From an uncultured Myxococcales bacterium (GTDB lineage: Bacteria; Myxococcota; UBA4151), in assembly GCA_964013405.1 (NCBI GenBank), contig CAXGWI010000005.1, positions 3,411 to 67,410 on the forward strand: 64,000 nucleotides of DNA, written 5' to 3'. Below, one piece after another: positions 1 through 64,000 of the stretch. The first letter of the stretch is position 1, and the number at the start of each line of letters is the position of its first letter. The notes under the pieces are model-generated. The model was not told where the DNA came from and made no database searches. It saw nothing but the letters and a program-made list of their open reading frames with translations. Made by a program: the position numbers and the translations under genes.

Positions 1-601
1 ACAACTTGGGCAAAGGCGCATCGGTGATGGCAAAAGCCAACATGGTGGCCAGGTTGGGGGCGATCATCCCGGCCCCTTTGCCCACCACCGTCACCGTGTA
101 GGAACCCACCGTGGCGCTCTGGATTTTGGGGCCTTGATCGGTGGTCATGATGGCCTGGGCAAAAGCCATCAAGCCTTCGTTGCCGTCATTTAACTGGGAA
201 AAAGCCGCCGGCAGGCCGCCCAACAAAGCCTCGGCGTCGAGGGGGCGACCGATGACCCCGGTGCTCGCCACCTGGATCTCATAGGCCGGACAACTTAACT
301 GGCTCGCCACCTGCTGGGCTGTGGCCTCCGCCGCCGCCATCCCCGCCGGGCCCGTGCAGGCATTGGCGTTGCCCGAGTTCACCACCACGGCCCGGCACCG
401 CTCGCCCGCGCCGTGGGCTCGGCTCAATTGAACCGGCGCAGCCACCACTTGGTTTTGGGTAAAGCGGGCCGCCAAAAGGCCGCTTTTTTCGGCCACGATG
501 AGCCCTAAATCCAGTTGCCCTTCGCCCTTTAAGCCGCAGTGCACGCCGCTCAGGCGGAAGCCGGGGACAGCCTTCGCCCCCTCGAGCATCGAGATGGTCA
601 T
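1..601 (-). CDS. argJ: Glutamate N-acetyltransferase / ornithine acetyltransferase ArgJ (N-terminal ~200 aa; the gene runs off the left edge)
   Basis: Minus-strand translation from ATG at 601 reads MTISMLEGAKAVPGFRLSGVHCGLKGEG...GAGMIAPNLATMLAFAITDAPL. It contains the ArgJ self-cleavage ATML motif and a typical ArgJ N-terminus. The six-frame track missed it because it runs off the window edge. Confidence 0.8.
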   Translation of the reverse strand, partial: MTISMLEGAKAVPGFRLSGVHCGLKGEGQLDLGLIVAEKSGLLAARFTQNQVVAAPVQLSRAHGAGERCRAVVVNSGNANACTGPAGMAAAEATAQQVASQLSCPAYEIQVASTGVIGRPLDAEALLGGLPAAFSQLNDGNEGLMAFAQAIMTTDQGPKIQSATVGSYTVTVVGKGAGMIAPNLATMLAFAITDAPLPKL

Positions 602-729
602 GATCCCTCTCCGGCGCCTTCCTAGCCTGCTTCGCTGCGCTGGGAAACCGGTGCTGGCTTTTCGCGGCCATCGGACACTTGCCCGAAAAGGACCTGCGCC
701 CTTAAAAAGGGCGTGCTACACCACGATGG

Positions 730-2151
730 GTGCCAGCCCTGAGGTTTCACGTGCTTGCTTTGTCGCTCCGCCTTGTTTCGGTTTGGGCGCTGATCGGTCT
801 CAGCGCCGGTTCCGCGTGGGCGAGCCTGTGCTCCAACGACGCCCAATGCAGCCGAGCCTGGGAGCGTTGCCTTTCAGGCCACGGCATCTCCAGCCAATGC
901 GGCCCCGAGCCCAAGCTGCTGAACTACAAATGGCAACTCATCGGTGAAAGCGGCAGCAACTGTGGCTTTACCGAGACCGTCCGCCTCACCGGCAATTATG
1001 GCGAATGCACCACCGACAGTGATTGCAGCGACGACCGAGTCTGCGCCCAGGGATTTTGCCGCCAAGAACGCTGCGTGGGCCGGGTCAGCTATTATGTGGA
1101 TCCGGCCGGCAGCGATGATTTTTCGTCGGCGGAGCGCAGCAAATCAACCCAAGCGGTGGAAGATGCCATGCGCAGTTGGAAGCTGGTGCCCTGTACCGTC
1201 TGGGACGCAGCCTCCCGAGACGTGCCCGACAACATGACCTGGAGCGCCGCCAACGATGGCCTCAACAAGTTCTTCTTCATGGAGGAGGGCTTTCGGGGCC
1301 TGGGCGGGCCCAGCACCCTGGGCATCACCGTCTCCCACTTCCAAGGGGGCGGCTCCCCCACCAGCGACGCCGACATCGTCTTTAACGGCCAAGATCACCG
1401 CTGGACCAGCCGGGACGCCGGCAGCGGCAGTACGGATATTTTTTCCGTCGCTCTGCACGAGATCGGTCACTTTTTGGGCCTGGGTCACCCCTGTGAACTG
1501 GCCCAAGGGGACTGCTCCGTGGACGCGGTCATGAACCCCACCTGGAGCGGCCAGCCCGAAGTGGGCCCCCGCCCCAGCGATGCTCTGGGCGTCTGCGAGC
1601 TCTATCCCGGCGTTCGCCCCCCGGTGGACGACGGCAGCATGCGCTTGGGCGAGCCCTGCACCACCGATTGCGAATGCGCTTCGGGGATCTGCCGCTACGG
1701 CCAATGCAGCCGTCGCTGCCGCATCGATGACCCCTGCCCCCAGGCCGGCGGCACCAAATGCGTGCTGGCCCGCAACGGGGAAGGCCTGTGCATGAGCCCG
1801 GTCTTCGTGGGCGAAGGCCAAGCCAAATACCCCCTGGGTGCCCAGTGCTCCCCCCGGGAGGAGCACAAGTGTGAAAGCGGTCGATGCACCTTTGTCGACA
1901 TCCGTGGAGTTCGCTATGGTCTCTGCACCACCGCGTGCTCCGATGATGCCGACTGTTCCCCAGGTACGGTCTGTCGGGACGGCAGTTGTCTCTTAGACGA
2001 CCAGGTGGCTGAGCCCTGCACCTCGGGACCCGATCCCGTGGATCCAGGCGAGGGCTGCTCCTGCCAAGGGAGCGGCTCGGGTCTGGCCTTATTGATGATG
2101 GGCGGCGCGTTGTTTCTGCGACGACGCCGCGAGAGGAGTTCGTTCCCATGA
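730..2151 (+). CDS. Secreted matrixin-like (metzincin) zinc metalloprotease with C-terminal Cys-rich repeats and a MYXO-CTERM-type sorting tail
   Basis: Signal peptide (LALSLRLVSVWALIGLSAGSAWA). HEIGHFLGLGHP matches HExxHxxGxxH, with a downstream Met-turn VDAVMNP. C-terminal repeats follow the pattern CxxDxDCxSGxCxxGxC. The terminal GCSCQGSGSGLALLMMGGALFLRRRRE is MYXO-CTERM-like. The start codon is GTG at 730, with an alternative GTG at 751. Confidence 0.7.
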   Translation: MPALRFHVLALSLRLVSVWALIGLSAGSAWASLCSNDAQCSRAWERCLSGHGISSQCGPEPKLLNYKWQLIGESGSNCGFTETVRLTGNYGECTTDSDCSDDRVCAQGFCRQERCVGRVSYYVDPAGSDDFSSAERSKSTQAVEDAMRSWKLVPCTVWDAASRDVPDNMTWSAANDGLNKFFFMEEGFRGLGGPSTLGITVSHFQGGGSPTSDADIVFNGQDHRWTSRDAGSGSTDIFSVALHEIGHFLGLGHPCELAQGDCSVDAVMNPTWSGQPEVGPRPSDALGVCELYPGVRPPVDDGSMRLGEPCTTDCECASGICRYGQCSRRCRIDDPCPQAGGTKCVLARNGEGLCMSPVFVGEGQAKYPLGAQCSPREEHKCESGRCTFVDIRGVRYGLCTTACSDDADCSPGTVCRDGSCLLDDQVAEPCTSGPDPVDPGEGCSCQGSGSGLALLMMGGALFLRRRRERSSFP

Positions 2152-2699
2152 GAAGTCTTTTGCTGTTGAGCAGCCTTTGTGTGGCCAGCGCCGCCCAAGC
2201 CACCGTCGTCCTGAAAATGGACCGGGCCGAGATGACCCAGATGAGCGATGACGTGCTGATGGTTCGAGTCGGTGCCCAGCGGGTGGTGGAAGAACAACCC
2301 GGCGCCCTGGTGACCCTGACCGATCTGGAAGTCCTCGAAAGCTTCAAAGGCAAGTACGAGGCCGGCGACACCGTGCTCTTGCAGCAAGCCGGCGGGGTGA
2401 AGGGTGACTGGGTGATGCACATCCCCGGCAAGAACACCTACCGTTTCGGTGAAACTTTGGTGCTCTTTTTAAATCGTCACCGAGACCGGGTGGTGCCCGT
2501 GGGCGTCGGCATCGGCCGCATGGTGGTCGAGGGGGAAGGCGACAGTGCCCTGTTGAAGGAAGAGTACGGTGATGTGGCCTTCGCTGAGCGTAACCCCAAA
2601 GGGAAAATGCGCTTCATGCACGGACCCCCGCCGAGCAAGCCCGTGAAACTCAGCGTCTTTCGCCGCTGGATCAGCAGTCTCTTGGAGGGCTCGCGCTGA
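2148..2699 (+). CDS. Small secreted hypothetical protein (183 aa) embedded between two metzincin genes
   Basis: Signal peptide MRSLLLLSSLCVASAAQA. A GAGAGGAG Shine-Dalgarno sits 9 nt upstream. The start overlaps the upstream stop as ATGA (2148-2151), and the stop overlaps the downstream start as TGATG (2697-2701). I recognise no known domain. Confidence 0.5.
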   Translation: MRSLLLLSSLCVASAAQATVVLKMDRAEMTQMSDDVLMVRVGAQRVVEEQPGALVTLTDLEVLESFKGKYEAGDTVLLQQAGGVKGDWVMHIPGKNTYRFGETLVLFLNRHRDRVVPVGVGIGRMVVEGEGDSALLKEEYGDVAFAERNPKGKMRFMHGPPPSKPVKLSVFRRWISSLLEGSR

Positions 2700-4687
2700 T
2701 GCGTCTTCTCCTCGTCATGACCGCCTTAAGCCTCGCCACCCCGGCGGCGGCTTGGCAGGCGCAGATCGGCAAGTGGAGCCTCGATGGCTCGCCCAACATC
2801 GCCTACCGCGTGAACACCCGCGGGGCTCCCGGCATCGCCGGCGACTCGGATCTGCAAGCCATTCGAAACTCCTTCGACAGTTGGAGTGGTGTGAGTTGCT
2901 CCACCATCAACCTGGTGGAGTCTGGGACCACGAACAATTTACCCAACGCCCGCCGGGACAACGTGAACAATGTTTGGTTTGAAACCCGTGCCAATGCTTG
3001 GAGTTATGGCTCCGGCACCCTGGGCATCACCGGGACCTCCTTCTCGGGCTTTGGTTGTCGGGGCAATGGTCGGCCCGCTCGGGATTGCTGGATCGTCGAT
3101 GCCGATGTGCAGTTCAATGCGGTGCAACACGCAGACGGCTGGAGCACCAACGGGCGCGGCGGCTTGGACGTGGAGTCCATCTCCGTCCATGAGATCGGGC
3201 ACAGTCTCGGCCTCGATCACCCCTGCGAAAACTGCACCGTCGATGCGGTGATGACCCCGTCGTATGTGGGCTATCCCTTTCGCTATCCCCGCCAGGATGA
3301 CACCAACGCCGTTTGCAGTCTTTATCCCGGTGAGCGGGGCGGCCTCGGTTGGGGCTGCAACCGAGACTCCGACTGCAATTCCCGTATTTGCCTGGATGAC
3401 GGTTCCAACGATTACTGCACCGTGACCTGTGGGAACTGCCCGGACGGCTACGAGTGTCGGGCCGACAATGGTCGCAATGTCTGCCAACGGGCGGCCGCTG
3501 GCAGTGGCGCGGCCCAGCAAGGCGAAAGCTGTGCTGGCGGTCGGGCCTGCGGACCGGGCCTGCTGTGCCTGGGCGATCAAAACGACGCCACCTGCTATGC
3601 CGAGTGCGACCGGGGCAATTGCGAGGCCGGCTTTATTTGCGAAACCTTCTCATCCAATGGGCAAAACATCTCCATTTGCTTGCCCGGTGGCACCACTGCT
3701 GAAGGGGAGCCATGCGATTCGCTGTATGCCTGCGCGGCGGGCCTGGAATGCGCCCCTGTGGGTCGTAGCTATGTTTGTGCCAGAGGCTGCCGGAGCGACA
3801 GCGATTGCAACGAGCGCGAGAACTGTCAGGAGTTGACCCGGCCCGGCATCGACACGGTCCAGGTCTGTGTGGAGTCCAACACCGCCCTCGAAGGGGAGAG
3901 TTGTCAGCGTAAGCGTTGCGCCGATGGTCTGACCTGCTTGAGTGATGCGGGCGAACGGCTTTGCTTTCGCAACTGTCGCAGTCGGGCCGACTGCAGCTCG
4001 GGCCTCGACTGCATCGAGATCAGCGATACGATCTCCATCTGCTATGCCAACAACTGCACCGAAGACCGGGACTGCGAGCGGGGTAAAATCTGCCTCGAAG
4101 GCAGTTGCGTGGACGAGACCGGTGGCTGCCGAGCCGATACCGAATGCCGCCGGGGTGAGCTCTGTGAAAACGGTGAATGCACGCCCTTCGAAAGCAATGG
4201 TGATCTGCCGGACAACGAACGCTGCGCCGACGATGGCGACTGCGTGTCGGGTCGCTGTGCAGCCATTGGCTCCACTCGGGTTTGTCGCCCCGGCTGCGAT
4301 CGCCGCCTGGGGCACTTCGAATGCCCCGAGGGCTTTGGCTGCATCCCCGACGATGAAGGCAATGGCTATTGCGAGCGCGGCGCCGACGAAGGGGGCCAAA
4401 GCATCGGTAGCCCCTGCAGCAGCGCCATCGAATGCCGCCAAGGCATCTGTGGCAGCGACTGGGGCTTTGGTGGCGAATGTCTCACCTGGTGTGGCGAGAA
4501 CTTCATCTGTCCCACGGGCTATCTCTGCGATTCGGCCAACAACCCCATGCCCGGGCTCTGTGTGCCCGAAGGGGGCGGTGTCGCCCCCGGTCTGGCCTGT
4601 GCCTGTGAGGGCACGACACCGGACTTCTGGTTCATGGGATTAGGACTGCTCGCAGTGCTCGGTTGGCGTCGCCGCCGCTCAGCCTAA
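2699..4687 (+). CDS. Secreted matrixin-like zinc metalloprotease 2 with an extended Cys-rich repeat region and a MYXO-CTERM-type tail
   Basis: Signal peptide MRLLLVMTALSLATPAAA. HEIGHSLGLDHPC is followed by VDAVMTP. There are more than ten CxxDxDC/CxxGxC-type repeats. The C-terminus is ACACEGTTPDFWFMGLGLLAVLGWRRRRSA. Confidence 0.7.
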   Translation: MRLLLVMTALSLATPAAAWQAQIGKWSLDGSPNIAYRVNTRGAPGIAGDSDLQAIRNSFDSWSGVSCSTINLVESGTTNNLPNARRDNVNNVWFETRANAWSYGSGTLGITGTSFSGFGCRGNGRPARDCWIVDADVQFNAVQHADGWSTNGRGGLDVESISVHEIGHSLGLDHPCENCTVDAVMTPSYVGYPFRYPRQDDTNAVCSLYPGERGGLGWGCNRDSDCNSRICLDDGSNDYCTVTCGNCPDGYECRADNGRNVCQRAAAGSGAAQQGESCAGGRACGPGLLCLGDQNDATCYAECDRGNCEAGFICETFSSNGQNISICLPGGTTAEGEPCDSLYACAAGLECAPVGRSYVCARGCRSDSDCNERENCQELTRPGIDTVQVCVESNTALEGESCQRKRCADGLTCLSDAGERLCFRNCRSRADCSSGLDCIEISDTISICYANNCTEDRDCERGKICLEGSCVDETGGCRADTECRRGELCENGECTPFESNGDLPDNERCADDGDCVSGRCAAIGSTRVCRPGCDRRLGHFECPEGFGCIPDDEGNGYCERGADEGGQSIGSPCSSAIECRQGICGSDWGFGGECLTWCGENFICPTGYLCDSANNPMPGLCVPEGGGVAPGLACACEGTTPDFWFMGLGLLAVLGWRRRRSA

Positions 4688-6136
4688 GCGTTCACGAGCC
4701 CAAGCCGCCGCTCGCTTGCCGTGGAGTAAGGCGTCTTCCATGGCGCTGTACTCCCAGTTGCCGTAGCGCCCCGCGCTCAGGACCGACTGGGATTCCAGCC
4801 AGCCGACCAGAAGGTCCCGTGCGGCACCATGGTGGTCATCATTGAGCACATAGGCGTGGGCGATGGACTCACCCCAGCACTCGAGGATGGAGTCTGGACC
4901 GTCGATGAGGCCGGCCTCGGTGAGCCCCGTCGCCACGGCATCGAAGTGATCCATGGGGTCAAAGCCTCCCCGGTGGGCGAACTCCACATAGAAGTTGCGG
5001 GTGGCACCATCGGTCATGTTGGGCTCCACCGCGGAGAAACTGCCCACCCGGTAAAAGGGAAAGCGGGCTTCGGGGAAATAGGTCCAATGGGGCTGTCCGG
5101 CCCCGTCCCATGGACCCTTCTGGTCGTGATTGCTGCCTTTGGCCAAGACATCGAGATGGGCCACAAAGGTCGACTGCAGCCGTGATCTCGCCTCAGCCAC
5201 CGCCTCGGGCAGCGGCGCGACCCGAGCGGCCAAATCGATGGCGACGGGCAGGGGGAGGCTGGTGAGCAGGGTTTGATAATGGGTCCAGACCCCATCGGCT
5301 CGTTGTACCCGCTTGTTTTCGAGGTCGATGGCCGTGATCTCGACACCCAACTCGATGGGTGCATCCGTCGATCGCCGCACCGCATCGGCCAACTCTTGAA
5401 TCCCCCGGCCCGAGGGGGGGTAGAGGAAGTGGGCATTGTAACCCAGGGCTTCCCGGGAGGCCCCCACCGCACCGGCGATCACATCCTCGACTTTTGGCAC
5501 CGGGATGTATCGGTCGCACCAGCCGGCGCTCAATTCTCGCGGGTGGGTGGTCCAGATTTTTTGATTGTAGGGCACCATGAAATGCTCGGCGATGCCGGCG
5601 CCGAATTTTTGCAGGATCCAGTCCTCAAAGGTCTCCGGCTCAGGGCGCGTCCGCGGGGCATCGCTTGATTCTAAATCGTGAAGACGGGCATCGACGAAGC
5701 CTTGGAGGCACTCCCTCGCAACGGTCGGCGGCAAGCCGAAGGTGTTGGCCTGAAAAGGGTAGAGGGTGTAGACGCCATGGCTGAAAATCCGCGCCTTGCG
5801 GTCGTGTTTTTGCAAGGTGAGTCCCGGCAGTTTCGGCACCCATTCCAACATGTAGGGATCCCGCAAATGCAGCCAGTGGCCGGTGATGTCGAAGCGTGCC
5901 CCTTGCCGTTCTCGGGTCCGGGCTTTGCCCCCCACTTGGTTTAAGGATTCGAGGACACGGGCCCCTTCTCCGAAGTGGGCAGCCGCCGACAGTCCGGTCA
6001 AGCCGGCACCTAAAATCAAAAAGGGCTGTTGATCCAAGGGTCGACCTTTGCTTGCTAAGCGGCCAGCGCCCTGTAGAACAAAGGCAAGCATCCCGCCAAG
6101 CACCCGAGGACGTGAAGTGGATCTAAGCGTTGTCAT
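4679..6136 (-). CDS. FAD-dependent oxidoreductase (amine-oxidase / UDP-galactopyranose-mutase-like Rossmann fold)
   Basis: N-terminal dinucleotide-binding motif LILGAGLTGLSAAAHF...VLE...VGG. The C-terminal GRYGNWEYSAMEDA resembles UGM/amine oxidase C-termini. The true start may be the internal ATG at 6091 (MLAFVLQGAG...). Confidence 0.5.
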   Translation of the reverse strand: MTTLRSTSRPRVLGGMLAFVLQGAGRLASKGRPLDQQPFLILGAGLTGLSAAAHFGEGARVLESLNQVGGKARTRERQGARFDITGHWLHLRDPYMLEWVPKLPGLTLQKHDRKARIFSHGVYTLYPFQANTFGLPPTVARECLQGFVDARLHDLESSDAPRTRPEPETFEDWILQKFGAGIAEHFMVPYNQKIWTTHPRELSAGWCDRYIPVPKVEDVIAGAVGASREALGYNAHFLYPPSGRGIQELADAVRRSTDAPIELGVEITAIDLENKRVQRADGVWTHYQTLLTSLPLPVAIDLAARVAPLPEAVAEARSRLQSTFVAHLDVLAKGSNHDQKGPWDGAGQPHWTYFPEARFPFYRVGSFSAVEPNMTDGATRNFYVEFAHRGGFDPMDHFDAVATGLTEAGLIDGPDSILECWGESIAHAYVLNDDHHGAARDLLVGWLESQSVLSAGRYGNWEYSAMEDALLHGKRAAAWARERLG

Positions 6137-6824
6137 TCCGGTCTATAACGAGGAGGCCATCCTCGAAGAGGCCCTCGTTGGCCTCTTTGAAGACCTCTCC
6201 GCCCATGCCGGTGACTATGAGGTGATTCTGTCCATGAATGGCTGCGTGGATCAAACCGAAGCCATCGCAGAGCGCTTGGCGAAGGCAGAGCCTCGGTTGC
6301 AACTTCATCGCTGTCCCACCCCCGACTACGGCCAGGCCTTGAAAGAGGGCATCGAACGAGCCCGGGGTGCGCTGGTGATCTGCGAAGAGATCGATCTGTG
6401 TGATGACCGCTTTCATCGCACCGCCCTTGCGATGCTGTTGGCCGATCCGGAGTTGGACATGGTCGTGGGCTCCAAAGCCCTCCAGGGCGCCCGGGATCAG
6501 CGCCCTTGGACCCGCCGCATGGCCACCCGCATCCTCAATCGTATGCTCCGGGCCGCCACCGGTTGGCGGGGCACCGATACCCATGGCTTGAAGGCCCTGC
6601 GCCGAGAACGCCTGTTGCCCGTGATCTCCCGCTGTGAGCTTCGAGCGGATCTCTTCGCCAGCGAGATGGTCATTCGGGCCAACCTCGATGGCCTGCGTGT
6701 GGTGGAATATCCCATCGAGTTGATGGAAAAACGCCCCCCCAGCGTCGCGCTGGTGCGCCGGGTCCCGAAGGTCCTGACGGGCATGGTGAAACTGGCCACG
6801 GCCGTGCGCCGACGGGGCGACTAG
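6048..6824 (+). CDS. Family 2 glycosyltransferase (polyprenol-phosphate sugar synthase / DPM1-like)
   Basis: LSVVIPVYNEEAILEE...YEVILSMNGCVDQT is a GT2 N-terminal signature, and the length matches the DPM1-like group. The start is probably GTG at 6117, since the annotated 5' end overlaps the divergent oxidoreductase gene. Confidence 0.75.
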   Translation: MLAKRPAPCRTKASIPPSTRGREVDLSVVIPVYNEEAILEEALVGLFEDLSAHAGDYEVILSMNGCVDQTEAIAERLAKAEPRLQLHRCPTPDYGQALKEGIERARGALVICEEIDLCDDRFHRTALAMLLADPELDMVVGSKALQGARDQRPWTRRMATRILNRMLRAATGWRGTDTHGLKALRRERLLPVISRCELRADLFASEMVIRANLDGLRVVEYPIELMEKRPPSVALVRRVPKVLTGMVKLATAVRRRGD

Positions 6825-8125
6825 TCGCTGTCTTTCAGGCGACGATAAATCGTCCGCACCCCAAGACCTAAGGCCTTCGCAGCCTGTTCCCGGTTGCCGT
6901 TGTAGCGATGGAGCGTCCATCGGATCACCTCGGACTCGATCCGCTTCATATCCCAGTCGGGCAGGATCTGGAGCCCGGCTTCGGCCCCCGGTGCACGGGG
7001 GCTGCCGAAGTCCTCGGGCAAGGCATCCAAGGCCTCGCCGGGATGGAGGGCACAAAGACGGGCACAATAATGACGCAGTTGGCGAATGTTGCCGGGCCAG
7101 GCCTGCTTTTGCAGGGACTCCAAAGCCTGGGGCCCCAGCTTCGGTGCGCTGGTACCCCCTTGCTGTTCGAGGAAATGGGCCACCAGCAAGGGGATGTCAT
7201 CCCGCCGTTCGGCCAGCCGGGGGATGGTCAAGGTCGCGCCGGCGAGCCGGTAGTAGAGATCCTCCCGCAGGCGCTCACCCACCTCCCGGTTGGTGGCGCT
7301 GACAACCCGCACATCGACAGCGATGGGTTGATTGCTGCCCAGGGGCGTCACCTCACCGTTCTCAAGAATGCGCAGCAGTTTCGCCTGCACGCTCATGGGC
7401 ATCTCGCCGATCTCGTCGAGAAACAAGGTGCCGCCGTCGGCCTCCTGGAAGCGGCCGATTCGCTTGCGGTCGGCCCCCGTAAAGGCCCCCCGGGTGTGAC
7501 CGAACAACTCGCTCTCAAGAAGGCTTTCGGGGATGGCCGCGCAATTGATGGCCACGAAGGGCTTGGTGCCCCGGGGGCCGCCGTAGTGCAGGGCCCGGGC
7601 TGCCAACTCTTTGCCGCTGCCACTGTCCCCTTGAATCAGGATCGGGAGATCGGAGGGGGCGAGGCGGTCCAATTGTTGTCGCAACTGGTCCACAGCCGCA
7701 CTGGCACCGAGAATCTCACTGCCGCTCTTTTGCGCCACCTGGTGGCGCAGCCGCTCCACCTCGCTGCGCATTCGGACCCGCTCGCCGGCCCGGCGGACCG
7801 TCTCCACCATCAAGTCGGGATCGAGGGGTTTGGTCAGGAAGTGGAAGGCGCCATCGCCCATGGCCCGGGCCGCCACATCGGCCGTGCCGTAGGCGGTCAT
7901 CAACACCAGCTCAGGGGCGGCCCGCTCGCTCTTCAAGGTGCTCAGCAAATCGAGGCCGTCCATGCCAGGCAGCATCAAATCGGTGAGCACCACCTCGCAA
8001 GGAGGACGGGCGGCCAGATAGTCTTCGGCCCGTTCAAATGCGGTCACGTCGAAGCCGGCCCGGGCCAGGATGGCGGCGGCGACTCGACGCCCCCCCGGGT
8101 CGTCCTCTACCAGGCTGACGCGCAA
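6821..8125 (-). CDS. Sigma-54-dependent response regulator (NtrC family: REC + AAA+ + HTH)
   Basis: REC domain (VVLTDLMLPGMDGLDLL). Walker A GDSGSGKE. GAFTGA motif in ELFGHTRGAFTGA. The C-terminus TIYRRLK is a Fis-type HTH. Confidence 0.85.
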   Translation of the reverse strand: MRVSLVEDDPGGRRVAAAILARAGFDVTAFERAEDYLAARPPCEVVLTDLMLPGMDGLDLLSTLKSERAAPELVLMTAYGTADVAARAMGDGAFHFLTKPLDPDLMVETVRRAGERVRMRSEVERLRHQVAQKSGSEILGASAAVDQLRQQLDRLAPSDLPILIQGDSGSGKELAARALHYGGPRGTKPFVAINCAAIPESLLESELFGHTRGAFTGADRKRIGRFQEADGGTLFLDEIGEMPMSVQAKLLRILENGEVTPLGSNQPIAVDVRVVSATNREVGERLREDLYYRLAGATLTIPRLAERRDDIPLLVAHFLEQQGGTSAPKLGPQALESLQKQAWPGNIRQLRHYCARLCALHPGEALDALPEDFGSPRAPGAEAGLQILPDWDMKRIESEVIRWTLHRYNGNREQAAKALGLGVRTIYRRLKDSD

Positions 8126-8182
8126 GGCTTGTTCTCCCCTCTAAAGCTGGTGCAGTCTTCGTACGAAAAGGGGACTTAGTCC

Positions 8183-9670
8183 ATGGGCAAACTGCCCTTC
8201 GGTCCGGTGATTGCTGCGAGCCTTAGTGGGCCCGGATCTTCCCTACAGTTCGCAGATCACCAGCGCCGGGACCAACCGGAAGCGGGGAGCCTCGATGCTG
8301 CCCATTTCTTGCTGGTGGTGGCCGAGCGCGCCGTCCTGCATTCGGTGCAGCGGGCCGGCCATCGGCCCAGTCGCTGCGTTGTCCTTGCCGAGCAACAACA
8401 GTTGCTGGAGCGGGCCGGTGCCGATCCGGTCAAGCCCCCGGCCGCCAGCCTGCCCCCCGAGCAGATCCATGGGCTGCTGCAGCGCATCGCCCCGGATTTG
8501 GCCCGTTATGGACTCACCGGGGTGTCCCGCTTGGAGGCGGACTTTGCCCCGGTTCTGGAGGCCATGGAGGCCCGGGGCCTGCCCTTGGACGTGCCCGCCT
8601 GGCGGCAGGTGCTCGCCGAGGCTGAGGGCCGGGCTGCGGCCGCCCGCACCCGACTCGGGGCCTCTGTGGGTACGGATTTAACCGGCAATCCGAACCTGGA
8701 GCCCGGCGAGCGAGGCCGTATTCTGGCCTGGTTTCAAGCCGAGGGTTACCCCATCCAGTCCACCTCGAAACACGCCCTCGGGGGCCTCGATCATCCCGCG
8801 GCCAAGGCCCTGCTGGACTGGCGGGAGGCCGCCAAACTCACCAGCACCTACGAGGGCTATCTCGACCGCCTGGCCGGAGGGCGTATCTTTGGTCGCTTTC
8901 AAGGCCTGGGCGCGGCCAGTGGGCGCATGAGCTGCGGTCACCCTAATCTGCAAAACATCCCGGCCCGTCTCCGGCCCTGCGTCCGGGCCCCGGAGGGGCG
9001 GGTCTTGGTCAGCGCAGACTATTCGGGCTGCGAGCTGCGCATCGTCGCCGCCCTGTCCCGAGACGAGGCCCTCATCGAAGCCCTCCTCGAAGCCGACTTT
9101 CACTCGGCCGTGGCCCGCCGGCTTTTTAATCAGCCGGTCTCCAAAACCGAAAACCCCGAGCTTCGACACCAGGCGAAGGGCATCAACTTTGGCCTGCTCT
9201 ACGGCATGGGGGCCAAGTCCTTGGGTCAGGATCTAGGCATCAGCACCTCCGAGGCCCGGGCTTTGATGGACCGTTATTTTGAGGGCTTTCCCCGCCTGGC
9301 CCAGTGGCGAAAAGAAGCCCTCGAAGCCCCCAAGCAGCAGGGCTTTTTGCGGACTCGACTCGGCCGTCGCCTCGCCGTGGATCGGCAACGGGACATCGGG
9401 CCCTTAGCCCTGAACTTTCCGGTTCAAGGAGGCGGGGCAGACTTGATCAAACGGGCGGCAGTCCGGGTGGAGCAGGGCCTCGCAAAAGCGGGTCTCGATG
9501 GCCAGTTGGTCAACATGATTCACGACGAACTTCTCCTCGAAGCCTCCGCGCCCGATGGGCAAGCGGTGGCCGAGTTGGTCAAGGGGGAGATGATCACCGC
9601 CGGGGCCGAGTTGTTCAAGGAAGTCCCGATGGCCGTCGACGCCGCCGTCTCGGCGAACTGGGCCCACTAG
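8183..9670 (+). CDS. Family A (Pol I-like) DNA polymerase, polymerase domain only (no 5'-3' or 3'-5' exonuclease domains)
   Basis: Motif A VLVSADYSGCELRIVAALS. Motif B RHQAKGINFGLLYGMG. Motif C LVNMIHDELLLE. The C-terminus VPMAVDAAVSANWAH resembles Klenow. The protein is only 495 aa. A divergent sigma-54 regulator gene ends 57 bp upstream, leaving no room for exonuclease domains. Confidence 0.8.
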   Translation: MGKLPFGPVIAASLSGPGSSLQFADHQRRDQPEAGSLDAAHFLLVVAERAVLHSVQRAGHRPSRCVVLAEQQQLLERAGADPVKPPAASLPPEQIHGLLQRIAPDLARYGLTGVSRLEADFAPVLEAMEARGLPLDVPAWRQVLAEAEGRAAAARTRLGASVGTDLTGNPNLEPGERGRILAWFQAEGYPIQSTSKHALGGLDHPAAKALLDWREAAKLTSTYEGYLDRLAGGRIFGRFQGLGAASGRMSCGHPNLQNIPARLRPCVRAPEGRVLVSADYSGCELRIVAALSRDEALIEALLEADFHSAVARRLFNQPVSKTENPELRHQAKGINFGLLYGMGAKSLGQDLGISTSEARALMDRYFEGFPRLAQWRKEALEAPKQQGFLRTRLGRRLAVDRQRDIGPLALNFPVQGGGADLIKRAAVRVEQGLAKAGLDGQLVNMIHDELLLEASAPDGQAVAELVKGEMITAGAELFKEVPMAVDAAVSANWAH

Positions 9671-9710
9671 TCGTTCTTTTCGTTTGAGCCTTCGGTCCCT
9701 TGTGTCGTTG

Positions 9711-9731
9711 GGGTCCGTAGGACCCTTTTTT
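9711..9731 (+). terminator. Putative rho-independent terminator downstream of the Pol A-like gene
   Basis: GGGTCC-GTAG-GACCC hairpin followed immediately by TTTTTT (9726-9731). Confidence 0.5.
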
Positions 9732-9762
9732 GCAAAGGGTCATGACAAGGAGCTCACCCCTG

Positions 9763-12072
9763 ATGTCCCAACCCCAACCGACGCGAATTCTCCAGTCCAT
9801 CTACGACGAGTCCCAGCGGCTCTGTGCGGAGGTGGGTCGGCGCCATGACCCCCACAGCTTTTATGTGCTCATGGCCTTGTTCACCGTGGAGAATCAGGCC
9901 GGTCATCTGCTGCGCTTGTCCGGCTTCTCCGAGGACATCCTGCTCGACAACTTCCCCAACGACTGGAGTGAGCAAGAAGGGGCCCTCGGGCGCCTGCAGG
10001 CCGATTGCACCGAGCTGGCCCACCGCATGGGCGATGATCGGGTGAACTCCCTCCATCTGCTCTTCGCCCTCGCCACCGACGAAGAGGGCCGGGCCCGGGA
10101 AGCCCTGCAGCGCAGCGGCCTCCAGATCGGTGTTAGCCTCGCCAAAGTCCTCGATCGCTGCGAACGGGTGCTGGTGCGGGCTCAAAGGGGCCAAAGTCGC
10201 ATGGGCAGCGTCCCCGAAGCGAAGGTTGCCCACGGCGCCACAAGAACCCGCCCGCCGGTGGCCCGCACCCTGCCGCCGATGGTGGCGCCGGGCGAAGAGT
10301 ATAAGACCCTCGCGCCCCAGTGGGTCGAGCCCGAACAGAGCCCGACACCCACTCTGGACAAGCTCTGCGAAGACATGACCGCCCTGGCCTTGACCGGGGC
10401 CATCAGCCCCATCGTTGGCCGGGGGCAGGAGTTAGAAAAAATCCTCGATATTCTCGGCAAGAGGCGCAGCAACAATCCGGTGATCGTCGGCCCCCCCGGG
10501 GTGGGGAAGACCGCCCTGGTCGAGGGCCTCGCCTACCGGCTTCAGGAGGCCGGCGATGAGCGGCGCATTCTGGGGCTCGACGTGGGGCGACTGCTGGCCG
10601 GAACCGGTCTGCGGGGCTCCCTCTCCGATCGGCTCGGCCGCTTGCGCCAAGAGATCCAGGACAGCGATCAGGCCGTGGTGCTCTTCATCGATGAGATTCA
10701 CGGTCTGCTCGGTTCCGGCGAGGGGGTGAATCAGGAGATCGCCGGCGAGTTGAAGGCCGCCCTCGCCCGGGGGCAATTGCCCTGCATCGGCGCCACCACC
10801 GAGGACGAATACCGCATGGTCTTCGCCAAAGACCCGGCCTTGTCCCGCCGCTTCAGTCCCGTCTTCATCGCCGAGCCCAGCAAGGAGGAAGCCTTTCAGA
10901 TGCTTCAGGGCTCGGCCTCGGCCTATGGCTGCCACCACGGCTTGGAATTGCCCGACGACGCCCTGCGGGCCGCTGTCGATCTCTCCCATCGTTATCTGGA
11001 CGAGGGGCAGCTGCCGGCCAAGGCCTTCGACCTCCTCGACCTGGCGGCCAGTCGAGCTCAACGTACGGGGGCCACAGCCCTCAGCGTCGAAGCCGTCGCC
11101 GGGGTGGTGGCCGAGCGGGCCCGGATGCCCATCGAGCGGTTGCTGGGCGGCGACGAAGAAAAACTCCTGCAGTTCGAAGCCGAGTTGGCCCAGCGGGTCG
11201 TCGGTCACGATGAAGCGCTCCACAAGATCGCCACCACCCTGCGGCGCAATCGGGCCGGCTTCGGTGGCGACAAGCCCATCGGCTCCTTCTTACTTCTGGG
11301 GCCCACCGGCGTGGGCAAGACGGAGGTGGCCCGAGCCACGGCCGAGGCGCTCTTTGGTCGCCACGACGACATGCTGCGCTTCGACATGGGGGAGTTCACC
11401 GAAGCCCACAGCGTGGCTCGCTTGATCGGCGCACCCCCCGGCTACGTCGGCCACGAAGAAGGAGGCCAACTCACCGAAGGTATTCGCCGCCGCCCCTACC
11501 GAGTCCTGCTCTTCGACGAGATCGAAAAGGGCCACCCCGATGTTTTACAAGTCCTCCTCGCGCTCCTCGATGAAGGTCGAGTCAGCGACTCCCGGGGCTT
11601 TACGGTCGATGCCCGCCACTGCGTGGTCTTTCTCACCTCCAACTTGGGAGCCCGCCGGGCGACCCAGCGGAGCGTTGGTTTCGGCGGTGGCTCCCGGGAT
11701 GTGGGAGGCGATGTCCTGGCGGAGGCGAAGCGCAAGTTGCCCCCCGAGTTCTTCAATCGCTTGGACGAAGTCCTCGCCTTTGAGCCCCTGACGCCGGCCG
11801 AGGCCCGGGCCATCGCCGAGCGCCTGATGGAGGCCTCCCTTGACCGCTTCCACGAGCATCGTCGGATCACCGTCGACGTGGAAGAGCGCGTCTTCGATTG
11901 GTTGGTGGAGGAGGGCTATTCGGAGGCTGATGGGGCCCGACCCATGCGACGGACGGTGCAGAATGTCCTCGAGTCGGCCCTGGCAGAAGCGGTCTTAAAG
12001 GGCGACTTGGCCGACGGTGGCGAGGCCCAACTGGTGCTCGGCGCCACCGGGCCTGAGGTCCGATGCGCCTAG
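9763..12072 (+). CDS. ClpA/ClpC-type two-ring AAA+ ATPase (Clp/Hsp100 family, short middle region)
   Basis: Clp_N-like N-terminus. D1 Walker A VGPPGVGKT. D2 Walker A GPTGVGKT. Sensor region YRVLLFDEIEKGHPDVLQVLLALLDEGRVSD. The two P-loops are about 270 aa apart, which is ClpA/ClpC-like rather than ClpB-like. An RSVGFGGG loop resembles the ClpP-docking VGF/IGF loop. AAGGAG lies 11 nt before ATG 9763 (the track ORF starts at TTG 9730). Confidence 0.8.
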   Translation: MSQPQPTRILQSIYDESQRLCAEVGRRHDPHSFYVLMALFTVENQAGHLLRLSGFSEDILLDNFPNDWSEQEGALGRLQADCTELAHRMGDDRVNSLHLLFALATDEEGRAREALQRSGLQIGVSLAKVLDRCERVLVRAQRGQSRMGSVPEAKVAHGATRTRPPVARTLPPMVAPGEEYKTLAPQWVEPEQSPTPTLDKLCEDMTALALTGAISPIVGRGQELEKILDILGKRRSNNPVIVGPPGVGKTALVEGLAYRLQEAGDERRILGLDVGRLLAGTGLRGSLSDRLGRLRQEIQDSDQAVVLFIDEIHGLLGSGEGVNQEIAGELKAALARGQLPCIGATTEDEYRMVFAKDPALSRRFSPVFIAEPSKEEAFQMLQGSASAYGCHHGLELPDDALRAAVDLSHRYLDEGQLPAKAFDLLDLAASRAQRTGATALSVEAVAGVVAERARMPIERLLGGDEEKLLQFEAELAQRVVGHDEALHKIATTLRRNRAGFGGDKPIGSFLLLGPTGVGKTEVARATAEALFGRHDDMLRFDMGEFTEAHSVARLIGAPPGYVGHEEGGQLTEGIRRRPYRVLLFDEIEKGHPDVLQVLLALLDEGRVSDSRGFTVDARHCVVFLTSNLGARRATQRSVGFGGGSRDVGGDVLAEAKRKLPPEFFNRLDEVLAFEPLTPAEARAIAERLMEASLDRFHEHRRITVDVEERVFDWLVEEGYSEADGARPMRRTVQNVLESALAEAVLKGDLADGGEAQLVLGATGPEVRCA

Positions 12073-12770
12073 GCGTCGTCGGCCGGGGGCCGGTCGGGCG
12101 CTATTTAGCAGCCCGCCTGGAGCCGGCTTTTTGGACCGGGCGAGAGCTGCTTTTGAGCGAGGGGCTCGACGGGGTCATCCTCGCGGTACCCGATGGGGCC
12201 ATCGCCAGCACCGCAGAGCAGGTCGTGGCCCGCTACCGGCCCGGCGCGCTCATCCATTGCAGTGGCGCCACCGCCCTCGACGCCTTGGGCACCGAGACCG
12301 AGCGGGCCGTCTGGCATCCCATGCGCCCCTTTCCCGTGGGCGAGCATATCGAGACCCTCGATTGTGTGGTGGGGCTGCGGGGTGACGCCCAATGGGTCGA
12401 CCGCCTGACCACCTGGAGCCGAGCCTGGGGCGGCAGCCCGGTCTGTCTCAGCGAAGACCAGGCCCTGCGGGTCCACTTGGCCTGCTGCTATGCGGCCGGC
12501 GCGACGGCCCTCATGACGACCCTGGCTCGCCAACATTTCCTCGCCGCAGGTTTGGCGCCTGAGGCCATGAAGCAGGCCATTCGTGGGCTCTCCGGGCCGG
12601 CCCTCGAAGCCGTGCTCGACCACGGCGCCCAGGCCATCACGGGCCCGGCAAGGCGGGCAGACCATGATGTGATGGCTGCCCACCGTCAGCTTCAGGATGG
12701 GGCTGAGGCGGCCCTTGCTGACGCCCTTTTTGGCCAACTCAAGGCCCTGGGATTGATCCCCCCAAGCTAA
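12063..12770 (+). CDS. Rossmann-fold NAD(P)-binding protein (DUF2520 / ProC-like)
   Basis: N-terminal LGVVGRGPVGRYLAARL is glycine-rich. GVILAVPD and GPARRADHDV resemble DUF2520-type proteins. Weak call. Confidence 0.4.
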   Translation: MRLGVVGRGPVGRYLAARLEPAFWTGRELLLSEGLDGVILAVPDGAIASTAEQVVARYRPGALIHCSGATALDALGTETERAVWHPMRPFPVGEHIETLDCVVGLRGDAQWVDRLTTWSRAWGGSPVCLSEDQALRVHLACCYAAGATALMTTLARQHFLAAGLAPEAMKQAIRGLSGPALEAVLDHGAQAITGPARRADHDVMAAHRQLQDGAEAALADALFGQLKALGLIPPS

Positions 12771-12795
12771 GGGAAATCCGGTAAGGGGCGGCGCC

Positions 12796-14070
12796 ATGAA
12801 TGCCGCCACCGCCACCTTAGCGCCCCCCAGGGGGGAACTCAGCCGGAGTCCGGCGGCCCAATGGGTTGGCGAAGAAGCAGCCCGCCTCGGCCTGTTGGTC
12901 AGTCAGTTCGAAGCTTGGGAGCCCCCGCCGACGCCGGCCCATTGGTTGCCGGAAGGTCGCCCGGATCTGACCGTGGCGCCCCGTTGGCAGCGAGGGGTCT
13001 TGGTGGAGGGAAAATACCAGGCCCACACCCACGACCGCCGCATCGCCAGTTACCACCCAGGTTATCGGGCAAAATGGATGGCCCATGAGTATCTCCATGG
13101 GATCGTCGGCTTTGCTTGGCATCCTGAGGGCTCGGATTTCTTCCACGCCCTCGCCGCTTGGCAGGCGGAGATTCTGCCCGTGGCGATCTGGTACTTCCAC
13201 GACGAGTATGGCCTGCGGCGCTGTCCGGAGCATCAGGGCGGTGGACCGCTGTTTCGTGTCTTTTGTGCGGCCTGCGAAACGGTGGCTGGCGACGGGCCCC
13301 TGGCCCCATCGAACGACGATCGATGCCGGTGGTATGAAGCCGGTCGAGCCTTCGTTGAAGAACAGCTCGCCGGCGTTCGAGCCAGCGTCAAAGCAGGCGA
13401 TTTTGAGGCCCGGCCTTGGGCGAGCCTCGATCTCGCCAGTGATGGCACGGCCTACGCCCAGGCCCAAAGTGGCCGGCTGGAGAGCGAGGCTTTCCGCCGC
13501 TTCATGGACCTTTTTCCGCCCCCAGCCGACAGCCTCGAAGCCTTCGAAGCCCGGATCCTCCAGGTGCTGGATGCCCTGGAGCAGGGACATGCTCTCGACG
13601 AGCCAGGGAGCGATTGGCGGGCCCGGGACCTGTGTTGGCGCTTGTTGAGTTTGTGGAGCGATTGCGAGGGGGAAGTTCGTGAGCACATTCTCGATCTCGC
13701 CCAGCAGCAAGCCCAGGGCTTCGATCAGTTCCCGGCCGTGCTCGCTGCTTATCGCCAACTCCATGAGGACTGGTACCTGCCCGAGGCCGACGGGCTTTTT
13801 GCGGTGGGCTATCCCCTTGGCTTCGACGGTTTGGGGCGCTCCATCCCCCGAGTGCGGGCCGGGCTCGCCAGCGTTTGTCCCCTCACCCTTGAGGCCGCTG
13901 ATCCGAGCTTGATTCAGGCTTTTGCGAGTCAGGACGGTCTTGAGCGCAGCCCCCTCGTGCAGCGGTTTCAGCGCTTTCTAGAGCGGCAAGATGTCGGCGC
14001 TGAGCTGGGGGAACTCATGGCCATGGAAGCTCGGGCTGCCCGCCTGGCAAGGGGGGGAGAAGCCCCATGA
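12796..14070 (+). CDS. Hypothetical protein with an HExxH motif (WMAHEYLHG), putative metal-dependent hydrolase
   Basis: Long ORF with coding-like GC3. The HEYLH motif is followed by His/Glu-rich segments (WYFHDEYGLRRCPEH). The stop overlaps the MFS gene start (ATGA at 14067-14070). Confidence 0.45.
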   Translation: MNAATATLAPPRGELSRSPAAQWVGEEAARLGLLVSQFEAWEPPPTPAHWLPEGRPDLTVAPRWQRGVLVEGKYQAHTHDRRIASYHPGYRAKWMAHEYLHGIVGFAWHPEGSDFFHALAAWQAEILPVAIWYFHDEYGLRRCPEHQGGGPLFRVFCAACETVAGDGPLAPSNDDRCRWYEAGRAFVEEQLAGVRASVKAGDFEARPWASLDLASDGTAYAQAQSGRLESEAFRRFMDLFPPPADSLEAFEARILQVLDALEQGHALDEPGSDWRARDLCWRLLSLWSDCEGEVREHILDLAQQQAQGFDQFPAVLAAYRQLHEDWYLPEADGLFAVGYPLGFDGLGRSIPRVRAGLASVCPLTLEAADPSLIQAFASQDGLERSPLVQRFQRFLERQDVGAELGELMAMEARAARLARGGEAP

Positions 14071-15266
14071 GCCCAGGCCAGCAACCCAGCTTCAAACTAA
14101 TCTATCTGACGGCCTTTACCCACCTCTTTGGCTTCGGCTTGCTGTTGCCCCAGCTGCCCCAGTTGGTCTCGGGTCTGGGCGGCGCAGGATTTTGGTATGG
14201 GCTCGTGGTCACCGTCTACGCCGGTGGGCAATTCGTCGGCGGGCCCCTCCTGGGGCGTCTCAGTGATCGGATCGGCCGCAAGCCGGTCCTTCTGCTCAGC
14301 TTAGGCGCAAGTGCAGCCGTCCTCTTCGCCACGGCCTATGTGGATAGCCTCCTCGCATTGACCTTGGCTCGACTGGCTGCCGGTCTGGCCGCTGGCGCCA
14401 TTTTGACCTGCCAGGCCGTGATCGCCGATCACACCCAACCCGAGAAGCGGGCCGCCACCCTCGGCAGCCTCGGGGCCTCCATGGGCCTGGGTTTCGTCGT
14501 CGGCCCAGCCTTGGGCGCGGTGCTCTCCGATTTTGGATTTTCCGGTGCCTGCTTTACCGCCGCCATCGCCCTGGGTCTGAACCTGCTGGTGGTCCAGTTT
14601 GGTTTTGCGGAGCGGGCGCCCCTCCATTCGAGCCCAAGCAGTGCCGTGCCGCCGGGCCTGGGGCAGTTGGCCCAGTACCTCCAGCGGCCGATCGTCGGTC
14701 GGGTCCTGGTGGCTTGTTTCCTTTCAGCCATCGCATTAACGGCCCTGCGGGGCAGCTTTCCCATGTACATGCAGGATCGTTTCCTCCTCGGGCCCCGCGG
14801 GCTCGGCATGGTCTTTACGTGGATCGGTCTCTTTGCTGTCTTCAGTCAGGGCGTGTTGGTGCGCATCCTCGTTCGTCGCTGGGATGAACAACGGGTTGCC
14901 CGCCTGGGCATCGCTCTCCTGGCCGTCTGCCTGGGCTTGTTGCCACTGGTCCCCAGTCTGGGGGCCGCCCTTGCGGTGGTGGCAGGTCTCGCTCTGGGGC
15001 AGGGCCTCTTTATACCGACCCTGACCGCCGTGCTGAGTCGGGCCACGTCAGCCCATGAACAGGGGATCGTTTTGGGCCTGGGTCAATCGGCCACGGCCCT
15101 GGCCCGCAGTTTAGGCCCCGTCAGCGTCGGCATCCTCTACGACCAGAACATGGCGCTGCCCTATTATGCGGCCGCGGTGACGGCCGCGGTCGCCCTGTTG
15201 ATCATGTACGGACTCGGCTCGCAGCGGGAGCGCCATCACCGTGCACCTGAAGTTGGAATGGGCTAG
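14067..15266 (+). CDS. MFS transporter (DHA/TetA-like, 12 TM)
   Basis: MFS motif A GRLSDRIGRKPVLLLSL. A second GxxxDRxGR-like motif is in the C-half. Hydrophobic throughout. Confidence 0.8.
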   Translation: MSPGQQPSFKLIYLTAFTHLFGFGLLLPQLPQLVSGLGGAGFWYGLVVTVYAGGQFVGGPLLGRLSDRIGRKPVLLLSLGASAAVLFATAYVDSLLALTLARLAAGLAAGAILTCQAVIADHTQPEKRAATLGSLGASMGLGFVVGPALGAVLSDFGFSGACFTAAIALGLNLLVVQFGFAERAPLHSSPSSAVPPGLGQLAQYLQRPIVGRVLVACFLSAIALTALRGSFPMYMQDRFLLGPRGLGMVFTWIGLFAVFSQGVLVRILVRRWDEQRVARLGIALLAVCLGLLPLVPSLGAALAVVAGLALGQGLFIPTLTAVLSRATSAHEQGIVLGLGQSATALARSLGPVSVGILYDQNMALPYYAAAVTAAVALLIMYGLGSQRERHHRAPEVGMG

Positions 15267-15274
15267 AGAGAAAC

Positions 15275-17857
15275 ATGTCCAGCACCCTTCTTCTCCCCAT
15301 GGCGGTTACGGTCATTCTGGCAACGCCAGGGGCCAAAGCGCCGGCCGGCGGCTTGGTCACCGCACCGGCCTTGTTGCCAGGAGAGCGGGTGCCTTACCCG
15401 GACCCCCCTGGCCTCGGCGGTCCCGAAGGGCGCTGTGATGCCCTCATCGACATCGACGACACGGGCCTAGTGCAACGGATCCAAATCCTGACCTGTAGTG
15501 ACCCTCGTTTTGCGGCCCAGTTGCTCGACCATGGTCCCAATTATCGTTTTTCACCGGGGGCCACGGCGGAGGGACCGGTCCCGGTCCGGATCCGCTGGGA
15601 GGAGCTCTTTGTTCCCCCGGAGCCTCCCAAACCCGTGGTGAAGCCGGTCCGATTGTTGGGCCAGGTTCGGGAAGCCGGCACGGGCGTGGTGTTGCCGGGC
15701 ATTGAGGTGACCGTGGCCAAGCAGCAAGTCGAGACGGACACGAAGGGGCGCTTCTCCTTTCGGGGTACCGGCGATGGGGAGCATATCCTGCGCTTCGTGG
15801 CCGATGGTTATCACCCAAAAACCCAGGGGGTCGTCCTGGCTCCCCAGGAGCAGGTGGAGCTCAACATTTACCTACGCCCAACCGCGGCCAACCGCTTCGT
15901 GGCGGTGGTGAAGAAGCGGAAGGAAGAGGCCTCCATCGTCCGCCGGACCCTCCATGCGGAGGAATTGGCCCGGGTGCCTGGCACGATGGGCGATCCGATC
16001 CGGGCGGTGGAGCGATTACCGGGGGTCGCCCGAGCCCCCTTCTTCGGCGGGGCCTTGATCGTTCGAGGGGGGCAAACTCAAGACACGGGTGTGCATATCG
16101 ACGCCTACCAAGTCCCCCTTTTGTTCCACTTTGGTGGCGGGCCCTCGATCATTCATCCGGACCTCGTCGAGCAGATCGACTTCCTCCCCGGCGGCTTCAG
16201 CTCGGAATATGGCCGGGCCATCGCCGGCATTATCGACGTGAAGACTCGGCGGGCCGACGGCAGTCGGTTCAGTGGGAAGATCGACATCGACTTGCTGGAC
16301 TCAGGGTTGCGGGTCGAAGGCCCCGTGGATCGGGAGGGGAACTGGGCCGCTGCCCTGACCGCTCGACGCTCGTACGTCGACCAGTTGTTGCCCATCGCCC
16401 TCGACGCCGTGGGGGCGGGCAGTGAGGTCCGGGTGCAGCCGGTCTACTGGGATTACCAGGCCCGGCTCGACTATGTGAAGAAGGGCAGCCCTCGAAAGGG
16501 CGGCCTGCGACTCTACGGTAGCGACGATGTTTTTCGCCTGGTCAGCGCCGATGAAGAGGCCGCTCGCCGGGAAGGCCGCCCCCCCGGCATCGGCATTCAT
16601 ACCCGCTTTCATCATCTGGTCGCCGATGTGGAGCAGCGACTGGGCCCAGGAACTCGACTGCTGGCGGACATGAAGCTCGGCACCACCCGAACCGGGGGTG
16701 ATGTGGGCGATATTCGCTGGGATTTGGGCTACACCTCCGCGGCTCTGCGGGGTCAAGTTCGTCACCGAGTCCACCCGGGCCTTGAGTTGAGAACAGGCCT
16801 GGCCTTCGAGGACCAGTACTGGACGAGCGATGCGCGCATCCCGGTCAACTCGATCCTCGAGCGGAATTTTCCAGGCAGCGATTTGGGCGACGACTTCACG
16901 CTGACGGAGATCTCCGAGAATGGCAACGGGATCGGGCTCGATGGCTTTCTCACCCTTCATTGGAAGCCGGACCGAGAACTGGATTTCTTTCCTGGCTTGC
17001 GCATCAGTACCAGCCATTGGGGGGATCAAAGCCGAGTGGCCTTCGAGCCACGCCTGAGCCTGCAGGTGAAGTTGGATCCGGAGGGTCGACACCGGCTTAA
17101 GTTCCAGAGCGGCCACTATACTCGCATGCCCCAGCCCCAGGAGGTGTCGAACACCTTGGGCGATCCCGGCCTCGAGTTGGTGAAAGCCTGGCAATACGGG
17201 ATCGGCTACGAGATCGAGGTCGACCCCTACCTCACCACCGATCTGCAGATGTATTATCGCCGCATGTGGGACGGCATCACGAACAACCGGAATTACGTCA
17301 ATGGGGGCAGTGAGCCCCGCATTCACAATGAAGGCTGGGGCCGGGCCTACGGCATCGAGTTGATGGTGCGGGCGAATCCCGGACCCAAGCCCTACTATGG
17401 CTGGATCGCCTACACCCTCAACCGCAGCGAGCTCTACGATGGGGATCGGCCCGAAGATGGCTGGACCTTGTTCAACCTCGACCAAACCCACATCCTCAAC
17501 ACCGTGCTGGGCTACAAGTTTGGCTATGGCTGGGTCACAGGGCTGACCATTCGACTCGTCAGCGGGACGCCGACCACCACCCTGGAAGGGGCCCGCTTCG
17601 ATGTGGATACGGGGGATTATCGAGCTTTTCGTAGCGAGAAGAACGACGCCCGCAAGCCTCCCTTCTTTCAGGTCGATTGGCGTATCGAGAAACGCATCGC
17701 CCGGGCGAGGACCGCCTGGGTCTGGTATGTGGATGTGATGAACCTAACCAATCACGAGAACACCGAGTTCTACATTTATCAGTATGACTTCCGGGCCCGG
17801 ACCAGCTTGCCTGGCTTGCCCTTCTTCCCTTCCCTCGGTTTGGAGTACACGTGGTGA
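15275..17857 (+). CDS. TonB-dependent outer-membrane receptor with N-terminal carboxypeptidase-regulatory-like domain (Oar-like)
   Basis: CarbopepD_reg-like segment GIEVTVAKQQVETDTKGRFSFRGTGDGEHILRF. Plug region GTMGDPIRAVERLPGV. Long beta-barrel ending in the aromatic residues ...GLEYTW. Confidence 0.7.
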   Translation: MSSTLLLPMAVTVILATPGAKAPAGGLVTAPALLPGERVPYPDPPGLGGPEGRCDALIDIDDTGLVQRIQILTCSDPRFAAQLLDHGPNYRFSPGATAEGPVPVRIRWEELFVPPEPPKPVVKPVRLLGQVREAGTGVVLPGIEVTVAKQQVETDTKGRFSFRGTGDGEHILRFVADGYHPKTQGVVLAPQEQVELNIYLRPTAANRFVAVVKKRKEEASIVRRTLHAEELARVPGTMGDPIRAVERLPGVARAPFFGGALIVRGGQTQDTGVHIDAYQVPLLFHFGGGPSIIHPDLVEQIDFLPGGFSSEYGRAIAGIIDVKTRRADGSRFSGKIDIDLLDSGLRVEGPVDREGNWAAALTARRSYVDQLLPIALDAVGAGSEVRVQPVYWDYQARLDYVKKGSPRKGGLRLYGSDDVFRLVSADEEAARREGRPPGIGIHTRFHHLVADVEQRLGPGTRLLADMKLGTTRTGGDVGDIRWDLGYTSAALRGQVRHRVHPGLELRTGLAFEDQYWTSDARIPVNSILERNFPGSDLGDDFTLTEISENGNGIGLDGFLTLHWKPDRELDFFPGLRISTSHWGDQSRVAFEPRLSLQVKLDPEGRHRLKFQSGHYTRMPQPQEVSNTLGDPGLELVKAWQYGIGYEIEVDPYLTTDLQMYYRRMWDGITNNRNYVNGGSEPRIHNEGWGRAYGIELMVRANPGPKPYYGWIAYTLNRSELYDGDRPEDGWTLFNLDQTHILNTVLGYKFGYGWVTGLTIRLVSGTPTTTLEGARFDVDTGDYRAFRSEKNDARKPPFFQVDWRIEKRIARARTAWVWYVDVMNLTNHENTEFYIYQYDFRARTSLPGLPFFPSLGLEYTW

Positions 17858-18837
17858 GAATCGGGATCCTGCTCATCGCCGCGACGGCCACGGCTTGCCT
17901 GGGGGAATTGGAGTCCTCCCAAAGGGTGAGTCGAACCCGGATTTTAGCCATTCAGGCCGAGCCACCCACGATGATGCTGGGGGCGACGACCCGGTTGCGG
18001 GCCCTGGTGGCGACGCCGCCGGGGGAGGAGGTCGCGGAAACGGCCCTCCGGTGGCTCGACTGTGGTGGCGAAACCCGGCCCGATGAAAGCCGAGATCTGT
18101 GCCAGGAGAACCCGGAGCGCAGCTTGGGAACCGGCTTTGAGGTGGACTACCAGCTCCCCGAAAACCTGGACCCCAGCCTGGTGGCTGAACAGTCCTTTAC
18201 CGGCGGCTACTGGCAACGGGTGAGTTTGCAGGTCGCCGGGGCCGGGGAGAACTTTGACCGGGCTTTTAAACGGGTGGTGGTCCAGCTCCCCGCCCCGGGC
18301 CCGGTCCCGCCGGCCGAAGCCCCCAACCAGAACCCGAACATGGTGGAGCCCGTCGTCGAGATCCTCAAAAAGAACAGCGATGAAGTGGAGGCGGTTCTGG
18401 GGCCCGACGAAGCCCTGAAGCCGGATCTGCGCTACCGGTTCAGTTTCGACTTTCCCCTCGAAGACCACGAAGCCTTCATTCGGCGCTACGTGGATTTATC
18501 CGGCCTCGATTTGGCCAAGGTTGATGACCTCTCTGAGGAGGATTGGCTCCAACGACTCCGGCAGGAGGAGACCTTTGAGAGCCTACGCATGCGGGCTTAC
18601 AGTACCGATGGTCGCATCGGCGAGACCCAGTTAGGGACCACCAAAAACGAGGGCGTTGAGCCCGGTGAGCGGAGCTACTACCCCTTTCATTGGCAATTCA
18701 GCATTCCCCTGACCGAGGGCTTTGAAGAGACGCCTCGAGCCGAGCCTTTGCCCGCGGAGATCCGGCTTTGGTTCATCGTCTATGATGGCCGCGGTGGCAT
18801 CGACTGGTTGGCTTGGAGTCGAGCCCTCGAGCCTTAG
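17851..18837 (+). CDS. Hypothetical lipoprotein downstream of the TonB-dependent receptor
   Basis: Signal with lipobox-like LIAATATAC. The GTG start overlaps the receptor stop. No recognisable domain. Confidence 0.5.
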   Translation: MVRIGILLIAATATACLGELESSQRVSRTRILAIQAEPPTMMLGATTRLRALVATPPGEEVAETALRWLDCGGETRPDESRDLCQENPERSLGTGFEVDYQLPENLDPSLVAEQSFTGGYWQRVSLQVAGAGENFDRAFKRVVVQLPAPGPVPPAEAPNQNPNMVEPVVEILKKNSDEVEAVLGPDEALKPDLRYRFSFDFPLEDHEAFIRRYVDLSGLDLAKVDDLSEEDWLQRLRQEETFESLRMRAYSTDGRIGETQLGTTKNEGVEPGERSYYPFHWQFSIPLTEGFEETPRAEPLPAEIRLWFIVYDGRGGIDWLAWSRALEP

Positions 18838-19476
18838 TTAGCTGCGCTTTCGGATCAGATTGAGACCGTCCCGGACGCTCAGGATGACCTGTTCCACCCG
18901 GTCATCGGCCGCCACCTTTTCATTGAAGGCAGCGAGGGCATGGTCGCTGGGTGCCTGGGGGTTCAGTACATTGCCCGACCAGAGCACGTTGTCGGCCACC
19001 ATGACGCCGCCAGGTCTGAGTTTGGGCAGCAGAAGATCGAAGTAGTTGGCGTAGTTTGCTTTGTCCGCGTCGATGAACACGAAATCGATGGGCTCGCTGA
19101 GATCGGCGAGGGTTTCGAGAGCCGGCCCTAGCCGCAATTCGATCTGCTGATCCTGACCCATCTTTTGCCAGGCCTCTTGGCCTAAGGCCGTGCACTCGGC
19201 GTCCACATCGCAGGTGATCAGTTTGCCGGACTCGGTGAGCCCCTCGGCGATCCAGCTGCTGGCGTAGCCCGTAAAGGTGCCCACCTCCACGGCGAGGCGT
19301 CCACCGCTCAATGCGGTCAGGGTTTTGAGGGTCTGGCCCACCAAGGGACCACTGAGCATCTGGGGCACCTGCATGCGGGCATAGGTCGCTTCCCGCAGCC
19401 AAGTTCGGACGGGATGATCGGCCACCGAATGGCTGCGAGCATAATCTTCGATCGCATCGGGAACGAGGGTGAGCAT
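18838..19476 (-). CDS. Class I SAM-dependent O-methyltransferase (family 3, caffeoyl-CoA O-methyltransferase-like)
   Basis: VEVGTFTGYASSWIAEGL and DFVFIDADKANYANYFDLLLPKLRPGGVMVADNVLW are CCoAOMT-family signatures. Confidence 0.85.
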   Translation of the reverse strand: MLTLVPDAIEDYARSHSVADHPVRTWLREATYARMQVPQMLSGPLVGQTLKTLTALSGGRLAVEVGTFTGYASSWIAEGLTESGKLITCDVDAECTALGQEAWQKMGQDQQIELRLGPALETLADLSEPIDFVFIDADKANYANYFDLLLPKLRPGGVMVADNVLWSGNVLNPQAPSDHALAAFNEKVAADDRVEQVILSVRDGLNLIRKRS

Positions 19477-19586
19477 GGTATGGACTCCTTCAAAAGGGCG
19501 TCAGCCTATAGGCCGAGCAAGGCGACTTGAAAACCGCGACCAGCCGGCGCTCGGCAGCTTGGTTTATTGACAGATGTCGCCGCGGA

Positions 19587-20483
19587 TCACTCCTCGCAGG
19601 TCTGTCCCGATGGCTCACAGGTGACCCAGTCAACGCAGGCCCAGCAGCCATCACGAATAACGCTGACGGTGCCATGTTCGCAGACTGGGCGGGTGCAACG
19701 ACAGGTCAGTCGGTCCTCGGTGGCACAACCATGGGGCGTGCAGGCCTGAACGCAGTCCTCGCAGCCATCACAGCTGGGGTGGGCGCAGTGATTACAGCTG
19801 TGGCTTGCCGGACAGTCTGCGTCATTCTCGCAGGCGCCCTCGCCCCGGGGCATGCAGGTCTCGATGCGCACGCACTCCCAGCACCCCCCTTGGACCGCTG
19901 GGATGTCTGCACCACAATCCGGCATTCCAATTTCACACATGAGTTCCCCGCCGTCATCGCAGGATTCATCACGCCCGGGACCGCCTTCGGGCACGCAGGT
20001 TTCTTCGTCGACGCAAAGCCAGCAACCGTCGATAATCGCCGGGATGTAACCCATATCGCAAACGGGCTCGGCCATGCGGCAGGTGAGTTCACTGCCATCA
20101 TCACAGAAGGTCACCCGTCCCGCACCGGCCGGGCGGCACGTGCGGCTATCCACACAGACCCAACAACTGTCTTGAATCGCTAACATCTCGCCGGCGCCAC
20201 AGGGGGGCTCCTGGGCCGGACAGGTTCGCCGCGTGCCATCATCGCAGCGTTCATCCCGGGCCGGAGCACCGGCGTCGGGGGGTGCGGAACCCGCGTCGGC
20301 GGCCGGCGCTTGGCCCGTGTCAGTTCCTGCGCCGCTATCTTCAACGGGCTCGGGGCCGCTGTCGGTCACGGTGTTCCCCGAGTCCGCGGCTGCCGCCGGT
20401 CCGGCGTCGGCCTCCACATTGTCCTCCGCTGGACATGCGGCGATCAGGCTCAAGGTGAGGCAAGTGGCGATCGTATATCTCAT
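19587..20483 (-). CDS. Cys-rich secreted lipoprotein with about four tandem ~42-aa CDDG...GCWxCV...TCxP repeats
   Basis: AGGGAG lies 6 nt upstream of ATG 20483. Signal with lipobox MRYTIATCLTLSLIAAC. A D/G/A/P-rich linker follows, then repeats such as CDDGSELTCRMAEPVCDMGYIPAIIDGCWLCVDEETCVPEG. The track ORF extends 13 codons further upstream. Confidence 0.6.
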   Translation of the reverse strand: MRYTIATCLTLSLIAACPAEDNVEADAGPAAAADSGNTVTDSGPEPVEDSGAGTDTGQAPAADAGSAPPDAGAPARDERCDDGTRRTCPAQEPPCGAGEMLAIQDSCWVCVDSRTCRPAGAGRVTFCDDGSELTCRMAEPVCDMGYIPAIIDGCWLCVDEETCVPEGGPGRDESCDDGGELMCEIGMPDCGADIPAVQGGCWECVRIETCMPRGEGACENDADCPASHSCNHCAHPSCDGCEDCVQACTPHGCATEDRLTCRCTRPVCEHGTVSVIRDGCWACVDWVTCEPSGQTCEE

Positions 20484-20591
20484 GACGAGCTCCCTAGGCA
20501 GCCTGCCAGCTTGCCCGCCCAAAGGGCAAGGTGGGACAATTGCGGCTGTCGCAGGCCTCGGCTATGACTCTCGCGCCTTCTAGGAGGATTC

Positions 20592-21752
20592 TTGCGTTAC
20601 CCTGCCCTGCTTCTCTCGCTCTTTGTGCTCGCTTGTGCACCCGATGACAGCAATCTACCCGGCGAATTGGGGGGGGAGCCAGAGCCGCCCCCGCCCTACG
20701 ACCCGATGCCTGCGTGGGCGGATTTGGAAGCCGAGGCTTGGACCGAGATCAACCCCGGTTGGAACACCCTCTGCTCTCGAGGTCAGCCTTGGGGCTTCTT
20801 CGTGCGTCCCGGGGACCCGAAGAAGGTGGTGGTTGAGTTTCAAGGCGGTGGCGCCTGTTGGAACTTTGGCACCTGTTCCGTCGCCGACGCCATCTTTAAG
20901 GACAACATCGATGATGTTCGCCAGGCCGTGATGGCGGGCACCTTTAGTGGGATCTATGACCAAAATAATGACGACAATCCGATCAAGGGGTGGACCCACG
21001 TGTTTGTGCCCTACTGTACCGGTGACATCCACTGGGGCGAGTCGGAGATGCTCTACGAACAAGAGGGTGTAGAGTCTTTCAATCTGCACCACAAAGGGGC
21101 CAACAACAGCCGGGCGATGATGTACTGGCTGAGCCAGCAAGGGATCGTGGCGCCCGAAAAGATCTTTGTGACCGGCTGTAGCGCTGGGTCCTACGGCAGT
21201 GTGGGCTGGGCACCTTATTTGATGCAGCAGTACCCGGCAGCGAAGGTTGTTCAGATGGGGGACTGTGGAGCCGGTGTGATCACCGACAGCTTCCTCAGCG
21301 ACTCCTTTCCGGTTTGGGAAGCCCGCAAAATGCTACCCGAATGGATTCCTGCCTTACACCCGGACACGGTCGACCTTTCAAACATGGCCCTCTACGACCT
21401 CTATCGGGAGATCGGCAATCACCACAGTGATCAGCGAGTCAGTCAATACAACACGATCTATGACAGCACGCAGGTGACTTACTTCCGCTACATGGGCGCG
21501 GGCGGTGATGGTGACCCCAGGGAGAACTGGCGTGCCGGCATGCTCGATTCCATGAAGCGAATCGCCGACAGCACCGAGAACTTCCGCTACTTCATCGCCG
21601 AGGGGGAAGATCACTGCATCCTCCACCGCGACAGTTTTTATACGGTCAGCGAAGACGGCACGAGCTTGGTGGATTGGATCAACAGCATGCTCGACGATGA
21701 CACCGTCGAGAACCCGAGCTGTGAGAACTGCGAACCTGCGCTCCTTGAATAG
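20592..21752 (+). CDS. Pectin-acetylesterase/Notum-family (PAE, PF03283-like) serine hydrolase lipoprotein
   Basis: Lipoprotein signal LFVLAC. VVVEFQGGGACWNFGTC matches the PAE GGGWC block. VTGCSAGSYGS is a GxSxG nucleophile elbow. Confidence 0.5.
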   Translation: MRYPALLLSLFVLACAPDDSNLPGELGGEPEPPPPYDPMPAWADLEAEAWTEINPGWNTLCSRGQPWGFFVRPGDPKKVVVEFQGGGACWNFGTCSVADAIFKDNIDDVRQAVMAGTFSGIYDQNNDDNPIKGWTHVFVPYCTGDIHWGESEMLYEQEGVESFNLHHKGANNSRAMMYWLSQQGIVAPEKIFVTGCSAGSYGSVGWAPYLMQQYPAAKVVQMGDCGAGVITDSFLSDSFPVWEARKMLPEWIPALHPDTVDLSNMALYDLYREIGNHHSDQRVSQYNTIYDSTQVTYFRYMGAGGDGDPRENWRAGMLDSMKRIADSTENFRYFIAEGEDHCILHRDSFYTVSEDGTSLVDWINSMLDDDTVENPSCENCEPALLE

Positions 21753-21763
21753 CACAGTGGTTT

Positions 21764-21793
21764 CAGGGAAAGGCTGGAGGGCTTCTTTTCCTG
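21764..21793. terminator. Imperfect hairpin between convergent genes (possible bidirectional terminator)
   Basis: CAGGGAAAG...CTTTTCCTG forms a 9-bp stem with one G-T wobble pair and a 12-nt loop. It lies between the PAE-like gene (+) and ileS (-). There is no clear U-tract. Confidence 0.25.
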
Positions 21794-21818
21794 AGGACCG
21801 AAAGAGACTCGGTCGAGC

Positions 21819-24800
21819 CTAGTCGACGACGAGTCCGAGGGTGTAGTTGTAGTCGCCCACCGACCCTTGGCTCACCAGCGCATCGGCTTGAGGCGCAAGG
21901 CCGGTCTCGATCTCGTTGGCGAGGGTCTCTCCCGCAATCGATGCTGCGAACTGTTTGGCTGCTCTCAACAAAGGTTCGTCCCCCTGCAGGGTCAAGCGAA
22001 TGCGGGCCACATAGTCGAGGTTTTGGTCTTTGCGCAGCGTCTGAATTCGGTTGATCAACTCCCGGGCATAGCCCTCGGTGATCAGGTCGTCGGTGAGCTC
22101 GGTGTCGAGGAGAACGGTGCCGACCGGACCGCCGGCCACGGCGAAGTTGCCTTCTGCCGTCACACTGACCGTGACGTGTTCCTGGGTCAGCCCAAAGCGC
22201 TCCCCATCATCGAGGGTGATCTCGTAGGCGCCGTCGCTGGCAAGCTGGGCCCGCACCTGGCCTGCATCGGCTGCGTCTAGGGCTTTGCGTACCAGCGGCA
22301 TCCGCTTGCCAAAGATCGGTCCGAGGGCCCGGTAGTTGGGCTTCACCTCAAATTGGACTCGGTCTCCTGCGTCCTGGCTAAAGCGCAGCTCCTTCACGTT
22401 GACCTCATTGAGGATGAGCCCCTCGTAGGGCTGCATCCGGGCGGCCAAACCGGTGGAGGCGGGAATGACTTCAGCGAGGGCGAGGGGCTGGCGAATCTTG
22501 AGCTTATGGTGGGTTCGGGTGCTGAGGGCGAGACTGCAGATCTCCCGGACAGCGGCCATGTCTTCGCTTAAGGGGCGGTCGATGAGCTCGGTCTGCACTT
22601 CGGGCCAATCGCAAAGGTGGACGCTCTGCTCGGCCCCATCGATCTGCCCGACCATCAGGTTCTGGTGCAGCTCTTCGGCCAGAAAAGGCACGAAGGGCGC
22701 AATGAGCCGACTCATGGTCACCAGGACCTCGTGAAGGCTGTGGTAAGCGTCCCACTTGTCCTGGTTCTTCTCACCACTCCAGAAGCGCTCCCGGCTGCGC
22801 CGCAACCACCAATTGCTCAAGGCATCGGTGAGGTGGATGATCGCTGCCGCCGCCTCGTGAATGGCGTAGGCGTCCATCTTCGCCGTCACCGTCTCCACGG
22901 TGAGTTGAAGTTCGGAGAGAATCCAGCGGTCGAGAAGGCAGCGCTCGGTGCCCGGGCGCTGAGGCGAGGTGGCGGGCTCGAAGCCGTCGATGTTGCCGTA
23001 GATGACGAAGAAGGCGTAGACGTTGTGGAGTTTTAGCAAGAACTCCTGCTGGGACTGACGGACCGCCTCTGGGCTGTAGCGGGTGTTGTTCCAGGGCGCG
23101 TTCGCCGCATAAAAGTACCAGCGCATCGCATCGGCACCGCTGCTGTCGAGGATGGCATCCGGAGGCGTGTAGTTGCCCTTCGATTTGGATTCCTTCTTCC
23201 CCTTCTTGTCGCAGACATGACCCAGGACGATGCAGTTCTTGTAAGGGTGCGCACCCTCCTTGTCTTCGAACAACAAGGTGCTCACCATCAACAAGGAGTA
23301 GAACCAGCCTCGGGTTTGGTCGATGGCTTCCGAGATGAAATCGGCGGGCCAGTTTTGCTCGAAAGCCTCGGTCCCTTGGTGGGGGTAGCCCCATTGGGCG
23401 AAGGGCATGCAGCCGGAATCAAACCAGCAATCGATGACCTCAGGCACCCGATGCATGGTGCCACCACAGGATTCGCAGGGGACCTCCACCTCGTCGATCC
23501 ATGGTTTGTGGACGATGAGGTGCTCGCTTAGACTCGGATCTTCTTTCTGAGCCGCTTCGAAATGAGCAAAGGCCTTGGGGTTGAGGGCACGGATTTCATC
23601 ACAGCTGGAAAAGGCGCTGCGATCTTCACAAGTGGAGCATTCCCAGATGGGGAGTGGGGTGCCCCAGAAGCGCTCTCGGCTCAAAGCCCAGTCGACATTG
23701 TTGTCTAGGAAGTCGCCAAAGCGACCGTCTTTGATGTGGCCGGGAACCCAGTTGATGGCTTGATTGCTGGCCTTGGCCCGCTCGATCACCTCGGTGGTGC
23801 GGATGAACCAGGCCGGGCGGGCGTATTGGATGAGGGGGTCGTCGTCGGCCCGCCAGCAAAAGGGGTAGTCGTGCCGATAGGTTTTCTCTTCAAACAACAG
23901 ACCACGGTGTTGCAGAGCCCGGATGATGGTCCGGTCCGCATCCTTGCAAAACAGCCCTTCCAGCTCACCCGTACCTGGCAAAAACTTACCGTCGGGGCCG
24001 ATGAGCTGGAGGAGGCCCACGCCGTGTTTCATCGCCGCCCGGTTGTCATCTTCACCAAAGGCGGGGGCGGTGTGGACGATGCCCGTACCGGCGCTGGTGG
24101 TGACGAAGTCCGCATCGATGACCAAGTGATGATCACCGCCTTCGGGAACAGCGAAGTCGAAGAGGGGCTGGTAGCGTTGACCCAGCAGCTCCTCGCCGGA
24201 CACGGTTTTGAGCACTTCGTAGCTGTCTTGACCCAGGACTTTATCCAGGAGGTCCTCGGCGAGAATCAGGACCTCGTCGTCCCGGCGAGCATAGGCGTAG
24301 CGGAGGTTTTTGCGCACGGTGAGGGCGCAGTTGCTGGGCAGCGTCCAGGGGGTGGTCGTCCAGGCGAGGAAGAAGGTCTTGTCCTCCCCTTCGAGGGGAA
24401 AACGAACGGTGATGCTGGGGTCGTCTATGGGCCGGTAGCCCAGGCCAACTTCGGCGCTCGAGAGGGCGGTGCCACCTTGGGGCCACCACCAAACCACCTT
24501 TTTGCCCTGATAGAGCAGACCCCGGTCGAAGAGGGTCTTTAGGGCCCACCACACGCTCTCCACATAGGATTTGTGGTAGGTCACGTAGGCTTCTTCGAGG
24601 TTGACCCAAAAACCGATGCGCTCGGTGAGCTCCTGCCAGACGTCGGTGTAGGTAAAGACCGAGTCGATACAGCGGCGGGTGAAGGCCTCCAGACCGTAGT
24701 CAAGGATGGCTTCTTTGCCGTGAATTCCGAGGGATTTTTCCACCTCCACCTCGACGGGTAATCCGTGGGTGTCCCAGCCGGCTTTGCGGTTCACAAGATA

Positions 24801-25070
24801 GCCCCGCATGGTTTTGTAACGGGGCAGGAGGTCTTTGATGACCCGGGTGAGGACGTGCCCGTTGTGCGGGGTGCCATTGGCCGTCGGTGGGCCTTCGAAG
24901 AAGATATAGGGCTTGGCCCCTTGCCGGGCCGTTAGGCTCTTTTCGAAGATGCCGGCTTCTTTCCAGAATTTCAGGATCCGAGCTTCGAGTCCTGGGAAAT
25001 CCTTCGTCTGCTCCACGGCCTTGAACATGGCGACTCGCTCCTCGGGGCCCGCTTTCTTTGCGCTGGCCAA
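21819..25070 (-). CDS. ileS: Isoleucyl-tRNA synthetase, type 2 (eukaryote/archaeal-like)
   Basis: HIGH-class motif PTANGTPHNGHVLTRVIKD. KMSKS variant KKESKSKGN. The 1083-aa length and N-terminal organisation are typical of type-2 IleS. Confidence 0.92.
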   Translation of the reverse strand: MASAKKAGPEERVAMFKAVEQTKDFPGLEARILKFWKEAGIFEKSLTARQGAKPYIFFEGPPTANGTPHNGHVLTRVIKDLLPRYKTMRGYLVNRKAGWDTHGLPVEVEVEKSLGIHGKEAILDYGLEAFTRRCIDSVFTYTDVWQELTERIGFWVNLEEAYVTYHKSYVESVWWALKTLFDRGLLYQGKKVVWWWPQGGTALSSAEVGLGYRPIDDPSITVRFPLEGEDKTFFLAWTTTPWTLPSNCALTVRKNLRYAYARRDDEVLILAEDLLDKVLGQDSYEVLKTVSGEELLGQRYQPLFDFAVPEGGDHHLVIDADFVTTSAGTGIVHTAPAFGEDDNRAAMKHGVGLLQLIGPDGKFLPGTGELEGLFCKDADRTIIRALQHRGLLFEEKTYRHDYPFCWRADDDPLIQYARPAWFIRTTEVIERAKASNQAINWVPGHIKDGRFGDFLDNNVDWALSRERFWGTPLPIWECSTCEDRSAFSSCDEIRALNPKAFAHFEAAQKEDPSLSEHLIVHKPWIDEVEVPCESCGGTMHRVPEVIDCWFDSGCMPFAQWGYPHQGTEAFEQNWPADFISEAIDQTRGWFYSLLMVSTLLFEDKEGAHPYKNCIVLGHVCDKKGKKESKSKGNYTPPDAILDSSGADAMRWYFYAANAPWNNTRYSPEAVRQSQQEFLLKLHNVYAFFVIYGNIDGFEPATSPQRPGTERCLLDRWILSELQLTVETVTAKMDAYAIHEAAAAIIHLTDALSNWWLRRSRERFWSGEKNQDKWDAYHSLHEVLVTMSRLIAPFVPFLAEELHQNLMVGQIDGAEQSVHLCDWPEVQTELIDRPLSEDMAAVREICSLALSTRTHHKLKIRQPLALAEVIPASTGLAARMQPYEGLILNEVNVKELRFSQDAGDRVQFEVKPNYRALGPIFGKRMPLVRKALDAADAGQVRAQLASDGAYEITLDDGERFGLTQEHVTVSVTAEGNFAVAGGPVGTVLLDTELTDDLITEGYARELINRIQTLRKDQNLDYVARIRLTLQGDEPLLRAAKQFAASIAGETLANEIETGLAPQADALVSQGSVGDYNYTLGLVVD

Positions 25071-25156
25071 AAGAAAGAATCAACGGCTGTTCCCAGTGAA
25101 TGCCAGGGCCTTCTCCCGGTCTAAGATTCTCGATACAAGGATCTTAGGAGCACGGA

Positions 25157-25684
25157 ATGACCCATGTGATCGGCCTCTTTGTCTTACTCGCTGGCCCCAG
25201 CAGTGTGCCTGCAAAGGGCTCCGCACCTTCGAAGGCCCCGGCGGTCAAGTTGCCGGCCGTCCCCAAGGTCAATGTTCCAAAGTTGCCCAGCCCAGGCCTG
25301 GCGAAACCGGCGAAGCCCTTAGCCACCAAGGGCAAGTTGAAGCCGATGCGCCCCCGGGCCTTCTACAAACTGCGTCGCCGCCTTCGCCAGGCTCAGGGCG
25401 CCCAGGCTCGCCTGCGAGTCCTCAAGCGTGGGCTGAAGAAATGGCATGTGGATCTCAACCAAAGCGAGTTGCTCATCAAAGGCTTCAAGGGGGAGCAGGT
25501 TCGCATCGCTGCCTTTAAGGTGATCCGGCCGAAAATGGTGTCGAAGCGGCAGGGGATGGTTGGTTGGTGGGCCGTCGACGGCGCCAACTTTCGACCGGCC
25601 CAAGTTCGCCGGTTTCAAGGGCTGTTTCACAGTAAGAACGGCAAGAGTATCGTCGATTTCGGCGGCAGTCAGCTCAAGCCCTAA
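25157..25684 (+). CDS. Secreted basic Lys/Pro-rich hypothetical protein
   Basis: Signal peptide followed by KxP/PxK low-complexity sequence (PAKGSAPSKAPAVKLPAVPKVNVPKLPSPGLAKPAKP) and a basic C-terminal half. Confidence 0.45.
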   Translation: MTHVIGLFVLLAGPSSVPAKGSAPSKAPAVKLPAVPKVNVPKLPSPGLAKPAKPLATKGKLKPMRPRAFYKLRRRLRQAQGAQARLRVLKRGLKKWHVDLNQSELLIKGFKGEQVRIAAFKVIRPKMVSKRQGMVGWWAVDGANFRPAQVRRFQGLFHSKNGKSIVDFGGSQLKP

Positions 25685-26513
25685 GGTAACCTAGATCTTC
25701 TCGGCGCGTCGTGAAGACCAGGTGTAGGCAGGTCCAAACGTAAAAGGCATTTTGACCAAACCAACCGTCCAGGACGGGGGCGTAGCCGGCCCGCCACAAG
25801 AAGAAGCTGATGAGCATGATGCCATTGACCGTCAGCACATCCCGTACATAGGGCCCCATACGCTCCGGTTTGCCGGCGAAGCGCAAACCGTAGAACAGAT
25901 ACCAGTTGAGGTAGTGATACAGAATGATCGCACCCCAAAGGGTATCTGCGGGGATGCGCCGCCCGGCCAGATAGAAACCTGCGAGGATCAGCCAGGCGCC
26001 AGCAAAGTAGGCTGAGATCCCGTCGCTTCTCCATTGTCGCAGCGGTGCCAGCGCCAGTCGGGCAAGCCAAAGGGCGAGACTTAAAGCAAAGGCAAAGCCC
26101 AGACCTTCAAAAGCGTAGAGGTGTTCCAGTTCGTAGGCTGCGAGCATCAGCAGCGCAGGAAGGATCTCGAGGAGGCCTTGGAGCGTGGCCCGGCCGCCCA
26201 TCAGATGCCGCTCATCACTGAGCATATGCCAGGCAAAATAGATGCTCGTGACCGCAGCCAGGAGCAGGGCGTCCTGGGTCAACCAGTAGCCGCCAGCAAA
26301 GACGAGGACCGCGAGACCGTAGCTGAGGAGGAGGGTGCGGCTGACCTTTTTTGCCTTGAAGCGATAGAGGTAGGCGATCACGAAATGGCCCTGGCCCACC
26401 ACGATGAACAACAGGACCATGTCTTTTGGCGCAAGCAGCAGGGCACAGGCGACGGTGATCAGACCGCTGATCAACTTCTCGCTACTGCGGGGGTATTGGA
26501 GCAGCCAGGTCAT
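25674..26513 (-). CDS. Integral membrane protein (hypothetical), co-transcribed with the acyltransferase
   Basis: Multiple hydrophobic helices. There is a 4-nt overlap with the upstream acyltransferase-3 gene. Confidence 0.5.
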   Translation of the reverse strand: MTWLLQYPRSSEKLISGLITVACALLLAPKDMVLLFIVVGQGHFVIAYLYRFKAKKVSRTLLLSYGLAVLVFAGGYWLTQDALLLAAVTSIYFAWHMLSDERHLMGGRATLQGLLEILPALLMLAAYELEHLYAFEGLGFAFALSLALWLARLALAPLRQWRSDGISAYFAGAWLILAGFYLAGRRIPADTLWGAIILYHYLNWYLFYGLRFAGKPERMGPYVRDVLTVNGIMLISFFLWRAGYAPVLDGWFGQNAFYVWTCLHLVFTTRREDLGYLRA

Positions 26514-27703
26514 CGGGGCTTTCTCCCTCGCTGCAAAATTGGGCGCTCAAGCCCGTACCAACTGGCCGCGCCGAGACCGATGGCGGCGATAAACATCGCG
26601 GGGACCTGAACCCAAGGACTGCTGATGCCTTGTTCAAAGAGGAGGACGCTGACCACCATGAAACCGAGCATGTGCAACAGGTAGAGACCGTAGCTGATCC
26701 GTCCCAGCCAGACAGGGATGGGGTGACTCAGGAAGCTGTGGAGCCCTCTGGGTAGACCGGTGAGGGCGAGGCCAAGCCAGCCGCCAAAACCCAAGGCCAG
26801 AAGGCTGAAGCCGCCCACAGCGAGCCCCGGTCGGTTGATGCCGAGAAGGGGAGCGACGGGGTCCTGCCAGGCCAGCAGGCCCAAGCCGATGAAGGCCAGC
26901 GGGCTCAGGTAGCAGCTGAGCTGGCGGAGGCGGGCCGGCGAGCACCGCTCCGGGTGCCGTTGGGCCCAGGCGACAAAAGCGCCGGCCGCAAAGTCATCCA
27001 AGCGAAAGGGCGTGACGTGATAGATCAAGCCTTCGATGGGCATCTGCTGCAGCGCCAACAGTTTCAGCGCCGGTAGGCCCAGGACCAAGCCGGCGAAGAC
27101 CTTACCTAGATGGCGGCGGGGGAGACGCAAGATGACGAGGGGCCACAGGAGGTAGAAGTGGGCTTCCACACCCAAGGACCAGCTGGGGGTCAGGATCCAA
27201 CTCCAAAAGGGCTGGTCAGTGAAGTTGTGACTCAAGGTGGCGAATCGCCAAAGAGCCAGGCCTTCTGGGTCGTGCTGCAGCGGACCGGGCAAGTGCGGAC
27301 CGAGCCCAAAGGCGATGAGTAAGGTCACAAAATACAGGGGGAGAATTCGCAGGGCTCGCCGGCGATAAAAGGTCCGGAGACTGGCCCCTTGCGGGAGTTC
27401 GAGGAGAATTCGACTGATCAGATAGCCGGAAAGAACAAAGAAAAGGTCCACACCGGCCCAGCCGACTTCCCAAAAACTTCTGGGGCTCTTCTCGGTGATG
27501 GCCGTCAGAAAAGACTGAGGATCACCATTGGCCCACAACACCCATTGGGCGTGCAGCACCATGACCATCAGGATGGCCAAGGCCCTAAGGCCGTCCAACT
27601 GGGGAAGATATCCGCCGCGCCAAGCGCCGGGCTGAGGCTGTTGGTTCACGGCACCAGCCTGCGTCAGCTTGAGGGCTCGATCAAGGTAGCGGCTTTGTGG
27701 CAT
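26510..27703 (-). CDS. Acyltransferase family 3 (OafA/YrhL-like) membrane O-acyltransferase
   Basis: YLPQLDGLRALAILMVMVLHA and FFVLSGYLISRILL are acyltransferase_3 hallmarks. The track ORF extends to 28012 as a Pro/Ser/Thr-rich low-complexity N-terminus. That segment is antisense to a Gly/Asp-rich region of the divergent lipoprotein gene and is probably not translated. The start is therefore uncertain, with ATG 27703 as the candidate. Confidence 0.65.
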   Translation of the reverse strand: MPQSRYLDRALKLTQAGAVNQQPQPGAWRGGYLPQLDGLRALAILMVMVLHAQWVLWANGDPQSFLTAITEKSPRSFWEVGWAGVDLFFVLSGYLISRILLELPQGASLRTFYRRRALRILPLYFVTLLIAFGLGPHLPGPLQHDPEGLALWRFATLSHNFTDQPFWSWILTPSWSLGVEAHFYLLWPLVILRLPRRHLGKVFAGLVLGLPALKLLALQQMPIEGLIYHVTPFRLDDFAAGAFVAWAQRHPERCSPARLRQLSCYLSPLAFIGLGLLAWQDPVAPLLGINRPGLAVGGFSLLALGFGGWLGLALTGLPRGLHSFLSHPIPVWLGRISYGLYLLHMLGFMVVSVLLFEQGISSPWVQVPAMFIAAIGLGAASWYGLERPILQRGRKPR

Positions 27704-27728
27704 GGTCGCCGGGCCGAAGGAGTTTGGT

Positions 27729-28607
27729 ATGCGCGCTGTCTCAATGCTTGCTGTGGGGGTCCTGTTCTGTGCTTGTCCGAGCGAGACGCCGGATGGGGAT
27801 GCGGGGGTCGCGCTCGATACGGGCCCAGGGGGCGGCGGTGCCATGGATGGGGGTGTTGATCCGGCCGACACGGGTGTTGCTCCCGACGGGGACGCCGGTG
27901 GTGGCGATGCCGTTGATGGGGGGGGTGATCCGGTCGATGGCGGCCTTGTTGAGGACGCCGGTGCTGTCGTTGTCGACGCGGGGCCCGTTGAGGGCACCCA
28001 AATGAGCGGCACCGTCCGCGACTTTCAGTCTCAGGTCGGCGTGCCCGGGGTTCGAGTTTGTGTCTACGAGCAGCCGGAGTTTCCCTGCACGACCAGCGAC
28101 CAGGACGGCGCCTATAGTCTCATCGTTCCCCCAGGCGAGTTGGTGATGATCTTCGACCAAGGCGAGAATCCTGTGATTCCGCAACTCATGCCGCTTATCA
28201 TCGGTGAAGCGCCTTTCGGCTGGAACCAGATCGTGATCAATCAGCAGGCCAGCGGCATGATGTTCCAGCTTTGGGGCCAAGAAAACGACCCGACAAAGGG
28301 AAGCGTGGCGGTGACCAGTTTTGTGGCGCCGCGGGAGTCCGATGGCCTGCAGGGCGCGGTGGCTGCGATCGATCCGGTGCGTGGCGCTGGGCCCTTCTAT
28401 ACCGCCAATGGATTTCCCAGCGCCGGCGCTTCGGTGACCGACACTAATGGCCTTGCGGCTTTCCTGAACGTGGATCCGGGCGAAGGTTTCACAGCCACCG
28501 TCACCAAGGAGGGCTGGACCTGTGAGGTGCCGAGCGACCGAGAGCCCAACAGCTTCCCGGTGGTAGCCGGTCACCTCACCAGCGTCACTCGCCGGTGCAC
28601 CGAATAG
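27729..28607 (+). CDS. Lipoprotein with Gly/Asp-rich linker and carboxypeptidase-regulatory-like beta-sandwich domain
   Basis: GAAGGAG lies 9 nt before ATG 27729. Signal MRAVSMLAVGVLFCAC. GTVRDFQSQVGVPGVRVCVYEQPEFPCTTSDQDGAYSLIV matches the CarbopepD_reg pattern. Confidence 0.55.
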   Translation: MRAVSMLAVGVLFCACPSETPDGDAGVALDTGPGGGGAMDGGVDPADTGVAPDGDAGGGDAVDGGGDPVDGGLVEDAGAVVVDAGPVEGTQMSGTVRDFQSQVGVPGVRVCVYEQPEFPCTTSDQDGAYSLIVPPGELVMIFDQGENPVIPQLMPLIIGEAPFGWNQIVINQQASGMMFQLWGQENDPTKGSVAVTSFVAPRESDGLQGAVAAIDPVRGAGPFYTANGFPSAGASVTDTNGLAAFLNVDPGEGFTATVTKEGWTCEVPSDREPNSFPVVAGHLTSVTRRCTE

Positions 28608-28612
28608 CCGAC

Positions 28613-30136
28613 CTAATCGCGGTCTCGGTCTTTGAGTTTGGCGTGCAGGGCCTGGCGACTGATCCCAAGGCAGCGGGCCGCTTCTGATTTTTTGCCGCGG
28701 CAGTGTTTCAGGGTTGCGTCGACGATGCGCTGTTCGAAGGCGCGCATTTGATCCTTCAGGCTGACGCTGCCATCGGCGATGATGTCCAGGCTGCGGGGGG
28801 CGACTTCCTGTCGAAGTTCGGGTGAGCAGCGATTGAGCTCGATGGCCTCACCGGGCGGCGTAAGGGCCACGAGTCGCTCTGCCTCTCGGCGCAGCTGCCG
28901 CACATTACCCGGCCAGTGATAGGCCTCAAAGCGTTCCACCACTTCTGGGGCGATCCCCCGGATCGGCTTTTGCCACGCTTCGCTGGTCTGCGCGACAAAG
29001 CGTTCCAGCATCAAGGGAATGTCCAGCAGTCGCTCCCGCAGGGGGGGGACGGTGACTTGGACCGAGAAGAGTCGATAGTAGAGGTCTTCCCGAAAGCTAC
29101 CGTCGGCCACCTTGGCTTCTAGATCTTGATTGGTCGCTGACAACAAGCGGAAGTGGTAGTGGACCAGCCGCTGACCACCCACTCGGCGCCCTTCTTTTTG
29201 CTCCAATGCGCGCAGGAGCTTTGCCTGCAGGGCCAAAGGCATTTCACCCACTTCATCGAGAAAGAGCGTGCCGCTCGCGGCCATCTCCAAAAATCCGGGT
29301 TTGCTTTTCTCTGCCCCCGTAAAAGCCCCCCGTTCATGGCCAAAGAACTCACTCTCGATGAGGTTTTCTGGGATGGCCGCGCAATTGACGGCCACGAAGG
29401 GGCGCCCTGGGTCGCCGGAGAGTTGGTGTAGTCGCCGGGCCACCAGCTCCTTGCCCGTGCCATTCTCGCCGGTGATCAAGACGGCCGCAGGGGTTGGTCC
29501 GAGGGCTTCGATCTCATCGAGGATCTGAATCATCTGTGGGTCACTGGCGATAAAGGAGCGGCTGCGATCGGGTAGGGACGCGAGCTCTCGACTCAGTTCG
29601 GCGCCGAGCGCGACCAGGCGATCCTGGGCCCAGACGGACTCGATGGCGTGGGAAAGGCCGTCGGCTAGCCCTTCGAGGCGCTCTTGGTCCTGATCGCTAA
29701 AGCCGCCCTCCTTGTTGAGCACTTCGATAACCCCCACGACCTCAGAGCCCATGGCTCGGCTGCGGACGGGTACACAGAGGATGTTTTGGAGTTGGAAGCC
29801 GGTGGCCTTCTCAGCCTGCTGATGGGAGGGGGCTGCGGGGTTGGGCTCATTGTCGATCACTGCTTCGCCGCTGGTCGCCACTCGGCCGGCGATGCTTTTG
29901 GGGTCGCTGACCTCGATCTCTCCTTCGGAGATCCCCGTGCCATACTTGGCGCCCAAGGTGTCGTCTTCGGGGTCGGCTAGGAAGATGGAGCAACGCTCAC
30001 AGTGAAAGAGCTTGGGGAGCAGCTCCACGAAGACTCGAATCAGTCGATCATGGGTTTCCTCCCGACCGAGATCGGCGAGAGATTGCACCCGGTGCTGGAC
30101 GTGTTGGAGCCGTTCGCCAAAACCAAGAGTGTCCAT
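28613..30136 (-). CDS. Sigma-54-dependent transcriptional activator with N-terminal GAF domain
   Basis: GAF-like N-terminus. Walker A GENGTGKE. GAFTGA motif in FFGHERGAFTGA. C-terminal HTH (ARCLGISRQALHAKLK). Confidence 0.85.
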   Translation of the reverse strand: MDTLGFGERLQHVQHRVQSLADLGREETHDRLIRVFVELLPKLFHCERCSIFLADPEDDTLGAKYGTGISEGEIEVSDPKSIAGRVATSGEAVIDNEPNPAAPSHQQAEKATGFQLQNILCVPVRSRAMGSEVVGVIEVLNKEGGFSDQDQERLEGLADGLSHAIESVWAQDRLVALGAELSRELASLPDRSRSFIASDPQMIQILDEIEALGPTPAAVLITGENGTGKELVARRLHQLSGDPGRPFVAVNCAAIPENLIESEFFGHERGAFTGAEKSKPGFLEMAASGTLFLDEVGEMPLALQAKLLRALEQKEGRRVGGQRLVHYHFRLLSATNQDLEAKVADGSFREDLYYRLFSVQVTVPPLRERLLDIPLMLERFVAQTSEAWQKPIRGIAPEVVERFEAYHWPGNVRQLRREAERLVALTPPGEAIELNRCSPELRQEVAPRSLDIIADGSVSLKDQMRAFEQRIVDATLKHCRGKKSEAARCLGISRQALHAKLKDRDRD

Positions 30137-30256
30137 GCTTCTTTCCTTTTGACCTGATTCCTTGACTGGTGCTTACCATTTTTAACAACGACAAGTTAAC
30201 TTGTCCTTCTTGACCCCCGAGGCAGGGCTTCCTAGTTCAGGGAGAGGAGAGACGAG

Positions 30257-31252
30257 ATGGCAGTTCGAGCGAAGGTGTTGGGCACTGGGAGTTATCTGCC
30301 GCCTAAGGTGGTCACGAATGACGACCTCGCACAGATCATGGATACCTCTGACGAGTGGATCCAACAGCGCTCCGGGATCAAGGCCCGCCGTTTCGTCGAT
30401 GAAGGGGTTGTGACGAGTGATTTAGCTTTCGAAGCCTCAAAGGCCGCCCTCGCTTCGGCCGGGCTCGAAGCCAGCGATCTGGACATGATCATCGTCGCGA
30501 CCTTTACGCCGGATCACTTCTTTCCCGGTCTCTCCAGCTTCCTGCAGCGCAAACTCGGGCTCGATGCCACCCCCGCGATGGACCTGCGTTGCCAATGTAC
30601 CGGCTTCGTTTATGCCCTGCAGACAGCGCGGGCCTTCGTGGAGTCTGGTATTTATCAACGGGTTCTTGTTTGTGGCGCTGAACTTCATTCCCGAGGCTTG
30701 GAGTTCACGGACCGGGGGCGGGATACGGCCGTTTTGTTTGGTGATGGGGCGGGAGCGCTCATTCTCGGGCCGAGCGAGGCCGGTGACGGGATTCTCAATT
30801 GTCGTGTGTATGCCCAAGGTGAGCACGCTGAACGGCTCTGGATGGATGCGCCGGGACTGGCCTATCAGGGGCTGACCAACGCCCAGATGATTGCCGAGGG
30901 TCGGCAGGTGCCCTCGATGGACGGTCGTTTCGTCTTTAAGAATGCCGTGGCTCGCATGCCGGAAGTACTTCTGGAGACGCTAGGGGAATGCAGCCTAGGT
31001 CTTGATGACGTGGACCACTTCCTCTTTCATCAAGCGAATCTACGCATCAATGAGATGGTTGCCCGCAAGTTAGGCGCCGATCCCAGCAAAGTGCACAACA
31101 ACATCCAAGTGACCGGGAACACCAGTGCGGCCACTCTGCCGATCCTCTTCGACCAGATCATCCGGGAGGGTTTGGTTGCGCGGGGTCAATTGGTGACCAT
31201 GACGGGATTCGGCAGCGGGTTTACTTGGGGCAGCTGCGTCATGCGCTACTAG
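30257..31252 (+). CDS. fabH: 3-oxoacyl-ACP synthase III (FabH-type KAS III)
   Basis: AKVLGTGSYLPPKVVTNDDLAQIMDTSDEWIQQRSGIKARRF. Active-site Cys context LRCQCTGFVYAL. 331 aa. Confidence 0.85.
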   Translation: MAVRAKVLGTGSYLPPKVVTNDDLAQIMDTSDEWIQQRSGIKARRFVDEGVVTSDLAFEASKAALASAGLEASDLDMIIVATFTPDHFFPGLSSFLQRKLGLDATPAMDLRCQCTGFVYALQTARAFVESGIYQRVLVCGAELHSRGLEFTDRGRDTAVLFGDGAGALILGPSEAGDGILNCRVYAQGEHAERLWMDAPGLAYQGLTNAQMIAEGRQVPSMDGRFVFKNAVARMPEVLLETLGECSLGLDDVDHFLFHQANLRINEMVARKLGADPSKVHNNIQVTGNTSAATLPILFDQIIREGLVARGQLVTMTGFGSGFTWGSCVMRY

Positions 31253-31560
31253 GCGCCGAGACCGACCAGGCGCAGGACAGCCCAGACGAGCCAAGACGCG
31301 AGCAGTGCCGGCTCAACCGCAGACCACAGCATGCGAGCTTGTGGGCCCGCCACCAAGCGACGGTGGTTTTGGGGAATCAAGCTCAAGAGGACGCAGGCCG
31401 TTAGGATGGCGAAGAGGAAGGGGCCAAAGAGGTGTGCGTCGAAGGCCTGGCTCCATTGAAGATGACCCATATGAACGAAGGCTCGGGTGAGGCCGCACCC
31501 AGGGCAGTTCAGGTCGGTCCAGCGACGAAAGATACAGATGATGGGGCCGCTGTGGACCAC
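31249..31560 (-). CDS. DUF2752-family small membrane protein (CPxCGxTRA motif)
   Basis: CIFRRWTDLNCPGCGLTRA is followed by two hydrophobic helices. The annotated start is GTG 31560. An in-frame hydrophobic segment upstream lacks a start codon (see findings). Confidence 0.55.
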   Translation of the reverse strand: MVHSGPIICIFRRWTDLNCPGCGLTRAFVHMGHLQWSQAFDAHLFGPFLFAILTACVLLSLIPQNHRRLVAGPQARMLWSAVEPALLASWLVWAVLRLVGLGA

Positions 31561-31708
31561 CGTTGTTGGGACGAGGGCCGATACCAGGAGGATGAGGGCG
31601 CTGACGGTCCGGCCGGTCCGGCTGAAGAGACCGTCGACCCATAGTGCTGGGCTCTGTTCTCGGGGGGCAGGGGGGGCGTCATGGGTCGTCGTCGATTCGA
31701 TGGCCGCC

Positions 31709-31936
31709 TCACTTCACCAAAGGGCGACCCAGAACATCGGGCAGCTGATTGGTCGCGATCAGGACGATGTCGTAGAGGGCCCAAAGTCCACAGCCACCGA
31801 AGGTCAGGAGCTTCAAGGTACCCAAGAGACGGTAGCCGAGATAAAAGCGATCCAGACCGAGAAAGCCGGTCAGGACCGCGAGGATCAGGGCCAGGATCCA
31901 GTGACATGGCTCCATCGGTTCGGCGTCTTCGCCCAC
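31709..31936 (-). CDS. TM2-domain protein (two-helix membrane protein)
   Basis: LGLDRFYLGYRLLGTLKLLTFGGCGLWALYDIVLI matches the TM2 consensus (hRFYLG...G..G.W.l.D). Confidence 0.65.
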   Translation of the reverse strand: MGEDAEPMEPCHWILALILAVLTGFLGLDRFYLGYRLLGTLKLLTFGGCGLWALYDIVLIATNQLPDVLGRPLVK

Positions 31937-32054
31937 AGTACCCCCTTCACTTCTGTTAAGTGTGGGAGTGGAACCGCCGGGTCAAGACCTTGGGAGCGGG
32001 CTCCCCCGGCAGTGTACATTTGTGCCCGGGCCCGGTGAGGTCTAGTCTGTTGCC

Positions 32055-33425
32055 ATGATTCGTGTCGTCTGTTTCGGGCTTGCCATGGTCTTCGTGATGG
32101 CTTGCGAAGACCCCGAGCCGCTCCCCCCCACGCCGGAGGAGTTGGCCCGCCTCATGGATCCCCAGACCTGTGGGGAGTGTCATCCGGCTCACCTCAGCGA
32201 ATGGGCTGGCTCGATGCACGCCTACGCCAGCGAGGACCCGGTATTTTTGGCCATGAACGCCAAGGGGCAGCGGGAAACCGGCGGGCAGCTCGGTTCTTTC
32301 TGTGTTCAATGCCATGCGCCTGTAGCCGTTCGCACGGGGGCCACGACGGATGGATTGAACCTGGCCGAGCTCCCGGCCGCTATGAAAGGGGTCACCTGTT
32401 ACGCCTGTCATGCCGTGTCTGCGGTGGAAGGAAGTCACAACAACCCACTGGTCTTTAGTGACGATGGTGTGATGCGAGGGGGCTTTGCCGACGCGGCTGA
32501 GAATCCGGTGCACGCCTCGAGCTACAGCAACCTCCACGACCGAGATCACCTCGCCAGTGCCGATCTCTGTGGCAGTTGCCATGATATCGTGAACCCTCTG
32601 GGTGTTCACCTCGAACAGACCTACAAAGAGTGGAAAGACAGCCTGTTCAGCGATCCGACCAACCCGGACCGCTCCACTTGTAATCGCTGCCATATGCCCG
32701 GTCGCACCGATGTGATCGCGGACTACGAGGGGGTGTCTTTGCGTCGCCACCATGATCACCGCATGCCTGGTGTGGATGTGGCCCTGACCCCGTTCCCAGA
32801 TCGGGAAGGCCAGCGGGCCGCAGTCCAGTTGAGCTTAGACACCACGCTGTCAGCCAGACTTTGTGTGGGTTGGGATGGGGAAAACACCCGTTTGTTGGTG
32901 CAGATGGAGAACATGGGCGCCGGGCACGCATGGCCCAGCGGTGCGGTTCAGGATCGGCGGGCATGGATCGAGATCATTGGTCACGAGGGGGATACCCTGC
33001 GTTTCTCCACAGGTCAGGTCGCCGATGGTGAGCCGATGACGAATCTCAAGGCTGAGGACCCCCAGATGATCACCTTTGGCGCCACGGGATACGATGCTGA
33101 GGGCAATGTGACCCATGACTTCTGGGATATGGTGCGCACCGAGTCCGATTTGATGCCTTCGCCTATCCCCCACCTTCGCGGGATCGATACGGGGGAAAAC
33201 CACCGCAACTACAACCTGTCCTTTCCGGGCGCCGTCGATCGGGTGGAGATGCGGGTGCGGTTGCGACCCATGGGCCTGGAGATCCTCCAGGAACTCATCG
33301 ATCATGAGGGCTTAGATCCGGCTGTGAAGGCGGCCATGCCGACTTTTGATTTGGGCTCAACGCGCCTGGTCTGGACCCCTGAAGCGGCCGACCAGAGCGG
33401 CTGCGTGCCAGCCCTTTCCCGCTAA
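32055..33425 (+). CDS. Multiheme c-type cytochrome lipoprotein (five CxxCH motifs)
   Basis: Lipoprotein-like signal LAMVFVMAC. Five CxxCH motifs: CGECH, CVQCH, CYACH, CGSCH and CNRCH. Confidence 0.75.
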   Translation: MIRVVCFGLAMVFVMACEDPEPLPPTPEELARLMDPQTCGECHPAHLSEWAGSMHAYASEDPVFLAMNAKGQRETGGQLGSFCVQCHAPVAVRTGATTDGLNLAELPAAMKGVTCYACHAVSAVEGSHNNPLVFSDDGVMRGGFADAAENPVHASSYSNLHDRDHLASADLCGSCHDIVNPLGVHLEQTYKEWKDSLFSDPTNPDRSTCNRCHMPGRTDVIADYEGVSLRRHHDHRMPGVDVALTPFPDREGQRAAVQLSLDTTLSARLCVGWDGENTRLLVQMENMGAGHAWPSGAVQDRRAWIEIIGHEGDTLRFSTGQVADGEPMTNLKAEDPQMITFGATGYDAEGNVTHDFWDMVRTESDLMPSPIPHLRGIDTGENHRNYNLSFPGAVDRVEMRVRLRPMGLEILQELIDHEGLDPAVKAAMPTFDLGSTRLVWTPEAADQSGCVPALSR

Positions 33426-33472
33426 AGTCTCGAAGCCCTTTTCCTTCGGCTCATTCAGCGCGAACAGCCCCC

Positions 33473-35418
<1,946 letters not shown>

Positions 35419-35422
<4 letters not shown>

Positions 35423-36342
35423 ACCCGCTCGGCAAACCAGGCCACGGTTTGCTGAAGGCCTGTTTGGAGGTCCATGCGGGGTGTCCAGCCTAAGCGCTCG
35501 GTCGCCAACTGATGACTGATCACGCTGCGACGCTGTTCCCCCGGCTTGCCCGGCGCGTAGGCGGGCTCGCCGTCATACTTGGCCGCATCGCCGATCACGC
35601 GGGCAAGTTCATTCACATCGGTTTCAATGCCCGTCCCGATATTCATCGATCCGGAGGCCTCGGGATGGTCGAGTAAACTCAGATAGCCGGCCACCACGTC
35701 GCCCACATAGACATAGTCTCTTGTTTGTCCCCCATCACCGAAGATGGTGGGCTGCTCGCCAGCGAGCATCTTTTGGCTAAAGATCGCGACCACGCCAGCC
35801 TCCCCATGGGGATCTTGGCGAGGACCATAAACATTCGCCAAGCGAAGGGCAGCGGTTCGCATGCCGCTGGTTCGCCCGAAGTAGTCTAGGTACTGTTCGC
35901 CGGCGAGCTTGGACAGCCCGTAGGGGCTTTCACTGCGACAGGGGTGGGACTCGGAGGCAGGATACTCGGACTGCTCGCCGTAAATGGCCCCCCCGGTACT
36001 CGCCATGGCAAAGAGTTGGCAGCCGCTCTCGGCGGCAGCCCGTGCAAGGGCAATGGTCCCCAGGACATTGACTTGGGCATCGAAAATTGGATCGGCGACA
36101 CTATGGCGCACGTCCATCTGGGCGGCGAAGTGAAAGACCGCATCGGGGGCAAAGTCCCGCAGGGCGTCGATCGCTTCCGGTTGGGTGATATCCAGTTGAA
36201 GAAATCGAGCTTGCTCCGGCAGGTTTGCCCTGCTGCCACGACTCAAGTCGTCGATGATGAGGACCTCATGCCCTCGGGCACAAGCGCCGTCTGCAAGGTG
36301 TGAGCCGATAAAACCGGCGCCGCCGGTAACGAGGGTGCGCAT
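35419..36342 (-). CDS. NAD-dependent epimerase/dehydratase (extended SDR, GalE/UXS-like)
   Basis: TGGAGFIGSHL dinucleotide motif. YGLSK is a YxxxK catalytic motif. GAGGAG lies 7 nt upstream of ATG 36342. The track ORF begins 5 codons earlier. Confidence 0.8.
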
Positions 36343-36366
36343 TTGAGATCTCCTCAAGCCAATGGT

Positions 36367-37473
36367 CTAGTCGAGGGCCGCGACGAGGGCATCTGTGACC
36401 CGTTGTTGCCAAGCAGCGACCGAGTAGATTTCCTGGGCTTGCTTGCGCGCTTTCCTGCGAATTCTTTGTAGTTTGGATCGATTCCGATCCCAGTCCTTGA
36501 GTGTGGCGACCAGTGCATCCACGTCCCGCCGTTCCACCACGCTGTCTTTGGCAACCGAGCCGAGGACGCCGCGGGCGCAACCCACATCGAAGCTGGCCAC
36601 CGCTTTGCCTCGGGCCATGGCCTCCAGCCAAACCAGCGGCAGGCCTTCTTGGATATGGGAAGGGAAGATGAGCACCTGGCTATCCTCCAGGGGCTCCCAT
36701 GCGGTTTCAGGGGGGCGCCGGCCGTGGAAATGAACCCGGTCCTTTAGTCCGAGGCTCTCGATCTTCCTGTGGATTTCCTGTGCATAGGTTTCCGATGAAA
36801 AGTTGCCGACCACATCCAAATGAACGCCGGGCAGTTGGGCCATGGCATCGACGGCATAGGTAAACCCTTTGATATGATGAATGTTGCCGATGTAGCACAG
36901 GCGAAACGGCCCCGTGTGTTTGAGGGGCTGCGGCGCGGGGATCGGCACCCCGTTAAAAACGGCCCTCCAGGGCACATGGGCTTCGATGAGCCCGCCAAAA
37001 GGGTGAAAGGACTCGTGTAAGAGGATGTTCATCCGCGCGTTGTTGAGCATGCGCCGATGGAGTTTGCGGATCACTGGGTGATCGGGCTGCCCCTCGTAGT
37101 TGTGGCCGATGCGTTCGTTGTGAATGTGGAGGCAATAGGGGACTCCACGTGCCTGGCACACTTGCATCAGTAAGGCATCGCGCAACACGGCCAGGCCAAA
37201 GAGACCGGGGGTATAATAGACCAGATCGACCCCCTTTAAGCGGCGCGCTAAGCGGGGGAACAACTGGACTGCTCTTTTGGCTTTGTTCAAAGCGAGCTTT
37301 CCGGTCGTTTCGATCTCCTTCATCGACTCAATGCTTTGAATTGGCAGGATATCGACATCAAAGGCCTCGTGTAGCGGGCCGCCGTCGAGCAGGCGCTGAT
37401 TCGAGACGCTGACACCGTGCGCTGGGGGCGGCAGGTGGCCGACAAACAGGAGCTTGGGTCGGGCTTTTGTCAT
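36367..37473 (-). CDS. Family 4 glycosyltransferase (GT-B, Glycos_transf_1)
   Basis: EGLPLVWLEAMARGKAVASFDVG is an EX7E-type GT4 C-terminal motif. Confidence 0.8.
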   Translation of the reverse strand: MTKARPKLLFVGHLPPPAHGVSVSNQRLLDGGPLHEAFDVDILPIQSIESMKEIETTGKLALNKAKRAVQLFPRLARRLKGVDLVYYTPGLFGLAVLRDALLMQVCQARGVPYCLHIHNERIGHNYEGQPDHPVIRKLHRRMLNNARMNILLHESFHPFGGLIEAHVPWRAVFNGVPIPAPQPLKHTGPFRLCYIGNIHHIKGFTYAVDAMAQLPGVHLDVVGNFSSETYAQEIHRKIESLGLKDRVHFHGRRPPETAWEPLEDSQVLIFPSHIQEGLPLVWLEAMARGKAVASFDVGCARGVLGSVAKDSVVERRDVDALVATLKDWDRNRSKLQRIRRKARKQAQEIYSVAAWQQRVTDALVAALD

Positions 37474-37686
37474 GGGGTAGCTAGGCCTTTAGCGGTGAGA
37501 TTGAGTCAAGGAGGTGAGAAGCACCAGATCCCGTTCAGAGCCTCTTCGCGGGGCAGGTACTTGACTCTCGGGGTCGGATCAAGGCTTGCGTGCCCTGTCT
37601 TTGGCCAAGGATTTGAAGCTTGTGTGCGAAAGCGGAGCCTAGGCGAATGGGCTGAGTCTTGGTTCACCGGGGCCGTCGCGCATCGC

Positions 37687-40050
37687 TTACGGCGCTGTTA
37701 GGCGAGCATCAAAACGCCAATCAGCATCATAAAATCCCGTCGCGACCAAGCCTCGGTCGCTCCAGGCGAGAAAGTCGGGGAAGCCGCTGCGACTGGAGTA
37801 GGGCAGGATCTCAAAGAGCAGGTCTTCTTTGCCGGTCGGCGCAGCGAGCACCGCCGAGAGCCGGCCGTCTTCCTCAAAGAGGGAGAAAAAGGCGCCGTCC
37901 CGTTGGCGCTGATCTCGATAGTAGATGCCCTCGTCATCCCAACGAAAAGGGAAGTCATCGGGGAGGTTGAGTTGGTCCTGGGGGACCGCCACGTAGATCG
38001 TGTTCCTGCCTGCATCGATGGCCTCTTGGCGCCGACTCATGGGCAGGGTGCATGCTTGTCCGTTGCCGATCACATTCCATTGACCCGCATGGTGGGCGGC
38101 CACAGCCGCGGCAGGCCCTCGGTCGTCATCACTGACGATGAAGCAGAAGGGGCGGCGATAGACTTCGTTGTAGGGGCCATGGACCCCAGGGCGCTTGCCG
38201 GTTTGGGGGCCATATTCGATGTCGCCCGTGGTCACTGGGATGACTTCACCGTCCACCTCAATCTCGGCGATACCCTTCGCCGTGAGGCCATCACCATCGA
38301 GGATCATGCTGCGGACGTTGACCGTCTCGAGGATGACCCGGTCAGCCTCCTGTCGGCTACGTAGTTCCAGGTCTGCCTCGGGGCTTAGCGCTGAGCGCAA
38401 GCGAACGTAGGCGTGATGTTCGGCGTAAGCAGCGTTCGGGCTGATGAAATCGAAGTCGAGTTCGAAGGGATCCAGGCTGCGGGCCTCCATGAAGTCGAAG
38501 AGGGGCTGCCAGTCGACGCAGTCGACGCCTTCGGAGACATCGCCGTTCCACCAATGCCCTTTGCCGGGCTCCTCATGGTAGGCAACATCATCCGTATGCT
38601 GGCGAGCCGCCTCCACGAGGTTGCGACCCTCTCGGACGGGCACATTGTCATCGGCGTCCGCATGGATCACGTAGACGCCACGCCGGGCGATGTTGGAGAG
38701 GTAATTCAGGGTGTCGGAGTGGGCCCGGGAGCGAGCAAAAAGCCCGCTGGGCCGCTGGGAGCCACCATAGGAATAAAAGCTCTCCCAGCCGGCGCTGGGG
38801 CCCAGCGTCGCAAAGCGGCCCGGCATCATGACGCCATTGTGCCAGGTGCCGTGTCCGCCCATGGAGTGACCGGTGACATAAACACGAGTGTCATCGATGT
38901 TGAAGCGGTCCATGGCGTTGTCGAGCGAGTGAAGGGCGTTGAAATGACCCCACTCCTCCCAGTCGAAGCCGAAGGGACGGCGGTTGGTCGCGGCGACGAC
39001 ATAGTTCCAATCCCGCTGAGAGTAACTGCGGGCCTGACCGATAGCTTCGACACTGGCCCCATGAAGGCTCAGAACCAGCGCATAGTCCCGCTCGGCGTCG
39101 AAGTTTTTAGGCGGTTGAACCCCGTAGTACTGCACCGAGCCATCTTGAGGGCTGATGAAGCTACGGCGATAATGTTTGGTGCTCTCAATGACGGTGTAAT
39201 CTTGTGTGTGCTGGTAGCGGTAGATGAGCCCATCTGCTTCCACCTCAATGGTGATGGGGATGACCGACTCTGGCCCGGTCCACGGCGCCTTCGGCCGGAT
39301 CTCAAAGGCCAGTTGCGTGAGGGTGTAGGAGCCCATGCCGGGAAACACCGTCGTGGTGGCTTCGACGTGGTCACTTTCAAGAACTCGGCAGCGAACATTC
39401 CCAAGCAACTGGGGCGTGATGTTGAGGACCGGCATGCCCAGATAGAGGGGGCTGCCATCCCCTTCCCGCAGGTCGCTGAAGGTGCGGTCTCGAGGATTGA
39501 AGATCAGTTCGTGGCCCGTGATAAAAAGTTGAATCTTGGCGTTGCCCCGGCCGCCCGTGAGTTGAGCGGCGATCAGGTGTTCGCCCGGTTCGTCAGCCAG
39601 GGGGATTCGGTGTTTGCCGCTGCCGTAAATATCCGCCGGTTGGGCCCGGCCGTTCACGTAGACCGTGTAGCCCCGATCCACCCGAGCAAACAGGCGTTCT
39701 CCTTCGCTTAGGTCGATTTTTGCGACCGCCCAATAGAGAGTCCGTTGGGAGGTGGGTAAATCCCCCTCTTCCGTCGCCCGAATCCGCTCCCAGTCGACGG
39801 CGTAGCGGCGATCGGAGCCAACCTCGGGGTACTCCAGGCGGTTCCAGCGCACATCCCGCTCTAAGGCCTGATTATCCGTGTTGCCGATACGTCCCAGCAT
39901 CCACTCATCGGGCAGGACCTGAATCACCTCTTCTTCGGGAGCCAGCTCAGGCCCCTTTGGCACGACGGGGCCGGCATCTTGCGCTGGTGTGGGCTCCTCG
40001 GCTGGACAGGCAGTGAGGAGGAGAAAGCAAAGGGGGATCAGGCGTAGCAT
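37687..40050 (-). CDS. Large secreted lipoprotein with alpha/beta-hydrolase (esterase/peptidase-like) domain
   Basis: GGGAG Shine-Dalgarno before ATG 40050. Signal MLRLIPLCFLLLTAC. Nucleophile elbow VTGHSMGGHGTW. The N-terminal ~400 aa and C-terminal ~230 aa are unassigned. The track ORF extends 31 codons upstream. Confidence 0.6.
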   Translation of the reverse strand: MLRLIPLCFLLLTACPAEEPTPAQDAGPVVPKGPELAPEEEVIQVLPDEWMLGRIGNTDNQALERDVRWNRLEYPEVGSDRRYAVDWERIRATEEGDLPTSQRTLYWAVAKIDLSEGERLFARVDRGYTVYVNGRAQPADIYGSGKHRIPLADEPGEHLIAAQLTGGRGNAKIQLFITGHELIFNPRDRTFSDLREGDGSPLYLGMPVLNITPQLLGNVRCRVLESDHVEATTTVFPGMGSYTLTQLAFEIRPKAPWTGPESVIPITIEVEADGLIYRYQHTQDYTVIESTKHYRRSFISPQDGSVQYYGVQPPKNFDAERDYALVLSLHGASVEAIGQARSYSQRDWNYVVAATNRRPFGFDWEEWGHFNALHSLDNAMDRFNIDDTRVYVTGHSMGGHGTWHNGVMMPGRFATLGPSAGWESFYSYGGSQRPSGLFARSRAHSDTLNYLSNIARRGVYVIHADADDNVPVREGRNLVEAARQHTDDVAYHEEPGKGHWWNGDVSEGVDCVDWQPLFDFMEARSLDPFELDFDFISPNAAYAEHHAYVRLRSALSPEADLELRSRQEADRVILETVNVRSMILDGDGLTAKGIAEIEVDGEVIPVTTGDIEYGPQTGKRPGVHGPYNEVYRRPFCFIVSDDDRGPAAAVAAHHAGQWNVIGNGQACTLPMSRRQEAIDAGRNTIYVAVPQDQLNLPDDFPFRWDDEGIYYRDQRQRDGAFFSLFEEDGRLSAVLAAPTGKEDLLFEILPYSSRSGFPDFLAWSDRGLVATGFYDADWRFDARLTAP

Positions 40051-40160
40051 AGGGGACTCCCGGGGAGGGGAAGGTAGCCCCAAGCCGGGGGCTTTTCCAC
40101 ATCTCCTTGACCCCCGCGTCCCCGCGGGGCAGGCGCAGACCAAAGGGAGTGAGGAAGCCC

Positions 40161-40397
40161 ATGGGTCTTGTCGGTATTCGTTTGGACGCCTTGAAAGCCC
40201 TGCTCGCTGCCGTTCACAATGAACAGTTGCCCTGCCCGCTCAGCCCCGATGCGCTTGCTTGTCAGGGCTTTCAGGACCTCAGCGAACAGATTCTTGCCAG
40301 TCTACGAGGCCTCGAAGAAGAGGCCGTTCGAGCGGTTCTTGTGGCGGTGATTGCCGAGCGTCTCTCCGTACTCGATCAGACCATCGGGTCCGCGTGA
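40161..40397 (+). CDS. Small hypothetical protein (79 aa) translationally coupled to the sirtuin gene
   Basis: GGAGTGAGGAAG Shine-Dalgarno 4-15 nt before ATG 40161. Predicted helical, with no signal peptide. The TGA stop (40395-40397) overlaps GTG 40394 of the Sir2 ORF. Confidence 0.4.
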   Translation: MGLVGIRLDALKALLAAVHNEQLPCPLSPDALACQGFQDLSEQILASLRGLEEEAVRAVLVAVIAERLSVLDQTIGSA

Positions 40398-41143
40398 GCC
40401 CAGCGGAGCACGTGGCTGCCTGGCTGCGTCAGGCGAATCGAGTTCTCTTCATCACCGGCGCAGGTTTGTCTGCCGAGAGTGGCTTGCCCACTTATCGGGG
40501 GGTGGGTGGTCTCTATGAGGACGCAGAGACCCCTGAGGGCCTGAGCATTGAGCAGGCGCTTTCTGGGGGCATGCTGCGCCGTGACCCGGCGCTGTGTTGG
40601 AAATACATCGCGCAGATCGAGAATGCCTGCCGTGGTGCGATGCCCAATCGGGCGCACGAGTTGATCGCCGCCTTTCAGGAACGGGTCGAGACCTGGGTCC
40701 TCACCCAGAATGTCGACGGGTTTCATGGTCAGGCTGGCAGCGATCACGTGATTCCCATTCATGGCGATATCCATGAACTCTACTGCCCATCATGTGGTTG
40801 GGAGGATTGGGTTCATGACTATGCAGAGCTCCCCATGCCGCCCCATTGCCCTCGCTGCCGAGCCATCATTCGGCCACGGGTGGTGCTTTTTGGGGAGATG
40901 CTGCCGCCGGCCGCCGTTGGATGCCTTAATCAGCAACTTCAACAGGGCTTTGATCTCGTCTTTAGCGTGGGCACGACCAGCGGCTTTTCTTATATCGCCC
41001 AGCCCGTGCTGATGGCCGCAGCACAGGGGGTGCCGACGGTGGAGATCAACCCAGGAGAGACGCCGGTGTCACCCCATGTCAGGCAGCGCTTTTCCTGCGG
41101 TGCTGTGGAGGCCTTGGAGGCGATTTGGGCGGCCTGGCGGTGA
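40394..41143 (+). CDS. cobB: NAD-dependent protein deacylase, Sir2 family (CobB-like sirtuin)
   Basis: GAGLSAESGLPTYRG. QNVDGFH. A Zn ribbon CPSCG...CPRC. VVLFGEMLP. VGTTSGFSYIAQP. The track ORF starts at 40259, but the N-terminal 45 aa are Arg/Ser-rich and overlap the small upstream ORF. A GTG at 40394 gives a canonical ~250-aa sirtuin. Confidence 0.8.
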   Translation: MSPAEHVAAWLRQANRVLFITGAGLSAESGLPTYRGVGGLYEDAETPEGLSIEQALSGGMLRRDPALCWKYIAQIENACRGAMPNRAHELIAAFQERVETWVLTQNVDGFHGQAGSDHVIPIHGDIHELYCPSCGWEDWVHDYAELPMPPHCPRCRAIIRPRVVLFGEMLPPAAVGCLNQQLQQGFDLVFSVGTTSGFSYIAQPVLMAAAQGVPTVEINPGETPVSPHVRQRFSCGAVEALEAIWAAWR

Positions 41144-41200
41144 TCCTTCTCAAGCCGCGCTAGGCTGACTCCTCACCAAGCTCCGACCCGACCCAACCCT

Positions 41201-43168
41201 TTAGGGACAGACGCCCATCCCGGGCGGCATGGGCATGCACCCACCCGCCATGCAGCAGGGGGTCTCTTCGGGGCATGGAGGGAGGCCATCGCCGCATTGC
41301 TCAAGGGGGCCAGGTGTGCAGACACCATCGATGCAAGTTCCGCCATCTTGGCAGGGGTTCTCCTCGGAGCATTCGTTCGGCGGTGCGCAGGCTCCAGTCA
41401 TGCAGACGAGGCCGTCGGGACACTCGGGCAAGCCATCGCCGCATTCCTCAAGAGGTCCGGGTGCGCAGATGCCGTCGATGCAGGTTCCGCCATCTTGGCA
41501 GGGGTTTTCATCAGAACATTCGGTCGGCGGTGTGCAGGCTCCAGCCATGCAGATTTCACCCTCCGCGCAATCGTCATCGGCTTCGCAGGGCACAGGGTCA
41601 CAGTTGGTCTCGTCGTAAATACAGCCACAAGCCATCATGTCGCAGCGGTCGATGGTACAGGCTCGTCCATCGTCGCAATCCAGATCACTCTTGCAAGCGG
41701 TACGGAGGTCTTGGGGAAAGACGGGGGGATCTACCTCTTCCGGGAATTCCACCCGGCGATTGATGGGGGAGCCACAGGTCACTTTGACCGTTGAAGATGG
41801 GTTCAATTCCGGGCCGACGATGCGTACATTTTGTGGGTTTTCGAGCACATGCGCTCTCGATAACTCGAGTGTCACCTGCCCAAAAGCCCGGGTTCGAGCG
41901 GTGCCGAGACCGTTATTGTCTGCTCGTTCTGTGTAGACGCTGTGCTCGGTTTTGACCTCGGGGGTCCCTAGGTTGTGCAGGGGTTGTCCGATGGTGAAGG
42001 TTTGAAAGGTTGCGACCGTGTTGTAATGACCCGCAAAGCGGCTATGTGCGACGCCGTCACTCCAGAAGCGGCCACTGTCGAGTTCGCAAGCAAGGCCAAG
42101 GCCAATACTGCAGCCTGGGAGTTCGAGGCCGCCCATGTTGACGCCGAAGGTGAGGTTGCAACTGACGGTGGGGGCTTGGGTACTGCAACTGATCGCACTG
42201 CCGCCGATCGCCGCCTTGCTTTTATCTTCCTGGGAGTAGTTCGTGCCACCAGAGAAGTCAGGGAGTCGAAGGGTGACCTTCGATTGTGCATTGGCATTTT
42301 GATTGCCTAAGAGGGGCAGGGTGGTGCTGTAAGCACGACTTTGCAAAAGGGAATTCGCATGAGATGTGCCACCGACTTGTACGGAGACCTGGCCGCAGGC
42401 ACCGGCTCCATCTTCGGCGAAAGCGCAGCGAAGGGCTGGGCTGACCGACCGGCGACAACTGTTGCCTGCTATGGCCGAAACAGAGCCATTTCGCGCGACG
42501 CCCATGCCACCACATCCCGCTGTCGATCGTTGCTCATTGCTATAGGCGTATCCCGTGCCTGTGCATGCCTCACCGACGCGGGCAAAACCTGCCGTAGGCC
42601 GATCCTCGGTGATGCTTTGCGGCGAGACGACAAAGCTGCAGGAGACGAGGCATTGATGGCATCGACCGACGGTGGCTTCGTTGGCGAGGACGGTTAGCGC
42701 CTGTGTTCCCAGAAGTTCCCGGTCTCTAAGGTAGGCACCGTAAAGAAAGGCATGGACTCGATTCGTTGGGTCGTAGGCGCGAAAATACACGAGGGCCTCG
42801 AACCAGCGCAATTGGCGGTCCATTCCCTGCTCCTCGAACTGGTCTGCGTAGGCCTCGATATTTTCATTCACACCCGGCGGCATCACGACCAGATGTTGAT
42901 GAACTCGGACCGGGCGGCTCACGCTTTCACCCAGGATGGAAATATCGCCTTGAGCAAGGGAGGCCATCATCGATTCGCTCAAGTCTGTGAGTCCTTGTCG
43001 TTCAAGGTACTCTTTCGCTGAGATGATCTCGCCAGCATCGAGCTGACTCGCCGTCTCATAAAGTGCCCCTTGGCTGCGACGTTCCCAGGCTGCAGGGGCA
43101 GTGGGCTCCTGAGGCAGCTGCTCAATGCAGCCTGTCAGCGTGATGGAAAAGACAATGAGCATCCTCAT
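41201..43168 (-). CDS. Large lipoprotein with C-terminal Cys-rich 49-aa tandem repeats (EGF/defensin-like disulfide modules)
   Basis: Signal with lipobox ITLTGC. The C-terminus contains ECSDENPCQDGGTCIDGICAPGPLEECGDGLPECPDGLVCMTGACAPPN repeated near-identically, ending ...GCMPMPPGMGVCP. Confidence 0.6.
   Translation of the reverse strand: MRMLIVFSITLTGCIEQLPQEPTAPAAWERRSQGALYETASQLDAGEIISAKEYLERQGLTDLSESMMASLAQGDISILGESVSRPVRVHQHLVVMPPGVNENIEAYADQFEEQGMDRQLRWFEALVYFRAYDPTNRVHAFLYGAYLRDRELLGTQALTVLANEATVGRCHQCLVSCSFVVSPQSITEDRPTAGFARVGEACTGTGYAYSNEQRSTAGCGGMGVARNGSVSAIAGNSCRRSVSPALRCAFAEDGAGACGQVSVQVGGTSHANSLLQSRAYSTTLPLLGNQNANAQSKVTLRLPDFSGGTNYSQEDKSKAAIGGSAISCSTQAPTVSCNLTFGVNMGGLELPGCSIGLGLACELDSGRFWSDGVAHSRFAGHYNTVATFQTFTIGQPLHNLGTPEVKTEHSVYTERADNNGLGTARTRAFGQVTLELSRAHVLENPQNVRIVGPELNPSSTVKVTCGSPINRRVEFPEEVDPPVFPQDLRTACKSDLDCDDGRACTIDRCDMMACGCIYDETNCDPVPCEADDDCAEGEICMAGACTPPTECSDENPCQDGGTCIDGICAPGPLEECGDGLPECPDGLVCMTGACAPPNECSEENPCQDGGTCIDGVCTPGPLEQCGDGLPPCPEETPCCMAGGCMPMPPGMGVCP
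41204..41600. repeat. 147-bp direct tandem repeat (about 2.5 copies) encoding the Cys-rich C-terminal modules
   Basis: Units starting near 41286 and 41433 are nearly identical at the DNA level (ccatcgccgcattgctcaag... and ccatcgccgcattcctcaag...). A degenerate partial copy follows. Confidence 0.6.
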
Positions 43169-43953
43169 GGCAAGGCTCCGCAGTCGCCCAGATCAACGCA
43201 GCTTGAGCCTCTGACACAGGCGACGACCTCGGGCGTCCATTGCCCTCGGCACTGCTCAAGACAGTCGCCGATGTCGGCACCGTCGATCACCGCACAGGCA
43301 TTCATGATGCCACAGGACTGCTCGCAGAGGTCGACGGGATCGAAACAAGGCTCAAGGGCATCACATGAGGCGGCCTCCACGCACGTTCGCAGGTCGGAAT
43401 CCCCCTGATCAGCGCAGTCCAAAATGCAGGTCTCACGGGTCACGGCGTCCCCCAAGCAACTCACGAGTTTATCGCAATAGCTTACGCAGGTCGTTTGCTC
43501 GGCCTCAAGGCATGCCGCAGCGTCCTCACAGGAAGCAGCCTCCAGGCAGTCGAGCGCGTTTTCGCTAAGGGCATCGCAGTGAAAGTTTGCTCCAAAGACA
43601 CTTTCATCGCCGCAGTTGTCACGACGGTTGCTGAGTGCGTGGCAGCGGTCCGCTTGGTTTTGGCGAAAGCAACTGCCCATTTGGTCGCAGGTTCTCTCTT
43701 TGAGACAGGTCAACTGCTCTGCAGGCACGGACGCGGTGCATTGACTCATACATTGCTCGTACATGGGGCCGGGGTCACCGCTGGTTTCACAGTCCGCCAT
43801 CCGAGCGCAGGCATCACCACAAGGACTGCCGTCGCTGAGAGGGACAGGCTCCACGGGAGGCGGCGGCTCGGCGGGACAGGCACTCCACACGATGAGCAGC
43901 GCAAAATGACAAGTGAGTCGTCGCAAAATACAGGTCTCCCGTCTTCTACCCAT
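43165..43953 (-). CDS. Cys-rich secreted lipoprotein (hypothetical), first gene of a two-gene operon
   Basis: Signal with lipobox LLIVWSAC. About 36 Cys in 262 aa, in CxxxxC patterns. The stop overlaps the start of the downstream lipoprotein gene (43165-43168). Confidence 0.55.
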   Translation of the reverse strand: MGRRRETCILRRLTCHFALLIVWSACPAEPPPPVEPVPLSDGSPCGDACARMADCETSGDPGPMYEQCMSQCTASVPAEQLTCLKERTCDQMGSCFRQNQADRCHALSNRRDNCGDESVFGANFHCDALSENALDCLEAASCEDAAACLEAEQTTCVSYCDKLVSCLGDAVTRETCILDCADQGDSDLRTCVEAASCDALEPCFDPVDLCEQSCGIMNACAVIDGADIGDCLEQCRGQWTPEVVACVRGSSCVDLGDCGALP

Positions 43954-44003
43954 ACCAGGCAGCTTCCAAAGTGACCAGATAAGGGTGAATTGCCCCCGAA
44001 GGA

Positions 44004-45122
44004 TCAGGGCTGTTCAGGCTGAGGTGGACCGCTGCCGACCACGGGGCCCGACCGCTTTGCATTGAGTTCAATGATGGGCGGAAACCGGCGGGATGCGCCC
44101 GGCGGTAGGGGGGCGAAACGATCCGCTGGGATGCCCCGGATTTTGAGGGCTGCGGCCACCTCTTCAAGGGGCTGGTCTTGTCCCTCCATCCCAAGCTTGA
44201 AGGTTCCATAGTGGACTGGGATCGCTGCGGCTGCGCCACACTCCACAAAGCCTTCGACGGCCTCATCCGGATTCACGTGGACCGAGCGCATCATGCCGTT
44301 GGGGAGATAAGCGCCGATGGGCATGACGGCTAAACGGGGTGGTCCGAGGCGCTCGAGGACTTGACGGAAGTGAGGGCCGCTGGCGGTATCGCCGGCGTAA
44401 TACATAAGGCCGCTGGGGGTCTGCAGGGCCCAGCCCATCCAAAGGGTTCGGTCTCGGTCGAAAAGCCCTCGGGAGGAGAAGTGCTGGGCTGGAATGCCAT
44501 GGAGGATGCGTCCCTCGCCGAGATCGAAGACCTGCCACCAGTCGGAAGCTTCGACCCGTTCAATCCCTGCATCTCGAACCAGGTGTTCCACGCCGAGGGG
44601 GACGAAGAGCCGGGCCGGGTGCTCATCCATCAGACGCTTGAGGGTGGGCAGATCCGTGTGGTCGTAATGGTTGTGACTGATCACGATGGCATCGATGGGT
44701 GGTAAATCCTCAAAGTCGATGCCCGGCGGATGAAACCGATGGGGGCCCGCAAAGGAAAATGGGCTCGCTCGATCAGACCAATGGGGATCGGTGAGCAGAT
44801 TGATTCCCTCGGTTTGAATGAGCACCGTCGAGTGGCCCACAAAGGTGGCCACCATCTCGGCGCCGTCGACTCGGTCTTGGGGCTTCGCCTTTGTCTCGAT
44901 CGCTCGGGGCGACCAGGTGCTGTTCTTCGTCTCCCAGGCCGTCTTCATCGCCCGGAGGGGATCCCGCAGGCGGGGTACTTGATTGATGAACTTTTTGCCG
45001 TCGAAGTTACGCTGCGTCGGGCCGTTGTGGCCCTCCGCACTTAAATGCCAGCCCACCAAAGCGGTCGTGAGCCCCAGGAGAACCAGACCCAGGCCGAGGA
45101 ACTTCAGAATGACTCGGATCAT
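44004..45122 (-). CDS. MBL-fold metallo-hydrolase (NAPE-PLD-like, Zn-dependent) with N-terminal membrane anchor
   Basis: HSTVLIQTEG...LLTDPHWSDRASP...IDAIVISHNHYDHTD contains the HxHxDH-type metal-binding motif. The start ATG 45122 overlaps the TrmH stop (ATGA). Confidence 0.7.
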   Translation of the reverse strand: MIRVILKFLGLGLVLLGLTTALVGWHLSAEGHNGPTQRNFDGKKFINQVPRLRDPLRAMKTAWETKNSTWSPRAIETKAKPQDRVDGAEMVATFVGHSTVLIQTEGINLLTDPHWSDRASPFSFAGPHRFHPPGIDFEDLPPIDAIVISHNHYDHTDLPTLKRLMDEHPARLFVPLGVEHLVRDAGIERVEASDWWQVFDLGEGRILHGIPAQHFSSRGLFDRDRTLWMGWALQTPSGLMYYAGDTASGPHFRQVLERLGPPRLAVMPIGAYLPNGMMRSVHVNPDEAVEGFVECGAAAAIPVHYGTFKLGMEGQDQPLEEVAAALKIRGIPADRFAPLPPGASRRFPPIIELNAKRSGPVVGSGPPQPEQP

Positions 45123-45793
45123 ACCGACCACTGGCTCCGAAAGCGTTGCTCGATTTCTGCCACATTGGGAATGACCCCGCGGCACCAATGGAGAAAAATA
45201 TCTATTTTTTCTTCCTCGCTGAGCCCCCAGTCGAGGCCGCTGACCTGGAGTCGAGTGCGTAGGTCATAGAGACCGAGGGCCACGCTGACCGAGAGATTAA
45301 AGCTCTCCGCAAAGCCATACATGGGCAGCCGGACCACGTGATCTGCCATCTCCAAAACCGTCTGGCTTAAGCCTGGCTTTTCTTCGCCGAAGCAAAGGGC
45401 CAGCGGTCGGTCGATGGGCAGATCGGCCAGGGTTTGATCGGTGTGCGGTGTGGTGGCGACCAGTTGATAGCCTTTGGCTCGCAGGGCCTCAAAGCAGTCC
45501 ACAGCGTTCGGGTAGCGAAAGGTACTCACCCAACGCTGACTTCCCATGGCGATGTCTTTATTGGGCTGAAAGCGGTTGTTCAACTCGATGAGGTGAAGAT
45601 CCTGGAGCCCAAAGGCATCGCAGGAGCGAATCACAGCGCTGGCGTTATGGGGTTGGAAGATGTTTTCGAGGACCACGGTCAGGTGGCGAGTGCGTTGATC
45701 GAGAACGTCTCGGAAGCGAGTCACTTTGTGCTCGCTGAGCCACTGGCCGCTCAGATGGGCCATCAGTGCCGCGTCGTAGTGTCGCTCCATCAC
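45119..45793 (-). CDS. trmH: tRNA (guanosine-2'-O)-methyltransferase, SpoU/TrmH family
   Basis: LTVVLENIFQPHNASAVIRSCDAFGLQDLHLI, plus the SPOUT C-terminal motifs (LALCFGEEKPGLS, NLSVSVALGLY). Confidence 0.8.
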   Translation of the reverse strand: MMERHYDAALMAHLSGQWLSEHKVTRFRDVLDQRTRHLTVVLENIFQPHNASAVIRSCDAFGLQDLHLIELNNRFQPNKDIAMGSQRWVSTFRYPNAVDCFEALRAKGYQLVATTPHTDQTLADLPIDRPLALCFGEEKPGLSQTVLEMADHVVRLPMYGFAESFNLSVSVALGLYDLRTRLQVSGLDWGLSEEEKIDIFLHWCRGVIPNVAEIEQRFRSQWSV

Positions 45794-45872
45794 GCTTTCG
45801 TTGCCCCCTGGGTCGACTTACCGTTGAGGCCAGGGCCTAGTCATGGTCAAGGCCTGCGCTCAGGAGATCATC

Positions 45873-46790
45873 ATGTCCATACGAAGCAAAGTGATCTGGA
45901 TGAACGGGGAACTCGTTCCTTACGACGAAGCCAACGTTCATATCCTCTCCCACACCCTGCATTATGGCTTGGGCTTGTTTGAAGGAATTCGCAGTTATGC
46001 CCAAGAGGGTGGTGGCGGCGGCGTCTTTCATTTGGATGCCCACTTGGATCGCCTCTACGACAGTGCCAAGATGTGCCACATCCAAGTGCCGGTTGCCAAA
46101 GAGGCGTTGCGCCAAGCCTGTCTGGAGACCCTGCGGGCCAACGACTTCGATGAAGCCTATATTCGACCCCTCATCCACTTAGGCCACGGGGCCATGGGCC
46201 TTGGAGCTCGTAGCAATCCCGTCCACGTGAGCGTGGCCACTTGGGAGTGGGGGGCCTATCTCGGCGCCGAAGGTCTAGAAAAAGGGATCAGCGTGGGGAC
46301 CTCCTCCTTTGCTCGCCACGCGGTGGGTTCGACCCTGCAGCGAGCCAAGGTCGTCGGCCACTACGTGAACTCGATCCTCGCTCGCTATGAAGCCAACGAT
46401 AATGGCTTCGACGAGGCGGTGATGCTCGACGCCACCGGCCTGGTGGCCGAGGGCACCGGCGAAAACATCTTCGCCATCAAAAACGGTGTGGTGAAGACCC
46501 CATCCGTTACCAATATTCTCGCCGGGATCACCCGCCGGACCGCGATCCAGATGTTGGAGCACCTCGGTTACACGGTGCAAGAGACCTTGTTTGGTCGGGA
46601 CGCCCTTTATGTGGCCGATGAGGTCTTCATGACCGGGACCGCTGCTGAGATCACGCCGGTGCGGGAAGTGGACCGGCGCCCGGTCGGTGCGGGGCAGCGG
46701 GGCCCGATCACCGAGGCCTTGCAGTCTCTCTATGCCGAGGGTGTTCGGGGTCGGGTCGACTGGATGCGGCCCATGATTACGACCTACTGA
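45873..46790 (+). CDS. ilvE: Branched-chain amino acid aminotransferase (PLP fold type IV)
   Basis: IWMNGELVPYDEANVHILSHTLHYGLGLFEGIRSY. The EGxGxNxF-type motif AEGTGENIFAIKNG. The track ORF starts at 45843. Confidence 0.85.
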   Translation: MSIRSKVIWMNGELVPYDEANVHILSHTLHYGLGLFEGIRSYAQEGGGGGVFHLDAHLDRLYDSAKMCHIQVPVAKEALRQACLETLRANDFDEAYIRPLIHLGHGAMGLGARSNPVHVSVATWEWGAYLGAEGLEKGISVGTSSFARHAVGSTLQRAKVVGHYVNSILARYEANDNGFDEAVMLDATGLVAEGTGENIFAIKNGVVKTPSVTNILAGITRRTAIQMLEHLGYTVQETLFGRDALYVADEVFMTGTAAEITPVREVDRRPVGAGQRGPITEALQSLYAEGVRGRVDWMRPMITTY

Positions 46791-49366
46791 TGGCTCGCTG
46801 GACGCTGATCGCCTGGCTCCTGTGTGGTGCGTGCGCTGCCTGTGAAGAAGAGCCGGTTCAAAATTCGATTGAGTTGAGCCAGGGCTCAACACGAGTGGTG
46901 GCGACATTCTCACCCTTTTCGCTCCAGGTTTTCGAGGGCGATCGCTTGGTGGGGCGGACCGCCGAGCGCGGTTGTCCAGCCCTTAGCTTGGCCTTGAAAG
47001 AGGGGACTTCTGCCGAACGTTTCCATGCCCCGGAAGAGCCAACGGATGACCTGACTTGGCTTGAGAGCGTCGATGCGGAGCGACAAGAAGACGGCAGTCT
47101 CCTCATCCCACTCAAGGGCGAACTCGAAGGGGAGAGCGCCCGACTCAGCCTCGCCCCGGGCCCAGAGGGCTTTGTCGACATCGACATTCAATTCACAGCG
47201 CCTCCCGAACAAATCGCCATGAATCGAATCTGCTGGCAGTTACGGGAGGGCGAGCACGTGGTCGGTGCCGGTGAACGCTTCGACGGTGTGGATCTCTTGG
47301 GCCGAGTGGTGCCCTTATATTTTGCCGCACCTCGAAACTACGCGTCCTCCACCAACGAGTCCCATGCACCGGTCCCGTTCTTCGCCACCACGGGGGGAAT
47401 GGCCGTGCTGACGGAGACCGAGCGGGTGGGCGCCTATGATGTGGGCGCCACCGATGCCGATCACCTGCGGGCCCTCTTCCATGGCGACCAGTTGCCCTTG
47501 CGCATCCGGGCCGGTCACATCCTCGATAATGCCGCGGCCCATGCTCGACGGATGGGCCTGCCCCCCAAACCACCCCGCTGGGTCCTTGCTCCCCAACAGT
47601 GGCGTAACGAACATGCGGTGACGGTGCGTAACGGTGAGGTCGTCTCCACCGGTCAGGATCGGGTTTTGGCCGATGCCCGTAAGCTTCGGGAGTTGGAGAT
47701 TCCCGGCAGCCTCATTTGGATCGATGCGCCTTGGTCGACGGGTCACAATACCTTTGAGTGGAATCGGGTTCAGTTCCCCGATCCCGATGCCATGTTGGCC
47801 GAACTGGAAGCATTGGGTTTCAACGCCATCGTCTGGGCTACAGAGCATATTAATACCTCTGACGATTCGGACCAGCAGGTTGGTATGCCCATCGAGGGAA
47901 GCCGGGAACTTTACGACCGCTTTGCTGAGGAGGGCTGGTTGGTCGAGGCACCGGATGGCCAGCCATTTCGCTTTCAATGGGGTCGGGGCTTTGGTGGTCA
48001 TGTAGACTTCTCCAATCCCGATGCGGTGGCTGCTTATCAGGACCTTGTTCGCCCTGTGCTTGAGCAGGGGATTCGAGGATTTAAGTTGGATTATGGCGAG
48101 ACCATGCGGGCGGACCTGCTCGGCATGGACAACCGAGCTGTCACCTTTCACGATGGGGCGGGCTCAGAGATTCACCACACTCGGTACAGTCGACTCTTTC
48201 ATGAGGCGATGATCGGGGTTTTGAAAGAGGTTCACCCGGACGATTGGTATGTAATCACTCGGACCGGGGGGATTTACGACACAAAGAATGGAATTACGCT
48301 CTGGCCTGGTGACTTAGACAATGACTTCCGGCGAGCCGGTGAGGTGGAAGAGGATGGACGCTTGAGCGTCGGCGGACTGCCGGCTGCAGTCAGTGCTCAT
48401 TTGAGCGCCTCCATGAGTGGCTATCCCCTCTATGGCAGCGACATCGGTGGTTACCGAGGGGGGCCCTCCAACACAGAGGTTCTCCTGCGATGGTCTCAGT
48501 TCGGCGCCCTCTCTACAGTGATGCAGTTGGGCGGCGGCGGCCGGGGCGACACGACCCATAATCCTTGGGATGAGAATCTCTATGATACCGAGATCGCCGT
48601 GCCGATCTACCGGACCTATTCTCAACTGCACATGCGACTGATGCCCACCATCGAAGGCCTGATCGACCGGGCGGTCACCGATGGAAGCCCACCGCTGGTG
48701 CCAGTGGGTGTTGCCGCCGGAGAAGTGGAGGCTGCTTGGGCGGACCAAGAGAGTTATCTCTTTGGGCCGGACCTTCTGGTGGCACCGGTGGTGGAAGCAA
48801 GCACCGAGCGCCGGCTGTTTGCGCCCAGTGGGCAATGGTTCAGTTGGTGGGATGACAGCGTGATTGAGGGCGGTCGGGCCTATGTGGTGGCAACACCTCT
48901 GGAGACGATGCCGATCTATCAGCGGGGAGGCAGCCTGCTGGCGATGACCGATCCCCGTCTCCGCACCGTTCTGCCCTATGCTGACGAAGATCTAGACCGT
49001 TATGGGAAGACCCTGTGGTTACGGGTGGTCCCCGGCCTCGCCGGCAACAAAAGTTGGCGCTTCGATGGAGCCTGGGGAGCCAGCGCTGGGCAGGGCAGCG
49101 TGACTGCCAGCCAGGTCACGACGGGGGCTCAGACAAGCATCAGCGTGAATCGATCCCAGCGGGGACGGACCGTCGTCGAACTGCGACTGCGTCCAGACAC
49201 CGGACCTGATGCCGGGGCCCAGGTGACCGCGGCGGGGGCGACGGTTCCCGAGGTGGCGGAAGACGACTTTTTGGACTGCGTCGCGCCCTGCATCGCTCGG
49301 GGCGATAACCACCTGTTGATCGCCGTCGATGGGGAGCGTCCACAGATTCAGGTGGGTCGTCCCTAG
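46790..49366 (+). CDS. Glycoside hydrolase family 31-like protein (alpha-glucosidase/alpha-xylosidase fold)
   Basis: Signal with Cys-rich leader. IRGFKLDYGETM matches the GH31 nucleophile block (FKTDFGE in YicI). YGSDIGGYRG matches the acid/base block (GADIxGF). The N-terminal WxDMNE block is degenerate (LIWIDAPW). Confidence 0.55.
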   Translation: MARWTLIAWLLCGACAACEEEPVQNSIELSQGSTRVVATFSPFSLQVFEGDRLVGRTAERGCPALSLALKEGTSAERFHAPEEPTDDLTWLESVDAERQEDGSLLIPLKGELEGESARLSLAPGPEGFVDIDIQFTAPPEQIAMNRICWQLREGEHVVGAGERFDGVDLLGRVVPLYFAAPRNYASSTNESHAPVPFFATTGGMAVLTETERVGAYDVGATDADHLRALFHGDQLPLRIRAGHILDNAAAHARRMGLPPKPPRWVLAPQQWRNEHAVTVRNGEVVSTGQDRVLADARKLRELEIPGSLIWIDAPWSTGHNTFEWNRVQFPDPDAMLAELEALGFNAIVWATEHINTSDDSDQQVGMPIEGSRELYDRFAEEGWLVEAPDGQPFRFQWGRGFGGHVDFSNPDAVAAYQDLVRPVLEQGIRGFKLDYGETMRADLLGMDNRAVTFHDGAGSEIHHTRYSRLFHEAMIGVLKEVHPDDWYVITRTGGIYDTKNGITLWPGDLDNDFRRAGEVEEDGRLSVGGLPAAVSAHLSASMSGYPLYGSDIGGYRGGPSNTEVLLRWSQFGALSTVMQLGGGGRGDTTHNPWDENLYDTEIAVPIYRTYSQLHMRLMPTIEGLIDRAVTDGSPPLVPVGVAAGEVEAAWADQESYLFGPDLLVAPVVEASTERRLFAPSGQWFSWWDDSVIEGGRAYVVATPLETMPIYQRGGSLLAMTDPRLRTVLPYADEDLDRYGKTLWLRVVPGLAGNKSWRFDGAWGASAGQGSVTASQVTTGAQTSISVNRSQRGRTVVELRLRPDTGPDAGAQVTAAGATVPEVAEDDFLDCVAPCIARGDNHLLIAVDGERPQIQVGRP

Positions 49367-49378
49367 GCCACCACTGCC

Positions 49379-50782
49379 GTGCTCTTCAACTCGCTTATCT
49401 TTCTTCTCTTTGCGGCGGTATTTTACGCCCTCTGGCTCGGTCCATTTCGCCACCGTTCGCCCCTGTTTCGTCAGGGCGTCTTGGTGGTCTTTTCTCTGGT
49501 TTTTTACGGCTGGTGGAAATGGGCCTACATCGGCTTGATTCTGGCCAGTGGGCTTATCGATTACACTGCGGCCCTGGCGATGAAACGCTGGCCGGCTAGC
49601 CGGCGCTGGGCCCTTTTCGCCTCGATTCTGGGCAACCTGGGCATTCTTGCAGCCTTCAAATACGCGGGCTTCCTGGCTGAGAATCTCGATCTGTTGGGCA
49701 AAAGCATCGGCCAGGACTGGGGGGTTCAAGGGGCCTTGCCCAGTTTGCTGGACACCCTGCCGGTCGGCATTAGCTTTTATACCTTTCAGTCCATGAGTTA
49801 CACCATTGATGTTTACCGTGGTCGCTTAGAACCCACGAGAAATATCGTTGGTTTCTTTGCTTATCTTAGCCTTTTCCCCCAGCTCGTGGCCGGGCCCATC
49901 GTTCGGGCTAGCAACCTCCTGCCACAAGTCCTGTTGCTGCCAAGCCCCCGACCGGAACAAGTGCGTGAGGGCTTCATTTTGGTCCTGTCGGGCTTCGTTA
50001 AAAAGGTCGTTCTAGCAGACCAACTTGCCCCTTATGTGGAGACGGCATTTGCCGGCGGTTCAACCACCGGGTCCCCCTTATATTGGTGGCTGGTCACTAT
50101 GATGTTTGCCGTGCAGATTTACGGTGATTTCAGTGGCTATACAGACATCGCTCGAGGCCTGGGCAAATGGATGGGTTTCGACTTTGATGTGAACTTCAAC
50201 CACCCCTATCTGGCCCGTAGCTTGAGGGACTTCTGGCGCCGCTGGCACATCAGCCTTTCCACCTGGTTTAGAGACTACGTCTACATTCCATTGGGGGGAT
50301 CCCGGCGGGGCGTCCTTTGGGGGATTGGTGCCATGGCGATCACCATGGTGGTCAGCGGTCTTTGGCACGGGGCCGCTTGGACCTTCGTGGCTTGGGGAGC
50401 GATTCATGCGCTGGTGCTCGCGGTGGAGCGCCTCGGTGCCCTCGAACGGCGACTGCCGCCGGTGCTCGTTCGCAGCTACACCCTGCTCGCGGTGCTGTTC
50501 GCTTGGGTGATGTTTCGAGCCGAGTCGATGGCCCAGGCTCAAGGCATCTGCGCCCGCATGCTCGGCTTGGGGGCGGAGCAGACGCCTTGGGGTCATCCGA
50601 TTTTTGGTCTCTTTCCCCTCAGCGTCCTCTTGGTTTTTGTCGCCTGGGAAGTAGCCGTGGCCCGACAGTGGCATCGCCCGCTGTTTCGCGACCGGCTCCT
50701 GCCCTGGACCCTGGCTGTCTTCGCCTTGATGGCCGTCTTTCTTCGTGGGCCGTCCGCCCAGTTTATCTACTTTCAGTTCTAG
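49379..50782 (+). CDS. MBOAT-family membrane O-acyltransferase (AlgI/PatA/DltB-like)
   Basis: Multi-TM protein. The conserved MBOAT histidine region FWRRWHISLSTWFRDYVYIPLGG is present. Confidence 0.85.
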   Translation: MLFNSLIFLLFAAVFYALWLGPFRHRSPLFRQGVLVVFSLVFYGWWKWAYIGLILASGLIDYTAALAMKRWPASRRWALFASILGNLGILAAFKYAGFLAENLDLLGKSIGQDWGVQGALPSLLDTLPVGISFYTFQSMSYTIDVYRGRLEPTRNIVGFFAYLSLFPQLVAGPIVRASNLLPQVLLLPSPRPEQVREGFILVLSGFVKKVVLADQLAPYVETAFAGGSTTGSPLYWWLVTMMFAVQIYGDFSGYTDIARGLGKWMGFDFDVNFNHPYLARSLRDFWRRWHISLSTWFRDYVYIPLGGSRRGVLWGIGAMAITMVVSGLWHGAAWTFVAWGAIHALVLAVERLGALERRLPPVLVRSYTLLAVLFAWVMFRAESMAQAQGICARMLGLGAEQTPWGHPIFGLFPLSVLLVFVAWEVAVARQWHRPLFRDRLLPWTLAVFALMAVFLRGPSAQFIYFQF

Positions 50783-50795
50783 GCAGGGGGAGTTG

Positions 50796-51737
50796 ATGAA
50801 GCGCTTGGTATGGCCGGTGGTGTTGAGCTTGGTTGTGGCCGGTGGGCTGCGGACACTCACCGGCGCTATGGGCGACAGTCGAACGGTGGATAGCAGGACT
50901 TTTTGGCGATTAAAAACCCACCCGGGGCAGCAGTTTGATGGCCTGCTGGTGGGGGATTCGAGGACCTACCGGGGCTTGTCACCGACGGTCATGGAGCCCT
51001 TTTTATCGGGCCGGCGCGTGCATAACTTGGGCTATTCCTCGGGGCGCCTTTCCCGGGATCTCTTCGACCATGCTGAGGGCTTGTTGAATCCGGAGGCGCA
51101 GCCACCATTCATCGTCCTGGGGCTCAGTGCCCATGCATTATCGAAGGCGAAGCAGGGGCCGGAAAACCCCCAGTTGGCTCGCTATCTTGATCTGGGTGAT
51201 TGGGAGCAGCGCCTCGACTTATGGGCCCGACCGCTCACCCAGCACGTTTTTAGACCGCTGGTCGCCGACCCTACCGTCGCGCTGCAAATGGCCCGGCAGG
51301 GGGAAGGCCGGGTTCGCTATCACCAGCGCTTTGACGAGCGGGGCTTTGTCGCCTCAATCACCGAGCCTGTGGATCCGCAGCGTGCTTTGAAGAGCTACGG
51401 CAAAACCCTTCGGGAGCACCCTGTGGATCCAGGGGTGGTTCGAGTCCTTATCGACCGGGTGGCCCGTTGGCATAAAGCGGGGGTGAGCGTCTATATTCTG
51501 CGTTTGCCGGTGCCCGCGGCGATGGATGACCTTGAGCGGGGCTTAGGTGGCTTTGATGAGCGGCAGCTGCGAATGGATTTAGCCCGGGCCGGTGGCCATT
51601 GGCTGGGGCTCGAGACGAAGGATCTGAGCACCTACGATGGGAGTCATTTGGATCCGGAATCCGCCCGCCGGCTCTCTCAGCGGGTGGCCGAGGCCATCGC
51701 CACCGACCTGTCCTTGGATCCGGCCCCCAAGCCCTAG
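50796..51737 (+). CDS. Periplasmic SGNH/DltD/AlgJ-like partner of the MBOAT protein (putative O-acetyltransferase/esterase)
   Basis: GGGGGAG lies before ATG 50796. N-terminal anchor/signal. Block I LLVGDSRTYRG (GDS). Block V YDGSHLD (DxxH). Confidence 0.5.
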   Translation: MKRLVWPVVLSLVVAGGLRTLTGAMGDSRTVDSRTFWRLKTHPGQQFDGLLVGDSRTYRGLSPTVMEPFLSGRRVHNLGYSSGRLSRDLFDHAEGLLNPEAQPPFIVLGLSAHALSKAKQGPENPQLARYLDLGDWEQRLDLWARPLTQHVFRPLVADPTVALQMARQGEGRVRYHQRFDERGFVASITEPVDPQRALKSYGKTLREHPVDPGVVRVLIDRVARWHKAGVSVYILRLPVPAAMDDLERGLGGFDERQLRMDLARAGGHWLGLETKDLSTYDGSHLDPESARRLSQRVAEAIATDLSLDPAPKP

Positions 51738-51780
51738 CGCCGGTTGGCTTGCAACGGCGGCCTTAACCCTTCATCGAGGC

Positions 51781-54204
51781 TCATTCGCCATGGGCCGAAC
51801 GGGTCTCAGCGCTAATCGCATGATCCCAAAGAAGCACCGCGTCGAGATCGCCGGTAAAGGCTCGCTCTAAGCAGGCTTCATCGGCGCCACAGCCACCCAT
51901 GCGTAGAGGTGCTACATTGTTCCTGAGGGTGCCTGTTGCTGGGGCAAAGCCCGCATTCTGGCCCCGCACAAACAAGCTGAGACCCTGGCCGTCATAGACC
52001 GTGCAGAGTTGATTCCACTGGCCGAAGGAGACCGGCATGGTGCCATCGACACGGACCTGACCTTCAAGGGTGGCGATGCTCACCCAGGGGCGTTGATTAC
52101 TGGGTTCGATGGCCAGGCGATAGGAGCCCCCCTTCTCGACCACGATAAAGCGCTCTCGCTCCTGCTGGGCCAAGGGGCGCACCCAAGCGCAAAGGGAGAA
52201 GGTATCAAAGCCATCGAGTCGGTCATGATCGGCGATCTCCACATAAGCTCCATCTTGGAAAGCCAAGGCGCCGGCAGGCACTTGGCGCCGATCCGCCACC
52301 ATGGCCGCACCCTGGTTGATGCCGTGGTGCTCATTGCCAGAGGAATCGAGAATATCACCGTCCATGGGATAGCAGGCCATGCTGCCGAGACAGGCGGCCC
52401 CTGAACGGCAGGTGTTCGAACAAAAGTCATTGTCCTCGTCGTTACCATCATCGCAGTCCTCAACACCGAACCAGATGATCCCATCGCCACAGGTCGCCCT
52501 TAGACAAGCATCGGTGCAGGCGTCTTCGTCGCCGTCCTGGCCGTCATCACATTCCTCGCCGGCGAAATCATCGAGGATATTGTCGCCACAGACCGGCTCG
52601 CTGCAGTCTCGGCGGCAGGCATCTCGACCTTCTAGGTTGCCATCGTCGCAGGCTTCGTCGTGGTCGACGACGCCATCGCCACACGCCGGGCGTCGGCAAT
52701 CGGGACGACAGCCGTCTGTAGGATCTTCGTTACCATCATCGCATTCTTCATCGTGATCGACGCGACCGTTGCCACAGGCTGCTAACTGACAGGAGTTGCG
52801 ACAGCCATCGCTGTCCACGTCATTGCCATCGTCACAGCCCTCGTAGCCGAGTTCACCAGCGCCCCGATTGGTGCGAAGAATTCCATCGCCACACCGGGCC
52901 CGTCGACAGTCTCGGGTGCAGTCATCGCCATCTTCGTCATTGCCATCATCGCATTCTTCGATCCCGGCCCGCACGATGTTGTCGCCGCAGCGGGCGGCGA
53001 CGCAGTCAGTGGTGCAGCCATCGCCGTCGACGCCGTTGCCATCGTCGCATTCTTCGACGCCGGCCCGGACATGGCCGTCGCCGCAGCGGGGCAACTCGCA
53101 GCGAGGCGTACATTCATCGCCGCCTTCCCGGTTGCCGTCATCGCAGAACTCCCGGCCCGGGTGGAGAATTCCATCGCCACATTCGGCTTCTGCACACTGG
53201 TTGGTGCAGTCATCGGTGTTGACTCGATTGCCATCATCACAGGCTTCGTAGCCGATCTCGTTGTCGTTCAGGTCCTGCCGCACGAGCCCATCGCCACAGC
53301 GGGCAGAGATGCAGTTGTTGAGGCAGCCGTCGAAGGGGTCATCGTTGCCATCATCGCATTCTTCCCCTGGTCCTCGTAGACCGTCGCCACAGGCCTCGAG
53401 TCGGCAGGTGAATGAGCAGCCATCGCCGCTAAAGGTGTTGCCGTCGTCGCATTCCTCGAAGCCCCGTTCACCGGCCTCGATGTCCGTCCGTAGAAAGCCA
53501 TCGCCACATCGGGCCGGGCTGCAATCGTTCAAGCAGCCATCCACATTGGTTAAGTTGCCATCATCACAGCGTTCACCTTCGTCGATCACCCCGTCACCGC
53601 AGGGGGGCAATTGACAGGCCTCATTGCAGTCCTCGCCCCCGTCACATCCTTCACCGGGTTGCACCGTGCCATCGCCGCAGCGGGCCCGCTGGCACTGACC
53701 GTTGCAAAGGTCTTCCTCGATGAGATTTCCGTCATCGCATTGTTCGCTGCCCGGGCTGCCCTCGTCCAAATCCAGTCGCTGGATCCCGTCGCCGCAGCGG
53801 GCCACAAGGCATCGATGGGTGCAGGCGTCGTGGGCCTCCGCATTGCCATCGTCGCAGGCCTCGTAATCTGGCTCGCCTTCAACCCGGTCCAGCCGCAGGA
53901 CACCATCCCCGCAACGGGCGATGTGGCAACTGTTCAGGCAGTCGTCCGCGTCGTTGCTGTTGCCATCGTCGCAGGCTTCAAAGCCTTCATCGCCCTCGAG
54001 AAGGTCGCCTCGGCGAATCCCATCGCCACAGCGAGCCCGCTGGCACTGGTCCGTGCAAGCATCGTCGGCCACCGTGTTGTCGTCGTCACATTCTTCGCCG
54101 GAATCCAGCAGTCCATCACCACAGACGGGGTCGGGGTCGAGGACGGCGGGAGCCACCTCACAGCCCATGGCGATGAAACCCAAAATCAGAGAGATACGAG
54201 CCAT
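51781..54204 (-). CDS. Lipoprotein with about 14 Myxococcus-type cysteine-rich repeats (CGDG...EECDDGN...C, TIGR02232-like) and a C-terminal LamG/concanavalin-like domain
   Basis: GAGGAGG lies 8 nt before ATG 54204, inside the end of the upstream kinase gene. Repeats such as [39 protein letters not shown]. The C-terminal ~200 aa is LamG-like (FSLCAWVRP...GSYRLAIEP...). Confidence 0.7.
52407..54126. repeat. Degenerate ~105-bp coding repeat array (about 14 units) of the CGDG/ECDDGN cysteine-rich module
   Basis: Periodic tcgccgcagcgggc / gtcatcgcattcttc type segments on the plus strand correspond to the repeated protein modules. Confidence 0.55.
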
Positions 54205-54207
54205 CGA

Positions 54208-56829
54208 TTACACCTCCTCCGTTGCTGCGAGGAGCGATTCGATGGCGGCGCTGAGTTCTTCCGCCCGGTAGGGCTTTGAAATATAGCCATCCATGCCTGC
54301 ATTTAAGCAGGCTTCTCGGTCCTCCGCTTCTGTCCTTGCGGTGACGGCTAGAATCGGCAGGCGTCGTGTAGCGCCGGCCTCCGCTTCCCAGCGGCGGATG
54401 TCACGGCTGAGGTCCAGGCCGCTCTCACGGGCCAACATGACGTCCATAAGCACCAAGTTCACGTCGGTGCCCTCGCCCTTTTGCAGGGCCCCCAGACGGT
54501 CGTTAACCTCGGCACCGGTGGCGACCAACTCCACCGTGAGGCCAAGTTTTTCCAACATGGCTTGGGCGACCAGCTGATTCACAGGGTCGTCTTCAACCAC
54601 CAAGACGAGGGCCGAGAGTGCCGCTTGTGGGTCGGCCTCTTCGTCGCTGAGGACAGGCGGTGCTTCCGTTTCAATGCCGGCCTCGTCCACGACGACGGAG
54701 AAGCCAAAGCGAGTAATACCTGCACCTTGATCGGAGAAGAAAGCCTCTCCACCCATACGCTCCGCCAAGAGTTTGAGGGCCAACAGGTCAATGCCGCACC
54801 AGCGGGCAGCCCCGGGATCGGAACGAGACCCCAGCACACCAAAGACGTTCTCTTGTTGATCGGGGGGGATGGCTGGACCCGCGTCTGATACCTCGATCCG
54901 GACAGTCCACTGACCACCCGCCCTGTGGGCCTCTCCCCGGACCGCAATGGTCCCGGTCTCGGTGTAATGGAGACTGCGACGAAGGAGACAGTTGATCATC
55001 TGGCGCAGCCGCAGGTCGTCAACGATCCCCTGCAGTTCGTGTGGGATCATGAGATCGAGAGCGAGATCGAGCCCTTTGGTCTTGGCCTCGTTGTGATGGA
55101 GTTCGACCACCGCAGAAAGGAGTTCGGCAAGGCGCACCGTGCGCTGGTTAAACTCCAGTGCGTCCGCCTCTAGATGAACCAAGTCCTGAACATCGTAGAT
55201 GGTCTCCATGATGCGTTGGGCTTGGCTCTGCAACTGCTGGGCCGAGGCCCTCAATTGGATGGGCTGGCCTCCCTGGTCAGCCACCAATTGACTCAAGCCG
55301 ATCACCGAATGAAGAGGGCCTCGAACCTCTTGGTTAAGTCCGACCATGAGTTGGTTGCGGGCCTCGGCCTGCCGGCGCAGGTCATCATTTCGTGCCCGAG
55401 ATGCTGTCAGTTGAGCTTCGGTGGCTAACAACTGGTCTTCGATGGTCTTCAGTTCGCTGTTGAGGCTGTCTTTGGCCTGGACCGTCGACGTAACGTCATG
55501 GGCGATAAAGATGGCCCCCTGACCATCGCCGAGGGAGATGAGTGTCGCTTGCAGTGTCCGTTCGCCGTCGCAGTGGAGCAGTCCCGTCCAGTTGAGCGAC
55601 TTCCCCGCTGCCGACGGCCCTGGCAGTTCATGGTCTTTGGCCTCTACGACCTCGCTCAGGGGCACACCGACCAAGGCATCGGGCGACGCTCTACCTACGA
55701 GTTCGGCCAGTGGTGTGCCGGTGATGAGAATTTGAAGTTGGTCGTCGACAATGGCGGAAGGAAGGGCTCGAACGACCGCCTTCTGCCGCTCTTTCAGGGT
55801 GGTGAAACCGCTGGCATCAATGCAGTTGATCAGGCTGATCTCATCGTTGATGCTCTGCCGGCTGAGGATGAGATGGTGACCATCATGCTCCCACTGCAGA
55901 GGCTCGGCACCTTCGAGGAAGCCATCGACGACCTCGGCGCCAAGACCTCGCTGGTCTAAGACTTCGTGCAGGGATTGACCGCTCTCCATCGGGCCGAGCA
56001 ACCGTGTCGCCTCCGGATTGGTGGCGACGATGTAGTTGCGCTCAAGAAGGATGCAGCCTTCCCCCAGGCTCTCTAGAAGGCTTTGGACGATCGGGAGGCG
56101 GTGGGCGCCGCCGGCGAGGGTGCGGCTGGCCTGCTGGAGTGAATCCGTCGCTTCCGCGTCCTCACCAAGAAGGGTGGAAAGACCATCTGAAACCCAGAGC
56201 AGGCGTCCGCCTACCTTCCGTCCTGTCCGCCAGGCGATGAACAGGGTCAGCAGGACACAGATGCCCACAACCAGGGCGACTCGGTCCCGATACATTTCAA
56301 TTTGATCGGCGGTGAGTTGATGCCGCTTTTGCGTGTCACTACGGTAGCTTTGGATCAATCCGAGCAGATCTTGGTACAGCAAGATTTGGGTTGGCTCCCA
56401 GCGCTTCGTTAGGTCCGATCGAGCCCGGTCGAACTGCTGCTCTCTGGCCAGTTCCACGATGGCGTAGCTCGCCTTTTCAAGGGCGCCAAAATGGGTCTCT
56501 GCGGCTTGCAGATGGAGTTTGTGCGCTTCGGATTCCGCCAGGGTCTTTAGACATTCTAGCAAGCCAGTTCGTTGGCTTTGCATGCCTTCCAAGCGACTGG
56601 CGAACTGCTTGGGTTCCAGGGGGACGACCAGGCGCCGAAGGGAGTGGTCCCAATCCACAAGTCGGCGCTCACATTTAAGGATCTGCAGCGCTTGGTCCCA
56701 GTCTTCTGGCGCTTCGCCTTTGTGAATGTTTTGGGTCTTATGAAAGGCGTAGAGAGAGAAACCCCCGGCGGCGAGGACCAAGACCACGAGAAAGGTAAAG
56801 CCCAGTTGCAGGTGTGAACGCAGTTTCAT
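54208..56829 (-). CDS. Hybrid sensor histidine kinase (TM sensor, PAS, HisKA, HATPase, C-terminal REC)
   Basis: H-box NQEVRGPLHSVIGLSQLV. HATPase region. C-terminal REC LVLVVEDDPVNQLVAQAMLEKLG...LVLMDVMLARESGLD...DGYISKP. Confidence 0.85.
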   Translation of the reverse strand: MKLRSHLQLGFTFLVVLVLAAGGFSLYAFHKTQNIHKGEAPEDWDQALQILKCERRLVDWDHSLRRLVVPLEPKQFASRLEGMQSQRTGLLECLKTLAESEAHKLHLQAAETHFGALEKASYAIVELAREQQFDRARSDLTKRWEPTQILLYQDLLGLIQSYRSDTQKRHQLTADQIEMYRDRVALVVGICVLLTLFIAWRTGRKVGGRLLWVSDGLSTLLGEDAEATDSLQQASRTLAGGAHRLPIVQSLLESLGEGCILLERNYIVATNPEATRLLGPMESGQSLHEVLDQRGLGAEVVDGFLEGAEPLQWEHDGHHLILSRQSINDEISLINCIDASGFTTLKERQKAVVRALPSAIVDDQLQILITGTPLAELVGRASPDALVGVPLSEVVEAKDHELPGPSAAGKSLNWTGLLHCDGERTLQATLISLGDGQGAIFIAHDVTSTVQAKDSLNSELKTIEDQLLATEAQLTASRARNDDLRRQAEARNQLMVGLNQEVRGPLHSVIGLSQLVADQGGQPIQLRASAQQLQSQAQRIMETIYDVQDLVHLEADALEFNQRTVRLAELLSAVVELHHNEAKTKGLDLALDLMIPHELQGIVDDLRLRQMINCLLRRSLHYTETGTIAVRGEAHRAGGQWTVRIEVSDAGPAIPPDQQENVFGVLGSRSDPGAARWCGIDLLALKLLAERMGGEAFFSDQGAGITRFGFSVVVDEAGIETEAPPVLSDEEADPQAALSALVLVVEDDPVNQLVAQAMLEKLGLTVELVATGAEVNDRLGALQKGEGTDVNLVLMDVMLARESGLDLSRDIRRWEAEAGATRRLPILAVTARTEAEDREACLNAGMDGYISKPYRAEELSAAIESLLAATEEV

Positions 56830-56864
56830 GGCCAGCCCGCTTGATTCTGCCTCAGGTCGCCGCT

Positions 56865-59258
56865 CTAGACCAGATTCTGCGTTGTTTGGGTTAACACTTT
56901 GAGTTTCGGTTCCAGCTGGGCGTAGACTTGATGGATCTGGTGGATTTCCCCGTGCACATCGACTCGGCCCGCTCTCCCCGCTTGCTCAAGGAGTTTCGCA
57001 AGTTCCGAGAATCGAAGGGCGCCGACCTGGGCAGAAGAGCTCTTGAGGCGGTGGGCCAGGCCCCAGAGTTGCTCTGCGTCTTCTTCTGAAACCGCTTCGT
57101 CAAGTTCCGCAAGGAGACCTGGTGTTTGGGCCAGATAGGTTTCGATGAGGGTGGAGAAGACATGGCCTAGCGTGTCCCGTTGGTAAGCCAGTTGCTCCTC
57201 GTCGAGCTCACTTTCCAGCGCATTTGGAACGGCCGGTGAGCTGGGATCTCCAAGGGGCGCTTTGCCGGTGATCCCTTGGATGATTTGGTGCAGGTCAGCT
57301 TGTCTCACAGGCTTGGCGAGGTAGTCATCCATTCCGGCTGCGAGGCAGTCGGACTTTGTGCCGGGCATGACGTTGGCCGTCAGGGCAATGATTGGGCAGG
57401 CGCCCCGCCCGCTGTCCCGTTCCCATTGGCGAATCTCTTCGGTGGCGTGGAGGCCGTCCAAGATGGGCATATGGAGATCCATCAGGACGAGGTCGTAGGT
57501 TTCCGACTTCAGCGCGCGGACCGCTTGTTCCCCGTCGGAAAGAACGCTGCAACGCTCGCCAAGGTTCTCGATCATGGCTTGGACGACCACCTGATTGACC
57601 GGGTCGTCTTCGACCACAAGAACATGGATGCCCAACGGTGCAGAGTCAGCCTCGGGAGGGACCGTTTGCGACGTCGGTGGTGAGCTTTCGAGATCGCTGA
57701 CTTGAAAGGGAAGTTCGACCCAGAAGAGCGAGCCCCTCGTCTCTGGGCTGTCCAGGCCGATCGTACCGCCCATGAGTTCACAGATCTCCTTCGAGATCGC
57801 AAGGCCCAGCCCTGTGCCGCCGAAGGCTCGAGTGTTGGAGTCGTCGACCTGGGAAAATCGCTCGAAGAGATGATGAGCCCTTTCCGGCCCAATGCCGATG
57901 CCTGTGTCCTCCACTTCAAAGCGAATCGTCCGTGTGGCTCCGGAGCGTTCATGGGCTTGGCAGCGTAGGACGATTCGGCCCGCTTCCGTAAACTTGATGG
58001 CATTGCCCAGGAGATTGACGAGAATCTGACGAACCCGGTCGGCGTCGGCCCGTAGCCAGGTGGCCCCCCTGAGATTTGAGTCCAATGAGAACTCGAGCCC
58101 TTTGCTGCGGGCCGTATGTCCATAGAGGTCCATGAGATCGCTGAGGAGTTCGCTGAGATCGAAACGTTCTTGCCGCAGGCGAACCGCGCCCGCTTCCACC
58201 TGACTGATGTCGAGAACATCGTCCACCAGACGCAGGAGTCGCTCGCCAGAGCGGCTGAGGAGTTGAAGGTGCTCCATCTGGCTTGGCAACAGGTGATGAT
58301 TGCCGATCAACTCAGCGAGGCCAAGAATACCATTGAGAGGTGTCCTAAACTCATGGCTCATGTTGGCCAAGAATTGACTCTTGGCTCGATTCGCCGCCTG
58401 GGCCTCTGTCATCGACTTCGCCAGTTGTTGTTCGATGAGCTTTTGCTCGGTGACGTTGCTGATCACGATCAAGATTTTATCGTCGAAGGGGATGCCGTCC
58501 ACTTGGATGATCAACTTGAGGGAGCCCGAGCCAACCTGCTCCACCTCCAACTCGTGGCGAGAGAAGGCTTCACGCCGGCGGATCTTCTCCTGGAGGGTGG
58601 TCGGGAGGGAGAGGCGCTCAAGAATCTCACTCACCGGGCGCCCCCGCTCCGTCTCGAACAGCCCCTCGAACATGCGACGGAAGCCATCATTGACGAGGAC
58701 GATCCGATCCGCTTGGACCACGACGAGTCCTTGGGGAACCGCACTGAGGATGCGTTGGTTCAAAGCCTCCGAGTCGGCGAGCTCATCGGAGGTCGCAGAC
58801 AGGTTGGCTTCGAGGGCTCGTTGCTTTTGCCGCTCCTGGTCAATGGCCCGGAAGTAGCCTTTGAGTTTGTTGATGAGTTGGCGCTCGTCCACCGGCTTGA
58901 AGAGGTAATCGACCGCACCGAGACCGAAACCTTCCGCCACATCTTCTTCTCGCTTTGCTGCGGCGGTGAGAAAGATGATCGGTACATTGGCGTCTCGTTT
59001 GCGCTGTTTGATCATGTTGGCGGTTTCAAAGCCGTCTAGGCCCGGCATTTGAACATCGAGAATGATCACATCGACCGGCCGCTCGAGTAGGACAGCGAGG
59101 CCGGCCATGCCACTGGAGGCCTGAACGACTTCGACGCCGAGGTGCTCATCAAGCAAGGCTTCCAGGGTGAACAGGTTGTTCGGGTTATCGTCGACAATCA
59201 ATACCGAGAATTGGGTCATATCGAGTTCGGTCAACGGGATCTCCTCTGTACAAACCAA
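56865..59258 (-). CDS. Hybrid histidine kinase with phosphorelay architecture (REC-PAS-HisKA-HATPase-REC-HPt)
   Basis: N-terminal REC VLIVDDNPNN...IILDVQMPGLDGFE. H-box LANMSHEFRTPLNGILG. Second REC HVLVVEDDPVNQVV...LVLMDLHMPILDG. The C-terminal HPt-like segment LWGLAHRLKSSSAQVGA carries the conserved His. Confidence 0.85.
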   Translation of the reverse strand: MVCTEEIPLTELDMTQFSVLIVDDNPNNLFTLEALLDEHLGVEVVQASSGMAGLAVLLERPVDVIILDVQMPGLDGFETANMIKQRKRDANVPIIFLTAAAKREEDVAEGFGLGAVDYLFKPVDERQLINKLKGYFRAIDQERQKQRALEANLSATSDELADSEALNQRILSAVPQGLVVVQADRIVLVNDGFRRMFEGLFETERGRPVSEILERLSLPTTLQEKIRRREAFSRHELEVEQVGSGSLKLIIQVDGIPFDDKILIVISNVTEQKLIEQQLAKSMTEAQAANRAKSQFLANMSHEFRTPLNGILGLAELIGNHHLLPSQMEHLQLLSRSGERLLRLVDDVLDISQVEAGAVRLRQERFDLSELLSDLMDLYGHTARSKGLEFSLDSNLRGATWLRADADRVRQILVNLLGNAIKFTEAGRIVLRCQAHERSGATRTIRFEVEDTGIGIGPERAHHLFERFSQVDDSNTRAFGGTGLGLAISKEICELMGGTIGLDSPETRGSLFWVELPFQVSDLESSPPTSQTVPPEADSAPLGIHVLVVEDDPVNQVVVQAMIENLGERCSVLSDGEQAVRALKSETYDLVLMDLHMPILDGLHATEEIRQWERDSGRGACPIIALTANVMPGTKSDCLAAGMDDYLAKPVRQADLHQIIQGITGKAPLGDPSSPAVPNALESELDEEQLAYQRDTLGHVFSTLIETYLAQTPGLLAELDEAVSEEDAEQLWGLAHRLKSSSAQVGALRFSELAKLLEQAGRAGRVDVHGEIHQIHQVYAQLEPKLKVLTQTTQNLV

Positions 59259-59292
59259 CGGTCTAGAGCGGGGCCCTTCACCGGCATCGAGA

Positions 59293-60609
59293 TCATTTCA
59301 GCCACCAACCCAGTGTGACAAGGCCCGCAAGCCCGAGAAGGCCGATGAGACTCCGCAGCGTCGCCGTCTGCCGCTGCGCTCGGTCCACGGCCTGTTGATA
59401 GGGGATATTGGAGAAGCTCACCATGCCATAGAGGGGGTGAAAGCCTGGCAGGATACGTTCCAGGGCCTGCTCGATCTTCTTTTGCATCAGGAACAGGGGC
59501 GAGGCCACTGCCGCCCGCATTTCGTGGTAGTGGTCGAGGGCGAGCTGCCGGATGGCAAAGCCATGGGGACAGCGCTCGGCACTGAAACGACTCAAGGCCT
59601 CAGCTTGGGGATGTTGGGTCAACAAATCGTCCAGGAGGTTGGCGCTCTCAAAGGCTGCGTTCATGCCTTGGCCATAAAAAGGCACCACTGCGTGGGCCGC
59701 ATCGCCGATGAGAACCACCCGTTCACCATAGTGGTAAGGGCTGCATTTGATCGTGGCGAGACCGCTATGGGGGTTGCTGAAAAAGTCGTCGATCAGCGTT
59801 GGCATGAGGGGGACGGCATCGGCGAACTGCTCATCGAAAAATCGCTGCACATCAGCGGGCTCTTTGAGCCGCTCGAAACACCAGTCGGTCTCGGACTTGA
59901 ACGGTAAAAACAGGGTCACAGTGAAGCTCTTGTCCAGATTGGGCAGGGCGATGAGCATGTAGTCTTGGCGGGGCCAGATGTGGAGCCCTTTGGGGTCGAT
60001 GGCGAAGTTGCCATCCGCGGCCGGCGGGATGGACAGTTCCACGTAACCTGAGTCGATCCACGTTTGGTCGTAGTTCAATTGACTCTGTTTCATCACCTGG
60101 TCGCGAACCGCAGAAAAGGCGCCATCGGCGCCAATCACCAAACTGGAATCATGGCTCTTCCGGTCACCAGAAGGGTCTTGAAAGGTCACCCTTCCCGTCT
60201 CTGCTTCGAGGGCAACGCAGGCTTGATCGAAGTGAAATGGAACGCCCGCAGCCTCCGCTTCGTTCATGAGGAGTGCGTTGAGATCTCGACGGCTAACGCT
60301 GCGTATCGCTTGGTGCGCTTGACCGTAGGCTTGGAAGTTGAGCGCGCCCCCACGGTCATGGAGAATTCGGCCGGGCATCGGCAGGCTTTGCTCCAAGACG
60401 GTCTCTTGCAGACCCACTTTCTCAAGAGCCGTCAGCCCGCGGGTTGAAATAGCCAGATTGATGGATCGTCCGGCTGGAATATCCACTCGCCGTAGATCCG
60501 GGCGCCGCTCCCAAACCTCGACCCGCTGGCCTCGACGGGCCAAGTAGAGGGCCATTAATGATCCGGCCAGGCCGGCACCGACGATGTGAACGGGCGGCGA
60601 GGGGGTCAC
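59293..60609 (-). CDS. kmo: Kynurenine 3-monooxygenase (FAD-dependent, C-terminal membrane helix)
   Basis: IVGAGLAGSLMALYLARRG. GADGAFSAVR. HIWPRQDYMLIALPNLDKSFTVTLFLPF is nearly identical to eukaryotic KMO. The GTG start 60609 overlaps the kynU stop (GTGA). The track ORF begins 12 codons earlier. Confidence 0.88.
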   Translation of the reverse strand: MTPSPPVHIVGAGLAGSLMALYLARRGQRVEVWERRPDLRRVDIPAGRSINLAISTRGLTALEKVGLQETVLEQSLPMPGRILHDRGGALNFQAYGQAHQAIRSVSRRDLNALLMNEAEAAGVPFHFDQACVALEAETGRVTFQDPSGDRKSHDSSLVIGADGAFSAVRDQVMKQSQLNYDQTWIDSGYVELSIPPAADGNFAIDPKGLHIWPRQDYMLIALPNLDKSFTVTLFLPFKSETDWCFERLKEPADVQRFFDEQFADAVPLMPTLIDDFFSNPHSGLATIKCSPYHYGERVVLIGDAAHAVVPFYGQGMNAAFESANLLDDLLTQHPQAEALSRFSAERCPHGFAIRQLALDHYHEMRAAVASPLFLMQKKIEQALERILPGFHPLYGMVSFSNIPYQQAVDRAQRQTATLRSLIGLLGLAGLVTLGWWLK

Positions 60610-61847
60610 GAGAGCCGTTCCCGGAGAATCTCGGCCACTCGCCACAACTCATGATAGCGGTTGTAGAGGGGAGCAGGAGCCATTCGGATCACGTCGGGAT
60701 GGCGGAAATCACAGTAGACGCCAGCCCCTGCGAGGGCCTGATGGAGGCCTGGTCCGTCGCCGTGGATGCGTAGGCTGATCTGCGATCCTCGCCGATGGGC
60801 TTCTGTTGGGCTGATGATCTCCACTCGGCCGGTTGGTAATCGGTCCAGTTGGGAAAGAAAGAAGTCGGTCAGCGAGAGGCTCTTTTGTCGTAGCGCATCC
60901 ATCCCCGCTTCGTCGTGGATGGCCAAGGCTGCTCGGTGGCAGGCCATGCTCATGACGGGGGCGTTTGAAAGCTGCCATGCGCCGGCACCGGCCTGGGCCT
61001 CGAAGGCGCCCATTTTAAAGCGCGTCTCCGGATGGGTGCCCCACCAACCGTGAAAGCGGGGAAGGTCGGCATTTTTGTGGCGGTCGTGGACGAAAAGACC
61101 GGCCACACCGCCCGGACCCGAGTTGAGGTATTTGTAGGAGCACCAGGCGGCGAAATCCACGCCCCAGTCGTGGAGTTGCAAGGGCACGTTGCCGGCCGCA
61201 TGGGCGAGGTCAAAGCCAACCATTGCGCCGGCTTTGTGGGCTGCTTTCGCAATCCGGGCCATGTCGAAGAGTTGGCCGGTGTAATAATGGACGCCACCGA
61301 TCATGACCAAGGCCACCCGGTGGCCATTGGTTTCTAGGTAGGCTTCGATCTCCGCCTCATCGACGAGGTCGCTCTCACCGCCCAAGCTAACGATGGCGTC
61401 GTCGGGGCCAAAGCCATGGAAGCGGGCCTGGCTATCGACAGCGTAGCGATCGGAAGGAAAGGCGCCAGCTTCGGTGAGAATCTGGAACCGTTCGGCCGTC
61501 GGGCGGTAAAACGAGACCATGGCCAAATGCAGGTTATTGGTCAGCGAGCCCATCGAGACCACTTCGTGGGGCTTGGCGCCAACGAGTCGCCCAAGGGGCT
61601 CGCAGAGATCTTCGTGATAACTGTACCAGGGGTACTTGGCCTCAAAGTGCCCCTCCACCGCGAGGCGGGCCCAATCGTCGAGCTCCTGTTCGAGGGCAGC
61701 TCGGGTGGTTCGGGGCTGAAGACCCAAGGAGTTACCGCAGAGGTAAATGGCTTCCTCGCCGGTTTTGGTCCGGGGCAAAAGGAAGCGACTCCGGAAAGAG
61801 GCGAGGGGGTCGAGACGGTCTAAGTCCAGCGCTTGAGATTCGCTCAT
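60606..61847 (-). CDS. kynU: Kynureninase (PLP-dependent)
   Basis: YLCGNSLGLQP. FAAWCSYKYLNSGPGGVAGLFVH carries the Lys-PLP site. 413 aa. Confidence 0.88.
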   Translation of the reverse strand: MSESQALDLDRLDPLASFRSRFLLPRTKTGEEAIYLCGNSLGLQPRTTRAALEQELDDWARLAVEGHFEAKYPWYSYHEDLCEPLGRLVGAKPHEVVSMGSLTNNLHLAMVSFYRPTAERFQILTEAGAFPSDRYAVDSQARFHGFGPDDAIVSLGGESDLVDEAEIEAYLETNGHRVALVMIGGVHYYTGQLFDMARIAKAAHKAGAMVGFDLAHAAGNVPLQLHDWGVDFAAWCSYKYLNSGPGGVAGLFVHDRHKNADLPRFHGWWGTHPETRFKMGAFEAQAGAGAWQLSNAPVMSMACHRAALAIHDEAGMDALRQKSLSLTDFFLSQLDRLPTGRVEIISPTEAHRRGSQISLRIHGDGPGLHQALAGAGVYCDFRHPDVIRMAPAPLYNRYHELWRVAEILRERLS

Positions 61848-62656
61848 CGCTCAAGCTCCAAAGAAAAGAGAAGGGGCCTGGAAGGGGCGGCGTCACAAAG
61901 CATTCGAGGCACCTGAAGGTCCAGCAGATAAAGCCCATCGGGAATCCCCTGAGGAACGAGGGCTAATTCGGTGAGCGTGCGTTGATGGGCTGCCGCTCGC
62001 CCCCCCTTGGGAAGTTGCCAGAAAATACGGTGGTTCGGCAGGGTGCCACCATCCTCATGGCGATCGAGGCTGGGCAGATCGAGCACCAAGTGATCGACGC
62101 CCCGGGCAACGATCAATTCAATGGCCTCGTGGCTCAGGTAGGGGGCCGGTTGTTGGCCATAGTCTCGGCGGGCTTTACCCTTGTCGGGCAGTGTCCGTAT
62201 CACCAGGCTTTGTACCCCTGGGAGCGTGGGCCAGTTGGCCTGGAGCGCCGCTGCGCTGACGATCCAGTCCTCGGCGGCTTCAAAACCGTTGTATGACTCG
62301 TTCCCATCGCTAAACAATTCGGTCTGCACTGACACCAATTGGCAAACGAGCAGTTGGTTCGGCGCTGCTTCGGCAATCGTCGCCTCGTTGCGGTCGAGAT
62401 GGGCGGCGCTCTCGGTGTGGGTCATCGATCCGTGGGGGGTGAGTTCCAGGGTGCTGCAGTTGCAACTCCCTCCCCGGGCCGTATCACCGACGAAGCCGCC
62501 GCCCTCCACGGCTGTGAGACGGGGTTGGGGGAGGTCGTAGAAGCTGGGGTTGCGCCCGTTGAAGTCCACGGGCAGCGCCAGATCGATACCGGCCGCCAAG
62601 TCGGCTCGATAGGTCGAGCCCTCCAGTGTGACTCGAGCTTCGATCAACTGCGGCAC
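61844..62656 (-). CDS. kynB: Cyclase-family protein, putative kynurenine formamidase (arylformamidase)
   Basis: TPHGSMTHTESAAHLD resembles the HxGTHxDxPxH cyclase/KynB motif. The operon context supports the call. Confidence 0.6.
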   Translation of the reverse strand: MPQLIEARVTLEGSTYRADLAAGIDLALPVDFNGRNPSFYDLPQPRLTAVEGGGFVGDTARGGSCNCSTLELTPHGSMTHTESAAHLDRNEATIAEAAPNQLLVCQLVSVQTELFSDGNESYNGFEAAEDWIVSAAALQANWPTLPGVQSLVIRTLPDKGKARRDYGQQPAPYLSHEAIELIVARGVDHLVLDLPSLDRHEDGGTLPNHRIFWQLPKGGRAAAHQRTLTELALVPQGIPDGLYLLDLQVPRMLCDAAPSRPLLFSLELER

Positions 62657-63702
62657 GACTCCTTGAGCCAGGCGCTATGGGCCCGACTTGCGTCCGTTTC
62701 GAAGGCTTCTCGTGCCAAGCCGAGAAACTCCAGTGCGGTCCCTGAGAGGAGGCGTTCTGCGGTATCGTAGTCTTTGATTGTGGTTTCGATGAGTTGTCCG
62801 GGGCTCAACTCCCCCAGTGGAAAGGGGTAATCCGTACCAAGGCCGATGCGCTGGGCACCAAAGGTGCTGAGCAGAAATTCGAGGGCCTTCGGGTGATGGA
62901 CCAGACTATCCAGATAGACTTTGTCCAGATAGGTGCTGGGTTTGTTTTGCGTTTGGGTTTGACACAGATCAGGCCGGACTTCGAAGCCATGGTCGATGCG
63001 CCCGATCGTCACGGGAAAGCTGCCACCGCCATGGGCGAAGCAAACCTTCAACTTGGGGTAGCGGTCGTAGACGCCGCCCATGATCATGGAGCACATTGCG
63101 AGGCTGGTCTCGGCGGGCATGCTCACCAGCCAGGGCAGCCAGTGGCGGGGCATTCGGTCTTTGCCCATCATGTCCCAGGGGTGCACGAAGACGCTGGCAT
63201 TCAGCGCTTCAGCGGCCGCCCAGAACTCGTCCAGCTCCGGCTCGTCCAGATTCCATTGATTGATATGGGTGCCGATCTCAACGCCCGCGAGCCCCAGATC
63301 CTTCATGCACCGTTCCAACTCCTTGATGGCCAGGTCTGGGGCCTGCATCGGCAGTGTGCCCAGGCCAACGAAGCGCTTGGGATGGTCCCGACAGATCCCG
63401 GCCAGGTGATCATTCAGGATCTGACTTAGATCATGGGTGTCCTCCGGTTCTGCCCAGTAGGAAAACATGACTGGGACTGTGGAGAGGACTTGAACATCCA
63501 CCCGATAATCATCGCATTCTTCCATGCGACGGCCAGGACTCCAGCAGTTGTGATCGATCTCGCGAAAGAATTGGTCGCCCATCATCATTCGAGCGCAGCA
63601 GGGCTTATGGTGATCCAAGCGAATGAAGCCAGCGTAGCCGTAGCGATCTTCAAGGTCAGGCCAGCGCTCGGGGAGAATGTGGGTATGGAGGTCGATCTTC
63701 AT
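62644..63702 (-). CDS. 2-amino-3-carboxymuconate-6-semialdehyde decarboxylase (ACMSD, amidohydrolase-2 family)
   Basis: From ATG 63702: MKIDLHTHILPERWPDLEDRYGYAGFIRLDHH...STVPVMFSYWAEPED...FVGLGTLPMQAP...LPWLVSMPAETSLAMCSMIMGGV...KVCFAHGGGSFP...LGTDYPFPLGE. This is near-collinear with human ACMSD. The track ORF carries a 91-codon N-terminal extension that is probably not translated. Confidence 0.9.
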   Translation of the reverse strand: MKIDLHTHILPERWPDLEDRYGYAGFIRLDHHKPCCARMMMGDQFFREIDHNCWSPGRRMEECDDYRVDVQVLSTVPVMFSYWAEPEDTHDLSQILNDHLAGICRDHPKRFVGLGTLPMQAPDLAIKELERCMKDLGLAGVEIGTHINQWNLDEPELDEFWAAAEALNASVFVHPWDMMGKDRMPRHWLPWLVSMPAETSLAMCSMIMGGVYDRYPKLKVCFAHGGGSFPVTIGRIDHGFEVRPDLCQTQTQNKPSTYLDKVYLDSLVHHPKALEFLLSTFGAQRIGLGTDYPFPLGELSPGQLIETTIKDYDTAERLLSGTALEFLGLAREAFETDASRAHSAWLKESCRS

Positions 63703-63706
63703 GGGC

Positions 63707-64000
63707 TCATCCGGGAACCTGAGCGACCGTCCCGCATTGGGAGCAGCGATGCTTTTCCGTGCTGGCGTAATAGTTTTGGATGGCAGGAAGGAGATCCGCT
63801 GCGATGTCTTGGAGGTGAAAGGCTTCGCGGTGGAGCTTCGTATTGCAGGCTTCGCAAAACCAGAGCAGTTGATCGATCTCGTTGTCCCGGCGCTGACGTT
63901 CAACCACCAAGCCAACGGTGTTGGCGGGCCGGCGAGGGCTGTGGGGGACTCCGGCTGGAAGGAGAAGGATTTCACCCTCTCGGATCGAGATGTCCCGGAA
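63707..64000 (-). CDS. 3-hydroxyanthranilate 3,4-dioxygenase (C-terminal part; the gene runs off the right edge)
   Basis: Translation of the minus strand from the window edge reads ...REGEILLLPAGVPHSPRRPANTVGLVVERQRRDNEIDQLLWFCEACNTKLHR...YYASTEKHRCSQCGT. The VPHSP(Q/R)R cupin motif and the C-terminal CxxC...CxxC rubredoxin-like site are typical of bacterial NbaC/HAAO. Confidence 0.85.
   Translation of the reverse strand, partial: FRDISIREGEILLLPAGVPHSPRRPANTVGLVVERQRRDNEIDQLLWFCEACNTKLHREAFHLQDIAADLLPAIQNYYASTEKHRCSQCGTVAQVPG

What the first reader, a model, noticed from the sequence alone, without database searches (positions are those of the whole stretch)
59293..64000. Eukaryote-like kynurenine pathway operon (HAAO-ACMSD-KynB-KynU-KMO) carrying the ACMSD branch and lacking TDO in the window
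ACMSD here is almost collinear with the human enzyme. KMO shares long identical stretches with eukaryotic KMO (HIWPR...IALPN..KSFT.TLF.PF) and has the C-terminal membrane helix. Starts and stops overlap (GTGA, 4-nt and 13-nt overlaps), so the genes are tightly coupled. Having both HAAO and ACMSD implies control of the quinolinate versus 2-aminomuconate branch point. That control is rare in bacteria. The tryptophan 2,3-dioxygenase gene is not within the window and may lie upstream beyond position 64000.
Basis: partly seen in the sequence, partly recalled or inferred. Interest (0 to 1): 0.6.

Follow-up and report, generated by a model that had tools for sequence, protein, structure and literature searches.

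The report
Bacterial tryptophan-degradation operon, distal half
The last 4.7 kb of the window holds the final five genes of a longer operon that lets a marine myxobacterium break down tryptophan through kynurenine; the genes are real and two of them look strikingly human-like, but the pathway is known, widespread in bacteria and partly already annotated.

Summary
Observation confirmed. On the minus strand lie the 3' end of HAAO (63707-64000), ACMSD (62644-63702), a KynB-like formamidase (61844-62656), kynureninase (60606-61847) and KMO (59293-60609). The junctions are a 4-nt gap and 13-, 4- and 4-nt overlaps, as reported.

A 99.99%-identical Tara Oceans contig (L006) continues past position 64000. 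There the same operon carries TDO, 2-aminomuconate-semialdehyde dehydrogenase, 2-aminomuconate deaminase and a DmpH-like decarboxylase. This is therefore a tryptophan catabolic operon, from kynurenine to 2-aminomuconate to 4-oxalocrotonate, of the kind already described in Burkholderia. No nadC lies nearby.

"Eukaryote-like" holds for ACMSD (58% identical and collinear with human, 38% to Pseudomonas NbaD) and for kynureninase, which has the human-type specificity residues. It does not hold for KMO, HAAO or the formamidase.

This ACMSD type occurs in at least 595 bacterial species genomes across many phyla. The window's copy groups with other Myxococcota. Transfer from eukaryotes is therefore not supported, and "rare" is overstated. 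GenBank already names this protein ACMSD.

The one modestly new point is the formamidase. It is a divergent KynB-fold protein with an Asp-to-Glu metal ligand and about 60 extra residues, and GenBank lists it as hypothetical.

The parts
63707..64000 (-). 3' part of the 3-hydroxyanthranilate 3,4-dioxygenase gene (HAAO/NbaC type): last 97 codons plus stop. The gene runs off the window end. The full 170-aa gene is L006 8438-8950.
   Evidence: NCBIfam NF009763 E 2e-35 and TIGR03037 E 1e-33 on the fragment. The fragment holds the PAGVPHSP iron-ligand region and the CEAC...CSQC rubredoxin-like site. The full-length ortholog in L001 scores 234.5 bits against a cutoff of 220.
62644..63702 (-). ACMSD, 2-amino-3-carboxymuconate-6-semialdehyde decarboxylase, 352 aa. 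It is the animal-like type and is identical to GenBank MBM65626.1.
   Evidence: Pfam PF04909 E 4e-43. Human ACMSD 461 bits against P. fluorescens 239 bits. H6, H8, R47, H174, W188, H224, R235 and D291 are invariant in the 20-sequence alignment A1. Exact match to a GenBank protein already named ACMSD.
61844..62656 (-). Divergent KynB-fold (cyclase family) protein, 270 aa. Predicted kynurenine formamidase. Its 90%-identity cluster includes GenBank MBM65625.1 (275 aa), annotated as 'hypothetical protein'.
   Evidence: Pfam Cyclase 38 bits. No NCBIfam hit and no single-sequence PDB hit. AlphaFold2 model pLDDT 93.1. Top Foldseek hits are the three KynB crystal structures, E 4e-14 to 3e-12. A profile of the clade finds B. 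anthracis KynB at E 4e-6, with the metal-ligand histidines aligned. In other genomes the gene always sits between ACMSD and KynU.
60606..61847 (-). Kynureninase, 413 aa, of the 3-hydroxykynurenine (human-like) type.
   Evidence: TIGR01814 419 bits against a cutoff of 246. Human KYNU 346-352 bits against P. fluorescens 183 bits. His, Ser-Asn and the SYKYLN lysine align with human His102, Ser332-Asn333 and the PLP lysine.
59293..60609 (-). Kynurenine 3-monooxygenase, 438 aa counted from the GTG that overlaps the kynU stop. It has a C-terminal hydrophobic tail.
   Evidence: PDB KMO: P. fluorescens 331, rat 330, human 302, yeast 227 bits. Pfam FAD_binding_3 E 5e-28. C-terminal tail hydrophobicity 1.61.
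56865..59258 (-). Hybrid histidine kinase (REC-HisKA-HATPase-REC-Hpt) 34 nt downstream of KMO on the same strand. It may be co-transcribed. Whether it belongs to the unit is unproven.
   Evidence: Pfam domains. No terminator-like site between it and KMO, and site counts are at the chance level. The same arrangement is found in the 73%-identical relative L001.

Best explanation
Window 59293-64000 is the promoter-distal end of a chromosomal operon of about 13 genes in a marine Myxococcales MAG. The operon degrades L-tryptophan by the kynurenine/3-hydroxyanthranilate/2-aminomuconate route.

Inferred order of reactions:
1. TDO (beyond the window) opens the indole ring.
2. The KynB-like metallo-formamidase removes formate.
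3. KMO hydroxylates kynurenine.
4. The human-type kynureninase cleaves 3-hydroxykynurenine to 3-hydroxyanthranilate and alanine.
5. HAAO opens the ring to give ACMS.
6. ACMSD decarboxylates ACMS before it can cyclise to quinolinate.
7. AMSDH, 2-aminomuconate deaminase and a DmpH-like decarboxylase (all beyond the window) carry the carbon on to 2-oxopent-4-enoate and central metabolism.

Translational coupling (4- to 13-nt overlaps) would keep the enzymes that handle unstable intermediates in balanced amounts.

Shown here: gene identities, catalytic residues, gene order, operon continuation and taxonomic spread. Inferred: substrates, flux direction and co-transcription.
For: - Gene identities.
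- Operon continuation in the same population genome: L006 is 99.987% identical over 7842 nt and carries TDO, Aldedh, RidA-like and FAA_hydrolase genes upstream of HAAO. All junctions are overlaps or gaps of 55 nt or less.
- The Aldedh scores 660 bits to P. fluorescens AMSDH against 413 for the next family.
- The RidA-like protein scores 132 bits to the 2-aminomuconate deaminase structure 6izh against 74 for the next hit.
- The FAA_hydrolase is best matched by DmpH, 2-oxo-3-hexenedioate decarboxylase.
- The same gene order is kept in a relative at 73% nucleotide identity.
- The core AMSDH-deaminase-HAAO-ACMSD-KynB-like-KynU-KMO order recurs in Kangiella, Colwellia, Rhodothermales and Steroidobacteraceae genomes.
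- KynU carries the residues that in the human enzyme select 3-hydroxykynurenine (their role is from my knowledge of the human KYNU mutagenesis literature). This fits a route in which KMO acts before kynureninase.
- No nadC homologue lies in the window, in L001-L007 or within 10 kb of ACMSD in any of 80 genomes.
- A Burkholderia cenocepacia kynurenine-pathway cluster with a dedicated 2-aminomuconate deaminase is on record (bioRxiv 10.64898/2026.06.05.730449).
Against: - No 2-oxopent-4-enoate hydratase, 4-hydroxy-2-oxovalerate aldolase or acetaldehyde dehydrogenase was found in the 72.6 kb examined. The end of the route is therefore not accounted for locally.
- The DmpH-like protein is below the NCBIfam cutoff (226 against 350 bits).
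- Three membrane proteins (189 aa, GIDE/LemA, 177 aa) and a fused hydantoinase/oxoprolinase-like gene in the same string have no assigned role.
- The formamidase assignment rests on fold, ligands and position only.
- No expression or enzymology data exist. The organism is an uncultured MAG.
Confidence: 0.85

Rival explanations
1. The cluster mainly makes quinolinate for de novo NAD synthesis, as in the bacterial five-enzyme tryptophan-to-quinolinate pathway. ACMSD would only tune the ACMS branch point.
For: TDO, formamidase, KMO, kynureninase and HAAO are together exactly the five enzymes needed to reach ACMS and quinolinate. Bacterial genomes with 4-5 kynurenine-pathway enzymes, including Deltaproteobacteria and Bacteroidetes, are documented (PMC4217691). 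ACMS cyclises to quinolinate spontaneously (established biochemistry). Some NAD supply as a side product is therefore not excluded.
Against: ACMSD, AMSDH, 2-aminomuconate deaminase and a decarboxylase are in the same tightly coupled string. That drains ACMS away from quinolinate. No nadC lies in the window, in L001-L007 or near ACMSD in 80 genomes.
Confidence: 0.1
2. The genes were recently acquired from a eukaryote by horizontal transfer, which would explain the human-like ACMSD and kynureninase.
For: ACMSD is 57.7% identical to human against 38.2% to Pseudomonas NbaD. KynU scores 352 bits to human against 183 to Pseudomonas. The representative of the 50%-identity cluster that best matches the query is an amoebozoan transcript. 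KMO has a C-terminal tail anchor like eukaryotic KMO.
Against: - The nearest relatives are bacterial: 65-90% identity in thousands of proteins and at least 595 species genomes across many phyla.
- The window sequence groups with Myxococcales and Bradymonadales at 87-91% bootstrap and is not nested among eukaryotes.
- GC is 0.58-0.61, like the neighbouring DNA.
- The genes sit in a bacterial operon with overlapping start and stop codons and no introns.
- The formamidase has the bacterial fold.
- Published trees do not support eukaryote-to-bacteria transfer of this pathway (PMC4217691).
Confidence: 0.03
3. The cluster is an nba/amn-type pathway for nitrobenzoate or aminophenol xenobiotics, or a supplier of 3-hydroxyanthranilate or kynurenine for a secondary metabolite, and does not serve tryptophan catabolism.
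For: HAAO, ACMSD, AMSDH, deaminase and 4-OD are also the core of the Pseudomonas nba 2-nitrobenzoate pathway (PDB names; pathway from my knowledge).
Against: TDO, formamidase, KMO and kynureninase in the same string make tryptophan the entry substrate. No nitroreductase, mutase, NRPS or PKS genes are nearby. ACMSD is of the animal-like type, not the nbaD type.
Confidence: 0.02

Closest known systems
Bacterial tryptophan catabolic pathway via ACMS and 2-aminomuconate (Burkholderia cenocepacia / Cupriavidus kynurenine-pathway cluster; Colabroy and Begley 2005, cited from my knowledge and through bioRxiv 10.64898/2026.06.05.730449)
   Same: The same enzyme set: TDO, KynB-fold formamidase, KMO, kynureninase, HAAO, ACMSD, AMSDH, RidA-family 2-aminomuconate deaminase and a 4-oxalocrotonate-decarboxylase-like enzyme.
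   Different: ACMSD and kynureninase belong to the animal-like sequence clade rather than the Pseudomonas type. The formamidase is a divergent KynB subfamily. No hydratase, aldolase or acetaldehyde dehydrogenase genes are in the cluster. Membrane proteins and a hydantoinase-like gene are inserted.
Mammalian kynurenine pathway (TDO2, AFMID, KMO, KYNU, HAAO, ACMSD, ALDH8A1)
   Same: ACMSD is collinear with and 58% identical to the human enzyme, with the same numbering of metal and substrate residues. KynU has the His102/Ser332/Asn333 equivalents. KMO has a C-terminal hydrophobic tail.
   Different: The formamidase has a KynB binuclear-metal fold, not the AFMID serine hydrolase fold (PMC4243253). 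HAAO is the 170-aa single-domain form with a Cys4 site, not the 286-aa animal form. After 2-aminomuconate the operon uses a deaminase, as in bacteria and fungi, not the metazoan ASPDH reductase (bioRxiv 10.64898/2026.06.05.730449). The genes form an operon.
Pseudomonas fluorescens KU-7 nba 2-nitrobenzoate pathway (NbaC/NbaD/NbaE/NbaF)
   Same: The lower-pathway chemistry from 3-hydroxyanthranilate onward is shared. AMSDH scores 660 bits to the P. fluorescens enzyme.
   Different: ACMSD is only 38% identical to NbaD. The upstream half here starts from tryptophan, not from nitrobenzoate.
Canonical bacterial KynB (B. anthracis, P. aeruginosa and B. cenocepacia structures 4co9, 4cob, 4cog)
   Same: Same fold (Foldseek probability 1.0, TM-score on the target 0.76-0.84). 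His50, His54, His60 and His161 equivalents are conserved as H75, H80, H86 and H209.
   Different: Only 18-20% identity. About 60 residues longer. One extra residue lies between the first two histidines. The strictly conserved Asp56 is replaced by an invariant Glu (E82). The NCBIfam library (which I expect includes a KynB model) and single-sequence phmmer do not detect it (ligand conservation from PMC4243253).

Membership tests
ACMSD (EC 4.1.1.45, amidohydrolase_2 decarboxylases) | Amidohydro_2 domain, with the best matches being characterised ACMSDs over the full length | tested here: met
   PF04909 148.8 bits. Human ACMSD 461 bits over residues 1-335; P. fluorescens ACMSD 239 bits.
ACMSD (EC 4.1.1.45, amidohydrolase_2 decarboxylases) | Zn ligands His6/His8/His174/Asp291, catalytic His224, substrate Arg47/Arg235 (human numbering; residue roles from my knowledge of the ACMSD structure papers) | tested here: met
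   The gap-free alignment to human up to residue 309 keeps the numbering. All seven residues are invariant in alignment A1.
ACMSD (EC 4.1.1.45, amidohydrolase_2 decarboxylases) | Decarboxylation of ACMS in vitro | not testable with these tools
   Needs an enzyme assay.
Kynureninase (TIGR01814) | Score above the curated equivalog cutoff, and a PLP lysine | tested here: met
   419 bits against 246.4. The SYKYLN lysine aligns with the human SYKYLN.
Kynureninase, 3-hydroxykynurenine-preferring subtype | His and Ser-Asn at human positions 102 and 332-333, in place of Trp and Gly-Thr in the Pseudomonas enzyme | tested here: met
   The alignment shows GH......SN as in human; P. fluorescens has SW and GT at these positions. 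The role of these residues is from my knowledge.
Kynurenine 3-monooxygenase | Class A flavoprotein monooxygenase whose best full-length matches are KMOs, with GxGxxG, DG and GDAAH motifs | tested here: met
   KMO structures score 227-331 bits; the next family (Tet(X)-like) scores 61 bits. GAGLAG, IGADGAFSAVR and GDAAHAVVPFYGQGMN are present.
Kynurenine 3-monooxygenase | Eukaryote-specific affinity, meaning closer to eukaryotic than to bacterial KMO | tested here: not met
   P. fluorescens 331 bits, rat 330, human 302, yeast 227.
KynB kynurenine formamidase (cyclase family, PF04199) | Cyclase/KynB fold | tested here: met
   Pfam 38 bits against 23.1. Model pLDDT 93. The three KynB structures are the top Foldseek hits, E 4e-14 to 3e-12.
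KynB kynurenine formamidase (cyclase family, PF04199) | Binuclear-zinc ligands His50, His54, Asp56, His60, His161, Glu173 (BaKynB; PMC4243253) | tested here: inconclusive
   H75, H80, H86 and H209 align and are invariant. Asp56 is replaced by an invariant Glu82. Glu173 may be E230, but this was not aligned.
KynB kynurenine formamidase (cyclase family, PF04199) | Recognition by a curated equivalog model | tested here: not met
   No NCBIfam family at E <= 1e-3. GenBank calls a member of its 90%-identity cluster hypothetical. JGI calls homologues arylformamidase or kynurenine formamidase.
3-hydroxyanthranilate 3,4-dioxygenase | Score above the curated cutoff, and a cupin iron site | tested here: met
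   The window fragment scores 122 bits, which is partial. The full-length ortholog in L001 scores 234.5 against 220. The His in PAGVPHSP is present.
Bacterial tryptophan-to-2-aminomuconate catabolic cluster | Co-located TDO, formamidase, KMO, kynureninase, HAAO, ACMSD, AMSDH and 2-aminomuconate deaminase | tested here: met
   All eight lie in one same-strand string in L006, which is 99.987% identical to the window.
Bacterial tryptophan-to-2-aminomuconate catabolic cluster | A complete lower meta-cleavage set (4-OD, hydratase, aldolase, acetaldehyde dehydrogenase) | tested here: not met
   Only one DmpH/DmpE-family protein was found, and it is below the cutoff. None of the others is in the window or in L006.
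De novo NAD pathway from tryptophan (five enzymes plus NadC) | nadC linked to the cluster, or nadA/nadB absent from the genome | tested here: inconclusive
   No nadC lies within the 72.6 kb examined or near ACMSD in 80 genomes. The whole genome was not available.

The most novel reading that the evidence does not exclude
Two readings remain open.

1. The KynB-like protein may represent an unrecognised formamidase subfamily: Glu in place of the strictly conserved Asp ligand, about 60 extra residues, and listed as hypothetical in GenBank. It would travel specifically with the animal-like ACMSD/KYNU module.
2. That bacterial module (Myxococcota, Gammaproteobacteria, Rhodothermales, Bacteroidota and others) may be the sister or source lineage of the opisthokont and amoebozoan ACMSD and kynureninase. 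The unresolved tree does not exclude this.

The lineage-specific insertions (LemA/GIDE, two glycine-rich membrane proteins, and a fused hydantoinase/oxoprolinase-like enzyme overlapping TDO) could also mark an undescribed extension of the pathway.
Probability: 0.15. Interest if true: 0.45.

Novelty: new member of a known kind. Interest (0 to 1): 0.22.

Why it matters
It adds little that is new. It is a sound annotation of a complete tryptophan-degradation operon in an uncultured marine myxobacterium.

It does show that the "animal-type" ACMSD and 3-hydroxykynureninase are common bacterial enzymes, found across many phyla. That is useful background for anyone arguing about the origin of the eukaryotic kynurenine pathway. 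Cultured carriers such as Kangiella, Marinicella, Pontibacter and Hymenobacter could serve as tractable models of the human-type enzymes, which are drug targets.

The divergent KynB-like formamidase is a concrete annotation gap that one enzyme assay could close.

Tried and rejected
- **Exact look-up of the window's KynU** found nothing. The exact cyclase-like protein P0121 did lead to the overlapping contig.
- **Single-sequence PDB search with the KynB-like protein** gave only noise: putidaredoxin at E about 0.3. Structure prediction and a profile search were needed.
- **Promoter and terminator scans** gave counts at the chance level. They neither join nor separate the operon and the downstream kinases.
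- **The genome-contig scan** did not return the source species itself (best hit 69%). The whole genome could therefore not be checked for nadA, nadB, nadC or the lower meta-cleavage genes.
- **Contig walking beyond L006** is not possible, because only window proteins and returned homologues can be looked up.
- **The neighbour-joining tree** has only three eukaryotic sequences and cannot resolve the eukaryote/bacteria branching order. Bacterial monophyly has 24% support. No maximum-likelihood program was available.
- **Pfam scans of 34 other window ORFs** found no NAD-synthesis or meta-cleavage genes.
- **Rejected readings:** an nba-type xenobiotic pathway; precursor supply for a secondary metabolite; recent transfer from eukaryotes.

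Full report
**1. What is in the window**

All genes are on the minus strand between 59293 and 64000.

- **HAAO.** The last 97 codons of a 3-hydroxyanthranilate 3,4-dioxygenase gene (63707-64000) run off the window end. NCBIfam NF009763 gives E 2e-35.
- **ACMSD (62644-63702).** Four bases after the HAAO stop comes the ATG of ACMSD. The mechanical ORF list extends it to a GTG at 63975. The homology begins at MKIDLHTH, and gene callers on related contigs use that start.
- **Cyclase-family gene (61844-62656).** It starts at a GTG 13 nt before the ACMSD stop.
- **Kynureninase (60606-61847).** It starts in an ATGA overlap.
- **KMO (59293-60609).** It starts at the GTG of a GTGA overlap. That start keeps the N-terminal VHIVGAGLAGS Rossmann motif. 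The 420-aa start called on L006 would remove it.

**2. Identities and likely function**

- **ACMSD.** It matches human ACMSD over 1-335 against 1-336 with one single-residue gap, at 461 bits. The P. fluorescens enzyme scores 239 bits. The residues known from the human and Pseudomonas structures as metal ligands, catalytic His and substrate arginines (H6, H8, H174, D291, H224, R47, R235) are invariant in a 20-sequence alignment. Their roles are from my knowledge of those papers.
- **Kynureninase.** It exceeds the TIGR01814 cutoff (419 against 246 bits). It is much closer to human (346-352 bits) than to P. fluorescens kynureninase (183 bits). It has His and Ser-Asn where human KYNU has His102 and Ser332-Asn333; Pseudomonas has Trp and Gly-Thr. 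In the human enzyme these positions determine preference for 3-hydroxykynurenine (my knowledge). That fits an operon that also encodes KMO.
- **KMO.** It scores the same against P. fluorescens (331 bits) and rat (330 bits) KMO. The C-terminal hydrophobic tail is real. It also occurs in 6 of 37 bacterial KMOs next to this ACMSD type (Verrucomicrobiota, Planctomycetota, Burkholderiales).
- **HAAO.** It is the short single-domain form with the CxxC...CxxC site, and is equally similar to the bovine and Cupriavidus enzymes.

**3. The formamidase is the weakest call and was tested separately**

- Pfam gives only a 38-bit Cyclase match.
- NCBIfam gives nothing.
- A single-sequence PDB search gives noise.
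- The window protein is identical to P0121, whose 90%-identity cluster includes GenBank MBM65625.1 (275 aa), annotated as hypothetical.
- A 36-sequence alignment of its clade gave an AlphaFold2 model with mean pLDDT 93.1.
- The best Foldseek matches in the PDB are the three crystal structures of bacterial kynurenine formamidase KynB: E 4e-14 to 3e-12, probability 1.0, 18-20% identity.
- A profile of the clade finds B. anthracis KynB at E 4e-6. It aligns PHxxxTHTExxxH with H-TGTHIDAPFH, and LxxHR with LAAHH.
- Read against the published ligand list (His50, His54, Asp56, His60, His161, Glu173; PMC4243253), H75, H80, H86 and H209 are conserved. The Asp reported as strictly conserved in canonical KynB is an invariant Glu (E82) here, and the protein is about 60 residues longer.
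- In other genomes its homologue is found only directly between ACMSD and kynureninase (15 of 80 loci).

I conclude that it is a divergent KynB-fold formamidase. Membership in KynB proper is only partly met.

**4. The operon continues beyond the window**

- The exact KynB-like protein is on a Tara Oceans contig (L006) that is 99.987% identical to window 56159-64000. Window position 64000 corresponds to L006 8657.
- Upstream of HAAO, on the same strand, every junction is an overlap or a gap of at most 55 nt. The genes, from nearest to farthest, are:
  - a DmpH/DmpE-family FAA hydrolase;
  - a RidA-family protein;
  - a 177-aa glycine-rich protein;
  - a GIDE/LemA membrane protein;
  - a 189-aa glycine-rich protein;
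  - an aldehyde dehydrogenase;
  - TDO;
  - a fused hydantoinase/oxoprolinase-like gene that overlaps TDO by 26 nt.
- The dehydrogenase scores 660 bits to P. fluorescens 2-aminomuconate-6-semialdehyde dehydrogenase, against 413 for the next family.
- The RidA-like protein scores 132 bits to the 2-aminomuconate deaminase structure 6izh, against 74 for generic RidA.
- A relative at 73% nucleotide identity keeps the same order.

The whole unit is a degradative pathway of the type described for Burkholderia (cited in bioRxiv 10.64898/2026.06.05.730449), not just a quinolinate branch-point module. No nadC homologue is in the window, in L001-L007 or within 10 kb of ACMSD in 80 genomes.

**5. How "eukaryote-like", and how rare**

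- The window's ACMSD has thousands of bacterial relatives at 65-90% identity.
They include Bacteroidota, Myxococcota, Bradymonadales, Planctomycetota, Verrucomicrobiota, several Gammaproteobacteria, Gemmatimonadota, Ignavibacteria, Rhodothermales and others.
- HAAO is adjacent in 66 of 80 loci. Kynureninase is nearby in 41 and KMO in 37. The same HAAO-ACMSD-KynB-like-KynU-KMO order occurs in 9 loci, and two further short contigs are truncated within it.
- In a neighbour-joining tree the window sequence groups with Myxococcales and Bradymonadales (87-91% bootstrap).
- Human, an amoebozoan and a diplonemid sequence fall at the base of or among the bacterial clade without resolution. Bacterial monophyly has 24% support.
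- GC content is the same as in the flanking DNA.
- Published analyses likewise found no support for eukaryote-to-bacteria transfer of this pathway (PMC4217691).

So the similarity to human enzymes is real for two of the five proteins. It reflects an old, shared, widely distributed clade rather than a recent transfer. The combination is uncommon but not rare.

**6. Source and prior annotation**

Exact-sequence look-ups place the window in a marine Myxococcales MAG (GenBank MBM65xxx, locus tags CMH55_05xxx). Its ACMSD is already named as such. The rest of the window is ordinary chromosome: isoleucyl-tRNA synthetase, a DNA polymerase A fragment, a Clp-like ATPase, FabH, glycosyltransferases, and a DUF4215 cysteine-rich repeat protein typical of myxobacteria.

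**7. Verdict**

- **Observation:** confirmed.
- **Interpretation:** partly supported. The gene calls and the TDO prediction are right. "Eukaryote-like operon", "rare" and "possible transfer from eukaryotes" are overstated or not supported.
- **Mechanism:** a tryptophan catabolic operon running through kynurenine, 3-hydroxyanthranilate, ACMS and 2-aminomuconate (confidence 0.85).
- **Open points:**
  - the fate of 2-oxopent-4-enoate;
  - the role of the inserted membrane proteins and the hydantoinase-like gene;
  - whether the two downstream hybrid histidine kinases are co-transcribed, since no terminator was found and the counts are at chance;
  - whether any quinolinate is drawn off for NAD.
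- **Novelty:** a new member of a known kind.
- **Interest:** low (0.22). The divergent KynB subfamily is the only modestly new element.

Noticed in passing
L006 4785-7161 (beyond the window end; same operon): Three predicted membrane proteins sit between the AMSDH and 2-aminomuconate deaminase genes. They are a 189-aa and a 177-aa glycine-rich protein with no Pfam match, and a 425-aa GIDE + LemA protein. In other taxa the AMSDH and deaminase genes are adjacent, so this is a lineage-specific insertion of unknown role.
   Followed up: partly
L006 1-2451 (beyond the window end): A fused hydantoinase/oxoprolinase-like gene (HyuA+HyuB, 1167 aa) overlaps the TDO start by 26 nt. The same holds in the 73%-identical relative. 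It has no homologue near ACMSD in 80 other genomes. Its best NCBIfam matches are caprolactamase subunits, far below the cutoff.
   Followed up: partly
window 54208-59258 (-): Two hybrid histidine kinases (REC-HisKA-HATPase-REC-Hpt, and HisKA-HATPase-REC) follow KMO on the same strand, with gaps of 34 and 35 nt and no terminator-like site. The arrangement is conserved in the relative L001. They may be co-transcribed with the catabolic operon.
   Followed up: partly
window 59293-59360 (-) and loci L049, L053, L056, L066, L071, L078: The C-terminal hydrophobic tail on KMO, a feature known from eukaryotic outer-mitochondrial-membrane KMO, is shared by a minority (6 of 37) of bacterial KMOs in Verrucomicrobiota, Planctomycetota and Burkholiales-type MAGs (Burkholderiales). 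This suggests membrane-anchored KMO in some bacteria.
   Followed up: partly
window 51781-54204 (-): An 807-aa protein with many DUF4215 cysteine-rich repeats (238 bits) and a C-terminal LamG-like domain. This is typical of Myxococcota and agrees with the taxonomic assignment.
   Followed up: no
window 730-4687 (+): Two adjacent genes encode proteins with matrixin-type (M10) metalloprotease domains, 473 and 662 aa.
   Followed up: no
window 40259-41143 (+): A Sir2-family NAD-dependent deacylase gene. It is an NAD consumer and is not linked to the operon.
   Followed up: no
window 32055-33425 (+): A 456-aa protein with cytochrome c554 / MtrC-like multihaem domains.
   Followed up: no
L005 9468-11482: In an unrelated 820-kb metagenomic scaffold the ACMSD homologue is 493 aa, about 140 residues longer than usual. 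It lies next to HAAO and a divergently oriented aldehyde dehydrogenase, with 2-oxoglutarate-dehydrogenase-like E1 and E2 genes 3 kb downstream.
   Followed up: no
P0266 / P0394 (representatives search): One cluster of 623-aa proteins appears to be an ACMSD fused to a tryptophan 2,3-dioxygenase. The full-length members match ACMSD over residues 4-334, and short fragments in the same 90% cluster are named TDO by JGI.
   Followed up: no
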